From positions 17,330 to 49,329 of the forward strand of contig JBHLMI010000019.1 of the NCBI GenBank assembly GCA_048938295.1: a DNA stretch of 32,000 nt. Direction: 5' to 3'. Position numbers and translations under genes: made by a program. The DNA comes from Promethearchaeota archaeon (lineage in GTDB: Archaea > Asgardarchaeota > Hermodarchaeia > Hermodarchaeales > Hermodarchaeaceae). The notes under the pieces were generated by a model. That model had not been told where the DNA came from. It made no database searches and saw only the letters and a list, made by a program, of their open reading frames with translations. Below are positions 1-32,000 of this stretch, in pieces (within the stretch, counting starts at the first letter, position 1; each line of letters starts with the position of its first letter).

Positions 1-1
1 G

Positions 2-1087
2 GCTAGCCCCATGCGAGCCTTTGGTCCCAACTGTATGGGTTTGACATGCCCTGAATCATATTTTGCGTTCCGACCTGACTTGAAACGAAATCCAGGACCT
101 GTAGGCTTCATTTCTCAATCTGGCGGAAAAGCCATTGATGCATATCTTGCGGTAACAGAAACCAAGCTCGGATGTAGCAAAGTCTTCAGCTATGGCAACG
201 AGGCCGATATCAGCAGTTGGGAACTGGTCGAATATCTACACCAAGATCCAAAGACCCAAGTAATCGGCATGTACATCGAAGGTGTACGAGACGGCCCCCG
301 TCTACGCAAGGCCATTGCAGCGTGTGCTCCCGACAAGCCCATCGTCATCTGGAAATCCGGAGTGACAAAAGAAGGCCAACGAGCTGTGGCCAGCCATAGT
401 GCAGCCTTAGCGGGGTCTACTGATATCTGGAACGCGCTGCTCCGTCAAACAGGCGCAGTTTCCGTGGACAGTTTTGAACGTCTAGTGAATGCAATTGTCA
501 CATTTATTCGCTGTCCACGTCCACCGGGTAAGCGGGTGGCTCTTATCGCAATCAGTGGCGGTGCAGGCGTGGCAGGCACCGATTCACTCGCCCGTTTTGG
601 TTTTGAGGTGCCCCGGCTAAGTTCAGAAACAATTGAAGCTTTATCCGATGTCATCAGTAGCGTTGGTACAAACATCAGAAATCCCGTGGATATGGCCTCC
701 AGCTACTTTTATCCCGAAAACACGGCAGAGACCATTCGACACGTCTCAGAGGATAAAAAAATCGACGCCATTATCGTCGAAGCCGCTCCTCACTATGTCA
801 ACTTTATAGCTAACCACATGGATCTGCAAGGCATGGCAACCACTTATTGGGACATGATGATTCAAGCCGGTCAACATTGTGTCCAAGAGCTCCGAAAACC
901 CTTCCTCGTTGCCGTTCCTGCCGTAGGCTACGCCCAAGAAAACTTGGAAACCCGTAACCAGTTCCGTGAAGCCAACCTTCCCGTCTTCTCAAACATCGCC
1001 GAAGCTGCTGATATCCTCAATCTCATTTATCACTACTACCAACGACATCCAGAACTACCTGAACCCCCTGATTTACACCGGAGATAA
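2..1087 (+). CDS. Acyl-CoA synthetase (NDP/ADP-forming) alpha-type subunit, 5'-truncated by the window edge
   Basis: Motifs GPNCMG, SQSGG, YGNEADI, YIEG, KSG, phospho-His loop ASHSAALAG, SGGAG..D and NPVD. The frame is open from nt 2 to the ATG at nt 11, so the true start probably lies upstream of the window. No ATP-grasp domain at the C-terminus. Confidence 0.85.
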   Translation, partial: ASPMRAFGPNCMGLTCPESYFAFRPDLKRNPGPVGFISQSGGKAIDAYLAVTETKLGCSKVFSYGNEADISSWELVEYLHQDPKTQVIGMYIEGVRDGPRLRKAIAACAPDKPIVIWKSGVTKEGQRAVASHSAALAGSTDIWNALLRQTGAVSVDSFERLVNAIVTFIRCPRPPGKRVALIAISGGAGVAGTDSLARFGFEVPRLSSETIEALSDVISSVGTNIRNPVDMASSYFYPENTAETIRHVSEDKKIDAIIVEAAPHYVNFIANHMDLQGMATTYWDMMIQAGQHCVQELRKPFLVAVPAVGYAQENLETRNQFREANLPVFSNIAEAADILNLIYHYYQRHPELPEPPDLHRR

Positions 1088-1406
1088 GCTGTCCACAAAG
1101 CTGGGACGAGTCAACAGAATGCCGATTTACGCAAGTTTTTATGACTGTAGGAAAATTTAATTCTTCAGCGCTGAATGAAATCTTTAAATAAGAAAACTGA
1201 GCGCAGTAGATGGGAACAGTGGGTTTGGCGAAAGATAATGGCACTTCCCACAATCTCCCCCTAGAAAACCATTCCCTCTCCCCTCCAATTGTGTCCTATT
1301 AGGACAAATGTCCTTTTTATGGAGGTGCCTAATCCGCCAATTTCCCAGTGTTCCTTCTATCATTTTCGTACTAGAAAATAGATTAGAGACGAGAACGTGG
1401 AGAAGA

Positions 1407-1871
1407 CTATTCGAAGAGTCTGAAAAAGTGCATACGTATTATGGGTGAAAGCTTCTTCTCAGCGATGAGTTCATCCACAGCTCGCAGGATTTTATCTTGA
1501 TTGAGTTTACCTTCGTCTCGCATTTGTCGTAACGCTCGTCGAAGAGCCATGGAAGGGCGCATTCGTTTATCGATGTTTTGTTTTGTGTATTTCCGGAGGA
1601 TTTTTTCGTCAATTGAACCTTTCTCGATCAGTAACCGTGTGGTGAGGAGAATAGGTACTCGTTGGGGACCTCTGCGAGCTCGCATCCATGGGTGACGTGC
1701 CGCTCGAGTTCTTACTTGTTGGTGTGAGGGAGATGTTGGAGGAACATTGATTGTACCGCAGTATTCACAGATAATTGGACTTCCTAGCTGTAAGGATTCA
1801 GGAGTAATTTTAGCTCCACATTCAGAGCATTTCAGGGATTTTAGTAGCTGATCGGAGGATTCGTCAGTCAT
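1407..1871 (-). CDS. Hypothetical protein with N-terminal C4 zinc ribbon and basic helical C-terminus
   Basis: CSEC-x16-CEYC pair followed by an Arg/Lys-rich helical region; 154 aa; lies 49 bp downstream of the glycerate kinase gene on the same strand. Confidence 0.65.
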   Translation of the reverse strand: MTDESSDQLLKSLKCSECGAKITPESLQLGSPIICEYCGTINVPPTSPSHQQVRTRAARHPWMRARRGPQRVPILLTTRLLIEKGSIDEKILRKYTKQNIDKRMRPSMALRRALRQMRDEGKLNQDKILRAVDELIAEKKLSPIIRMHFFRLFE

Positions 1872-1920
1872 ACCTTGTGTTTTCGAATTTTGGGAACATA
1901 AGTCTTTGCTGAGGAATATC

Positions 1921-3309
1921 TCATCCGTTATCGGAGAGGAGGTTATCTGATCCTATCCAAAGGATGATTGTGATGTCGCGGACATTTGTATGAGTTGGAC
2001 CTGTGATAATCAAATCCTCGAGGGCGTGGAAGAGGGTGTAGGTGGAATTGATCTCCAGGAGTTGGACAGGAGAGAGTTTGAGGGTTTTAGCGCGTGGATG
2101 TGAATACCCATCGGCGATTGCACCTGCTGCCTTGGTTGGTCCATCGATACCGTCAGTGGCGAGGCTTGCGATGACCAGACCGTCTTTCCCTTCTAGGTGT
2201 GGGATTGCAGCAGCGATGAGCTCGGTATTACGGCCTCCTTTCCCTTTGTGACGGACTGTGACGGTGGTTTCTGACCCGATTATCAATACATGTGGTTCGG
2301 TCTGGTTAGTTAATTTCTTGGCAAGGGCTCCGAGTTGGTCACCCACCTCACGAGCTTCGCCCTCGCAGTTAGTAGTAAGGATTCGACTCGTATAGTTTTC
2401 GTGTTGGGCTTGTTCAAGGACTGCTTGGCAGGAATGTTGGTTGCTACCGATGAGCAGGTGAACTGCATAGTCAAAGATTGGATCCTGGGGTTTGGGGGTT
2501 TCTTTGAGTTTCCCTTCGCGACCATTAATGAGATGCTCTCGTACTCGTACTGGCACTTCTTCCCAAAGGGCATGGGTTTCCAAGATTTGCACTGCATCGG
2601 CGAACGTGGTGGGATCGGGAAGAGTGGGACCGCTGGCAATCATGTTGAGTTGGTCATCTGGTACATCGGAGATGAGTAGCCCCCAATGTCGGCGGGGATG
2701 AATGTTGGTGGCGAGACGGCCGCCTTTGACTAGGGAGAGATGTTTGCGTACCGTGTTGAGCTGGTGTATTGGAACGCCTGCCTGTAGGAGTAATCGTGTT
2801 GTGTGTTGGAGGTCTTCAAGGGTAAGTGGCGGACTGGGAGCGGTGAGTAGCGCTGATCCGCCACCCGAAAAGAGACTGATGATTAAGGCATCCTGGGGGG
2901 ATTGGTCGATCAGCTCAAGCAGTTGCTGAGTAGAGGCGACGCTGGATTCGGTGGGTTCAGGGTGACCGCCAGCTTGCAGACTTATCTGGTTTAGCGTATA
3001 GGCAGTGATGGTGTTTTCGGGAACGATGATGAGCCCACCAACCAGACGATCCTTGAGAAGACGTTCGATAGCCTCGGCCATTCGACCTGTGGCTTTTCCT
3101 GCGCCGATGACATAGATTCCGTCGAAGTCATTGAACCCGATTTCATTATCGGCCAACTGTATCGTGCTGCGGGTGACTTTGATTGTCTTTTCAACGAGGA
3201 GGTGAGGGTTTGCAGCATTGAGAGCAACGTTGAGTAGGGCAAGAGCCCGTTGTCGTGCATACTGGGTCAGAGGAGGGCCTTTAGTGAGTTCTAGGATATT
3301 ACGAATCAT
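1921..3309 (-). CDS. Glycerate 2-kinase (DUF4147/MOFRL family)
   Basis: VIGAGKA, AGGHPEP, SGGGSAL, LNTVRKHLSLVKGGRL, ISDVP.D, IASGPT, ETTVTV..KGKGGRN, TDGIDGPT.AAGA and TGPTHTNVRD. Confidence 0.92.
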   Translation of the reverse strand: MIRNILELTKGPPLTQYARQRALALLNVALNAANPHLLVEKTIKVTRSTIQLADNEIGFNDFDGIYVIGAGKATGRMAEAIERLLKDRLVGGLIIVPENTITAYTLNQISLQAGGHPEPTESSVASTQQLLELIDQSPQDALIISLFSGGGSALLTAPSPPLTLEDLQHTTRLLLQAGVPIHQLNTVRKHLSLVKGGRLATNIHPRRHWGLLISDVPDDQLNMIASGPTLPDPTTFADAVQILETHALWEEVPVRVREHLINGREGKLKETPKPQDPIFDYAVHLLIGSNQHSCQAVLEQAQHENYTSRILTTNCEGEAREVGDQLGALAKKLTNQTEPHVLIIGSETTVTVRHKGKGGRNTELIAAAIPHLEGKDGLVIASLATDGIDGPTKAAGAIADGYSHPRAKTLKLSPVQLLEINSTYTLFHALEDLIITGPTHTNVRDITIILWIGSDNLLSDNG

Positions 3310-3494
3310 CCAATTCAGGTTCCTTTCGCTAAGGTTTCCTAAGCACTTCGCCGTCCAAGTGGTTAAGCACTATGAAGCTTTTTAACTATGGTCAGAGAGT
3401 GTTGTTTACTTTTACGTTTAGGGGATATGACAGTGAAAAAAGTGGAATGGTTTTTCATCAAAGATGAGCGTAGTCGGTCTTGTGATTAGGGGGG

Positions 3495-3887
3495 CTAGGT
3501 CGTATTATCGAATTCGGAGCGATCATCGTCCATTACAGAGAACATTGATTGCATGATCTTCGCCATGAGTTCTTGGAGTAGCTCCCCATTAACAATGCCA
3601 TCTATGAAGCTGTACATTTTTTGATAATCCTCATCTGTTTCGAAGTGAAGGATAACGCCTTTGCCTTCAGGTAACGGCTCTGCGGTGTATTCGATGTCCT
3701 GGTCCATGAAGTTCTTGGCCATACGTTTTAGTCCCTCTTCATCTTCGAGCATATCGCCAAACGGCATTTCTTCGTAAATAGATCCTTTAAACTCCAAGGT
3801 AATAGTCCGGGTAGTCGGGTCAGCTTTAAATGCCAAGTATTGTTGAATCGCAGCACGGATTTTATCAAAGGGGATTTCAAAGCCCAT
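3495..3887 (-). CDS. Acidic hypothetical protein (130 aa)
   Basis: Clean ORF with an upstream GAGG-like site and protein-like composition; no recognisable motif. Confidence 0.65.
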   Translation of the reverse strand: MGFEIPFDKIRAAIQQYLAFKADPTTRTITLEFKGSIYEEMPFGDMLEDEEGLKRMAKNFMDQDIEYTAEPLPEGKGVILHFETDEDYQKMYSFIDGIVNGELLQELMAKIMQSMFSVMDDDRSEFDNTT

Positions 3888-3960
3888 AATTGAACCCTCA
3901 GTGAGTCAGGAGTCAATCCAATGCTATATCTGCCTAAAAAGGCTCGTGTTTCGGTTTTAA

Positions 3961-5175
3961 TTAGAAGTATACGACATTATACAGGGGGAGAGGTGGGAAC
4001 CACCGTTGAAGTGCATGTCTAGCCCATTCTTCTGTGATTGATAGTTCAGCTTGAAACTCTAATTCCTCTATTGGATGTGTTCCGTAGACTAAGGCTGAGA
4101 GCGCTTGAATGGTAGCTGTTACTACAGGATGCCCTGAGCTTTTAGTTAGTCGTAGGCGTCCCTTTTCTGATTGAAGTGAGAAGATTCCATTGTTCCAGGG
4201 ACAGTTGGCATCTGTGAGTTCGATGGTGACGGTGTCATCTCCAGCACCTGGAAGGTTTTGGACTGCGTTCTTCGCGTCGATGATGCGAACCATCCAAGGA
4301 GTTCTAGCCTGATTAACTTTCAACTGTGCATCTTTGAACCAATGTTCAACCTTGGTATCGAAGGGAGCATGTATGCGGATATTTTGAATTTGGTCCTGGT
4401 GTTGTTTGAAAAAGAAAAAGAGCTTGTCACGAGCTTCTCGAGTTCGCCATAAGAGATCGAGGACATGCATAGTGGAGTGGGTTTCACCTTCGATTTGTAC
4501 TCCTTTAATCCGATACCGGCTTAAAGCTTGGATTTGGCCCTTATATTTGACAAAGACAATGAGACTTTCCTTTGTAAACTGTCTCCACAGAGCATCAGGG
4601 AAGGTTTTGAAAATGAGGTAACCGTGATAGTGTGTAGGACCTATTTCGCAGACAAATTTTAGATATTCTTCTTTGGCATTTCGTGCGCGAACCCTCTCAA
4701 AGGTCCAGTCCAGATTCGGTTGTGTTGCGTCGAATATGTTAAGCTGTTTGAGCGGGGCTTGTACAATATATGCGGTATTTGCTGCAACGTACCCGAATTG
4801 TTCATAGTAGCTTTGTTTAAAGGGATCGAGCATACTGACCGGTTGCCCCTTCTCGTGCATCATCTTGAACCCTTCCTGCATTAATTCCCGCACATATCCC
4901 TTCCGCCGCGCTTCCGGGTATGTTGCAATACCAGCTACCCCTCCACAATCCTTGAGTACACCACGGATTGATTGTTGGAATTCGTGGACGCTTAAAGAGG
5001 AGACCAAGCGCCCTTTTTCAAACAGCCCCAGAGTTTCTTGTTCAATAATGAGATCTAGTTCTTCGCTCTTCTCATCCTGATCTGTCCATTCCGTGTATGC
5101 ATATCGGTAGAGCGCCATGATGGCAGGGCGTTCATTCTTGGTAATTTTCCGAATTTCCTTCATCAGAAGATCCAT
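3961..5175 (-). CDS. Eis-like GNAT acetyltransferase (tandem GNAT plus SCP-2-like C-terminal domain)
   Basis: Acetyl-CoA motif GVAGIATYPEARRKGYVRELM, YYEQFGY, PWMVRIID, D..CPWNNG, and a C-terminal Phe as in Eis proteins; about 400 aa. Confidence 0.85.
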   Translation of the reverse strand: MDLLMKEIRKITKNERPAIMALYRYAYTEWTDQDEKSEELDLIIEQETLGLFEKGRLVSSLSVHEFQQSIRGVLKDCGGVAGIATYPEARRKGYVRELMQEGFKMMHEKGQPVSMLDPFKQSYYEQFGYVAANTAYIVQAPLKQLNIFDATQPNLDWTFERVRARNAKEEYLKFVCEIGPTHYHGYLIFKTFPDALWRQFTKESLIVFVKYKGQIQALSRYRIKGVQIEGETHSTMHVLDLLWRTREARDKLFFFFKQHQDQIQNIRIHAPFDTKVEHWFKDAQLKVNQARTPWMVRIIDAKNAVQNLPGAGDDTVTIELTDANCPWNNGIFSLQSEKGRLRLTKSSGHPVVTATIQALSALVYGTHPIEELEFQAELSITEEWARHALQRWFPPLPLYNVVYF

Positions 5176-5249
5176 CCTAGGCTACTCAGGTACAATGATA
5201 AAACCTGTTAAATCCTTTTTTGCTCCAATATACCAAGCAGTGAGCAACG

Positions 5250-6230
5250 ATGAAGAAGAAACCAACACTCGTACTTTACCATCCTTTAATGGCTGTTGAG
5301 GGGTATCCGGTACTAGCTGGTCGGGTGCAACCAGCGTTTGAATATTTACGCGACACGGGAACATTGGAGTCTCCTCAGGTTATTGTAGAAGAAGCGCCTA
5401 GAGTAGGTGAGGATTTGCTCCTGCAGGTGCACACCCCTGGTCACATTCAGCATGTTAAAGGATCAGGGTATGATTCTGCTTCGCTCGTGTCAGGTGGATC
5501 CGCGGTGAGAGCAGGTGAAGCGGTTTGGGTTGGTGAAGCAGCGAATGCGTTTGCTTTTACTGGCTGTGCTGGACACCACGCTAGTCGTGATTCATCCTGG
5601 GGTTTTTGCTATTACAACAACTCTGCCCTACTTGTCCGACATTTGCAAAAAGTACATGGAGCCAATCGATTTTTCATCGTTGATACAGACCCCCATCCAG
5701 GGGATGGAACCCGTGACATCCTCGGGAATGATGAGGAAGTATACCATTTAAACTTCGAGGCGAGTTTCCGGGAAAGCCTGGATACGGTGACGCAGCGGCA
5801 TGTGGATGTCCCTTTCCCCAGTTCGAGTAGTGATGACTCCTTTGTAGAAGCTGTGCGTCTCCTAGCGCTGCCCTTGGCACGACGAATCCGTCCTGAGATT
5901 ATTTTTTGGAACATGGGCCATGATGCTCATGCGCTAGACTATGGTGGGTTTAATCTCTCGTTAAGGGCATTTCCCGCTATGACCGAGATACTGCTCCAAG
6001 CTGCAGATGAAGTCTGTGAAGGTCGGTTGGTGGTGCTACTCTCAGGTGGCTCTGAGGTATCTGTGGCAAAGCATGCAATATCTGGTATTGTAAGAAAACT
6101 AGCGGGTCTACCTCAATTGCCTGAAGATGTGCAAGATGAGCCTACGACGGAGTCAGCAGCAACGAAGCGGATGGCAGAAGAGATAATCATGAAAGTACGT
6201 TCCAAACTAGGTCTGGATGAACCCAGCTAG
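5250..6230 (+). CDS. Histone deacetylase-family (Zn-dependent deacylase, AcuC/AphA-like) protein
   Basis: VHT..H, GHHA, GFCYYNN, IVDTDPHPGDGT (metal DxDxH) and GHDAH..D. The terminal motif is LSGGS instead of LEGGY. Confidence 0.88.
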   Translation: MKKKPTLVLYHPLMAVEGYPVLAGRVQPAFEYLRDTGTLESPQVIVEEAPRVGEDLLLQVHTPGHIQHVKGSGYDSASLVSGGSAVRAGEAVWVGEAANAFAFTGCAGHHASRDSSWGFCYYNNSALLVRHLQKVHGANRFFIVDTDPHPGDGTRDILGNDEEVYHLNFEASFRESLDTVTQRHVDVPFPSSSSDDSFVEAVRLLALPLARRIRPEIIFWNMGHDAHALDYGGFNLSLRAFPAMTEILLQAADEVCEGRLVVLLSGGSEVSVAKHAISGIVRKLAGLPQLPEDVQDEPTTESAATKRMAEEIIMKVRSKLGLDEPS

Positions 6231-6604
6231 AAGGAATCCCAGGACAAAAAGGTGAGATAGATGAGGTATTGGAGGTCTTTAAGTTTAGATATGAATCGTC
6301 CTTTGCGCTGCTTTTGCTGGGGATTTGGCGGAGGAGCCTTTTCAGGTTGAGACCGAGTTGATTCCTCTTTCTTAGAGAAAGTTGGTTCAATTGGTGGTGT
6401 GGTGCCAGCCTGTGATTGGGATACTGGTCGAGTCATGAGAGTTTCATTTCGGAAAATTACACTCAACGGATTTGCAGTATCGATTTGTCCATCAGCGAAC
6501 TGAATATCGTTATAGAATTGTTTCCAACGTCGAACGGCGTGTTTAACCCAACTGGGAGCCTTTTTGTGAACCAACCCATCAACTCCAAAAGTGATGCAAG
6601 CCAA
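6227..6604 (-). CDS. Possible hypothetical protein (TTG start, low-complexity C-terminal half)
   Basis: The only long ORF filling the gap after the SMC operon; TTG start 57 bp below the RING gene stop; no motif recognised; may be spurious. Confidence 0.35.
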   Translation of the reverse strand: MACITFGVDGLVHKKAPSWVKHAVRRWKQFYNDIQFADGQIDTANPLSVIFRNETLMTRPVSQSQAGTTPPIEPTFSKKEESTRSQPEKAPPPNPQQKQRKGRFISKLKDLQYLIYLTFLSWDSF

Positions 6605-6661
6605 TTTGGATAAGAAGGCATCAGCTGTTGATGGGTAAATAGTTTATGTCCTTGGACAATT

Positions 6662-7123
6662 TCAGCTAGTACTGCCAACTTTTTCCCAAGTTTTCCATTT
6701 ACCTTGGGATCGCTGCACTAACACGAGGCCAAAGCGTTGCCAGATTTCTTCTCGGGTGAGAGGTTCTTCGGAGTCCGATTCCATTTGACTTGGGTGGCGT
6801 GGTTTCTCTAAAACAGAAGGTCTAGTATAGAAGAGGGAGTCGATGAGGGCACCCACACGACCTTTCTGATATTGATCTTTGACGAAGATGAGGAGCTGTT
6901 CTGTGGGAATATCGGCCACTTGCAAGGAATGGCGGGCCACTCCTTGGCTAAACGAGGGGCAGACGCCACCCATGGTGTTTTGGACAATTCCAAGACATTG
7001 GGGATCAATGAAAAATTGACAACGTAGACATTGGTGCCATCCCTTCTGGATCGCCTCTTCAAGTGTGATTCGGGTTCCGCAGGCGACACAACTGATGCCA
7101 ACGGTGGAGAGATCAAGTTTCAT
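6662..7123 (-). CDS. RING-like zinc-finger protein (Nse1-type ligand spacing), last clear gene of the SMC operon
   Basis: C-x2-C-x16-C-x2-C-x4-D-x2-C-x11-CP-x8-H. I moved the start from 7207 to the ATG at 7123 (MKLDLS...), which overlaps the KITE gene end by 11 nt; 153 aa. Confidence 0.7.
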   Translation of the reverse strand: MKLDLSTVGISCVACGTRITLEEAIQKGWHQCLRCQFFIDPQCLGIVQNTMGGVCPSFSQGVARHSLQVADIPTEQLLIFVKDQYQKGRVGALIDSLFYTRPSVLEKPRHPSQMESDSEEPLTREEIWQRFGLVLVQRSQGKWKTWEKVGSTS

Positions 7124-7697
7124 TCGCGTCTTCCTCCGAATCAGCTGTGGCTCCTGCGAGATACAGGGTTGCCGCAGTAGCGATGGCTTCACGACGTTCA
7201 GCATCAAATTCTAATTCAAGCCGTGGACCATAAGCAAGGCGTCGTGCAGTTCGCGTAATATAGCCCAGTTCGATTAATCGTCGTAATATGCGATCGAGTT
7301 GGTAGCGGGAGAGGCGCCCGCGGGCTACAAGGATCGTTTCGATGTCTTTTGTGGCTACCTGGCGTGGACGACGGAGTTTACTCACCCGTTCCACAGTGGA
7401 AATGATGACTCCCAATACCGCGTATTCAGGATCGGTGAGTTCGCCAGGTACCCCGTAAATGGTTCGAACACAGTAAAGCGTGTCCCGTCCCATTCGATAT
7501 TCAACCAATTCTAGTCCCAGAGGAGATATCTGTTGGCGGAGTAAATCGAGAAGACGGACTAAGCCAGTCTTGTTGACATGAAGGGCTTCTAAAAGATCTT
7601 GCCGTTTGACCCCGATGCTGAGTTGACCTTCCTCATTTCGAAACCTTGCTGTGAGGGCCGCAAAGAGCTGACCAAGGAGATGACGTTGTTCTATCAC
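7113..7697 (-). CDS. KITE-family tandem winged-helix protein (Nse1/Nse3/ScpB-like SMC accessory subunit)
   Basis: 194 aa, two predicted winged-helix units. LRQQISPLGLELVE, LTDPEYAVLGVII, L..LIELGYI and the C-terminal YGPRLELEF resemble Nse1/MAGE-Nse3 KITE patterns. Lies in an operon with the SMC gene. Confidence 0.7.
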   Translation of the reverse strand: MIEQRHLLGQLFAALTARFRNEEGQLSIGVKRQDLLEALHVNKTGLVRLLDLLRQQISPLGLELVEYRMGRDTLYCVRTIYGVPGELTDPEYAVLGVIISTVERVSKLRRPRQVATKDIETILVARGRLSRYQLDRILRRLIELGYITRTARRLAYGPRLELEFDAERREAIATAATLYLAGATADSEEDANET

Positions 7698-7756
7698 CTC
7701 TTCCTCTGTATCCTTGCTAGTGGAAGAGATAGTGTCAGAAGGTATCGGATCTGAGG

Positions 7757-8548
7757 TTATTGCCGAGGAACCTCCTCATGGTTTTGTGCGGTAATGGCAA
7801 CAGCAGCGAAGGCAGGATTCGATTTAGGCGGAGGGCCTCGAAAAATGATTGCTGTTTTTTCGAAAATTGCAGGGCAGATGTTATCACGAATCATTTGACT
7901 GAGTAGATCGAGTTCCCAATTGGTCAGGATTTCTGATAAGGCTGCATAGTTGAAACGTTTGCCCTGTAGCCGTTTTAAGATAGCCGTCCTTCTAGCGTCA
8001 AGGGCGTCAATGGAGATTTGTTCAAATGAGATACGATGTTTGCGCATAGCCTGTTTATCATCCTGGGTAGGAGCGTGGTCCAATGCGACGGGTGAATCAA
8101 CAGAGGGCAATTCGAATGGTGGGATTGTCCGCTCTTGATTAATTAGAAAGAGTAAGGGAGTCGCGCGCCGTTTAATCTCATTGGCAAACTGAGAAATCCA
8201 TTCTTCGGGAGCAATTTCAGGAGCAGCTAATTGAGAATCTCGGTGATGCTGCATTGAAGCGAGAGTATAGTAGAAACGTCCGTCAAGAGTTCGTTCCCAG
8301 GGCGTTTCGAGGATGCGATATGCATCAGCAACTTCTTCACGGTCAACCTCCGCTTCCTTAATCGGAAACGTGTTGTGCTGTTTTAGGGCAACCTCATACT
8401 TTTTGGTCAAGTTCCATAGTGTAATTACAATCCCTTTGGTTCCAAAGGATGTGAGGCGTGTTCGCTTGTAGTTGTATTGGAAGGTGTCGTACCAGGCTTT
8501 GCGGCGCGGAAAGGCACGGAGAAATGTAGAGGTATCATTGGTAATCAT
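7757..8548 (-). CDS. Putative kleisin (ScpA/Nse4-like)
   Basis: Start overlaps the SMC stop (TAATG). The segment VDREEVADAYRILE...LDGRFYYTLASMQHHRDSQL resembles the archaeal ScpA N-terminal helices. A Pro/acidic linker is followed by a C-terminal winged-helix-like segment (IL..L...FNYAAL...LSQMIRDN). Similarity is weak and judged by eye. Confidence 0.5.
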   Translation of the reverse strand: MITNDTSTFLRAFPRRKAWYDTFQYNYKRTRLTSFGTKGIVITLWNLTKKYEVALKQHNTFPIKEAEVDREEVADAYRILETPWERTLDGRFYYTLASMQHHRDSQLAAPEIAPEEWISQFANEIKRRATPLLFLINQERTIPPFELPSVDSPVALDHAPTQDDKQAMRKHRISFEQISIDALDARRTAILKRLQGKRFNYAALSEILTNWELDLLSQMIRDNICPAIFEKTAIIFRGPPPKSNPAFAAVAITAQNHEEVPRQ

Positions 8549-11442
8549 TAGGCTTTCACCTGTCCTTTGATCAGCACTACGTGATGCATAGTTTCTGGAA
8601 TTTCGAGTCCCACCGTGGAGGGGGCCATTAGAAGAAACTGAGGATGAATTAGTGAGTCTTCCTGGGTTAAATCGAGAGCGCGTTGAACTACACTGAGAAT
8701 AGCTGCTCGGCTTGCTTCATCGAGGCGTTGGGTAAATTCATCAATGACATGGAGGGGACTCTTGGCAAGAGTGTGGAGGGCTAAAATAAAAGTCTGGGTG
8801 GCTAGGACCCGTTCGCCTCCAGACATTTCTTGATAGGTCCGCCAGTCGCCTTTGCGGTTAATGGCAAGTTGAAGGTGCAGCTCCGCACGACTGGGTTCAT
8901 CGGGGAATCGAATAAGCAGTTTGACTTGCTTAAGGAAGTGGCTGAGTAATTGGTTCATGCGGTGGTTGAGGGTTTCAACCGTCTCTTGAAGCTGCCGTCT
9001 CCACTCGAGTAGTCTTCGATCAACGTCTGTCATCAGATTTTCTAAGTGGAGCTGACGTTGTTTTAGGTAGTCTTGGAGTTGGGAGACGACTTTTTCCTGG
9101 TCTTCAAAGGCTTGCCGATCTTCTGCTGTGGCGGTGATAGTATCAATCATCGCTTGGAGTTGGATTTGTTCATCACGAACGGCTGTAGGGTTTCGAACAG
9201 TCTGTGGACGTTCTCCCAGCGCAGTGGCAGCCTTGCGGAAGTCCTTAGTTTGTTTTATGAGATGCTCATATTCATCTTCGCGTTGCTTGAGTTCTGCAAC
9301 GAGGTGGTTGATTTCAACCTGACGACGGGATCGTCGGAGGTCAAGGTTTTGGAGTTGTTCGGATAACTTTTGCTGTCGCGAGTTCAGCGGTGATAAGTCT
9401 GAGCTACATTCTTGATAATCTTGGCTGAGTCTGTCGCATTCAGTTTCCAGTTCAAGAATCTGTTGTTGTAATTCGGCTACGCGGTGTTCAGAACCAGTGA
9501 CCAGGGCTGTTCTTTCCTCATCAGAAAGATGAGATGAGTGGACTTGCTGAAGGTCTTGGAGGGTTGCCCGTAATTGGCTTATTTCAGAATTGATATGCAT
9601 GCGGTCTCGCATTAAGCGAGCTTCTTGTTCCCGAAGTTCACGGAGTTGGATGCGTGTGTCAGCGCCGTCCTGAGCTAGCCCCAAATCTTTGAGTGATACA
9701 TTCAGACTGACCGTAACTGGTCGGGGTGGTCGTGCAAAGGCACCGATCCGGAGATAATGACTCGTTCCTTCGCTAGTGATAATGTTGCCATTGAGTTGCT
9801 GAGAGGCATCGACTAGCGTATTGGGGTCGGCTCCTTCCTCTGCGATGGCAGTGTTTACGACTCGACTTAGGAAACTAATGGCATAGATATCCCCTTCAAT
9901 GAGATCAGCAGCCCACCCAATGACAGGTGAAGAGACCGTGGGGCGATCTCGAGCTATCGCGGTGGTGGGGTTTGTTCGGGCGACCACCAAATCTGGTTTT
10001 TCATTTGGCCAGAGATGATCATAGAGGTTTTTAGCCTCAACGAAGACCTCTCGGTTCAGGGCAATGAATGCATAGGTGTAGCGGCCCAATGCCAGTTTGA
10101 CTGCGGTTTCGTACTGTGCATACTCTGGTTTCATACGAATAAGCGTAAAAAGGGGCCCAATCACTGCATCAGAGAGTGCTAGTTTATCAAGTTCAGACCG
10201 GTAACGAAGACAGGCCCGAAGTATCGTCTCTTCAAAATGTGGATACCGTTGGGGTTGAGTAAAGAGGTGCTCCTCCGTTATGGCAATATCTTGTCGGACC
10301 TGAACAAGTTGATCATCGATACCATCCCGATCCTGTATAATCGTCGCTAATTCTCTCTGAATGTCGTCAATTTTGCTTTTTGCGGGTTTCCGACGTTTGT
10401 TGTACCGTTCTGTTCGAGCTAGCATACCTTTGAGTTCGTTTTCTAGCCCTTGTCGATGACCTTGGGCTTGCATCCTTTCATCGCGTATCGAGTCCATGGT
10501 TGTAAGGAGCTTTTCCCGTTTTGCTTCAATCGCTTCGAAGTTCTCTTTCAGGTTGGCTTTCCTTTCGTCTAACTTAGCCATTTTCTCGTTTTGGTCGGTG
10601 AGTTGGGTTTCAAGGCTGGTAAGTTGCGATTGGAGTTGGCTAGCGAGTTCTTCACGATAAGTCACTTCAGCCCAGGCAGCTTCAACATCGAGATCCTTCT
10701 GCCTTTGTTGGAGTTGCTGTTTTTGCTGAAAAGCTTCATAAGCTGCCTTTAGAACCTGAAGGCGCTGTTCTTCGTGGCGGATTCGGTATTCGAGGGGTTT
10801 GACATTGGCTTTAGCCTGTAATACGAGGAGACGGGCTTCCTCGAGTTTTTCCATCCAGTTGCGGAGCCCAGTTTCGTTCAAGAGAGTCTCGAATTTCCGC
10901 CGTGGGGATTGGGAGGCAAAGTGGTCTAAAGTCTCAGCCTCAGTAACGGCTAGGGGAGAATCCCCAAAGAGTCCAGCCGCTTGAAAGAGTTTCCGAATGT
11001 CCTTCCGAGCAATTTGCTGGCCATTCAGTGAGCGTTTTCCATTCAACCAGTAGGATATCCGGTTCGTTTCATCGACTCGAAGTCGAATCGATACAACATC
11101 CGTATCAAGAAGCGTAGACATGGCAGGATCTGGGCTTCTTAAGACACGTCGACCGTTGAGTTGGTAGTTGTTAAGTTCTAGAATGACTTCAGCATATTTG
11201 TTGAAGCGACCGATGAAGGCCGAATTGCGTTGGCGTTGGGCTCTTCGAGATTCAACGCCAATGGCGAGTAACAGGGCGTCGAGAATCAGGGTTTTTCCGC
11301 TTCCGTTAGAACCTGTAATTAGTATGACAGGGGATTCATCGAGTTGGATTTTGGTGTCACGGTGAATGACAAAGTTCACTAGGCGGATGCTGCGAAACAC
11401 GACTGATGAAGTTGATAGGGACATCTCGTGCCTAGTGGTCAT
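8548..11442 (-). CDS. SMC-family ATPase of the Smc5/6-related type (964 aa)
   Basis: IRLVNFVIH; Walker A GSNGSGKT; long coiled coils flanking a hinge (VIGPLFTLIRMK...YETAVKLALG); signature MSGGER; Walker B/D-loop LHVIDEFTQRLD; terminal QFLLMAP with no His switch, as in Smc5/6 (QFILLTP/QYFFITP). Confidence 0.9.
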   Translation of the reverse strand: MTTRHEMSLSTSSVVFRSIRLVNFVIHRDTKIQLDESPVILITGSNGSGKTLILDALLLAIGVESRRAQRQRNSAFIGRFNKYAEVILELNNYQLNGRRVLRSPDPAMSTLLDTDVVSIRLRVDETNRISYWLNGKRSLNGQQIARKDIRKLFQAAGLFGDSPLAVTEAETLDHFASQSPRRKFETLLNETGLRNWMEKLEEARLLVLQAKANVKPLEYRIRHEEQRLQVLKAAYEAFQQKQQLQQRQKDLDVEAAWAEVTYREELASQLQSQLTSLETQLTDQNEKMAKLDERKANLKENFEAIEAKREKLLTTMDSIRDERMQAQGHRQGLENELKGMLARTERYNKRRKPAKSKIDDIQRELATIIQDRDGIDDQLVQVRQDIAITEEHLFTQPQRYPHFEETILRACLRYRSELDKLALSDAVIGPLFTLIRMKPEYAQYETAVKLALGRYTYAFIALNREVFVEAKNLYDHLWPNEKPDLVVARTNPTTAIARDRPTVSSPVIGWAADLIEGDIYAISFLSRVVNTAIAEEGADPNTLVDASQQLNGNIITSEGTSHYLRIGAFARPPRPVTVSLNVSLKDLGLAQDGADTRIQLRELREQEARLMRDRMHINSEISQLRATLQDLQQVHSSHLSDEERTALVTGSEHRVAELQQQILELETECDRLSQDYQECSSDLSPLNSRQQKLSEQLQNLDLRRSRRQVEINHLVAELKQREDEYEHLIKQTKDFRKAATALGERPQTVRNPTAVRDEQIQLQAMIDTITATAEDRQAFEDQEKVVSQLQDYLKQRQLHLENLMTDVDRRLLEWRRQLQETVETLNHRMNQLLSHFLKQVKLLIRFPDEPSRAELHLQLAINRKGDWRTYQEMSGGERVLATQTFILALHTLAKSPLHVIDEFTQRLDEASRAAILSVVQRALDLTQEDSLIHPQFLLMAPSTVGLEIPETMHHVVLIKGQVKA

Positions 11443-11684
11443 TCTCTCGAGTGCACTCCCGCGGATTATCCTGAGCAGTTGGCATATTCAATATTGCCCA
11501 AGTACAGTAAGTCACAATAATTCGTCACTCTTAAACTTTCACTCCAACCAAAGACGAAGCGCCATTGCTCTGTGATTTTGAGCCGACCTATTCTCTTTCA
11601 TGATTAAAGAAGGACGAGCATGCGTCTAAGATTCGAGTAAAGTTAAAGTGCGTGCTGTGACCTTCCCCTTGTAGGTGAATAGTA
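11443..11684. promoter_or_regulatory. Divergent promoter region between the SMC operon and the Ubl operon
   Basis: 242-bp non-coding gap. TATA-like GTTAAAG at about 11642-11648 and SD GGTGA at 11674-11678 precede the TTG at 11685. On the minus strand, TTTAAG at about 11530-11535 and GGGAG precede the SMC ATG. Confidence 0.5.
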
Positions 11685-12005
11685 TTGAGTAAAGATGAAG
11701 GATTTTGGCGCTCAATCATCGTCGATGTTGAACCCCGTCAAAAGGAATTCCGAATCGGCATTGATGAAGATACCCGTGTCGATGAAGTCATCCGCACTCT
11801 TGTCACCCAGGCCCGTGATGAGGGCGTCAGTATTGACGATTGGGCTAAAGCAAAAATCGGGGACCAGCGTGCAGAATTTGTGCTCATTCGTAAAGCCCCT
11901 GAACCCACCAGGTTAAGCCCAGGTGTAACCTTCGGAGAGCTGGAACCAAAAATCACAGATGATGAGTTCTTCCTCCTCGATGTTGTCCCTGAAGTCGGAC
12001 AATAG
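11685..12005 (+). CDS. Ubiquitin-like (beta-grasp) protein, C-terminus ...VPEVG-Q
   Basis: beta-beta-alpha start (SIIVDVE..KEFRIGIDEDTRVDEVIRTL), later RLSPGVTFGEL..ITDDEFFLLDV matching the Ub/YukD pattern L....TL.D..I.D.D.L.L. First gene before the E2; E1 and JAB genes nearby. Confidence 0.75.
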   Translation: MSKDEGFWRSIIVDVEPRQKEFRIGIDEDTRVDEVIRTLVTQARDEGVSIDDWAKAKIGDQRAEFVLIRKAPEPTRLSPGVTFGELEPKITDDEFFLLDVVPEVGQ

Positions 12006-12056
12006 CAAAAAAGTCTTCACACCTCTGGACGAAAACAGGAACTAAAGGAGATAATC

Positions 12057-12800
12057 ATGATCCGACCAGTATTTTCTACCGAGCTGTTTAACGCCAGAGT
12101 GGAAACCCAGATTCAGACATTCTTTGATACCATGAACAATCTCTTTGGACGACGAGGATGGGATCCAGATCCTCCGCACCGCGAAGATACCGTCTGGAGC
12201 AATCGCGATTTCACCGTTGCTATCATCGATCGATACCGTGATGGGGCGTTTAAACGGATTCGCTTCACTATGCGTTATCTTCCCGGGTTCGTTCGTAAAC
12301 CCAGAAATCTAGAGGATACAAACGCTATACGTTATGAGCATCGGTTTGTCTTTGATTTACCCCGAGAGTATCCTCAGAACATCGGCACTATTCGACCTAT
12401 AGCCGAAACACCTCTGTATCACCCCAGACTAGCGGCTAGTGGAACTGGACATGCCTGCTACTCGGTTCGTGGGGAATTAGATCGTATCCTCGAAGATCTC
12501 CCCTTTTTTGTATTGCTAAAACCAGATCGAGTAGAACCACCATCTCAGTTTCAATCTGACCACGGTCTAAATATGGCCGCTATGGCGTGGTATGAGCAAG
12601 ATACAGATAGAATCGTTGAAACCTTAGATCAGCTCTGGGAAGCCCAGCACAAAGATGGTCCAGCTGCGCCTTCACGACAGGGACGGGTGCGTATTCTTGA
12701 AACCTCATCGACTAGCGGGCATTCAGGTCGAAGGTCACCCCGCGTTTTAGATGAACCAAGTAGACATACATCGGTTCGGATTCTAGATGATGAGAGTTAG
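12057..12800 (+). CDS. E2 ubiquitin-conjugating (UBC-fold) enzyme with a disordered C-terminal tail
   Basis: FVFDLPREYPQ...ETPLYHPRLAASGTGHAC (catalytic Cys134 candidate; HPN changed to HPR), then the DHGLNMAAMAWYEQD helix equivalent to D.PLN.EAA.LY; SD GGAG at 12047-12050. Confidence 0.8.
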   Translation: MIRPVFSTELFNARVETQIQTFFDTMNNLFGRRGWDPDPPHREDTVWSNRDFTVAIIDRYRDGAFKRIRFTMRYLPGFVRKPRNLEDTNAIRYEHRFVFDLPREYPQNIGTIRPIAETPLYHPRLAASGTGHACYSVRGELDRILEDLPFFVLLKPDRVEPPSQFQSDHGLNMAAMAWYEQDTDRIVETLDQLWEAQHKDGPAAPSRQGRVRILETSSTSGHSGRRSPRVLDEPSRHTSVRILDDES

Positions 12801-12814
12801 ATGAGGTACCAACC

Positions 12815-13033
12815 ATGCCGGATTCACCTTTAAAGGAGAATGACACCCCCGACGAGCATGAGGAAGAGCTTGACAAATCATCGAAGGAACCTGAGAGGAA
12901 ATCGCGGATTCAGATTCTCCGAGAGAGAGACATTCCCTTTGAAGAAGAACGTCCTCCCAACTTCTCACCCTACTATTCCATTATAATTCATGGCAAAAAG
13001 AAACGATCTGAGCTAAAGGAGCGAGAGTCATGA
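12815..13033 (+). CDS. Small acidic, probably disordered protein (72 aa)
   Basis: GAGGT site upstream; stop overlaps the next start (ATGA); carries an RIQILRE motif like those in its neighbours. Confidence 0.55.
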   Translation: MPDSPLKENDTPDEHEEELDKSSKEPERKSRIQILRERDIPFEEERPPNFSPYYSIIIHGKKKRSELKERES

Positions 13034-13425
13034 GTGTGCATGGTGCATCCCAAATGCGGTGTGCGGCCTGTGCCACTCAAGTTTCACTTGAAAATGCACG
13101 GAGCCAATGGTGGATTTGCACAGTCTGTGGCAGCTATGTCTGTCCTTCGTGTCGTGCCCTCTTCTTAGAATCAGGGCAAGACACCTGCCCCGGAGCAATT
13201 GTCCGTGGCAGTGAAGCCCACTCTCCCCACTTTACTCGGTTTTTGGGCCCTCGACTGGAATCGGAAAGTCAACCTGCTGAGACACGAAGGCCTGTGAGAA
13301 TATTAGGTGATGTCTCCAGACACTCACCTCAACCACCGGGTGGAAAAGTAGTTATTCTGTCAGATGAAGAGGGAATCGAATCCAGCTCTGAAGCCGACCA
13401 AGTAGGTCGAGATAATGACGAGTAA
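13030..13425 (+). CDS. RING-like zinc-finger protein (putative E3) with a disordered acidic tail
   Basis: C11-x2-C-x15-C-x2-C-x4-C-x2-C-x11-CP-x9-H64; tail contains PVRILGD and KVVILSDEEG; overlaps both neighbouring genes. Confidence 0.75.
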   Translation: MSVHGASQMRCAACATQVSLENARSQWWICTVCGSYVCPSCRALFLESGQDTCPGAIVRGSEAHSPHFTRFLGPRLESESQPAETRRPVRILGDVSRHSPQPPGGKVVILSDEEGIESSSEADQVGRDNDE

Positions 13426-15016
13426 CCTCCCCCTGTCTTTAAAAATCATCGCCCCTACGAGGCAAGATGGTGTTCCTAGAGTTAAAGCCGGTCAACGCAT
13501 TTCTATTCAGTTGCAACGAAAAGGTCAAGCAAAATCGAATATTAAGGTTGACAATGGGGTCGTATACATCAATGATCCCTTCGGGCGCATGGTGAGTAAG
13601 GTCCCTTTTCATTTTGGCAAAACTAATACAGGTGAATTTAGCGTGCCACTGACGGCAAACCTGCTGTCTGGATTCTATACAATTCTCGTTGCTTTGCAGG
13701 AAACCCGCATCAAGCTCGCCGTCGATAAGTATCCCTATCGGGGACCTCCCAACGATCATTATGTCATGGGATGCTTTCTCTTAGAAGGAGGACATCCACC
13801 CATTGTAGTACACAGGGTCAATTATTCGGCGACCGTGAAGAACATTACACGTGCTCGAATCAGCGATGTTCGAGTCATAATCGCTGCTCCACCCTCGCTA
13901 CCTCCTCGACAAACGGTTCTAGATATTAGGTTCTCTCCGAAGGATGGACAACAACAGAATGATACCATCGGAAACCAATGGATTCGATTTCGTCAAGGAA
14001 GCCTTGCTGTGGGAGAATCCTTTACTTGTGGGTACACCGCGCTCATTCGGAATCGCGCACTCCGGTATAATATTCCGCCAGAAACTCACAACTCAACGTT
14101 ACCAGCTAATATCGTCAAGTTCACCCAACCAGAGAATTTCATCGAATCACACCACCACCTCATCAAAGATCTTGCTCGTGATATTGCAAAAAATCATTCA
14201 ACACCAATACAATTTGTACAAGCAGCGATGAGGGTAATTACAAAGAAGATGCGGTATGTTCGTCAAGAGTATGAAAGAGGAGCAGCCTACGCTATCGAAA
14301 AAGGGGTTGGTGATTGCACTGAATATGCCGCTCTATTTGCTGCGTTGTGTCGTGCGAACAAAATCCCAGCCCGATTGGAGGCAGGCTATGCCTTTGATGG
14401 ACAGTCCTGGGAACGCCATGCTTGGAGTGAAATTTGGATTCGGGGCCAATGGATCCCGGTTGATCCAACCTGGCATGGGGCTATGGGATTATTGGGAGTG
14501 ACAAACCGACATATTCCTCTTATCATTGGAAACTGGATGGATACTCGCATCCGCCAAGAATTCAAAGTCAGCTGGTACTCTGATACTGTTGCTCTTGATG
14601 GAAAAAAGGGTGAGCGTTCTGAGCCCAAGATTGAGACGGGGTGGAAGGTGAAACGGGTGGTGGGTGTCCCTGAATCAATTCCTACTCGGTTGAGAGAAGC
14701 CCCCGCAGAATTAGAGGTTAACGTCCCTGATGCTGTCCCACGTGGGAGTACATTGCCCTTGAAGGTCTCATTGATCCCAAAACCGAGTCGTGCCCATCCA
14801 CTAGACCAAATGGTGATGACGGCAACCGTTTCAGATGGCCTCATGGACCAAGTAGTGGCTATTGAACCCTTTGCACCTCGATTAGATTCCCCAGTGAATA
14901 TACGGATGAACCTCCCCATGCCAAATGGGGCCCCTAAAATCACTCTAAATCTCCGCTTATGGGCTGACCAGAAACCCACCGCAACGGTCTGGCAGAAGAC
15001 CATCGGCTTACTTTAA
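13415..15016 (+). CDS. Transglutaminase-like (Cys-His-Asp) protein with Ig/MG2-like flanking domains
   Basis: GDCTEYAALFAALCRA..IPAR (Cys), HAWSEIW (His) and VDPTW (Asp). The N-terminal VYINDPFG...GEFSVPL....SGFYTI resembles a macroglobulin MG2 domain. No obvious signal peptide. Confidence 0.85.
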   Translation: MTSNLPLSLKIIAPTRQDGVPRVKAGQRISIQLQRKGQAKSNIKVDNGVVYINDPFGRMVSKVPFHFGKTNTGEFSVPLTANLLSGFYTILVALQETRIKLAVDKYPYRGPPNDHYVMGCFLLEGGHPPIVVHRVNYSATVKNITRARISDVRVIIAAPPSLPPRQTVLDIRFSPKDGQQQNDTIGNQWIRFRQGSLAVGESFTCGYTALIRNRALRYNIPPETHNSTLPANIVKFTQPENFIESHHHLIKDLARDIAKNHSTPIQFVQAAMRVITKKMRYVRQEYERGAAYAIEKGVGDCTEYAALFAALCRANKIPARLEAGYAFDGQSWERHAWSEIWIRGQWIPVDPTWHGAMGLLGVTNRHIPLIIGNWMDTRIRQEFKVSWYSDTVALDGKKGERSEPKIETGWKVKRVVGVPESIPTRLREAPAELEVNVPDAVPRGSTLPLKVSLIPKPSRAHPLDQMVMTATVSDGLMDQVVAIEPFAPRLDSPVNIRMNLPMPNGAPKITLNLRLWADQKPTATVWQKTIGLL

Positions 15017-15020
15017 CGGG

Positions 15021-15884
15021 TTAGGTATGTTTCCGCTTATCACGACAGAATATTTCTGTACACCGTGGATTTGCCATAATTGGTCCTGTCATGGATTTAT
15101 GCTTGTGTAAGTCGTATTGGATGAACCGACCAAGGGCTGGTTCGAGTCCCTCCTGCCATTGCCCCGTTTGTCGCCATTGCTGTAAACCAGCAAGCATCTT
15201 TGTGGCTTCCCACGACATCACTGCCCCCACAATGGAGGTCACGAAACTAATCATGGGAAAGCGTGGCATGGTGTCAACGAAGAAGGGATCACATCGGGTG
15301 CGTACTTCGTTGGCGATGACATGATCGACGAAGTCTTTACTCCACGAACACACTAAGCACGCTGTCTTAGGTGGCACGAGGACTTCAACAGACACGAAGT
15401 CCTTTCCCATAGCCCCATTTATCACAGGCAAGGGTGACTCTAAGCTGAGATTCTTGGCATTCAATAGATAACGGGCATAATGGTTGTCAACACCGATCAA
15501 CACCAAGTCAACATCCCACACTTTGTCTGGAGCCGCCTGTACCGGTACAGCATGCGGTTCAACCACTGTATCGGTTGCGAGTTCCGGGAGCCGTTCAGCT
15601 ACTGCATCAACTTTGAACTTTTCATCGTGGTCTCCTGGACGAAAGAAGACACAGCGGTTCAAATTGGAGGCTGCTATTTTATCAGGATCCACTAAAACGA
15701 TTTTTCCAACTCCTAACAAGCCCAGGTTCTTACAGACCTCATTTCCGACTGCCCCTGCTCCCACCATCAGCACCGTTGACTGACGAACGGTCTCAAGATT
15801 GGTAGCCCCCAACCAGCGTCGTGTGCGATCATGCTGATCCTTCTCAAAATACTCTAAATCAATCGGTGTGGGTTTCTTCGTCAT
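15021..15884 (-). CDS. E1-like Ubl-activating enzyme (ThiF/MoeB/E1 family)
   Basis: VLMVGAGAVGNEVCKNL, DPDKIAASNLNR, KVD, GVDN..AR, Zn sites CLVC (176/179) and CTEIFC (275/280), catalytic Cys candidate at 198 (VRTRCD). Confidence 0.9.
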   Translation of the reverse strand: MTKKPTPIDLEYFEKDQHDRTRRWLGATNLETVRQSTVLMVGAGAVGNEVCKNLGLLGVGKIVLVDPDKIAASNLNRCVFFRPGDHDEKFKVDAVAERLPELATDTVVEPHAVPVQAAPDKVWDVDLVLIGVDNHYARYLLNAKNLSLESPLPVINGAMGKDFVSVEVLVPPKTACLVCSWSKDFVDHVIANEVRTRCDPFFVDTMPRFPMISFVTSIVGAVMSWEATKMLAGLQQWRQTGQWQEGLEPALGRFIQYDLHKHKSMTGPIMANPRCTEIFCRDKRKHT

Positions 15885-16482
15885 CGTGAGGTTCCTCCTT
15901 ATGGTGTAGCGAGTTATCCTGGAACATTACTTCTCCAGCTGGAACTGATGGATGATAGGTACACCATTGCACTCGTTCTAGCTGTAAGCCGGGCTCATCG
16001 GATCGTGGCCGCAGCATATACACTTTGAAGATCCGGCTGATGGGATCAATCAGGAAGAAGATGTTGCCCTCAGCGCAGAAAGGCGTGTTGAAGAACGTGC
16101 GTAAATCCGTTGAGGAGAACTGCGGATCGCCACCAAAAGGATGGGAGTGCCAGAGGCCGACGACACGAGGAGAATGGGGATTGTTGCCATATCGATCGTG
16201 AAGGGTAAGCCGATATTCGAAGATACCTTCCGGAGTGAACCGGGCATGGGCGATACTGGCTTCTACGTGTCCAGAGGCCCAATCGGTGACACGGATATAC
16301 TTCGCGCCCTGCCATTGTCGACGGAAGCCCAGAATAACGCCCAGGGCTTCACGAGGAGATGTCCCTGTGGCTTCTTTGAGACAATAGTTGAAGATCGCTT
16401 TACAGGTCCTTTCAAAGACGTAGACAGGGAAGACGGTTGGAGTCAATGGTTCTTCTGTGGAATACTGTCCGGGTGTTGTCAT
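15859..16482 (-). CDS. JAB/MPN+ (JAMM) metalloprotease, putative Ubl maturase/deconjugase
   Basis: REALGVILG (catalytic Glu) and VVGLWHSHP...FSSTD (HxH-x-S-x2-D type JAMM motif); overlaps the E1 start by 26 nt. Confidence 0.9.
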   Translation of the reverse strand: MTTPGQYSTEEPLTPTVFPVYVFERTCKAIFNYCLKEATGTSPREALGVILGFRRQWQGAKYIRVTDWASGHVEASIAHARFTPEGIFEYRLTLHDRYGNNPHSPRVVGLWHSHPFGGDPQFSSTDLRTFFNTPFCAEGNIFFLIDPISRIFKVYMLRPRSDEPGLQLERVQWCTYHPSVPAGEVMFQDNSLHHKEEPHDDEETHTD

Positions 16483-16659
16483 TCAGTTTCACAAGATGAA
16501 ACGTTGTTCTGAATTGTTAAATCCTTGTAATACAAAGAGTTAATTCATTTCTTCTGATGGTCCTGAATTTTGTAGTATTGGCTTATGTAATATTAGTGAG
16601 TCTTATGGTCTGGTTTCGATGGCACACCTGGTGAAGGAGTGCAATTGCAAAGTATTTTG

Positions 16660-18129
16660 TTAGTGCAGAGCGTTCATATCACCGAGTCGTGATGACCAGG
16701 GATACCGCTCCATGATATTGTCTAGGAGGCGTCGGAGTTTCTCCACTTCCGAGGTGTCCGCATACACCAGAAATACTACGCGGCCACCACGGCTGCGTTT
16801 CATTTTCTGATAGATCGTTTTCGTCGTGTTGACAGTATCACAGATAATGAGTAGATCGGCATCGGGTAGGTCAAGGTCACGCTCACCGACCGGAGACAAG
16901 ATGACTGCAGCAGGTGGTTTAGCTTGTTTGAATTGTGATAGCACTGCTTGTTTGTCTGAGGTGCGTCCGGTGAGTTGAAAGGTATTTACGCCCTTCATTT
17001 TGAGCAAGCTGTCTATTTCACTGACGACGTTAAGGTATGAGGTGAGGATTACAGTTTTGTCCGCTGTTAATGCAAGCTCTTGGGCTTTCAGGGATTTGGG
17101 AGTGATTTTAGGCCAATCTTGCATCATGCGGTTAACATCGATGTTAGATTTGAGGGTGGGATGGTGGAGGTAGCGGCGGAAGCTTTTGGATGCCATACCG
17201 TACAAGTATTTCCGGGTCATTAGGAGCCCGCTGTATTTTTGAGCGAGGTCTTCTGAGATGGGGAGTTCGTGGAGGATTAAATGGAGAATACGGGTAGATT
17301 CTGGGAGTTCCCCTAACGGCTGACCGGTTTCTTCGCGAACCGTTTGGTGAATTTCTTCCCGAGTGGATTGGATGAGGTCGTCGATGACCAGGGAAGTAGC
17401 TCTAATCACCGGACTGGTGACAGGGGTGGCATTCAGGATGGTGGGTTTGATGAACTCGTCCAAATCAGTGTCGACCAATTCGTTCATACTAATCAGTTCA
17501 ACGTTAGGTAGAAACTCTGCAAGGGTTTGGAGTTCATCACGGATCTGGAGCTGCTCTTGAGCGAACACCACGTGGTCATCGCGAAGGGTGCCACTAAGGC
17601 CAATAATCCAATTGTCTTTAAAGAATTCGAGGAGATAACCCCACGGTTGGATGAGCACCCGGTCTTGTCCAACCCGCCGGAGGATTGTATCGACTTCGTT
17701 GATCATCAAGCCATCAAAGTCTGTTGGCGTCAGATTCCCTTTTTTAAGAATGTTGGCTAGCACGCGGGGAGTACATAAGACTACTCGCGATTCTCGCAGG
17801 AGTTGATTACGACGTGGTCCTTGAATGCTAGGAGCTAGGACACCTAAGCCCTCAACACCACCGTATTCTTTTTCTAGGTATTGGGCAGTTTCTTGGAGCG
17901 AGGATGACGAGTTGACTGTGATGATGAAACGGGTTTGGGGAAATTGCTCGGTGACTAATTTGTAGGTGAGGACGCGTTTGCCCAACCCACAGTCTAACTC
18001 TACCAAGATGTTACGGTTCCGCTTTTCCTTGATTCGTCGGAGAATATATTCTTGATACTGTCGCGTATCAAATCGTTTCGAATCTGTGTCACAGTTGGGG
18101 GGTGGAGAGGGTGGGGGAGACATGTTCAC
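16660..18129 (-). CDS. SF2 helicase-like protein, Hef/FANCM/Mph1-related, with degenerate ATPase motifs
   Basis: RQYQ Q-motif; motif I LDCGLGKR; TPR; motif II INEVD; III LSGT; V PVGERDLDLP; VI QKMKRSRG. No ERCC4 nuclease domain. Confidence 0.7.
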   Translation of the reverse strand: MNMSPPPSPPPNCDTDSKRFDTRQYQEYILRRIKEKRNRNILVELDCGLGKRVLTYKLVTEQFPQTRFIITVNSSSSLQETAQYLEKEYGGVEGLGVLAPSIQGPRRNQLLRESRVVLCTPRVLANILKKGNLTPTDFDGLMINEVDTILRRVGQDRVLIQPWGYLLEFFKDNWIIGLSGTLRDDHVVFAQEQLQIRDELQTLAEFLPNVELISMNELVDTDLDEFIKPTILNATPVTSPVIRATSLVIDDLIQSTREEIHQTVREETGQPLGELPESTRILHLILHELPISEDLAQKYSGLLMTRKYLYGMASKSFRRYLHHPTLKSNIDVNRMMQDWPKITPKSLKAQELALTADKTVILTSYLNVVSEIDSLLKMKGVNTFQLTGRTSDKQAVLSQFKQAKPPAAVILSPVGERDLDLPDADLLIICDTVNTTKTIYQKMKRSRGGRVVFLVYADTSEVEKLRRLLDNIMERYPWSSRLGDMNALH

Positions 18130-18147
18130 AAACCTTGTTGCCTTAGT

Positions 18148-18825
18148 CTAGATAAGTTGCACAATTCCCTTGAAAGAGTCGAATATACGACTAGCGAAGG
18201 GGGCTAGATCGTCGTTAGTACCAAAGCCAGTGAGAACACCGATTGTAAAGTAGCCAAGGCTTTTTGCGGCCTCCAATTCACCCGCGGAATCGCCGACCAC
18301 CCAGACATCACCTTCGATTTTGACATCTCGAAGGGCTAATCGGATTAGTCCTTGACGGTGTGGGAGATATGGGAATAGGGGGATACGGTCTTTACCCTCG
18401 GCTATCGCCAAGTCACCGCGGGTGAAGATGTCCTCGAACCATTTGTGGAGTCCAAAGCGTCGGATTTCATGGCGGGCTTGAGCACTGTCTTGTCGTGATG
18501 TGATGATACGCATATGTTCAACTTGTGGTTGAAGCTGTTCGAGCACTTCGATGGTACCTGGAATTACGTGAGAGAGTTCAGCATGTGAGAAGAAGAATTC
18601 ACGGAAGCCCATGATGTAGTGGATGAACTCTGATTCGGAGGGCTGTATGTTTAAGCGGTTAAGGAGGTCGCGTGTATCAAAGGAGTACCGATACCAGGTT
18701 CGGATCTGTTCGGTCATTACATCATAACCTATCCGGCGTAGACCGCTAGCGTGAGCGTGGATGGCTCTTTCGCGGGTATCGATAAGGGTGCCATCGAGGT
18801 CGGAGAGGAATGCTTTCAACTTCAT
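18148..18825 (-). CDS. HAD-family hydrolase (phosphoglycolate phosphatase-like)
   Basis: DLDGTL, ITS, VGDS..E and GVLTG. Confidence 0.88.
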   Translation of the reverse strand: MKLKAFLSDLDGTLIDTRERAIHAHASGLRRIGYDVMTEQIRTWYRYSFDTRDLLNRLNIQPSESEFIHYIMGFREFFFSHAELSHVIPGTIEVLEQLQPQVEHMRIITSRQDSAQARHEIRRFGLHKWFEDIFTRGDLAIAEGKDRIPLFPYLPHRQGLIRLALRDVKIEGDVWVVGDSAGELEAAKSLGYFTIGVLTGFGTNDDLAPFASRIFDSFKGIVQLI

Positions 18826-18890
18826 TGTGACTGGTGGGATGGAGGTTTGGTTCGGTTATAAGCTTGACTATGGCAGGAACTGAACACAAG

Positions 18891-19565
18891 CTAGAGAAGG
18901 GTACCGATATCTGCTACCGAATTGAGAATATGGGTGCAGTAAGGGTCCAGGGCTTCGGGCGTGTAGAAGCCGGTCAACACTCCAATCGAGGTATACCCCA
19001 GTCCCTGTGCTGCTTGCATTTCATTGGGTGAATCGCCGAGTACCCAGACATCATCAGTCATTTTAAGGTCAGCAATGGCAAGTTGGATTAAGCGTTGCCG
19101 ATGCTCTAAGAACGGGTAGAGTGGAACTTCTCGGACGCCCTCAGCGCGAGCCAAGTCACCACGGGTAACCACCTGATGATCAAAGAGGGCAGCCAACCCA
19201 AAATGATTGACTTCTTGTCGTGTCTCCTCGACCCACGCCCGTGACGTAATCAGCCGTAAGGCATTGACGCGGGGACGAATTTCCTTGAGGGCTTCAATGA
19301 CTCCGGGAAAGACAAAGGAGTACTGCCAACCTTTGTAAAATTCCTGTTCGATGTGCATGAAATACTGGATAAGGTCTCCTGGTGAAAGCTGGATATCTAA
19401 TCCCCCTAGGAATTGCTCATAATCCATAGTAAATTCTACGAGAGGAACGACCTGCTCAATTGCCACTGTGTATCCGAAATCCGCTAGCGCATTAATCTGT
19501 GCATGGATGAATCGGTCTCGGACATCGAGAAGGGTTCCATCTAAATCTGATACCAAGATTGGCAT
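18891..19565 (-). CDS. HAD-family hydrolase (paralogue of the adjacent HAD)
   Basis: DLDGTL, ITS, LGDS..E and GVLTG; colinear with 18148-18825. Confidence 0.88.
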   Translation of the reverse strand: MPILVSDLDGTLLDVRDRFIHAQINALADFGYTVAIEQVVPLVEFTMDYEQFLGGLDIQLSPGDLIQYFMHIEQEFYKGWQYSFVFPGVIEALKEIRPRVNALRLITSRAWVEETRQEVNHFGLAALFDHQVVTRGDLARAEGVREVPLYPFLEHRQRLIQLAIADLKMTDDVWVLGDSPNEMQAAQGLGYTSIGVLTGFYTPEALDPYCTHILNSVADIGTLL

Positions 19566-19682
19566 GGCATAACTCTTCCATGAAATAACAAACCAGTCTA
19601 ACCCGAGTTCGAAATCAAGCTGTTAAAGGTTTGTCCTTGTAGAATCTATAATGTTCGTAAAAGAGTAGATAAGTCCACACTT

Positions 19683-21044
19683 TTAGAAAGGTGCTTTAGG
19701 AATGAACCCGTTATCCATGAGAGACTGAGTCACATCAATGGAGCGTTTAATGATCTTAGTGGCGTGTGCGAGGAGTTCTTTCTCTTCCCACTCTTTCCGG
19801 GCAACCTTCTGTTCGATGGCTTTCATGCCAACCGCAACCGCTTCAGCAGGATAAAGCTCCCATTCTTGCATACTAGGAATCACATAATCTTCACGTAGTC
19901 CGCGTTCTTCAGCAATGTCGGCGAGTCGGGTTGCCGCGGCGATGCACATCTCATCGGTGATTTCCATGGCTCGGACATCGAGGGCACCACGAAAGATGGC
20001 AGGGAATCCGAGGCTGTTGTTAATCTGGTTATCGAAGTCGCTGCGACCTGTACCAACCACTTTGGCACCTGCTTCTTTTGCTTCCCAAGGCCAGATTTCA
20101 GGGAGAGGGTTCGCGCAGGCGAAGACGATGGCATCTTTGGCCATTTTTGCGACCCATTCTTTCTTGATTAACCCAGGCGTGGGAGCTGCGGCGCTGATGC
20201 ACACATCGGCACCACGGAGCGCTTCACCAAAGTCCCCAGACCGTTGTTCTTCGTTGGTCAGGATTGCTAGGTCGTATTTTTCATGTTCATCTTCTTTCAT
20301 TGCCTTCAAATCCTCACGCCCCTTGTAGAGCAGTCCATCACGGTCGCATAGGATGATATTACCGGCAGGAACTCCTGCTTCAATGAGCAGTTCTGCTGTA
20401 CAGGTGTTTGCTGCACCGACGCCAAGCATAGCGATTTGCACTTGATCCAAAGACTTGCCTACGAACCGTAAGGCACCCGACAACCCAGCTAGAATGATAG
20501 TTGCCGTTCCCTGCTGATCATCATGAAAAACGGGAATCTTCATATCAGTTTTCAGGCGGTGCAAGATATTGAAGCACTTAGGCTTCTCAATATCCTCTAA
20601 GTTAATCCCACCAAAAGTGGGTTCCAGGAGCTTAGTCGCTCGAATGAAGTTCTCGGGATCCTGTGTATTCAGGGCAATTGGAACCGCATCAACTCCGCCC
20701 AGATACTTAAAGATCAATGATTTACCCTCCATAACCGGCAACGAAGCTTCGGGACCGATATTTCCTAACCCGAGTACACGGCTGCCATCCGTAACAACGG
20801 CAATCATGTTGGCTTTATTAGTGTGCTCCCAGACCTTCTCTGGGTTGGCTTGGATGTCACGGCAGGGAGCAGCGACACCGGGGGTGTACCAGATAGCAAA
20901 GTCGTCGAATCCCCGGATTGTGCACTTGGGGATGGTTTGGATTTTACCTTTATAATAGGGGTGGAGTTGCATGGCTTCTTTGGCCGGTTGTTTAGCCTTT
21001 TCGAGGAGCTCTTCTTTAGTTGGGGGACGTTCAGCTTGGCTCAT
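19683..21044 (-). CDS. NAD(P)-dependent malic enzyme (short archaeal type)
   Basis: YTPGVA, TDGSRVLGLG, MEGKSLIFK, INLEDI, FHDDQQGT, G.GAA, FACANP.PEI, TGRSDF.NQINNSLGFPAIFRGALD. Confidence 0.95.
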   Translation of the reverse strand: MSQAERPPTKEELLEKAKQPAKEAMQLHPYYKGKIQTIPKCTIRGFDDFAIWYTPGVAAPCRDIQANPEKVWEHTNKANMIAVVTDGSRVLGLGNIGPEASLPVMEGKSLIFKYLGGVDAVPIALNTQDPENFIRATKLLEPTFGGINLEDIEKPKCFNILHRLKTDMKIPVFHDDQQGTATIILAGLSGALRFVGKSLDQVQIAMLGVGAANTCTAELLIEAGVPAGNIILCDRDGLLYKGREDLKAMKEDEHEKYDLAILTNEEQRSGDFGEALRGADVCISAAAPTPGLIKKEWVAKMAKDAIVFACANPLPEIWPWEAKEAGAKVVGTGRSDFDNQINNSLGFPAIFRGALDVRAMEITDEMCIAAATRLADIAEERGLREDYVIPSMQEWELYPAEAVAVGMKAIEQKVARKEWEEKELLAHATKIIKRSIDVTQSLMDNGFIPKAPF

Positions 21045-21229
21045 TATCGTGCATCTCGATGATGTCTATTTCCCCTCCTATTGGGGTTAGAACGGTTCGG
21101 TGAGTCAGTTAAGTGTATTTCCCTTCTTCGACGTTTATTTGGCAGCAGATGAGAAACGAAAATACTATTACTTATTTGAAGAAGTTGAAGAGAAAGGTAT
21201 GGTAAGCTTTAGATTGGTGAGGATTATAT

Positions 21230-23047
21230 ATGGTATCACTTAGCAAGAAAGTCGCGAAGATTTTTGATATCCCAGATTTGAATTTGCTAGACGTCTCACA
21301 TGATGGAGCGTTTTTACTCGTAGTGAGTAACAGAGAGAACGTTCATCACGTTTACCAAATCCCGCTTGATACCCATGAAAACTGGTGCCCGATTACGTCC
21401 GGAGAGGACCGAGTGCTAGAGGGAGTATTGTCGAAGGATGATTCACAATTTGTCTTTCCCATGGCTCGTGGTGGGAGTGAAAAACACCATCTATACTTGT
21501 ATAATTTTGGAAATAGTGAAACCACACTCTTCAAGGAATTAGATTCGATGAGAGTCGGTGGCCTAAAATGGGCACCGGATAATGTTATTTTGTTTGATGG
21601 CTCATCACCGGAGAAATATGGGATATGGAAATACGATCTCTCTGAGCAAGAGATTTTACAAATCTATCAGACACAGCAGCTGGGTGATATTGGGCCTGTC
21701 AATCCGAAAAGGCCCCTTGTGGCATGGTCTGAGTATCGTGAGGGATCTCGAACAGCGAAGTTGATCAAGATGATTGATTATCGCACTGGTGATCTCGTTA
21801 ATACTATCTCGGTGTCTGAAACGAGCGAAAATTATCACTGGGTATGGGACGAAACTGGGGATAATCTGGTGTTTAGTACGAATGAGCCAGGTGAGCCGAC
21901 ACTAGCGGTTTGGAATCGTAAAAATCATGATATTCATTATCTTCAGGCCACTCAACTAGGACTAGCGTTGGACTATGTGGATGTAAAGGTCATTCCGAAA
22001 AGTAAAGAGGTTCTTTACGCGGCAAAGAAGGAAGGACAGACACGACTATTTCGGGAACTGCTCGATGCTTCCAGTCTCCCTGTTGAATTGCCCTTAGAGC
22101 CCGGCTGGGTCAGCGCCATCCGAATTAACAAGAACACTGGACGAATTTTTCTTGCATGGTCAAGTTTCGATACACCCACCCAAATTGGGGAGTATTTGCC
22201 TGAAAAAGGACAATTCAAAGTCTTAGCAGATTCCAAACCCAAAGCCATTTCCAAGTTATCACAAGGACAACTTACATGGTATCCTAGTGTTGATAATTGG
22301 TCAATTCCGGGTTTTGATGTTCCGCCTACCAAAGATGCCCCAGAACTCCCAGGGAACCCAATAATAGTCTTGATTCATGGGGGTCCATCATGGGAGTTCT
22401 CATATGATTGGGGGGCAATGGGGATTATCATACAGGCATATGCTGCTTCAGGTTTTCGTGTATTCTGTCCCAATATCCGTGGAAGCACAGGATATGGACG
22501 GGAATTTCTCGAAGCCAATATCTTGGATTTAGGAGGAGCAGATCTAAAGGATGTTGTAGCTGCTCGCGACTATTTGAGAAAAAGGTATCCAGCTAGCAAC
22601 AAAATTTTCCTAACAGGAGCCAGCTATGGTGGATTCATCACTTTCCTGGGCTTAACTAAATTCCCAGGGACTTTTGATGCAGGTGCAGCTATAGTCGGCA
22701 TCACAGATTGGTTTGAAATGCATCGCCTGGGTGATGCAGTATTCAAGGCTTTTACTGAACACTTTTTCGGAAAACCAAAAGAGAACAACGAGCTCTACAC
22801 TGATCGATCTGCAATCAATTTTGTAAAACAACTTCAAGAGCCCCTCTTCATTGTTCATCGTGCCAACGATTCACGGTGTCCCGTTGAACCCATCTATACT
22901 TTCACGGGCAAGGCGGTTTCCTTAGGCAAAGCAGTAAGTATCTATGTTGAACAGGAAGCAGGTCATGGAGCTCAAAAGGCGGATCATTTAAAGAAACAAT
23001 ACGGATCGGTAATCGAGTTTTTCTTGAATCAGGTATCGAAGAAGTAG
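21230..23047 (+). CDS. S9 family serine peptidase (prolyl oligopeptidase/acylaminoacyl peptidase)
   Basis: N-terminal beta-propeller-like region, IHGGP, N.RGSTGYG, nucleophile GASYGG, ND.RC (Asp) and GHG (His). Confidence 0.92.
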   Translation: MVSLSKKVAKIFDIPDLNLLDVSHDGAFLLVVSNRENVHHVYQIPLDTHENWCPITSGEDRVLEGVLSKDDSQFVFPMARGGSEKHHLYLYNFGNSETTLFKELDSMRVGGLKWAPDNVILFDGSSPEKYGIWKYDLSEQEILQIYQTQQLGDIGPVNPKRPLVAWSEYREGSRTAKLIKMIDYRTGDLVNTISVSETSENYHWVWDETGDNLVFSTNEPGEPTLAVWNRKNHDIHYLQATQLGLALDYVDVKVIPKSKEVLYAAKKEGQTRLFRELLDASSLPVELPLEPGWVSAIRINKNTGRIFLAWSSFDTPTQIGEYLPEKGQFKVLADSKPKAISKLSQGQLTWYPSVDNWSIPGFDVPPTKDAPELPGNPIIVLIHGGPSWEFSYDWGAMGIIIQAYAASGFRVFCPNIRGSTGYGREFLEANILDLGGADLKDVVAARDYLRKRYPASNKIFLTGASYGGFITFLGLTKFPGTFDAGAAIVGITDWFEMHRLGDAVFKAFTEHFFGKPKENNELYTDRSAINFVKQLQEPLFIVHRANDSRCPVEPIYTFTGKAVSLGKAVSIYVEQEAGHGAQKADHLKKQYGSVIEFFLNQVSKK

Positions 23048-23202
23048 AGGCCCTCGAGACTAGCCTGTTTTAACTTGAATCCTTGAATTGAGAAACTGCA
23101 TCAATCATTGCTTCTTGAACAGTCGAGTCCGATCCCTTGGAGTATTTGGCTTCGAATTGCGAAATAACACCTGCTCTAATTCGCGGATTGAAATTGAACC
23201 AT

Positions 23203-23799
23203 TCAGGTTGCAGTTGTGAGTAGAGACTGAGGCTCAGCTGTGGTTATCCGAGTCCACATGAGATTGGCTATGATTTCGAAGGCTTTGGTCACGTTATAGC
23301 CGTCCTTAGCACTTGTTTCCAAGTAACCAGCTAAATTATTTATTTGCGTATAATCTCTTGCTAGATCGCTGTTTTTATCCCCGGCATCTCGTTTGTTTCC
23401 AACGAGTAAAATTGGAATTTCATCAGTATTGCTGCGAACTAAAGTTAGCCATTGATCTAGATGGTAGAAGGTGGGAGGACGTGTAAAATCGAATGCCAGA
23501 ATACAGCCGAGGCTTCCACGGCAATAGGCTGGTAAAAGGAAGCGGAACCGCTCTTCACCTGCAAAATCCCAAATTGTTAAGGTGATAATTACTCCTTCCA
23601 TGTTAAGGTCGCGGGTTGCGAAACCAGAACCAACCGTCATACGTTGGTCAAGATAATTGCCTGTTAAGTATCGATGGATGAGAGTGGTTTTTCCCACACC
23701 TCCATCCCCAACGACGATTAATTTCAAAACTGCTTTTCGGGGTAGACATGCATCTCCTGTGGATACCCATCCGATTGGGTTTGAATGCAACTCGATCAT
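23203..23799 (-). CDS. Ras-superfamily small GTPase, Rab-like
   Basis: G1 GDGGVGKT, G2 MTVG, G3 WDFAGEERF, G4 GNKRD, G5 ETSAK; no C-terminal Cys prenylation motif. Confidence 0.93.
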   Translation of the reverse strand: MIELHSNPIGWVSTGDACLPRKAVLKLIVVGDGGVGKTTLIHRYLTGNYLDQRMTVGSGFATRDLNMEGVIITLTIWDFAGEERFRFLLPAYCRGSLGCILAFDFTRPPTFYHLDQWLTLVRSNTDEIPILLVGNKRDAGDKNSDLARDYTQINNLAGYLETSAKDGYNVTKAFEIIANLMWTRITTAEPQSLLTTAT

Positions 23800-23988
23800 A
23801 CCCCACTGATTCTTACAGCTAACGTAGTGTTTGATCCCACTGGTTTCTTACTCATCGTCTCCTCCTTAACGAGGTGTAGCCAGTTCGATGAGCACAGCTA
23901 AGAAACCGTTAAGGTCCTTCTTAAAAGCTCTCGTATAAATCGTACCTTAGAGGGTAAAGTTGCGGTTTTCTATAATCTTGAATCTCGA

Positions 23989-24777
23989 CTATTTTTGAGC
24001 AATCCGATTGGCAATCAGAGCAGCGATTGCGCCTGCGCCAATACCATTATCGATATTCACGACGGCTAGGCCAAGTGAGCAAGATTGGAGCATAGAAATT
24101 AGTGCACCGAGTCCTTCACCTCCCAACCCATAGCCTGTGGAAACTGGTAGACCAATTACTGGGATATCCACTAGCCCAGTGACGAGGGATGGGAGGGCGC
24201 CTTCCATTCCAGCGGCGACAATAAGAACATCAATCCCTTGTTCAACCATTTCAGCCAATTCAGGGAACAGCCGATGCACGCCTGCAACACCCACATCATA
24301 GGCAGAAAAGACCTGGCAGCCCATGGTTTCTGCCATCATACGTGCTGCTTCAGCAATGTGGCGGTCAGATGTTCCTGCTGAAATAATCCCGATTTTTCCT
24401 CCTGTTTGAGAAATCTGATAATCGGGTTTCCGAATGATAGCAATTTCTCCGACAGAAGAGAGCTCAAAAATAAATTCATCTCCAAAGAGTTCTCCAATCT
24501 TCTGTGCTTTTTCCTCGGAGAGTTGACTGAAGATGAGGAGGTTCTTTTCCTTCATCCCTACTTTGATGATTTCCAATAAATCAGAGGTGGATTTATTTTT
24601 AGCAAATATTACTTCAGGGATGCCCTTTCGGGTTTCACGTTGGACGTCCAGTTTTGCCATCCGGGCGACTTCGATGATGTTGAAGATGCGTAATTTGGTT
24701 TCTGCTTCTTTCACAGTATATTCGCCAGAAGCCACCTTTTCGAGAATATCACGAAGCTCAGTCATTGCTGCTACCAC
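23989..24777 (-). CDS. larB: Nickel-pincer cofactor biosynthesis protein LarB (AIR carboxylase family)
   Basis: RKGIPEVIFA..K, SAGTSD..IAE, DVGVAGVHRL, AGMEGALPSLV, PVSTGYG, CS.GLAVVNIDNG.GA. Confidence 0.93.
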   Translation of the reverse strand: MVAAMTELRDILEKVASGEYTVKEAETKLRIFNIIEVARMAKLDVQRETRKGIPEVIFAKNKSTSDLLEIIKVGMKEKNLLIFSQLSEEKAQKIGELFGDEFIFELSSVGEIAIIRKPDYQISQTGGKIGIISAGTSDRHIAEAARMMAETMGCQVFSAYDVGVAGVHRLFPELAEMVEQGIDVLIVAAGMEGALPSLVTGLVDIPVIGLPVSTGYGLGGEGLGALISMLQSCSLGLAVVNIDNGIGAGAIAALIANRIAQK

Positions 24778-24846
24778 CAGTTTCTCATAGAAGGACCAAG
24801 CATATTAAAGCTTGAAGATTTCACAACTCAATGGTGAGATTTCTCC

Positions 24847-25647
24847 GTGGCTGATCAGAAAATTCTAGTCATTGACCCCCAGCTCGCCGGCATTGCAGGT
24901 GACATGTTTGTGGCAGCACTCTTAGACCTTGGAGCAGACACTAATGCAGTCGTAGCAGCAATGGAAGCATCAGCCAATTATGTCCCCAACTGTGATAGAG
25001 TGACCGTAAAGCCCCAACACGTTACGAGAAGTCATATTGGCGGTTTATTCTTAGATATCCAAATCGCAGAGACGTATACAACTCGTCCTGGGAAGGTCCT
25101 CCTAAATGCGGTTGATGCGATGACCAAGGACCTCAAGCTTTCAAAACCTGCGGCAGTGTATGCCAATCGAGCTATTCAGATTCTTGTGAAAGCCGAAGCT
25201 ACAGTCCATCGACATCCTCCAGAAAAAGTCCATCTTCATGGAGCGGGGTCAGTGGACACGGTTCTCGATATCATTGGAGCAGCCATCGCTCTTGAAAATC
25301 TTGGTATCGCTGACCCGAATACGACAAAATACCTTACACTTCCCATCGCTGTAGGAGGAGGAACCTTCAAGAGTGGTCATGGTCAGCTCGCGGCCCCTGG
25401 ACCTGCAGTGACAAATATTCTGACCAAGTATAAATTGGCTTTCAAGGGTGGACCCTATATCCACGAGATGGCAACTCCGACAGGCATCTCACTGCTTGCT
25501 GCCTTGAATCCCGTTTCAACTCAGGTATTTCCTGAGCTCTTTCCACTCGCAGTTGGCTATGGAGCAGGTACAGGAGAACTCTCCGGAATTCCTAACCTTC
25601 TCCGATTCGTGCTAGGGAAACCAGCAACAACCCCACAGGAGGGCTAG
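24847..25647 (+). CDS. larC: LarC family nickel insertase, N-terminal (LarC1-like) portion only
   Basis: GIAGDM..AALLDLG, EA.VH...PEKVHLH, D...DI.G, GHG.L..P.PA, ATPTG, GYGAG, PNLLR; stops at 266 aa before the usual C-terminal domain. Confidence 0.85.
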   Translation: MADQKILVIDPQLAGIAGDMFVAALLDLGADTNAVVAAMEASANYVPNCDRVTVKPQHVTRSHIGGLFLDIQIAETYTTRPGKVLLNAVDAMTKDLKLSKPAAVYANRAIQILVKAEATVHRHPPEKVHLHGAGSVDTVLDIIGAAIALENLGIADPNTTKYLTLPIAVGGGTFKSGHGQLAAPGPAVTNILTKYKLAFKGGPYIHEMATPTGISLLAALNPVSTQVFPELFPLAVGYGAGTGELSGIPNLLRFVLGKPATTPQEG

Positions 25648-25652
25648 TCACT

Positions 25653-26477
25653 ATCTCAATACGAAGTCATTCATTACAGCGAAAACGCACTCGAGTAATT
25701 TCTCAACTTAAAGAGTTAGGCTCTGTTTTAGTAGCACTTTCGGGTGGCGTTGACAGCGCTGTAGTCGCAGCGCTGGCATTTGAAGCTCTTGGCCAGAATG
25801 CTGTGGCAGTAACATTTGATTCTCCTTTAATTGTCCCCGAAGAAATTAAAGATGCCCGTGAAGTAGCCAAGACGATTGGGATACGTCATCAGATTCAACC
25901 GATAAACGAACTTGAGGTATCCTCCATAACGCCAAATCCATACGATCGGTGCTATCATTGCAAAATTCACCGATTTCGGGAAGCTAAAGTGCTTGCAGTC
26001 AAACTTGGACTAAATGCAGTAGTGGATGGAACGTCAGCCAGCGATCTTGGAGAACATCGACCAGGACTCCAAGCAATCAAGGAACTAACGATAATCAGTC
26101 CACTTTTAGATGCAGGTATTACCAAAAGCGAAGCACGTCAACTCGCCCGAGAGCTAAAGCTTCCCGTGGCTAACCGACCATCAAACAGCTGCTTAGCGAC
26201 TCGCATCCCCTATGGTGAAGAGCTCACTGAGGAACGCCTTGCTAGGGTAGCAGCTGCTGAGAAAGCCATAAGGACAATCATCGACGTTGGAATACTACGT
26301 GTGCGTGATCATGGTCGATTAGCCCGAATTGAAGTTGCCTCAACCGATTTGCCCAAGCTCCTTCAACCTCATATTTCTGAAGAAATATTCGAGCAGCTGA
26401 AAACATTAGGATATGAGTTTGTCACCGTAGATTTGAAAGGTTATCGCTTTGGAAGTTTTGATGTTAAGAGTTCATAA
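25653..26477 (+). CDS. larE: ATP-dependent sacrificial sulfur transferase LarE (PP-loop)
   Basis: The ORF-track call (25803) lacks the PP-loop. The same frame upstream reads QLKELGSVLVALSGGVDS with no stop, so I extended the start to the ATC at 25653 (GGAGG at 25638-25642), giving 274 aa. Also RCYHCK, DG...D....RPG, SNSCLATRIPYG and LRVRDHG..ARIEV. Confidence 0.88.
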   Translation: MSIRSHSLQRKRTRVISQLKELGSVLVALSGGVDSAVVAALAFEALGQNAVAVTFDSPLIVPEEIKDAREVAKTIGIRHQIQPINELEVSSITPNPYDRCYHCKIHRFREAKVLAVKLGLNAVVDGTSASDLGEHRPGLQAIKELTIISPLLDAGITKSEARQLARELKLPVANRPSNSCLATRIPYGEELTEERLARVAAAEKAIRTIIDVGILRVRDHGRLARIEVASTDLPKLLQPHISEEIFEQLKTLGYEFVTVDLKGYRFGSFDVKSS

Positions 26478-26784
26478 CGAATTAGAAGCTAGCAAGGAGA
26501 TTAGCAGGTAGAGATCAATAGCATGAACGTCTCCCATTCCTTTCTGCATCAAGAACATTATCTCTCCTCATTCAAGGTCGATTGCAATTCACCCAACACC
26601 AAAAAGGTAAGCACCTCATCATGGATAATGGTGAAGAGTTCACTCTATTCCGTCAATTCTCAACCAGTCGGTTCCTGGTTCCCTCTCGTACGAAATTATC
26701 CCTCATTGACCAGCTAGGGATGAAAGGCTTTTATCTCCACAATTTGAGGAGGTAGCATAGATTCTATCCATCTGAGGGAAGAAA

Positions 26785-28113
26785 ATGCAACAGCCCAAAG
26801 TCGGACTCATCACCTTGTCGCTAGCCCGTGAACGAACTGATATCGCTGAACAAGCCCACAAGGAGCTGCTTAACGCTCTGAAAACGCAAGCTCTCGACAT
26901 CCTACCGCATGACGGGTTGGTATTGACTATGGAAGATTCGGTGCGAATCTCCGAAGATATGGCTCACGACCATATCCAATGTATTATCTACAACATCGGA
27001 TCATGGATTTATGCTCCGATGGTCGTCTCTGCAGTTCAAATCACGGGGTTACCCAGCATCGTCTATGGGTACCGTAGTCCCGCAGCATTCAGCCTGGTCG
27101 GCGCAGCTATCACACATGGAAGTCTAGATGAACTCGACCTCCAGCACCGATTCATCTATGGCGAGCCAAATTCACCTGAGGTTCTAACAGCTATCACAAG
27201 CTATTCTCGAGCCGCCATGGCCTTCGATGACCTCAGCCGCAGCAAGGCAGTGGTCTTTGGTGGAAAAACCATGGGGATGGTAACCTCAGCCGTTGACTTC
27301 AGTCAGATGAAAGATATCTTCGGGACCGAAATTGAACATGTTGACATGCTCCAATTATACCTTGATGCTGAAAAGGTATCTGCAAAAAAAGTGAAGGCAA
27401 AAATGGACTGGGCAAAAAAGACCTATGGATCAGTCAACGTTTCTGATGAAATTCTTGAAAAAAGTGTTCGACTCTATTTTGCTATGAAAGATTTGATGGA
27501 ATCCAACAGATATGCCTTTGGAGGGTTTAAGTGCCAACCCGAATTCATCGATAATTATGTCAGTGGGTGTATGCCTATTTCCTGGCTGATTAACGAGGGC
27601 ATCATGATGTCCTGTGAAGCTGATATGAATGCCGCGTTTACGATGCGCATCCTCCACTTGGTGAGTGGACAACCTGTCCTTTTTGCTGATGTTAACGACT
27701 TGGACATGAATACTGGTACATTACGGCTAGTGAATTGTGGAACCATCGCTACAGATATGGCCTCGTCACCCAAGGATGTGGACTGGAATCCACAGTATAA
27801 GTACATGGGGAAAGCCAGTGGAGCCTGTCCAACATTCAGTTGCAAAGAGGGCTTAGTGACCCTAGCACGGCTAGCTCGAATAGGTGGAGAGTATGTAATG
27901 CAAATCGCTAATGGCGAAGCTGTAGTCCAGGGCAAAGAGACCTTCAAAGAGGCACGTGATCGATGGCCACATGCCTTTGTTAACCTCGAAGGGGATCCAG
28001 ACCTCTTCGTTCAACACTTACGATCTAACCATCTACACATGGTCTACGGCGATGTGGTTGAAGAGCTTTATGATTTGTGTGAGATTTTAGGAATCGAACC
28101 AATTTACACCTAA
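26785..28113 (+). CDS. L-fucose/L-arabinose isomerase family protein
   Basis: FSLVGA, GG..MGM, KCQPE, SCEAD, NCG, G.VTLARL and NHLHMVYGD. Confidence 0.8.
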   Translation: MQQPKVGLITLSLARERTDIAEQAHKELLNALKTQALDILPHDGLVLTMEDSVRISEDMAHDHIQCIIYNIGSWIYAPMVVSAVQITGLPSIVYGYRSPAAFSLVGAAITHGSLDELDLQHRFIYGEPNSPEVLTAITSYSRAAMAFDDLSRSKAVVFGGKTMGMVTSAVDFSQMKDIFGTEIEHVDMLQLYLDAEKVSAKKVKAKMDWAKKTYGSVNVSDEILEKSVRLYFAMKDLMESNRYAFGGFKCQPEFIDNYVSGCMPISWLINEGIMMSCEADMNAAFTMRILHLVSGQPVLFADVNDLDMNTGTLRLVNCGTIATDMASSPKDVDWNPQYKYMGKASGACPTFSCKEGLVTLARLARIGGEYVMQIANGEAVVQGKETFKEARDRWPHAFVNLEGDPDLFVQHLRSNHLHMVYGDVVEELYDLCEILGIEPIYT

Positions 28114-29171
28114 CTTGCCTTCATCATTGCTTGGGCCTGTTTGTGAAGACGGCGAGAAAACAAAGCTGTGAAAAGAAACACAATTATCATTGTTGTAATA
28201 ACAGCAAGTAGAATCAGTTCAAAGGAGAAAATTAGGCTTAGGCCAAGATAGATGTATGCAACTGATAGTGTGATACCTGTCAGAAGATGATTAAGGATTG
28301 TTGAAACATTGGCAGGTATCATCGCCATAGGTTGCTCATAGAATTTCAGAGTATATCGCGCACCAATAAGGCTTAGCGGAATGGTTGACAAGAGGAGGAG
28401 TGAAAACCAGGTTGTAATGTTGAAAAGAACCGAAAAGCCGACAATAAGGTAGACCAGCAGTAAAATGGCAACGTAGAGAAAGGCTGCGCGCCGCCGCCCT
28501 AGCCGAACAACCAGGGTATATTTTTCGGAGTCTCTGTCAGCTTTGAAATCAGCAAATTCATTGATGTAGAGAATAGCTGACACAAGAAGGGCAACAGGCA
28601 AAGCCATAATTATCGGTTCCCAGGCAAAAAGCTGAACCTGAGTATAAAATGCTCCAAACGTGAGTAGGATGCCAAAACATACACCTATGACAATCTCACC
28701 TATCCCACGGCTAACGAATTTTAATGGCGGAGCAGTATAGAAGAACCCAAGAAAAATACCAAGAAATCCCAGAACCAATACGAGAAGCCCACGAGTGATA
28801 GTCAGGTAGAGACCGATTATTGCGCCGATACTAGAGAGTGCAATTGAGCCAGCGAGGACCGCTCGGGGAGAGAGGAGGCCTTTTTGGATCATACGGCTTC
28901 CACCAGTAAAGGGTCTAATGTATTCGATGTTGATGTTGTCTGATCCCTGTCGATAATCCCAGTAGTCGTTTGCCACATTTGCTCCAAGGTGTATACACAC
29001 CCCACCGATAAGGGTTAGTAGAAAAACGTCCCAAAGGAATATCCCAGTGACTCCCCACGCGATTGCAGTTCCTAAAATGATTGGTACGATTGAAGCAGTA
29101 GTGAATGGGAGACGAAGCTCTCCCAACCATATTTTGGTCTTACTTGGATTTTCTTCTGGAGATTCCGACAA
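28110..29171 (-). CDS. menA: 1,4-dihydroxy-2-naphthoate polyprenyltransferase (UbiA family)
   Basis: ANDYWDYRQGSD, GGSR, FYTAPP, G.GEI, INEFADFKADRDSEKYTLVVRLG; multiple transmembrane segments. Confidence 0.88.
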   Translation of the reverse strand: MSESPEENPSKTKIWLGELRLPFTTASIVPIILGTAIAWGVTGIFLWDVFLLTLIGGVCIHLGANVANDYWDYRQGSDNINIEYIRPFTGGSRMIQKGLLSPRAVLAGSIALSSIGAIIGLYLTITRGLLVLVLGFLGIFLGFFYTAPPLKFVSRGIGEIVIGVCFGILLTFGAFYTQVQLFAWEPIIMALPVALLVSAILYINEFADFKADRDSEKYTLVVRLGRRRAAFLYVAILLLVYLIVGFSVLFNITTWFSLLLLSTIPLSLIGARYTLKFYEQPMAMIPANVSTILNHLLTGITLSVAYIYLGLSLIFSFELILLAVITTMIIVFLFTALFSRRLHKQAQAMMKAS

Positions 29172-29202
29172 AGTATTTGCCCCTGTTCGTGAACGGTAAG
29201 TA

Positions 29203-30261
29203 TCAATATTCGCGGTTTACTGTAAAGTCAGCAAGTTGTTCGAGAATCGAACGGTTTAGGAAATCGTGTTCTTGAAGGAATGTTTTGGCTCGATTAGCAT
29301 AATCTTGGGCTAGCTGCATAGTATGTTCATAGGCTTTACTTTGATCAATCAGCGAGAGAATTGTGTTCCATTGATGCTTATTGATTGCCTCGATGCATGT
29401 TTTTCGATTAGCGGCCGAGCAGTTTTCGAGAGTATAAAGTAGGGGATAGTTCCCACGTTTCATCCGAAAATCAGAGAACGTAGATTTCTGCAGTTTTTGT
29501 CGTGTGGCTAGAATATCAAGCACATCATCTCGGAGTTGAAATGAGAATCCAATACAAGAGCCAAATTGAGCTAATGCCTCACGTTCTCCTTGAGTAGCTT
29601 CGCCAACAATAGCACCTGTTCGTGCAGCTTCTTCAAGAAACACTGCAGTTTTTCGTTTAATCATTTTCAGATATTCTTCCGTTGTATAAGCTGCTTCTTT
29701 CTCAGGAGTTATGAAGAGATCAAGAACTTCACCTTCGCACATACGAACACCCCCAGCGCCAATATTTGCCACCAGCTCTGGGGAACCATGTGTGCCAATA
29801 ATTTTGAAGGCCTGGGCAATAAGAAAATCTCCTGCAAGAAGGGCAATGTCATGTCCGTATTTCTTGTGTACGGTTGATACTCCTCTTCGCAGATCATCTT
29901 GATCGATAATATCATCATGGATGAGACTTGCAGTCTGTAGGAGTTCCGCGGCAACAGTGATTGGAAGGACTTTTTCAATTGATCCGCCAACAGCTTCACA
30001 GCTGAGCAGGGTTACTAGTGACCGAAGCCGTTTGCCGCCAGCAACTATAAGATGATGAGCAGCTTGATAGAGAACTTCTGGTTCACCTTTTTGTTTTTGA
30101 AGATAATCTAATACAGCGGAATTGATGAGTACAATTCGAGTTTGGATGTACTCATTATCTAGAAAAGTTGTAGGTCCGCCTTTTATTGTGCTCATACTTG
30201 AAGCTTGAATTGAAGACAATAGCGGATTGCTGTTAGTTGATGTTGAATCGCGATTAGGCAT
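29203..30261 (-). CDS. Polyprenyl diphosphate synthase (GGPP synthase family)
   Basis: GGKRLR, SLIHDDIID..DLRRG, AGDFL, KTA and FQLRDDVLD. Confidence 0.93.
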   Translation of the reverse strand: MPNRDSTSTNSNPLLSSIQASSMSTIKGGPTTFLDNEYIQTRIVLINSAVLDYLQKQKGEPEVLYQAAHHLIVAGGKRLRSLVTLLSCEAVGGSIEKVLPITVAAELLQTASLIHDDIIDQDDLRRGVSTVHKKYGHDIALLAGDFLIAQAFKIIGTHGSPELVANIGAGGVRMCEGEVLDLFITPEKEAAYTTEEYLKMIKRKTAVFLEEAARTGAIVGEATQGEREALAQFGSCIGFSFQLRDDVLDILATRQKLQKSTFSDFRMKRGNYPLLYTLENCSAANRKTCIEAINKHQWNTILSLIDQSKAYEHTMQLAQDYANRAKTFLQEHDFLNRSILEQLADFTVNREY

Positions 30262-30410
30262 TCACTGAAAACTCCTTTGCAATCGTTTCCTACTACCTAT
30301 TGGTATTATTTGAAGGTACGTTTTGATCATTGAATCTAAGCAACACGTCCCTAAGAAGATATGGAACACCGTATACGTAAAAGGAAATAGACCTGATTTA
30401 CCTTTGATCA

Positions 30411-31610
30411 TTAGGATACCAACGCTAATATCTTTACTAGTGTTTTTGAAGCTAGTTTGACTGAAAAGGGAAGCTTACAACGAATTAAATGTTGCAAGTA
30501 TCGAGGGCCAGCGAGTTGCATGCAACGGTTTGTTAAGTTATCTGAAGTCATTACTCGATCCGCAATTCGAAGAATATCCAAAGCAGAACTTAACTCCTGT
30601 CCGAATTCCTTTTTCCAGGTCTTTTCATACCAGCTTAGTGGCGTGTTTTCCTGAATGTACTGAGCAGCTGCAATTCCGGCTAATTCTCCCCCACCCAGGG
30701 CAGTGGGAATTCCACCTCCATTTGAGGCCATTACATGTCCTGCAGCATCACCAACCAGAAGAACCGAATCAAAATAAGTTCGTGTTACTGGACCACCTAC
30801 AGGTACAATGGCACCAGTTTTTCGTAAGATTTTCCCATTTTTCATTCGATCTGCGTTTGCTGGATGTGAGTTAATAAACCGATGGAGATAGGATAGGGCA
30901 GTGTCAGAATTTGTCGAAAATGCCGGACGAAAACCAAGTCCTATATTTACCGTTGCTTCATCTTTCGGGATTACCCAAGCATAACCACCAGGAGCAATCT
31001 GGCTACCAAAGTACATCTCAGTTGTATTTGGGTCACAGTTAATATTTGTCATGACAAACTGAATTGTCGGAGATAAATCGCGTGATCGATTCTCATAGCG
31101 CACCCCTATTGACCGGGCTATCCGTGATTGCGTTCCATCAGCTCCAATAACGATTTTTGCGTTAATTGTTTGACGCCCCGATTTATTTTTAACAACGAGC
31201 TGATTTGGGCTTGTTCGTTTCAATACTGTACTCTGCAAGTGTATCTGGGCACCTACAGCTATTGCTTGATTTGCGAGATGTTGATCAAACTTTGCACGGT
31301 CAATAATATTTGATTTAAGCCGGAATTTAAAAGCACGATTATTTGGGGAGGCAAGTAAAAGACGTGAGCAGCGATTGGTAATTACATCTGATGGAACGTC
31401 CACGAGACGTGCTACTCGCGGAGAATTGGGGAGGAGATCGTGCATTTCCTCTGGCACTGGGAGATATTCTCCACATTGCACAGGGATACCGACTTGTTTT
31501 CGACTATCGAATACGATGGTCTTCAGCCCAAGTTTAGCCGCTGTCTTTGCGGCCGTGCAACCGGCAGGTCCTGCTCCTACTATTGCAACATCAAAGGAGG
31601 ATGCAGACAT
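30411..31610 (-). CDS. Geranylgeranyl reductase family FAD-dependent oxidoreductase
   Basis: VAIVGAGPAG, P.QCGE, IDR..FD..LA, GADG, PGGYAWVIPK and LVGDAAG...A..GGGI. Confidence 0.9.
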   Translation of the reverse strand: MSASSFDVAIVGAGPAGCTAAKTAAKLGLKTIVFDSRKQVGIPVQCGEYLPVPEEMHDLLPNSPRVARLVDVPSDVITNRCSRLLLASPNNRAFKFRLKSNIIDRAKFDQHLANQAIAVGAQIHLQSTVLKRTSPNQLVVKNKSGRQTINAKIVIGADGTQSRIARSIGVRYENRSRDLSPTIQFVMTNINCDPNTTEMYFGSQIAPGGYAWVIPKDEATVNIGLGFRPAFSTNSDTALSYLHRFINSHPANADRMKNGKILRKTGAIVPVGGPVTRTYFDSVLLVGDAAGHVMASNGGGIPTALGGGELAGIAAAQYIQENTPLSWYEKTWKKEFGQELSSALDILRIADRVMTSDNLTNRCMQLAGPRYLQHLIRCKLPFSVKLASKTLVKILALVS

Positions 31611-31715
31611 TTTGTTCAGTCCATCTTACTTCTTATGAGAAGGAGATACCAAGGGTTTCTTCTTTAGGCCAATGATATGCCATTTAGCCAAACAAATTCA
31701 TGTTTGACGGTATAA

Positions 31716-31998
31716 CTATTGTGAGGTTTCGATTGGTTCTTCATAGAAGCAATCACGTGCATCTTCACCGAAGAACAGCTCCATAAGCCATTCCATTGAT
31801 CCCTTTACGGTTTGCCAATACATCATTCCAAATCCCTTCTTCATCATCATATTGAAGCGTGAGGGTTGGACATCTTTTGCATTGTGGCCATACGCTGTGA
31901 TTATGAATAATCCTTTGCCATACTTTTTTACCATTTTTTTCAGGCAACTCATGCAACTCCATGCTACTAGCAGTTGCTAATGTTAGAATATTCGACAT
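31716..31998 (-). other. Possible 3' end of an unidentified gene at the window edge (two overlapping short ORFs in different frames)
   Basis: 78-aa and 77-aa ORFs overlap; neither shows a motif I can recognise. Confidence 0.25.
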
Positions 31999-32000
31999 TT

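Follow-up and report, generated by a model that had tools for sequence, protein, structure and literature searches.

The window analysed here, a 32,000-nucleotide stretch of archaeal DNA, carries eleven genes at positions 6662-16482, and ORF mapping placed every one where the initial annotation had it. Four form an operon on the minus strand: an SMC gene (8548-11442, 964 aa; Pfam SMC_N, 6e-22, with a weak hinge match), a gene for a putative kleisin (7757-8548, 263 aa), a kite gene encoding a tandem winged-helix protein (7113-7697, 194 aa) and a zinc-finger gene (6662-7123, 153 aa), whose product joins a cross-brace zinc finger to a conserved C-terminal domain. The kleisin and SMC genes overlap by 1 nt. 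The true start of the zinc-finger gene is the ATG at 7123, which gives an 11-nt overlap with the kite gene; a 181-aa ORF with a TTG start was rejected, as it found no support among orthologues.

A divergent spacer of 242 bp (11443-11684) separates the SMC gene from the gene for a ubiquitin-like (Ubl) precursor, the first of five on the plus strand (11685-12005, 106 aa, ending PEVG-Q). It is followed by an E2 gene (12057-12800, 247 aa; an E2 fold with a disordered tail bearing repeated VRIL motifs), a gene for a small charged protein (12815-13033, 72 aa, with an IQIL motif), a second zinc-finger gene (13030-13425, 131 aa, with a disordered VRIL/VVIL tail) and a gene for a transglutaminase-fold cysteine enzyme (13415-15016, 533 aa; Pfam Transglut_core, 2.9e-24). 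The stop codon of the latter lies 4 bp from that of a minus-strand E1 gene (15021-15884, 287 aa; a single ThiF domain, Pfam ThiF, 6e-35), and the E1 start is overlapped over 26 nt by a gene for a JAMM/JAB metallopeptidase, also on the minus strand (15859-16482, 207 aa; Pfam Prok-JAB, 4.9e-9). The divergent spacer, the stop-to-stop gap and the JAB/E1 overlap described in the initial annotation were thus all found. Pfam confirmed the SMC_N, Transglut_core, ThiF and Prok-JAB domains, and genes lacking a Pfam annotation were assigned from their fold, their sequence motifs or their synteny. Homologues bear Hermodarchaeota and Promethearchaeota names, which supports an Asgard (Hermodarchaeota) host, as had been proposed.

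Alignment of nine Hermodarchaeota spacers revealed conserved blocks between the two divergent operons. One, CTCTTAAACTTTCAC, is situated at 11528-11542 and reads GTGAAAGTTTAAGAG in the direction of the SMC gene; a second, TAAAGTTAAAGTG, occupies 11638-11650, 35-47 nt upstream of the Ubl start; a third, AGGTGA, lies at 11673-11678. These blocks may serve as promoter elements and a ribosome-binding site.

Searching a family profile of the locus SMC (A6) against the PDB returned Smc6 as the best match (6e-32, 113.6 bits), with Pyrococcus SMC close behind (4.6e-30, 107 bits). Smc3 (3e-19), Smc4 (3e-18) and Smc5 (6e-13) ranked further down, the Smc6 score exceeding those of Smc3 and Smc4 by more than 40 bits. 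For the genome's canonical SMC, linked to ScpA/ScpB, the 60 best matches listed included Smc1-4 but neither Smc5 nor Smc6. On these profile matches the locus protein, the second SMC of this genome, is probably of the Smc5/6 type (Smc6-like). The only other SMC_N proteins in the genome are the ScpAB-linked SMC and a putative Rad50, the latter read from protein length and the sizes of neighbouring ORFs rather than by family search. Each operon contains one SMC gene and no Smc5 plus Smc6 pair; the protein presumably acts as a homodimer.

The kite superposed best on Nse1 and Nse3, over both winged helices at ~3 Å. Its arrangement fits Nse1/Nse3 better than JetB, and the fold also resembles JetB and MukE. 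The Pfam models Nse1 and Nse3 do not match the protein, and a HMMER search with a kite profile yielded only 60 clusters; the ten matches scanned contained no above-threshold Nse1 or MAGE family. In every locus the 263-aa gene stands between SMC and kite. Its product matched nothing in Pfam, PDB-profile or ScpA-profile searches, and its position suggests that it is the kleisin. Of the SMC-(kleisin)-KITE arrangement originally claimed, the kite is borne out by fold, and the kleisin is a putative assignment from position. The claimed likeness to Smc5/6 is supported by Smc6 as the best eukaryotic match of the SMC profile, by the contrasting preference of the canonical SMC for Smc1-4, and by Nse1/Nse3 as the best superposition of the kite.

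Both zinc-finger proteins display an eight-ligand cross-brace pattern (alignments A3 and A7), which in the SMC-operon protein is N-terminal and reads C-x2-C-x16-C-x2-C-x4-C/D-x2-C-x11-CP-x9-H. The gene lies directly 3' of the kite gene in six of six Asgard families examined, whether or not the Ubl module is present. The second finger shares its Cys/His ligands with the first in A3, indicating a paralogue, and its gene adjoins the transglutaminase gene in Hermod and Heimdall loci. For the SMC-operon finger, Pfam matches to C1, RING, FYVE and IBR stayed below threshold, and matches to RNF4 and NOT4 chains were likewise sub-threshold; the second finger gave weak matches to zf-UDP, FYVE and RING-like models. 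No RING model was matched above threshold by either finger, and zf-RING-like (PF08746, the Nse1 RING) matched neither gene even at E-values up to 10. What the initial annotation called a RING is a cross-brace zinc finger, at most a putative RING, that the Nse1 RING Pfam model does not match. The fingers may have E3 activity.

The Ubl itself matched no Pfam entry, including the ubiquitin model. Its look-alikes in a language-model search were all beta-grasp domains (scores 0.78-0.89), which makes a beta-grasp fold likely. An invariant Val-Gly near the C-terminus is followed by zero to two variable residues (Q, I, IK, D, F or none), and the protein is 85-98% identical inside the family, as against 58-93% for SMC. 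The E2 does not match the Pfam UQ_con model, and its core was predicted by AF2 with a pLDDT above 90; in fold searches the top 50 PDB and top 30 Swiss-Prot matches were all E2 enzymes. H122-P123-R124 and the catalytic C134 are invariant in 16 sequences. A natural fusion of Ubl to E2 occurs in Planctomycetota. The gene for the 72-aa protein, which has no Pfam family match, follows E2 in Hermod, Heimdall and some Planctomycetota loci.

Among solved structures, the E1 comes closest to active adenylation domains, those of UBA6 (7e-20), Uba1 and UBA3, with ThiF and UBA5 ranking below them. Conservation extends to at least 90% of 15 sequences for its GxGxxG motif, its zinc cysteines (C176, C179, C275 and C280) and the candidate catalytic cysteine C198. 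The same threshold is reached in 14 sequences by E45, H112-S113-H114, S123 and D126 of the JAMM peptidase, and in 11 sequences by C301, H335 and D350 of the transglutaminase-fold enzyme, in which no N-terminal hydrophobic stretch was seen by eye. Four families of Asgard archaea show linkage of the transglutaminase gene to Ubl-E2. The Ubl cascade that had been claimed holds up: the locus encodes an E1, a protein of E2 fold bearing a catalytic cysteine, a Ubl whose terminal glycine is conserved, and a peptidase in which the JAMM motif is intact. A Val-Gly ending is reminiscent of UFM1; however, no Ufm1 or UFC1 Pfam match was found, the E2 fold matches were canonical UBCs, and the E1 is nearer UBA6 than UBA5 (74.7 versus 42.9 bits). 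A separate, canonical UQ_con E2 and E1 cluster resides on contig C53 of the same genome, and the Ubl system of the locus is thus an extra one.

Conservation of the pairing was assessed across genomes, where three gene orders were encountered. Hermodarchaeota have the divergent operons, with E2 present in 18 of 18 related genomes; 11 of the loci are long enough to cover both flanks, and in these the system is bordered by the same neighbouring genes (HDAC and helicase). In Asgardarchaeum the set is split, with JAB-E1 remaining behind the SMC operon and Ubl-E2-transglutaminase located elsewhere. Heimdall MAGs and one Planctomycetota MAG (L082) possess a co-directional SMC-kleisin-kite-ZnF-JAB-E1-Ubl-E2 array. 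JAB directly follows the SMC-operon zinc-finger gene in Asgardarchaeum, Heimdall and Planctomycetota, and linkage is retained through the three orders over SMC identities of 28-31%. The linkage exceeds what chance would produce: it is conserved within one family and persists, with the gene order changed, in further families and in a second domain.

Among 400 Asgard genomes, the kite was detected in 64, from nine families, and the E2 in 32, from four families, all of which are among the nine; no sampled family had E2 without the kite. The initial annotation had named unlinked operons with independent phyletic patterns as the outcome that would refute it; the survey did not find this, as linkage is kept and the distribution is nested. 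The SMC module alone (SMC-kleisin-kite-ZnF) is found in families f4 (kite in 28 of 31 genomes), f17 and f18. An E2 protein search over the 400 genomes gave no match within these three families, f17 being searched with this single protein only, and neither the E2 profile nor the Ubl profile gave a match in the four genomes of f4 and the one of f18 searched in this way. It follows that the SMC complex and zinc finger can work without the Ubl system. Four of five Planctomycetota genomes with unlinked Ubl-E2 carry the kite too, and some Planctomycetota have Ubl-E2 despite a three-gene SMC-kleisin-kite operon devoid of the zinc finger.

The eukaryotic Smc5/6 holocomplex comprises Smc5, Smc6, the Nse4 kleisin, the Nse1/Nse3 kites, the Nse1 RING and the SUMO ligase Nse2, and the RING-like domain of Nse1 is PHD-type in ligand spacing. 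Besides an SMC whose family profile scores Smc6 highest and its kite, the locus resembles this complex in the PHD-type spacing of the finger encoded right after the kite and in the physical coupling of SMC genes to Ubl ligation machinery. It differs in having one SMC gene instead of a heterodimer, in a zinc finger that stands alone as a protein and is recognised by neither the Nse1 RING nor the Nse1 model of Pfam, in the absence of Nse2, Nse5 and Nse6 domains from Pfam scans of the locus genes, and in a Ubl, E1, E2 and peptidase that appear private to the complex, as opposed to the cell's general SUMO/ubiquitin system. The Smc5/6-like machine originally envisaged is supported, with the reservation that the locus has a single SMC gene and no Nse2.

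With the Caldiarchaeum/Asgard ubiquitin operon (Ub, E1, E2, a small RING finger and an Rpn11-like JAB), the locus shares the same five roles encoded together and an E1 closest to eukaryotic E1 adenylation domains. It differs in that neither the ubiquitin nor the UQ_con model of Pfam recognises its Ubl or its E2, and it adds a transglutaminase-fold enzyme and the tie to an SMC operon. Archaeal SMC5/6-related operons composed of SMC, a Nse4-like kleisin and a Nse1/3-like kite have been described (van Hooff et al., bioRxiv 10.1101/2024.01.07.573240). These are a second Asgard SMC-kleisin-kite operon beside canonical SMC-ScpA-ScpB, and the genome here has both; they may belong to the same family as the locus. 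Those authors treat the Nse1 RING as an innovation of eukaryotes that archaeal kites lack, and make no mention of a fourth zinc-finger gene or of Ubl linkage (10.1101/2024.01.07.573240). We found no paper describing the pairing of a Smc5/6-like complex with a Ubl system.

We consider it probable, at roughly 60%, that the two modules work together as a Smc5/6-type SMC complex with a private Ubl conjugation system. Weighing against this are the families that keep the SMC module with no Ubl or E2 detected, the lack of an above-threshold RING match for the fingers, the lack of similarity of the kleisin to ScpA or any solved kleisin, and the failure of the Nse1 and Nse3 models to match the kite. 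Of the two modules, the first would comprise an SMC homodimer, the kleisin and the Nse1/Nse3-like kite, joined by a fourth subunit whose cross-brace zinc finger is RING/PHD-like; the second is separate from the canonical ubiquitin cluster of Asgard type that the genome carries elsewhere. In the proposed scheme, the JAMM peptidase would cut the Ubl precursor after the invariant Val-Gly, whereupon the E1 would adenylate the Ubl, load it, probably on Cys198, and pass it to Cys134 of the E2. The SMC-bound zinc-finger subunit and/or its free paralogue would recruit the Ubl-charged E2 once the complex is loaded on DNA, and the Ubl would then be conjugated either to the SMC subunits themselves or to proteins bound to the DNA that the complex has captured. 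Removal would fall to the JAMM peptidase, perhaps also to the transglutaminase-fold cysteine enzyme, and the repeated motifs of VRIL type, which occur in the tail of the E2, in the 72-aa protein and in the second zinc-finger protein, may bind Ubl non-covalently. The outcome would be genome maintenance and/or control of foreign DNA; the conjugation targets and the anti-plasmid or anti-virus role put forward in the initial annotation are carried forward here as suggestions.

A chiefly anti-plasmid or anti-virus system, in which a Wadjet-like SMC sensor is coupled to a Bil- or CBASS-like Ubl effector that tags invader proteins or triggers a response, has a real but minor chance of being correct. 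Smc5/6 and Wadjet both restrict extrachromosomal DNA, and Bil systems conjugate Ubl to phage proteins. The cassette occurs in two domains, the grouping of the Planctomycetota SMC with Heimdall SMC (support 91/88) suggests horizontal transfer, and presence in 64 of 400 Asgard genomes is patchy. PADLOC gave weak matches of the SMC to LmuB and, in part, to JetC (1e-12, the Walker A stretch), and weak partial matches of the E1 to CBASS E1-E2 (8e-16) and BilD (1.2e-7), that of the JAB also being weak. Against this, none of the PADLOC models recognises the kleisin, the kite, the zinc fingers, the Ubl or the E2, and the presence of E2 in all 18 related Hermodarchaeota genomes and the constant neighbours of the 11 loci are unlike defence islands. 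The locus shares the SMC, kleisin and kite architecture of Wadjet (JetABCD) and MksBEF; it falls outside these systems in having no JetD/MksG Toprim nuclease gene, no PADLOC match for its kleisin and kite, and only partial JetC matches for its SMC. No other effector is encoded in the operons, and the kite is nearer the Nse1/Nse3 arrangement than JetB. With Bil (ISG15-like) and CBASS Cap2/Cap3 it shares a compact prokaryotic Ubl, E2, E1 and JAB set and a Ubl precursor or fusion in need of JAB cleavage, but no cyclase or other defence partner accompanies it; the unmatched Ubl and E2 and weak partial E1 and JAB matches likewise place it outside Bil and CBASS type II. As eukaryotic Smc5/6 does both jobs, a defence function is compatible with cooperation between the modules.

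It is improbable that the Ubl system regulates the SMC complex only, for instance by turnover or unloading, and tags no DNA-bound targets, with structural or DNA-binding fingers and an E2 acting without an E3. Persistence of the zinc-finger subunit in lineages without detected Ubl/E2, the failure of the fingers to match any RING model above threshold and the Planctomycetota that keep Ubl-E2 beside a finger-less SMC operon would fit such an arrangement. The paralogous finger nevertheless lies inside the Ubl operon near E2 in Hermod and beside the transglutaminase in Heimdall, and three lineages have JAB-E1 immediately behind the finger gene. That the gene sets are unrelated neighbours, or that the small protein is a ThiS/MoaD-type sulphur carrier served by a ThiF enzyme, is very improbable, and synteny across genomes already refutes it in large part. 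In its favour, the E1 has just one ThiF domain, and the Ubl ends in one glycine without a Pfam match. Against it, linkage survives three rearrangements and crosses domains, the E1 is nearer UBA6 and Uba1 than ThiF, and protein conjugation is indicated by the invariant catalytic cysteine of the E2, the JAMM peptidase, the tails of the Ubl precursors and the natural fusion of Ubl to E2.

Returning to a Smc5/6-type complex served by its own Ubl system, the occurrence of the pairing in other Asgard archaea and some Planctomycetota implies that the tie of eukaryotic Smc5/6 to ubiquitin/SUMO may predate eukaryotes. Tentatively, and as a possibility that we hold to be well short of even odds, the Asgard kite gene, together with the zinc-finger gene directly behind it, could represent the unfused ancestor of Nse1 (kite plus RING), with the coupling of Smc5/6 to Ubl ligation, through a private E1-E2-Ubl-peptidase operon, already in place in the archaeal lineage ancestral to eukaryotes. 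If so, the RING and Ubl link of Smc5/6 would have been inherited and would not be a eukaryotic innovation.

An ORF map reproduced the arrangement described in the initial annotation, with eleven genes in total making up the SMC module and the ubiquitin-like (Ubl) cascade. On the minus strand, the SMC gene (964 aa, 8548-11442) is accompanied by a putative kleisin (263 aa, 7757-8548), a kite (194 aa, 7113-7697) and a zinc-finger protein of 153 aa, whose ATG start at 7123 is common to every orthologue. Across a 242-bp spacer, the plus strand encodes the Ubl (106 aa), an E2 (247 aa), a 72-aa protein, a second zinc-finger protein (131 aa) and a transglutaminase (533 aa). The ThiF-type E1 gene is convergent with the latter, with 4 bp separating the two stops, and its start is overlapped by 26 nt by a JAB gene. 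Pfam finds SMC_N, Transglut_core, ThiF and Prok-JAB domains at the locus; the remaining genes were without a match in Pfam, NCBIfam or PADLOC. The genome assembly (2.5 Mb) is 91.6% complete. The sequencing runs listed as containing most of the locus are all of sediment metagenome DNA, with no RNA run among them.

Another SMC locus in the same genome encodes a canonical SMC of 1187 aa and, after it, ScpA and ScpB (each a good match in Pfam), identifying the SMC in the window as part of a second complex. A family profile comprising eight orthologues (26-72% identity to the window protein) was searched against the PDB. Smc6 was the best match (6e-32, 113.6 bits), well above Smc3, Smc4, Smc2, Smc1 and Smc5, with Pyrococcus SMC near at 107 bits. 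Conversely, the canonical 1187-aa protein matched Pyrococcus SMC (395 bits) followed by Smc2, Smc1, Smc3 and Smc4, and Smc5/6 was not among the best 60 PDB matches listed for it.

The AlphaFold2 model of the kite (pLDDT 81) is a tandem winged helix, for which the top Foldseek matches were all kites (ScpB, NSE1, MAGE, JetB and MukE). Superposition of ScpB and JetB on both kite domains needed 5-14 Å. By sequence, neither Pfam nor the Nse1 Pfam models run on the genome assigned the kite to Nse1 or MAGE, and its profile had no significant match in the PDB. The family comprises only 60 clusters among 1.84 billion representatives (HMMER), and the ten scanned hits from this search lacked any above-threshold Nse1 or MAGE family. 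The 263-aa gene is termed a putative kleisin solely from its constant position between SMC and kite; its profile had no match in the PDB, and hhalign against an Asgard ScpA alignment returned a probability of 0.4%.

The last gene of the SMC operon had been called a RING protein. Its 153-aa product possesses eight conserved ligands (C-x2-C-x16-C-x2-C-x4-(C/D)-x2-C-x11-CP-x9-H) with spacing of the PHD/C4HC3 type, together with a conserved C-terminal domain. Matches to C1, RING, FYVE and IBR models were all below threshold, and a search of the PDB with the zinc-finger profile gave nothing significant (E 0.35 or higher). When the Nse1 Pfam models, including the Nse1 RING model, were run on the genome, neither finger was matched. 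Elsewhere in the genome, the zf-RING-like (Nse1-type) model gave a borderline match to a 59-aa ORF (contig C8:27237-27347; 26 bits, cut-off 26.6). The order kite then 153-aa finger was found in all six Asgard families examined, and the zinc-finger domain is common to the 131-aa protein of the Ubl operon. A complex prediction for the kite and zinc finger scored 0.02, a value that counts neither for nor against contact.

The proposal of a dedicated Ubl system was supported. The E2 model has a confident core, and the top matches in a fold search of the PDB and Swiss-Prot models were all E2 enzymes. H122-P123-R124 and C134, invariant in 16 sequences, constitute the HPN-plus-cysteine signature. Compared with ThiF or UBA5, the active adenylation domains of UBA6, Uba1 and UBA3 are the closer matches to the E1. 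The nucleotide loop of the E1, its four zinc cysteines and an additional cysteine (198) are each conserved in 90% or more of 15 sequences. The JAMM motif of the JAB protein and the Cys-His-Asp triad of the transglutaminase are likewise conserved. No other gene of the locus is as well conserved as that of the Ubl, a putative beta-grasp protein whose language-model neighbours are beta-grasp domains throughout. The protein always ends in Val-Gly followed by zero to two variable residues (Q in the window; I, IK, D or F in relatives), which is, to judge from the sequence, the pattern of a processed Ubl precursor. We rejected the terminal Gln as a transglutaminase acyl donor, since the residue after Gly varies in this manner or is absent, even within the genus. 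A canonical ubiquitin cluster of the Asgard type lies outside the window (contig C53:3704-7071) and contains two UQ_con E2 genes (1.8e-32 and 4.9e-15) adjoining a 354-aa E1; thus, the window cascade is an additional, dedicated one. Ufm1 homologues have been reported in Asgard archaea (PMC12962969), and a UFM1 identity, suggested by that report and the Val-Gly ending, was rejected in view of the E1, E2 and Pfam results.

The tail of the E2, the 72-aa protein and the second zinc-finger protein (window 12687-13371) contain repeats of the form [VI]-[RKQ]-I-[LI], many of them preceded by Gly or Arg and followed by acidic residues. The copies in the E2 tail are conserved out to Heimdall, as GGVRII at the E2 C-terminus. 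SUMO is bound by motifs known as SIMs, and by analogy these repeats may bind the Ubl.

A survey across genomes upheld the coupling of the SMC and Ubl genes. In Hermodarchaeota, the cluster was found in the same order on fifteen contigs from the scan, and the eleven contigs spanning both flanks all carry the eleven genes and the same neighbours. The E2 is present in 18 of 18 related Hermodarchaeota genomes; its homologues bear the names Promethearchaeota archaeon and Candidatus Hodarchaeota archaeon, and Candidatus Hermodarchaeota in the nearest genomes, which places the window in an Asgard archaeon of the Hermod group. A Heimdall family (10 of 12 genomes) possesses a single co-directional array, SMC-kleisin-kite-finger-JAB-E1-Ubl-E2-small gene, with the second finger and transglutaminase 6 kb downstream, beyond an insert of histidine-metabolism genes. 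At one such locus (L024:11201-17250) this insert contains two aromatic amino-acid (histidine) ammonia-lyase genes, a CBS gene and a histidyl-tRNA synthetase gene. The pairing is split in Candidatus Asgardarchaeum abyssi, where SMC-kleisin-kite-finger-JAB-E1 occupies one contig and Ubl-E2-small gene-transglutaminase another; JAB and E1, which have to act on the Ubl, thus remained with the SMC operon.

In a search of 400 Asgard genomes, the E2 turned up in four families, all of them among the nine with the kite; no family had the E2 only. Three families (f4, f17 and f18) possess all four genes of the SMC module, and neither Ubl nor E2 was detected in them. Ubl and E2 profiles found nothing in four f4 genomes (two complete or closed, two near-complete) and one f18 genome, and single-protein searches in f4 were also without a match. 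A transglutaminase gene 6-8 kb from the f4 SMC operon was judged incidental, unrelated transporter genes lying between. Retention of the 153-aa finger where the Ubl system is undetected indicates that it is primarily a subunit of the SMC complex; we hypothesise that it also has an E3 role.

The E2 family extends to Planctomycetota MAGs. A full eight-gene co-directional array is present on one contig, close to a gene for bacterial DNA polymerase III delta, and four of five other Planctomycetota genomes with an unlinked Ubl-E2 have the kite elsewhere in the genome. In an SMC tree, the Planctomycetota protein clusters with the Heimdall family of the same gene order (support 91/88), within an unresolved backbone. 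At seven Planctomycetota loci (L070, L071, L072, L074, L076, L079 and L082), the Ubl frame continues beyond Val-Val-Gly, enters the N-terminal helix of the E2 and is interrupted at an A9-A10 run (for example L071:9582-10531). Transcriptional slippage adding a single A, or a -1 shift of the ribosome, would produce a Ubl-E2 fusion of 292-322 aa that includes the HPR motif. A relative with 65% GC encodes the same fusion as a plain 299-aa ORF without the A-run (L077:3367-4264). From its sequence, the junction is a candidate site of programmed slippage, and the fusion, a natural joining of Ubl and E2, would require cleavage after Gly.

Several further genes adjoin the locus. A 489-aa superfamily-2 helicase (16660-18129, minus strand; ResIII, Helicase_C and a weak XPB/Rad25 C-terminal match) is situated upstream of JAB-E1 wherever the Hermodarchaeota loci extend that far. 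A homologue (32% identical) was located approximately 6 kb away from the Asgardarchaeum SMC operon, and none was found near the Heimdall array. Beyond the helicase, two neighbouring genes (18148-19565, minus strand) encode paralogous HAD-family hydrolases of 225 and 224 aa (phmmer 2e-57 between the pair). On the opposite flank, a histone-deacetylase-family gene (5250-6230) ends beside the zinc-finger gene in the 11 Hermodarchaeota loci covering that flank, and a GNAT/SCP2 acetyltransferase gene (3961-5175) follows it in the window and one related locus (L017); in the MAG G027, a GNAT gene is immediately upstream of SMC. Between the deacetylase and zinc-finger genes, a 125-aa ORF (6227-6604, minus strand) rich in Pro, Gln and Lys and without a family match may not be a gene.

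Taken together, the locus is most suitably described as encoding an Smc5/6-type complex along with a private Ubl system in the same operons. The original observation is real and its interpretation largely right. The likeness to Smc5/6 lies in the kite fold and in Smc6 scoring highest with the SMC profile, Pyrococcus SMC being close behind. However, unlike the eukaryotic holocomplex, the locus has a single SMC and no Nse2; with the Nse1 sequence models failing and the kleisin only putative, it is not a strict member. The domain identities, intact catalytic residues and conserved linkage are demonstrated here. Mechanistically, we infer that the JAMM peptidase would trim the Ubl, which would pass from E1 to E2, and that a zinc finger would bring the charged E2 to the SMC complex.

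Defence against foreign DNA is a live alternative, or an extra function of the same locus. The spread of the cassette across domains fits such a role. Nevertheless, its syntenic position is stable in Hermodarchaeota and no nuclease is present, unlike a typical defence island, and the accessory proteins are without a match among the PADLOC defence models.

To our knowledge, eukaryotic Smc5/6 is the sole SMC complex carrying ubiquitin and SUMO ligases. Archaeal SMC5/6-related operons encoding SMC, kleisin and an Nse1/3-like kite have been described by authors who regard the Nse1 RING as an innovation of eukaryotes that archaeal kites lack, and who make no mention of a Ubl linkage (van Hooff et al., bioRxiv 10.1101/2024.01.07.573240). 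Our full-text literature search, with most subscription journals outside its reach, returned no paper on an archaeal or Planctomycetota SMC operon linked with a Ubl cascade. The locus would contradict the current published view of the E3 link as a eukaryotic novelty, the E3 role of the finger being our hypothesis. Here, in a compact prokaryotic version, an SMC module is genetically coupled to a Ubl cascade of its own, with parts small enough for reconstitution and testable handles in the Ubl precursor tails, E2 Cys134 and the two paralogous zinc fingers. Its occurrence in Planctomycetota may offer a genetically tractable host, and raises the question of genome maintenance versus control of foreign DNA. 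The locus bears on why Smc5/6 carries ubiquitin and SUMO ligases and on the ancestral function of Smc5/6.

Follow-up and report, generated by a model that had tools for sequence, protein, structure and literature searches.

The window analyzed here, a 32,000-nucleotide stretch from the genome of a member of the Hermodarchaeia (Asgard archaea), contains four co-oriented minus-strand genes that form one coupled operon and encode an SMC protein, a kleisin candidate, a KITE protein, and a small finger protein. Genes for components of ubiquitin-like (Ubl) conjugation lie beside this operon, in part on the opposite strand. The features of the locus are as follows.

6662..7123, minus strand: finger protein of 153 amino acids, counted from the ATG at 7123, in two parts (finger and C-terminal domain)
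6926..7123, minus strand: RING-like, probable two-zinc finger, residues 1 to 66 (eight conserved ligand positions; AF2 model)
6662..6925, minus strand: conserved C-terminal domain of the finger protein, residues 67 to 153, with the stop codon (family alignment)
7113..7697, minus strand: KITE protein, predicted tandem winged helix, 194 amino acids from a GTG (AF2 model and fold matches)
7757..8548, minus strand: kleisin candidate of 263 amino acids, named from position and size only
8548..11442, minus strand: SMC-family ATPase of 964 amino acids, the second SMC of the genome (Pfam SMC_N, 6e-22; SMC_hinge, weak)
11685..12005, plus strand: Ubl candidate of 106 amino acids, in the divergent operon (C-terminal VG)
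12057..12800, plus strand: E2-like protein of 247 amino acids (invariant motifs)
12815..13033, plus strand: 72-amino-acid protein of the Ubl operon (same position in Heimdall-type loci, with weak sequence conservation)
13030..13425, plus strand: paralogous RING-like finger of 131 amino acids (BLASTP to the 153-amino-acid finger protein)
13415..15016, plus strand: transglutaminase-core protein (Pfam Transglut_core, 2.9e-24)
15021..15884, minus strand: E1-like ThiF protein (Pfam ThiF, 6e-35)
15859..16482, minus strand: Prok-JAB deubiquitinase-like protein (Pfam Prok-JAB, 4.9e-9)

The start of the kleisin candidate overlaps the SMC stop codon by 1 nt. The original prediction, made from this DNA alone, described a KITE gene followed immediately by a finger gene, and both minus-strand open reading frames are present as described: the KITE stop codon (TGA) occupies positions 7115 to 7113 and the finger gene begins with the ATG at 7123, so the two genes overlap by 11 nt. 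In related loci, the two genes overlap at this junction by 4 or 11 nt or are separated by 16 nt.

A canonical SMC-ScpB operon is located elsewhere in the same genome, on contig C39. The SMC protein of the window gave partial NCBIfam matches to SMC_prok_A/B, and a phmmer search of the PDB ranked a prokaryotic Smc first, with Smc3, Smc4, Smc5, and Smc6 all at approximately 1e-7 to 1e-9, a range that does not discriminate among them. The kleisin candidate is found between the SMC and KITE genes in every related locus. It had no sequence match in Pfam or the PDB, including an alignment-based PDB profile search, which returned no Nse4 chain. Equivalent profile searches returned no Nse1, Nse3, or ScpB chain for the KITE alignments and no RING chain for the finger alignment, because the three proteins are too divergent for searches of this kind.

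The AF2 model of the KITE protein (pLDDT 81) has Nse1 as its best VIA match (7dg2_A; Z 11.9 over 159 residues, rmsd 3.1), followed by matches to 7qcd_D (Z 10.2), ScpB (Z 9.8 to 11.2; 6juv_B, 9.8), and JetB (8dk1_E, Z 9.0). In a Foldseek comparison, one of the checks proposed for the original prediction, NSE1 (5hvq_C) was the top match of the KITE model (E 1.4e-4, TM 0.53), and Nse3, ScpB, and MukE were also matched. By its modeled structure, the product of the upstream gene is a genuine KITE protein, with two consecutive winged helices in a KITE-like arrangement. Pfam scans of 12 diverse KITE members, with matches considered up to an E value of 1, yielded generic MarR/SarA winged-helix families only, and neither the SMC_Nse1 nor the MAGE profile was found. 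Homologs of the KITE protein are 213 to 216 amino acids long and start approximately 21 codons further upstream, where this genome has ATA for ATG; the true start of the gene may be this ATA, at about 7760. The homolog in the Heimdall genome LC_3 (E 9e-33; contig MDVS01000144.1) lies at a position consistent with gene _20, and MDVS01000144.1_20 has been named as an Nse1-3-related kite in a 2025 preprint, whose table gives a Hermodarchaeum genome a single kite of the Nse1_Nse3-related class (10.1101/2024.01.07.573240). Hodarchaeales have a second kite operon, of the Nse3-related type (MDVS01000027.1, genes 67 to 69). The suggestion that only one KITE gene is present holds for the operon, which has a single one, and for this type of KITE within the genome, but not for the genome as a whole, which also encodes the ScpB of the canonical SMC operon. 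The single KITE protein presumably forms a homodimer rather than an Nse1/Nse3 pair.

The ligand spacing previously read from the finger gene, C-x2-C-x16-C-x2-C-x4-D-x2-C-x11-CP, is exact in the sequence, where it corresponds to C12-x2-C15-x16-C32-x2-C35-x4-D40-x2-C43-x11-C55-P56. The spacing is not a product of chance, since the ligand positions are conserved across an alignment of 30 family members with a mean identity of 25%. Within this alignment, C32 and C35 are invariant, and position 40 (as Cys), C43, and C55 are each kept in at least 90% of the sequences; D40 is a Hermodarchaeia-specific substitute for the otherwise conserved Cys. An eighth ligand, missing from the earlier description, is His65 (9 to 10 residues after C55), replaced in other members by a Cys after five residues. 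With the alternatives seen at ligand 2 (C, H, or D), ligand 5 (C or D), and ligand 8 (H or C), the family pattern becomes C-x2-[CHD]-x16-C-x2-C-x4-[CD]-x2-C-x(9-13)-C, followed by x9/10-H or x5-C. Eight conserved ligand positions in four pairs, as expected of the RING superfamily, are present across the 30 sequences, and a Pro follows the seventh ligand in most of them.

The AF2 model of the finger protein has pLDDT values of 75 to 92 over residues 1 to 90 and below 50 in the C-terminal domain. Of its 50 best VIA matches, nearly all are to domains of the RING, U-box, SP-RING, or ZZ type, with Z scores of 3.5 to 5.1, a range that VIA calls common. Foldseek returned no match to the finger model at an E value of 0.001 or below, and a fold search of the AlphaFold DB Swiss-Prot set returned matches with E values above 0.1 throughout, mostly to RING proteins (SLX1, Hakai, RNF138, and MMS21) and none to Nse1. 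At the sequence level, no Pfam RING model reached its threshold across the finger family, and zf-RING-like, the family of the Nse1 RING, was absent among the families listed. Sub-threshold matches were obtained to zf-RING_UBOX (1.9e-4), zf-C3HC4 (1e-3), and zf-RING_4 (4/30 members); such matches fall mostly in the RING clan, beside B-box, FYVE, and C1. Searched as single proteins against Pfam, NCBIfam, and PADLOC, the KITE and finger proteins gave just weak MarR and weak C1 matches, respectively, and no hit of an ESM Atlas feature search with the finger reached 0.9. A two-zinc fold of the RING class is likely for the finger, and its predicted topology, judged from ligand order and secondary structure in a model that contains no metal sites, is a cross-brace. 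The C-terminal domain of approximately 85 amino acids is conserved in its own right: W128 is invariant, E126, R138, G141, and W146 are each kept in at least 90% of the sequences, and a basic hairpin motif, KRxRGKF, is also conserved.

The distribution of the two genes was surveyed in 400 Asgard genomes. The finger was found in 65 of them and the KITE in 63, and both occur in the same eight families (f1, f2, f6, f7, f8, f11, f12, and f29), including Heimdallarchaeia. A full-length finger is present in 62 genomes. In 59 of these, the KITE match lies upstream, shares the strand of the finger, and ends within approximately 60 nt of it, as judged from coordinates compared by hand; of the other three, one has an adjacent partial KITE match and two are split at contig ends. 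The coupled order proposed for this locus, KITE and then finger, is therefore conserved across at least eight Asgard families. Chance adjacency was considered and rejected because the two genes co-distribute one-to-one, and we regard the finger protein with high confidence as a dedicated partner of the SMC complex. A separate locus scan with a narrower alignment recovered Hermodarchaeia records only.

In half of the eight families, a dedicated cassette encoding the Ubl, the E2-like protein, a paralogous finger, a transglutaminase, an E1, and a JAB protein is located beside the SMC operon. Neither the Ubl candidate nor the E2-like protein has a Pfam match. An invariant VG with at most one residue after it forms the C-terminus of the Ubl (six relatives), and the invariant positions of the E2-like protein include LPRxYP, H122-P123-R124, and C134. 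The E2-like family is present in 32 of the 400 genomes, all of them from families with the finger and the KITE; in 20 of these 32, the gene shares a contig with the finger, at a distance of 2 to 6 kb. The paralogous finger is related to the 153-amino-acid finger protein over the finger region (BLASTP E 1e-6), with the same ligand spacing and a Cys at ligand 5; its weak Pfam matches are zf-UDP (RING), at 0.0016, and zf_RING-like, at 0.021. The connection extends to gene order elsewhere, as the E1 gene comes immediately 3′ of the finger gene at four further loci, which represent three lineages, and the JAB gene follows the finger gene in other lineages. In an Asgardarchaeia locus, f2, and f12, the genes SMC-kleisin-KITE-finger-JAB-E1 share one strand, and the f12 row continues with Ubl-E2-p72 and, later, finger2-transglutaminase. 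UQ_con E2s are present in genomes that lack the cassette, and the genome studied here also has separate UQ_con E2s.

Taken as a whole, these observations are best explained, on balance, by a second, SMC5/6-related archaeal SMC operon with an Nse1/Nse3-like KITE and a dedicated, RING-like fourth partner. That partner would consist of an N-terminal binuclear zinc finger of the RING/U-box fold (approximately 65 amino acids) and the conserved C-terminal domain (approximately 85 amino acids). We infer that the C-terminal domain anchors the protein on the KITE-kleisin-SMC module and that the finger would recruit a charged E2, supplied by the E2-like enzyme of the neighboring cassette or, in lineages without the cassette, by a canonical UQ_con E2. 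Modification of the complex itself, or of neighboring proteins on the DNA, would follow, as carried out by the Nse1 RING in eukaryotic SMC5/6. An E3 or E2-recruiting role of the finger is plausible, and we put it forward tentatively.

The arrangement shares its SMC-kleisin-kite gene order, and the coexistence of a canonical SMC-ScpAB operon, with the SMC5/6-related operons described in archaea (Yoshinaga and Inagaki 2021, PMC8665677; 10.1101/2024.01.07.573240). Those studies reported three subunits and regarded the RING of Nse1 as having arisen in eukaryotes, with no counterpart in archaeal kites, whereas a RING-like fourth gene is constant here in eight Asgard families. The neighboring cassette resembles the operons of Caldiarchaeum and Asgard archaea that encode ubiquitin, E1, E2, a small RING finger, and Rpn11 (PMC3082918, PMC5654768) in its compact set of Ubl, ThiF E1, E2-like protein, small RING-like finger, and JAB. 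It differs in that its Ubl and E2 have diverged beyond the reach of the Pfam ubiquitin and UQ_con models, HPR takes the place of HPN in the E2, the cassette additionally encodes a transglutaminase and the 72-amino-acid protein, and it is physically tied to an SMC operon. A RING-class finger on SMC5/6 is also known from the SP-RING of Nse2/Mms21, which matches the finger model as well as the Nse1 RING does (2yu4, Z 4.4; 7qcd_C, Z 4.2). An SP-RING coordinates a single zinc ion, and the N-terminal domain of Nse2, which is helical, attaches the protein to the arm of Smc5, whereas the archaeal finger has eight ligands and lacks such a docking domain.

A different function is suggested by the four families (f6, f7, f8, and f29) that have the finger but not the dedicated E2 cassette, in which case the core role of the finger may not be conjugation. 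The finger protein could then be a structural or reader subunit of the PHD, ZZ, or B-box kind that binds DNA, a Ubl, or a protein tail and stabilizes or targets the SMC complex without E3 activity. The presence of PHD, ZZ, B-box, FYVE, and C1 among the weak matches and the basic KRxRGKF hairpin are consistent with such a module, and the RING of Nse1 was itself first reported as structural, stabilizing the Nse1/3/4 subcomplex (PMC8750328). However, the fold matches are mostly E2-binding RING or U-box domains, a paralog of the finger is encoded within the Ubl-E2 operon, and the cassette occurs only beside the SMC-kleisin-KITE-finger operon. We consider a purely noncatalytic role rather unlikely.

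The original prediction went further than partnership and read the two genes as a split Nse1, proposing that the fusion of such genes produced Nse1 and that the unfused KITE corresponds to Nse3; both proposals are hypotheses. Taken to its end, this would make the KITE and RING-like genes the direct, unfused ancestors of the winged helix-winged helix-RING protein, with the fusion in the Asgard ancestor of eukaryotes. The parts of the reading that stand are a KITE with Nse1 as its best structural match (a tandem winged helix, Z 11.9), a probable two-zinc finger whose model matches the RING/U-box class, and a finger gene that follows immediately, in the N-to-C order of Nse1 and with translational coupling. 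The occurrence of the family in Heimdallarchaeia, including LC_3, from the lineage nearest to eukaryotes, also agrees with it. The claim of the same core spacing as Nse1 applies to the first six ligands (C-x2-C...C-x2-C-x4-X-x2-C), which are spaced C4-x-C as in the C4HC3 variant RING, but this spacing is common to PHD and other C4HC3 fingers, so that a RING could equally well have been recruited independently. Beyond it, ligand 5 is ancestrally not His but Cys (Asp here), and the final two ligands are spaced C-x9/10-H or C-x5-C, whereas the variant RING of Nse1 is a C4HC3 finger ending in C-x2-C (PMC8750328), a pattern not found among the 30 finger sequences.

No sequence homology between the finger and the Nse1 RING was detected, the structural match has a Z of 3.6, below many unrelated RINGs, and the archaeal protein adds the C-terminal domain, which Nse1 lacks. 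Each of the 62 genomes with a full-length finger encodes the two proteins separately, and in LC_3 an ABC transporter is inserted between the genes. A search for natural KITE-RING fusions found no fused intermediate in 43 representative relatives, which had been selected from a set of 1.84 billion proteins. The only relatives of fusion length in an all-length profile search, P0127 (315 amino acids) and P0121 (397 amino acids), combine a coiled coil with a finger and gave no score against the KITE or kleisin profiles; a further candidate, P0120 (2155 amino acids), looks spurious, as it has five short matches that are confined to query residues 119 to 144. Co-folding of the KITE and finger proteins scored 0.01 against a mark of 0.32, which speaks neither for nor against binding. 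Direct ancestry of Nse1 from these two genes is, in our estimate, unlikely.

To our knowledge, no eukaryotic SMC complex other than Smc5/6 carries ubiquitin and SUMO ligases of its own. In current evolutionary reconstructions, the RING of Nse1 counts as an addition made in eukaryotes (10.1101/2024.01.07.573240). The co-distribution in Asgard archaea hints that the partnership of SMC5/6 with a RING is older than eukaryotes, and the question of when and why SMC5/6 joined protein conjugation is shifted into prokaryotes. The fullest version of this scenario, in which an SMC5/6-type complex, a RING-type ligase, and a Ubl cascade already existed in Asgard archaea, including the Hodarchaeales/Heimdall lineage, and Nse1 arose by fusion of the kite and RING genes so that its RING was inherited, appears improbable to us. 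The locus also reveals a divergent Ubl/E2 pair missed by the Pfam ubiquitin and UQ_con models, and it offers a small, expressible four-protein system, together with a conjugation system of five to seven proteins, for a biochemical test of the coupling.

It is unlikely that the SMC operon and the Ubl cassette form an anti-plasmid or anti-virus module, Wadjet- or Lamassu-like with a Bil- or CBASS-type Ubl arm, instead of serving chromosome maintenance: PADLOC gave weak matches for the SMC (LmuB, JetC), the E1 (CBASS E1-E2, BilD), and the JAB protein (CBASS-type JAB), and JetB is among the structural matches of the KITE (Z 9.0), but the KITE, the kleisin candidate, both fingers, the Ubl, the E2, and the transglutaminase had no PADLOC match, the operon is near-universal rather than patchy within its families (17/18, 28/31, and 11/12), it is flanked by syntenic housekeeping genes, and it lacks a nuclease such as JetD or LmuA. 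Restriction of episomal DNA, which would fit a defensive role, is also a property of eukaryotic SMC5/6. The preferred SMC5/6-related operon has an SMC ATPase, a kleisin candidate, and a KITE in common with Wadjet (JetABCD) and MukBEF, and JetB and MukE are among its fold matches; in place of a JetD-type nuclease, it is accompanied by the RING-like finger and the Ubl cassette.

The SMC operon consists of four open reading frames in one orientation on the minus strand of the window:

8548-11442, minus strand, SMC, 964 aa
7757-8548, minus strand, kleisin candidate, 263 aa, one base in common with the stop of the upstream gene
7113-7697, minus strand, KITE, 194 aa counted from GTG, TGA stop at 7115-7113
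6662-7123, minus strand, Cys-rich finger protein, 153 aa, ATG at 7123

As originally predicted, the KITE gene is followed by a Cys-rich gene whose ATG (7123) lies inside it, giving an overlap of 11 nt. The kleisin identity of the 263-aa product was assigned from position and size only. KITE homologues are 213 to 216 aa long and start some 21 codons before the GTG at 7697, in the interval directly after the kleisin stop (7697-7760, minus strand), where the window genome has ATA in place of the ATG of its relatives. The true KITE start is therefore uncertain: either the acidic, Ser-rich N-terminal tail has been lost in this genome or a non-canonical start is used. The assembly (2.52 Mb, 91.6% complete) also encodes a Rad50-like protein and, on another contig (C39), a canonical SMC followed by ScpB, so the SMC of the window represents a second SMC complex. 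Apart from this separate ScpB, the genome has the single KITE gene that had been expected. When the window SMC was compared with the PDB by sequence, the ranks did not discriminate Smc5/6 from other SMCs. The finger gene is followed, in the stretch 3961-6604, by a gene of unknown family (125 aa). A histone-deacetylase-family gene and an Eis-like GNAT acetyltransferase flank it. Several Hermodarchaeia contigs share the 125-aa gene and the deacetylase, and one (related locus L008) has the acetyltransferase, while none of the three occurs in other families.

The finger gene is a constant, coupled fourth member of the SMC operon. KITE and finger profiles were each searched in the same 400 Asgard species genomes and matched 63 and 65 of them, respectively, in the same eight families (f1, f2, f6, f7, f8, f11, f12, and f29). 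The finger and the KITE were found in 17/18 and 15/18 genomes of f1 and in 11/12 and 10/12 of f12, and both were present in 28/31 genomes of f7, 3/3 of f8, and 2/2 of f11. Elsewhere among the 400 genomes, which include a family of 135, neither was detected save for one weak KITE match in f14. Adjacency was judged by hand comparison of coordinates in the 62 genomes whose finger is full length. The KITE match ends at most ∼60 nt upstream of the finger on the same strand in 59 genomes, a partial KITE match adjoins ∼200 nt upstream in one, and the two genes lie at contig ends on separate contigs in two. In related loci, the two genes repeatedly overlap by 4 or 11 nt or are separated by a short gap.

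Heimdallarchaeota LC_3 retains both genes on the same strand, although an ABC-transporter cassette puts 5.3 kb between them; the insert (L063:4104-10501, MDVS01000144.1) comprises an FtsX permease and two ABC ATPase genes. The SMC is nine genes away by published gene numbers (10.1101/2024.01.07.573240), and thus the operon has been broken up in this Hodarchaeales genome. The weak f14 match (E 2.9e-5) belongs to a shorter SMC operon in a closed 3.6-Mb Asgard genome (G116), where two ORFs of ∼220 aa come after an SMC-like gene of 851 aa; one of the two is the KITE match, and the locus (L060:800-9700) has no Cys-rich gene after it. The finger therefore goes with this KITE family and not with every Asgard kite. 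An E1-like ThiF gene (390 aa) lies ∼4 kb upstream in the same genome.

Sequence profiles gave only weak, generic winged-helix signals of the MarR_2 and SarA type for the KITE, and PDB profile searches returned no Nse1, Nse3, or ScpB. The AlphaFold2 model (mean pLDDT 81) has two winged helices and was aligned against 48,161 chains by structural alignment (VIA), with the following matches:

7dg2_A, Nse1, Z 11.9, 159 residues aligned, rmsd 3.1
7qcd_D, chain of the yeast Smc5/6 holo-complex, Z 10.2, 160 residues aligned, rmsd 2.9
6juv_B, ScpB (full length), Z 9.8, 159 residues aligned, rmsd 7.4
8dk1_E, JetB, Z 9.0, 156 residues aligned, rmsd 4.7

Foldseek, which had been proposed as a check against Nse1 and MAGE/Nse3, likewise placed NSE1 (5hvq_C, E 1.4e-4, TM 0.53) first, followed by ScpB, Nse3, MAGE, and MukE. 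Judged by its predicted structure, the product of 7113-7697 is a KITE, with Nse1 the closest in domain arrangement. Independent support comes from the literature: SMC5/6-related SMC-kleisin-kite operons have been described in TACK and Asgard archaea, one Nse1_Nse3-related kite was counted in a Hermodarchaeum genome, and MDVS01000144.1_20 of LC_3 was named as another (10.1101/2024.01.07.573240). On that contig, at a position consistent with gene 20, lies a homologue of 187 aa that matches the window's KITE with E 9e-33.

The finger motif, C12-x2-C15-x16-C32-x2-C35-x4-D40-x2-C43-x11-C55-P56, has exactly the spacing originally read from the DNA. With 43 representatives among the 1.84 billion proteins searched, the finger family is small, and all members bearing a taxon name are Asgard archaea. 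Names on homologues and related contigs include Hermodarchaeota, Hermodarchaeum yapensis, Promethearchaeota, Thorarchaeota, and Heimdallarchaeota; the nearest records are Hermodarchaeia, which places the window in an Asgard archaeon. An alignment of 30 sequences (mean identity, 25%) defined the following ligands:

Ligand 1, position 12, Cys in nearly all
Ligand 2, position 15, Cys, His, or Asp; Asn once
Ligands 3 and 4, positions 32 and 35, invariant Cys
Ligand 5, position 40, Cys in at least 90%; Asp in the Hermodarchaeia clade only
Ligands 6 and 7, positions 43 and 55, Cys in at least 90%
Ligand 8, position 65, His 9 to 10 residues past ligand 7, or Cys 5 past it

Two zinc sites are predicted, since eight positions serve as ligands and their substitutions are chemically sensible. 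A second conserved region (residues 67 to 153) has an invariant W128, nearly invariant E126, R138, G141, and W146, and a consensus that includes a KRxRGKFxTWE hairpin.

In the AlphaFold2 model of the finger protein (pLDDT 75 to 92 over residues 1 to 90, poor beyond), a knuckle joining two strands holds ligand pair 1, a third strand precedes pair 2, a helix begins at pair 3, and pair 4 lies in the loop after that helix. Ligand order and predicted secondary structure suggest a binuclear treble-clef, RING-like layout. Foldseek against the PDB returned nothing at E ≤0.001; its top rows above that value were PHD, RING, SP-RING, and ZZ domains. VIA, run on all PDB representatives and on Foldseek's top 543 chains, gave lists almost wholly of RING, U-box, SP-RING, and ZZ domains, including APC11, Rbx1/2, RNF4, TRAF, RING1B/BMI1, Rad18, Rad5, and the Prp19 U-box (Z 3.5 to 5.1). 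Pfam matches for the 30 members were all sub-threshold, mostly to the RING clan and also to B-box, FYVE, and C1. The finger protein thus has two-zinc, RING-class features, and the fold searches agree on this class, though not strongly. That it is a non-catalytic zinc module appears unlikely to us; its E3 step, taken alone, has slightly less than an even chance.

The original prediction went further, viewing the gene pair as resembling a split Nse1 and suggesting that Nse1 could have arisen by fusion of such coupled genes, a direct ancestry that we regard as rather improbable. The archaeal pair would work like an Nse1-type arrangement. The finger, however, belongs to the Nse1 RING family by none of the defining features tested: Nse1 was not singled out by VIA (Z 3.6, versus 4.2 to 4.4 for Nse2 SP-RINGs and up to 5.1 among the RING, U-box, SP-RING, and ZZ matches), the Nse1 zf-RING-like model is absent from the Pfam families listed for the 30 members, and Nse1 has no counterpart to the conserved C-terminal region. 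Nor did natural fusions, the search for which had been proposed as a check, appear among finger relatives in the 1.84 billion proteins. The sole relatives of fusion length, the metagenomic proteins P0127 (315 aa) and P0121 (397 aa), were rejected as KITE-finger fusions, being coiled-coil and giving no score against KITE or kleisin profiles. They join a finger to long coiled-coil regions, the finger being N-terminal in one and C-terminal in the other, and the second ligand of P0127 is His (C-x2-H). The Nse1 RING has been described as a eukaryotic innovation absent from archaeal kites (10.1101/2024.01.07.573240). The three-gene archaeal SMC5/6-related operon (PMC8665677; 10.1101/2024.01.07.573240) and archaeal Ub-E1-E2-RING-JAB operons (PMC3082918, PMC5654768) were already known; in the literature searched, we came across neither kite operons with a RING-like fourth gene nor a link between such a gene and a Ubl cassette.

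Such a cassette runs divergently from the SMC operon in the window:

11685-12005, Ubl candidate, 106 aa, ending in VGQ
E2-like protein, 247 aa, with invariant LPRxYP and HPR and a single invariant Cys
12815-13033, 72-aa protein (p72)
Second finger, 131 aa, paralogue of the 153-aa finger (BLASTP 1e-6), same spacing, Cys at ligand 5
Transglutaminase, after the second finger in the same divergent set
ThiF E1 and Prok-JAB, opposite strand, after the transglutaminase

In six relatives, an invariant VG closes the Ubl candidate, with at most one residue, which varies (Q, I, or N), behind it; this fits a conjugatable modifier whose terminal Gly might be exposed, perhaps through the JAB protease. Short repeated [RK]-[VI]-[RK]-I-[LI] motifs with acidic residues after them occur in the tails of the E2-like protein (12660-12800), p72 (12815-13033), and second finger (13270-13425); those of the E2-like tail recur in distant Heimdall-type homologues as GGIKII, IRII, and MRII.

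The whole neighborhood is syntenic in Hermodarchaeia, but this alone proves little because the housekeeping flanks are equally syntenic. Rearranged, distant loci are stronger evidence: the one-strand order SMC-kleisin-KITE-finger-JAB-E1 occurs on an Asgardarchaeia contig, in f2, and in the Heimdall-type f12, where the row continues with Ubl-E2-p72 and the second finger and transglutaminase follow a few kilobases later. The E2-like family is present in 32/400 genomes. All of these belong to f1, f2, f11, or f12, families that also bear the finger; in 20 of them its gene shares a contig with the finger at a distance of 2 to 6 kb, the remainder being fragmented assemblies or cases at contig ends. 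In half of the lineages, the SMC operon thus has a private Ubl conjugation cassette tied to it, while f6, f7, f8, and f29 keep the four-gene operon without this E2-like family. That operon and cassette form a defense system is very doubtful, since the operon is near-universal within its families, the flanks are housekeeping genes, no nuclease is present, and the accessory genes have no PADLOC matches.

We moderately favor a reading in which the fourth-gene, RING-class finger protein is a subunit of the SMC complex, probably anchored through its C-terminal domain, and, like the Nse1 RING, would recruit a charged E2. Canonical UQ_con E2s are present in the f6 and f7 genomes tested and in the window's genome, where two such matches lie close together on another contig (C53:3704-5989), which gives this genome, next to the divergent cassette of the window, a second Asgard system of the conventional ubiquitin type.

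Follow-up and report, generated by a model that had tools for sequence, protein, structure and literature searches.

Here, we observe that a protein of 106 aa encoded in an Asgard archaeal genome represents, as judged from its predicted structure, a new family of beta-grasp modifiers (ubiquitin-like proteins, Ubl) that is overlooked by current domain libraries. The gene is located in a stretch of 32,000 nucleotides, in the following called the window, from a Promethearchaeota archaeon of the Hermodarchaeaceae (assembly GCA_048938295.1, contig JBHLMI010000019.1, positions 17,330 to 49,329 of the forward strand). Its Gly-Gln terminus is an ordinary feature of a pro-Ubl, the usual pro-form of a ubiquitin-like tag, and thus no puzzle; what deserves attention is the family with its system and not the end residue. 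From the sequence comparisons described below, Gly105 is suggested to be the reactive end of the protein and Gln106 a residue that would be removed before attachment, with a probability of roughly 0.75.

The Ubl gene (11685..12005, + strand) begins with a TTG start codon, and a ribosome-binding-like box, AGGTGA (11673..11678, +), can be read from the sequence 6 nt upstream of it. A sequence-only reading of this DNA had claimed that the protein ends in VPEVG-Q, with a single Gly plus a terminal Gln and without Gly-Gly. The translation of the open reading frame confirms this: the 106 aa end in LLDVVPEVGQ, and the residue just before Gly105 is Val104. The codons of Val104 and Gly105 (11994..11999, +) encode the conserved C-terminal dipeptide and putative E1 adenylation site, with GGA (11997-11999) for Gly105. 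They are followed by the CAA codon of Gln106 (12000-12002), a non-conserved one-residue tail and presumed pro-peptide that varies among relatives, and by the stop codon TAG (12003-12005). The reading frame is backed by conservation at the protein level, and the codons of the E-V-G motif vary synonymously among 16 Hermodarchaeota loci. A protein identical to the Ubl of the window is already on record (P0002), and close homologues are deposited under Hermodarchaeota, Odinarchaeota or Promethearchaeota names.

Relatives of the Ubl were compared in three sets, namely 21 clusters (90% identity), 34 representatives that were retrieved by profile from 1.8 billion proteins, and 32 genomic loci. In all three sets Val-Gly is the conserved end, with Val-Ala in a few distant members. 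Val104 is invariant in the wider family alignment and Gly105 among the Asgard members, and many representatives of 50% clusters terminate exactly at the Gly position of the profile. The conservation of the terminal G-x, which had been proposed earlier as a check, thus holds for the Gly and not for the residue that follows it. The tails found after Gly within the Hermodarchaeota are Q, K, QKQ, VLP, F, FSS, IK, I, L, D, RK, E, R, G, KVEA or none at all, and Gln106 is replaced even between genomes of one genus. The stop codon follows directly after Gly in all 11 distinct loci of three other Asgard families (Heimdallarchaeota, Asgardarchaeum abyssi and a fourth Asgard family).

The DNA 3' of the Gly codon diverges like an intergenic spacer, with CAA TAG, AAA TAA, TTC TAA, GTC CTG CCC TAA and TGA as examples. 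An in-frame stop is found 0-3 codons past Gly, on average after 1.4 codons, in 18 distinct Hermodarchaeota loci; these loci are related and do not represent independent samples, such that the figure is an indication rather than a formal test. As a control, the two remaining frames of this DNA have their first stop at a median of 11 codons, and within 3 codons in only 7% of cases. To judge from these sequences, the position of the stop after Gly is not due to chance. A conserved Val-Gly that is followed by 0-3 variable residues marks a reactive C-terminal Gly which tolerates a brief, neutral pro-peptide behind it, and a specific role of the Gln is ruled out by the non-conserved tail. Such pro-peptide tails appear and vanish freely through single-base changes that make or abolish a stop codon.

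These observations bear directly on the second of two routes put forward in the sequence-only reading. It held that the terminal Gln is itself the reactive residue, on which the co-encoded transglutaminase acts by deamidation or by cross-linking to Lys, independently of an E1 and in the manner of Pup or MavC. A transglutaminase-core protein with an intact catalytic triad is indeed encoded in the same operon, and the likeness to Pup and MavC consists in a terminal Gln after Gly with a transglutaminase-type enzyme nearby, which is superficial. Pup is intrinsically disordered and its terminal Gln or Glu is conserved and reactive, while the Gln used by MavC is internal to ubiquitin and invariant. 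The Ubl of the window is predicted to be folded, unlike Pup, its Gln is not conserved, and no invariant Gln occurs anywhere in the 23-member alignment of the family, so that it groups neither with Pup nor with the MavC-type substrates. A reaction directed at Gln needs a conserved Gln, but Gln106 gives way to other residues, longer tails or nothing even within a genus, and in the other Asgard families, where the transglutaminase-fold gene is retained, the Ubl ends at Gly. This route is therefore rejected and retains hardly any probability.

The claim that the protein is a Ubl is borne out by its predicted fold and by the linked genes, which encode an E1, a JAB protease and a protein of E2 fold. 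Based on 17 homologues, an AlphaFold2 model (pLDDT 85.6, pTM 0.78) shows the beta-grasp fold, on whose presence the sequence-only reading had made its proposal depend. A Foldseek search of this model against the PDB retrieves SUMO-1/Smt3, ubiquitin, NEDD8, FAT10, Hub1, the Caldiarchaeum ubiquitin and the ubiquitin-like domains of EccD, with a probability of 1.0 to SUMO, ubiquitin, NEDD8 and FAT10 and target-normalised TM scores of at most 0.78. VIA alignment against representatives gives Z scores of 9-10.7, and nearly all of the best 50 rows are ubiquitin-like beta-grasp domains. No modifier, be it SUMO, ubiquitin or another, stands out as closest in the structure ranking. At the sequence level, neither Pfam, NCBIfam nor PADLOC scans gave a match to the Ubl. 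This includes the ubiquitin model PF00240 (Pfam at E<=0.01), which in this genome was found only in a separate gene on contig C53; lacking both the model match and the Gly-Gly end, the protein falls outside the ubiquitin family PF00240. A domain scan of 23 relatives returned only sub-threshold beta-grasp families, e.g., YukD, RA and PI3K_rbd, the family profile found nothing significant among PDB sequences (best match 5zmb, E = 0.07), and a protein atlas search with the Ubl returned generic beta-grasp clusters only, all below 0.9. The protein shows three of four features of the class of conjugatable Ubls, namely the predicted fold, a C-terminal Gly with or without a dispensable tail, and a cognate E1, E2 and peptidase; the fourth, activation by ATP and isopeptide linkage to targets, would be expected of it.

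The Ubl gene is followed by that of an E2-like protein of 247 aa (12057..12800, +), assigned to the UBC fold by model, profile and alignment, with invariant H122-P123-R124 and C134. The model reaches a pLDDT of 78.5 overall and more than 90 in the core. Its best 50 Foldseek matches are all E2 enzymes, led by UBC9, Ube2G1 and E2-25K, with target-normalised TM scores of 0.45-0.6, which is a moderate match. The family profile, searched against the PDB, retrieves approximately 35 E2s below threshold, all of which align their PxxYP...HPx...Cys block onto H122-P123-R124...C134. The protein carries HPR and not HPN, and it has no match to PF00179. Its tail is disordered and contains the repeated motifs RVRILE, PRVLDE and VRILDDES.

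A ThiF-type E1 of 287 aa (15021..15884, -; PF00899, E = 6e-35) converges on the Ubl operon. The motifs G42xG44xxG47, N76-R77 (NLNR, the Arg finger), D133 (DN..AR) and the zinc cysteines C176/C179 and C275/C280 (CxxC and Cx4C) are kept in the orthologues. Cys198, 19 residues past the CxxC, is likewise invariant, a position that we take to resemble the crossover-loop catalytic Cys of small E1s. In the PDB it matches best to UBA6 and UBA1, in their active adenylation domains (E = 7e-20), as against 3e-10 for UBA5 and 2e-7 for MoeB. This E1 is minimal, with no recognisable E2-recruiting domain and no separate CYS domain in its 287 aa. The JAB/MPN+ metalloprotease of 207 aa (15859..16482, -; PF14464, E = 5e-9) retains E45 and H112-x-H114-x8-S123-x2-D126 in every orthologue examined. 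The last gene of the Ubl operon (13415..15016, +; PF01841, E = 3e-24) encodes a transglutaminase-fold, papain-like enzyme of 533 aa without membrane segment, whose residues C301/H335/D350 are conserved and whose nearest solved relative is 3isr, annotated as a putative cysteine protease (E = 8e-8).

Since the E1 belongs to the ThiF/MoeB family, the Ubl might also be viewed as a sulfur carrier of the MoaD/ThiS/Urm1/SAMP type that is thiocarboxylated by this enzyme. The content of the cluster speaks for a different use: it encodes a JAB protease, RING-like fingers and an E2-fold protein whose Cys is conserved, but no rhodanese or sulfurtransferase partner, and the E1 itself scores far better against UBA6 (7e-20) than against MoeB (2e-7). 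Three other ThiF-family genes in the genome serve housekeeping roles. With its Val-Gly end in place of Gly-Gly, and with a UBC-fold E2 adjoining it, the Ubl does not belong to the MoaD/ThiS/SAMP group, and we regard a sulfur carrier function as extremely improbable.

Points against a conjugation model are the HPR motif of the E2 with its moderate fold match, the minimal E1, the V-A ends of a few distant relatives, and the joined Ubl and E2 of Planctomycetota described next.

A further possibility is that the beta-grasp protein is never conjugated and binds non-covalently, as a subunit or adaptor, to the E2-like protein and to the SMC module described below, with a C-terminal Gly of structural importance. 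Ubl-E2 fusion proteins exist (P0028, P0038), and in three Planctomycetota genomes the Ubl frame runs on past the Gly into the N-terminal helix of the E2. The ends in V-A also fit such an adaptor, as do SIM-like motifs, which suggest non-covalent docking. In ubiquitin, however, fusion followed by cleavage is normal, as the fusions to ribosomal proteins show. The stop codon held 0-3 codons past an invariant Gly is the signature of a reactive C-terminus, the E2 retains an invariant Cys at the catalytic position, and an E1 with intact motifs (Cys198, zinc-site cysteines) co-occurs with the JAB protease even where the genes are unlinked. An unconjugated adaptor is accordingly considered a poor explanation, though a better one than a sulfur carrier or a reactive Gln. 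In Planctomycetota, where Ubl and E2 are joined by fusion or read-through, the Ubl could be an uncleaved domain. An A9-A10 run in the Planctomycetota sequences bears on whether a Ubl-E2 fusion is made there.

Evidence on functional association comes from the gene order in related genomes. Besides the Ubl operon, the window contains a module on the opposite strand (6662..11442, -) with the genes of an SMC-family ATPase (8548-11442), a 263-aa protein (p263, 7757-8548), a 194-aa winged-helix protein (p194, 7113-7697) and a 181-aa zinc-finger protein (p181, 6662-7207). In Hermodarchaeota, the Ubl and SMC operons are divergent, the E1-JAB pair is convergent, and synteny extends over the entire region, which says little about a functional association. 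In Heimdallarchaeota (approximately 50% identity) the order is SMC-p263-p194-p181-JAB-E1-Ubl-E2-p72 on a single strand, where p72 denotes a 72-aa protein (12815..13033, + in the window) whose gene comes after that of the E2 in Hermodarchaeota, in Heimdallarchaeota and at one Planctomycetota locus. Asgardarchaeum abyssi has two loci, with SMC-p263-p194-p181-JAB-E1 on one contig and Ubl-E2, a small ORF and the transglutaminase-fold enzyme on another. The SMC-p263-p194-p181-JAB-E1 block is thus intact in three Asgard families, even where Ubl-E2 is located elsewhere. In five Heimdallarchaeota genomes the transglutaminase-fold gene is on the same contig as the system, 8-41 kb off. Three Planctomycetota genomes carry Ubl-E2 at approximately 40% identity and, at separate loci, the E1 (46-48%), the JAB protease (41-47%) and a stand-out relative of the transglutaminase-fold enzyme (30-34%). 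Rearranged, split and dispersed loci therefore still share the same set, which means that Ubl, E2, E1, JAB and the transglutaminase-fold enzyme co-occur. The distribution of the Ubl family is patchy, with 31 of the 400 Asgard genomes searched, from four families.

Taking Gly105 as the reactive end, the following course of events is proposed. The Ubl would be made as a short pro-form whose neutral, one-residue Gln tail has to come off. The linked JAB protease most likely trims after Gly105 and would also reverse conjugates, with the transglutaminase-fold cysteine enzyme as the alternative. The ThiF-type E1 would then adenylate the trimmed Gly105, probably forming a thioester on the invariant Cys198, from where the Ubl would be handed on to Cys134 of the UBC-fold E2 and finally ligated to targets. 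The zinc-finger proteins and SIM-like motifs may help in delivery, possibly to the adjoining SMC complex or its chromatin substrates.

The first of the two routes in the sequence-only reading, in which the JAB protease strips the Q and exposes the Gly for the E1, corresponds to this scheme and is well supported as far as the removal goes. The removal fits the invariant VG, the tails of 0-3 residues and the relatives that end at G, with the JAB protease as its putative agent. The precedents of JAMM-dependent maturation that were cited for this route, Caldiarchaeum and Bil, are both well documented. In Ensifer aridi, BilA ends in Gly97-Ala98, the extra Ala blocks adenylation in the crystal structure, and the JAB enzyme BilC cuts exactly between the two residues (10.1101/2023.09.26.559546). 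In Caldiarchaeum, CsRpn11 takes 9 residues off pro-CsUb, shortening it from 87 to 78 aa, and acts as a deconjugase as well (PMC6043591).

Provided that trimming takes place, we give the JAB protease slightly better than even odds of being the enzyme in charge; the transglutaminase-fold enzyme receives a much smaller share, and what is left falls to some other peptidase. The presence or absence of genes cannot decide between the two, because both occur in lineages with tailed (Hermodarchaeota), tail-less (three other Asgard families) and fused (Planctomycetota) Ubls. The JAB protease is kept in Heimdallarchaeota, whose Ubl is tail-less, and its core role must thus be deconjugation and not tail trimming alone. 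This leaves room for a division of labour in which the transglutaminase-fold enzyme (13415-15016) acts as a Ubl-specific cysteine peptidase on the tail and the JAB protease as deconjugase only. In eukaryotes, most enzymes that process Ubls are papain-like cysteine peptidases, and the transglutaminase-fold enzyme has the appropriate equipment with its conserved C301/H335/D350, its lack of membrane segments and 3isr as closest solved relative. Its gene lies inside the Ubl operon in Hermodarchaeota and Asgardarchaeum and is present in every lineage checked. Yet it is kept in tail-less lineages, too, such that its presence does not track the tail; its linkage in Heimdallarchaeota is loose (8-41 kb), and in the two prokaryotic precedents of tail trimming given above the enzyme is a JAB protease. 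As a complete account, such a division of labour appears rather improbable, though less so than an unconjugated adaptor.

Among known systems, the bacterial Bil system (BilABCD of Ensifer aridi) is similar in that Ubl, E2, JAB and E1 are encoded by separate genes and the Ubl ends in a single Gly plus one residue. BilC trims the residue after the Gly before E1 adenylation, and the same logic is proposed here for Gly105-Gln106 (10.1101/2023.09.26.559546). The PADLOC Bil models, however, do not match the Ubl and E2 of the window and give generic hits only for the JAB protease, while the E1 matches BilD weakly (1.2e-7), below its generic E1-E2 hits. Unlike Bil, the system resides in an Asgard host, and its linked genes are those of an SMC operon, of zinc-finger proteins and of a transglutaminase-fold enzyme, with no recognised phage-defence island. 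The ubiquitin operon of Caldiarchaeum subterraneum is comparable as an archaeal set of E1, E2, RING protein and ubiquitin, in which an Rpn11-type JAMM protease trims pro-ubiquitin and deconjugates (PMC6043591). In contrast to ubiquitin of the Caldiarchaeum type, which matches PF00240 and carries Gly-Gly, the Ubl of the window has no ubiquitin model and ends in Val-Gly, and it is accompanied by a more divergent E2 and a shorter E1. Contig C53 of the same genome encodes a RING protein, a PF00240 ubiquitin that ends in RTEGG without a tail, a PF00179 E2 and an E1. Given this canonical, eukaryote-like operon, the cascade of the window represents a second, divergent system. One Asgard cell would hence contain a lineage-restricted conjugation system beside the canonical ubiquitin operon, a natural case for studying how two E1/E2 cascades keep apart in one archaeon.

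The Val-Gly end with a tail and the ThiF-like E1 are reminiscent of UFM1, whose single C-terminal Gly follows Val and precedes a short tail that can be removed (VG-SC in human), and which is activated by the small ThiF-like E1 UBA5. UFM1 is trimmed by cysteine peptidases (UfSP) and not by JAB enzymes. The Ufm1 model PF03671 has no match at E<=1 in the genome, nor among 23 members of the Ubl family at the same threshold, and UFM1 is absent among the best 50 of either structure search with the Ubl. Furthermore, among the matches listed the E1 of the window scores better against UBA6 (7e-20) than against UBA5 (3e-10), and the E2 resembles canonical UBC enzymes, for instance UBC9, and is not identified as UFC1. 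An identity of the Ubl with UFM1 is not supported, with PF03671 negative in the genome and in the 23 relatives. Structural homologues of Ufm1 in Asgard archaea have been described in nine major clades, compared to four Asgard families for the Ubl family described here (PMC12962969).

The system can also be compared with the SUMO pathway and its connection to Smc5/6-Nse2. SUMO is among the best structural matches of the Ubl, UBC9 leads the structural matches of the E2, SIM-like motifs are found on pathway proteins, and there is gene linkage to an SMC-family complex. The likeness of the Ubl to SUMO is structural only, and the scores do not separate SUMO from ubiquitin. Unlike the Ubl of the window, SUMO has Gly-Gly in front of its tail, and its trimming is the work of cysteine peptidases (SENP/Ulp).

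It is tempting to view the Val-Gly Ubl cascade, comprising the E1, the HPR-type E2, the JAB protease, the RING-like fingers and the transglutaminase-fold enzyme, as a dedicated protein-modification arm of an archaeal SMC complex; we put this forward tentatively, with the odds at present against it. The assignment of the ATPase by PDB sequence search is at the level of the SMC family only and does not indicate a Smc5/6 identity. The literature searched contained no description of an Asgard Ubl system in which a transglutaminase-fold enzyme or an SMC link occurs. For Smc5/6, the RING of Nse1 and the SUMO ligase Nse2 have been described as eukaryotic additions (10.1101/2024.01.07.573240). If the cascade does serve the SMC complex, it would represent a prokaryotic forerunner or counterpart of the partnership that Smc5/6 has with SUMO and ubiquitin ligases (Nse2, Nse1) in eukaryotes, which raises the question whether Ubl modification of SMC complexes is older than eukaryotes.

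Candidates for the ligation step are found in both operons. A Cys-rich zinc-finger protein of 131 aa (13030..13425, +), encoded in front of the transglutaminase-fold enzyme, has a weak RING-like match below the cut-off (PF14569, E = 0.0016) and is a candidate E3 or adaptor. It is a paralogue of the 181-aa protein of the SMC module (6662-7207), as evident from tblastn cross-hits, and both Cys-rich paralogues have only weak RING- or C1-like matches; they are putative E3 enzymes. The SIM-like motifs are hydrophobic-acidic strand motifs that occur in the disordered tails of the pathway proteins.

In the Planctomycetota relatives, the ubiquitin-like protein (Ubl) and the E2 are not cleanly separated. 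In three metagenome-assembled genomes (L072:8582-9531, L073:8612-9546 and L074:4999-5924) the Ubl reading frame runs on past the Val-Gly end and enters the E2 at its N-terminal helix. It next reaches an A run of 9-10 nt, after which the E2 core resumes in a different frame. The arrangement is identical in all three genomes, each of which stems from a separate study. The frame change at the A run may represent either programmed slippage, by which Ubl and E2 would be made as one fused protein, or a recurrent homopolymer error of assembly. In two further relatives, P0028 and P0038, Ubl and E2 are fused in one frame.

Short hydrophobic-acidic motifs are repeated in the predicted disordered tails of three proteins encoded in the window, i.e., the E2 (RVRILE, PRVLDE and VRILDDES; tail at 12684-12797), a 72-aa protein (RIQILRE; 12815-13033) and a 131-aa zinc-finger protein (VRILGD and VVILSDEE; 13030-13425). 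They are kept in E2 homologues, among them a Planctomycetota fusion, which carries RVTVLES. These motifs resemble SUMO-interacting motifs.

The SMC module (6662-11442 of the window, reverse strand) combines the gene for an SMC-family ATPase with those for a winged-helix, a zinc-finger and a 263-aa protein. In Heimdallarchaeota and Asgardarchaeum abyssi (L047, L069, L070 and L089) it lies immediately upstream of JAB-E1, and still adjoins JAB-E1 even where Ubl-E2 lies elsewhere. In the window, the module is flanked by a histone-deacetylase-family gene (5250-6230, forward strand), whose position beside it is conserved in Hermodarchaeota relatives, and by a GNAT/Eis-like acetyltransferase gene (3961-5175, reverse strand). 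As to the orthologous E1 gene in Planctomycetota, at L080:8385-10304 a gene with weak matches to arrestin N and C domains, the latter scoring below the Pfam cut-off, abuts it on the downstream side, and in L079 it is transcribed divergently from the gene for an AAA+ ATPase that also has a winged-helix domain.

Another contig of the same genome, C53, carries a canonical, eukaryote-like ubiquitin operon (L081:1120-1695 and neighbouring genes), which encodes a RING-H2 protein, an 81-aa ubiquitin, a PF00179 E2 and a 358-aa E1. This ubiquitin ends in RTEGG, without a tail. Since the operon is present besides the window system, the cell has two separate Ubl cascades. The window also encodes a Ras-family small GTPase (23203-23799, reverse strand; PF00071, E = 1e-36), a eukaryotic signature protein typical of Asgard archaea.
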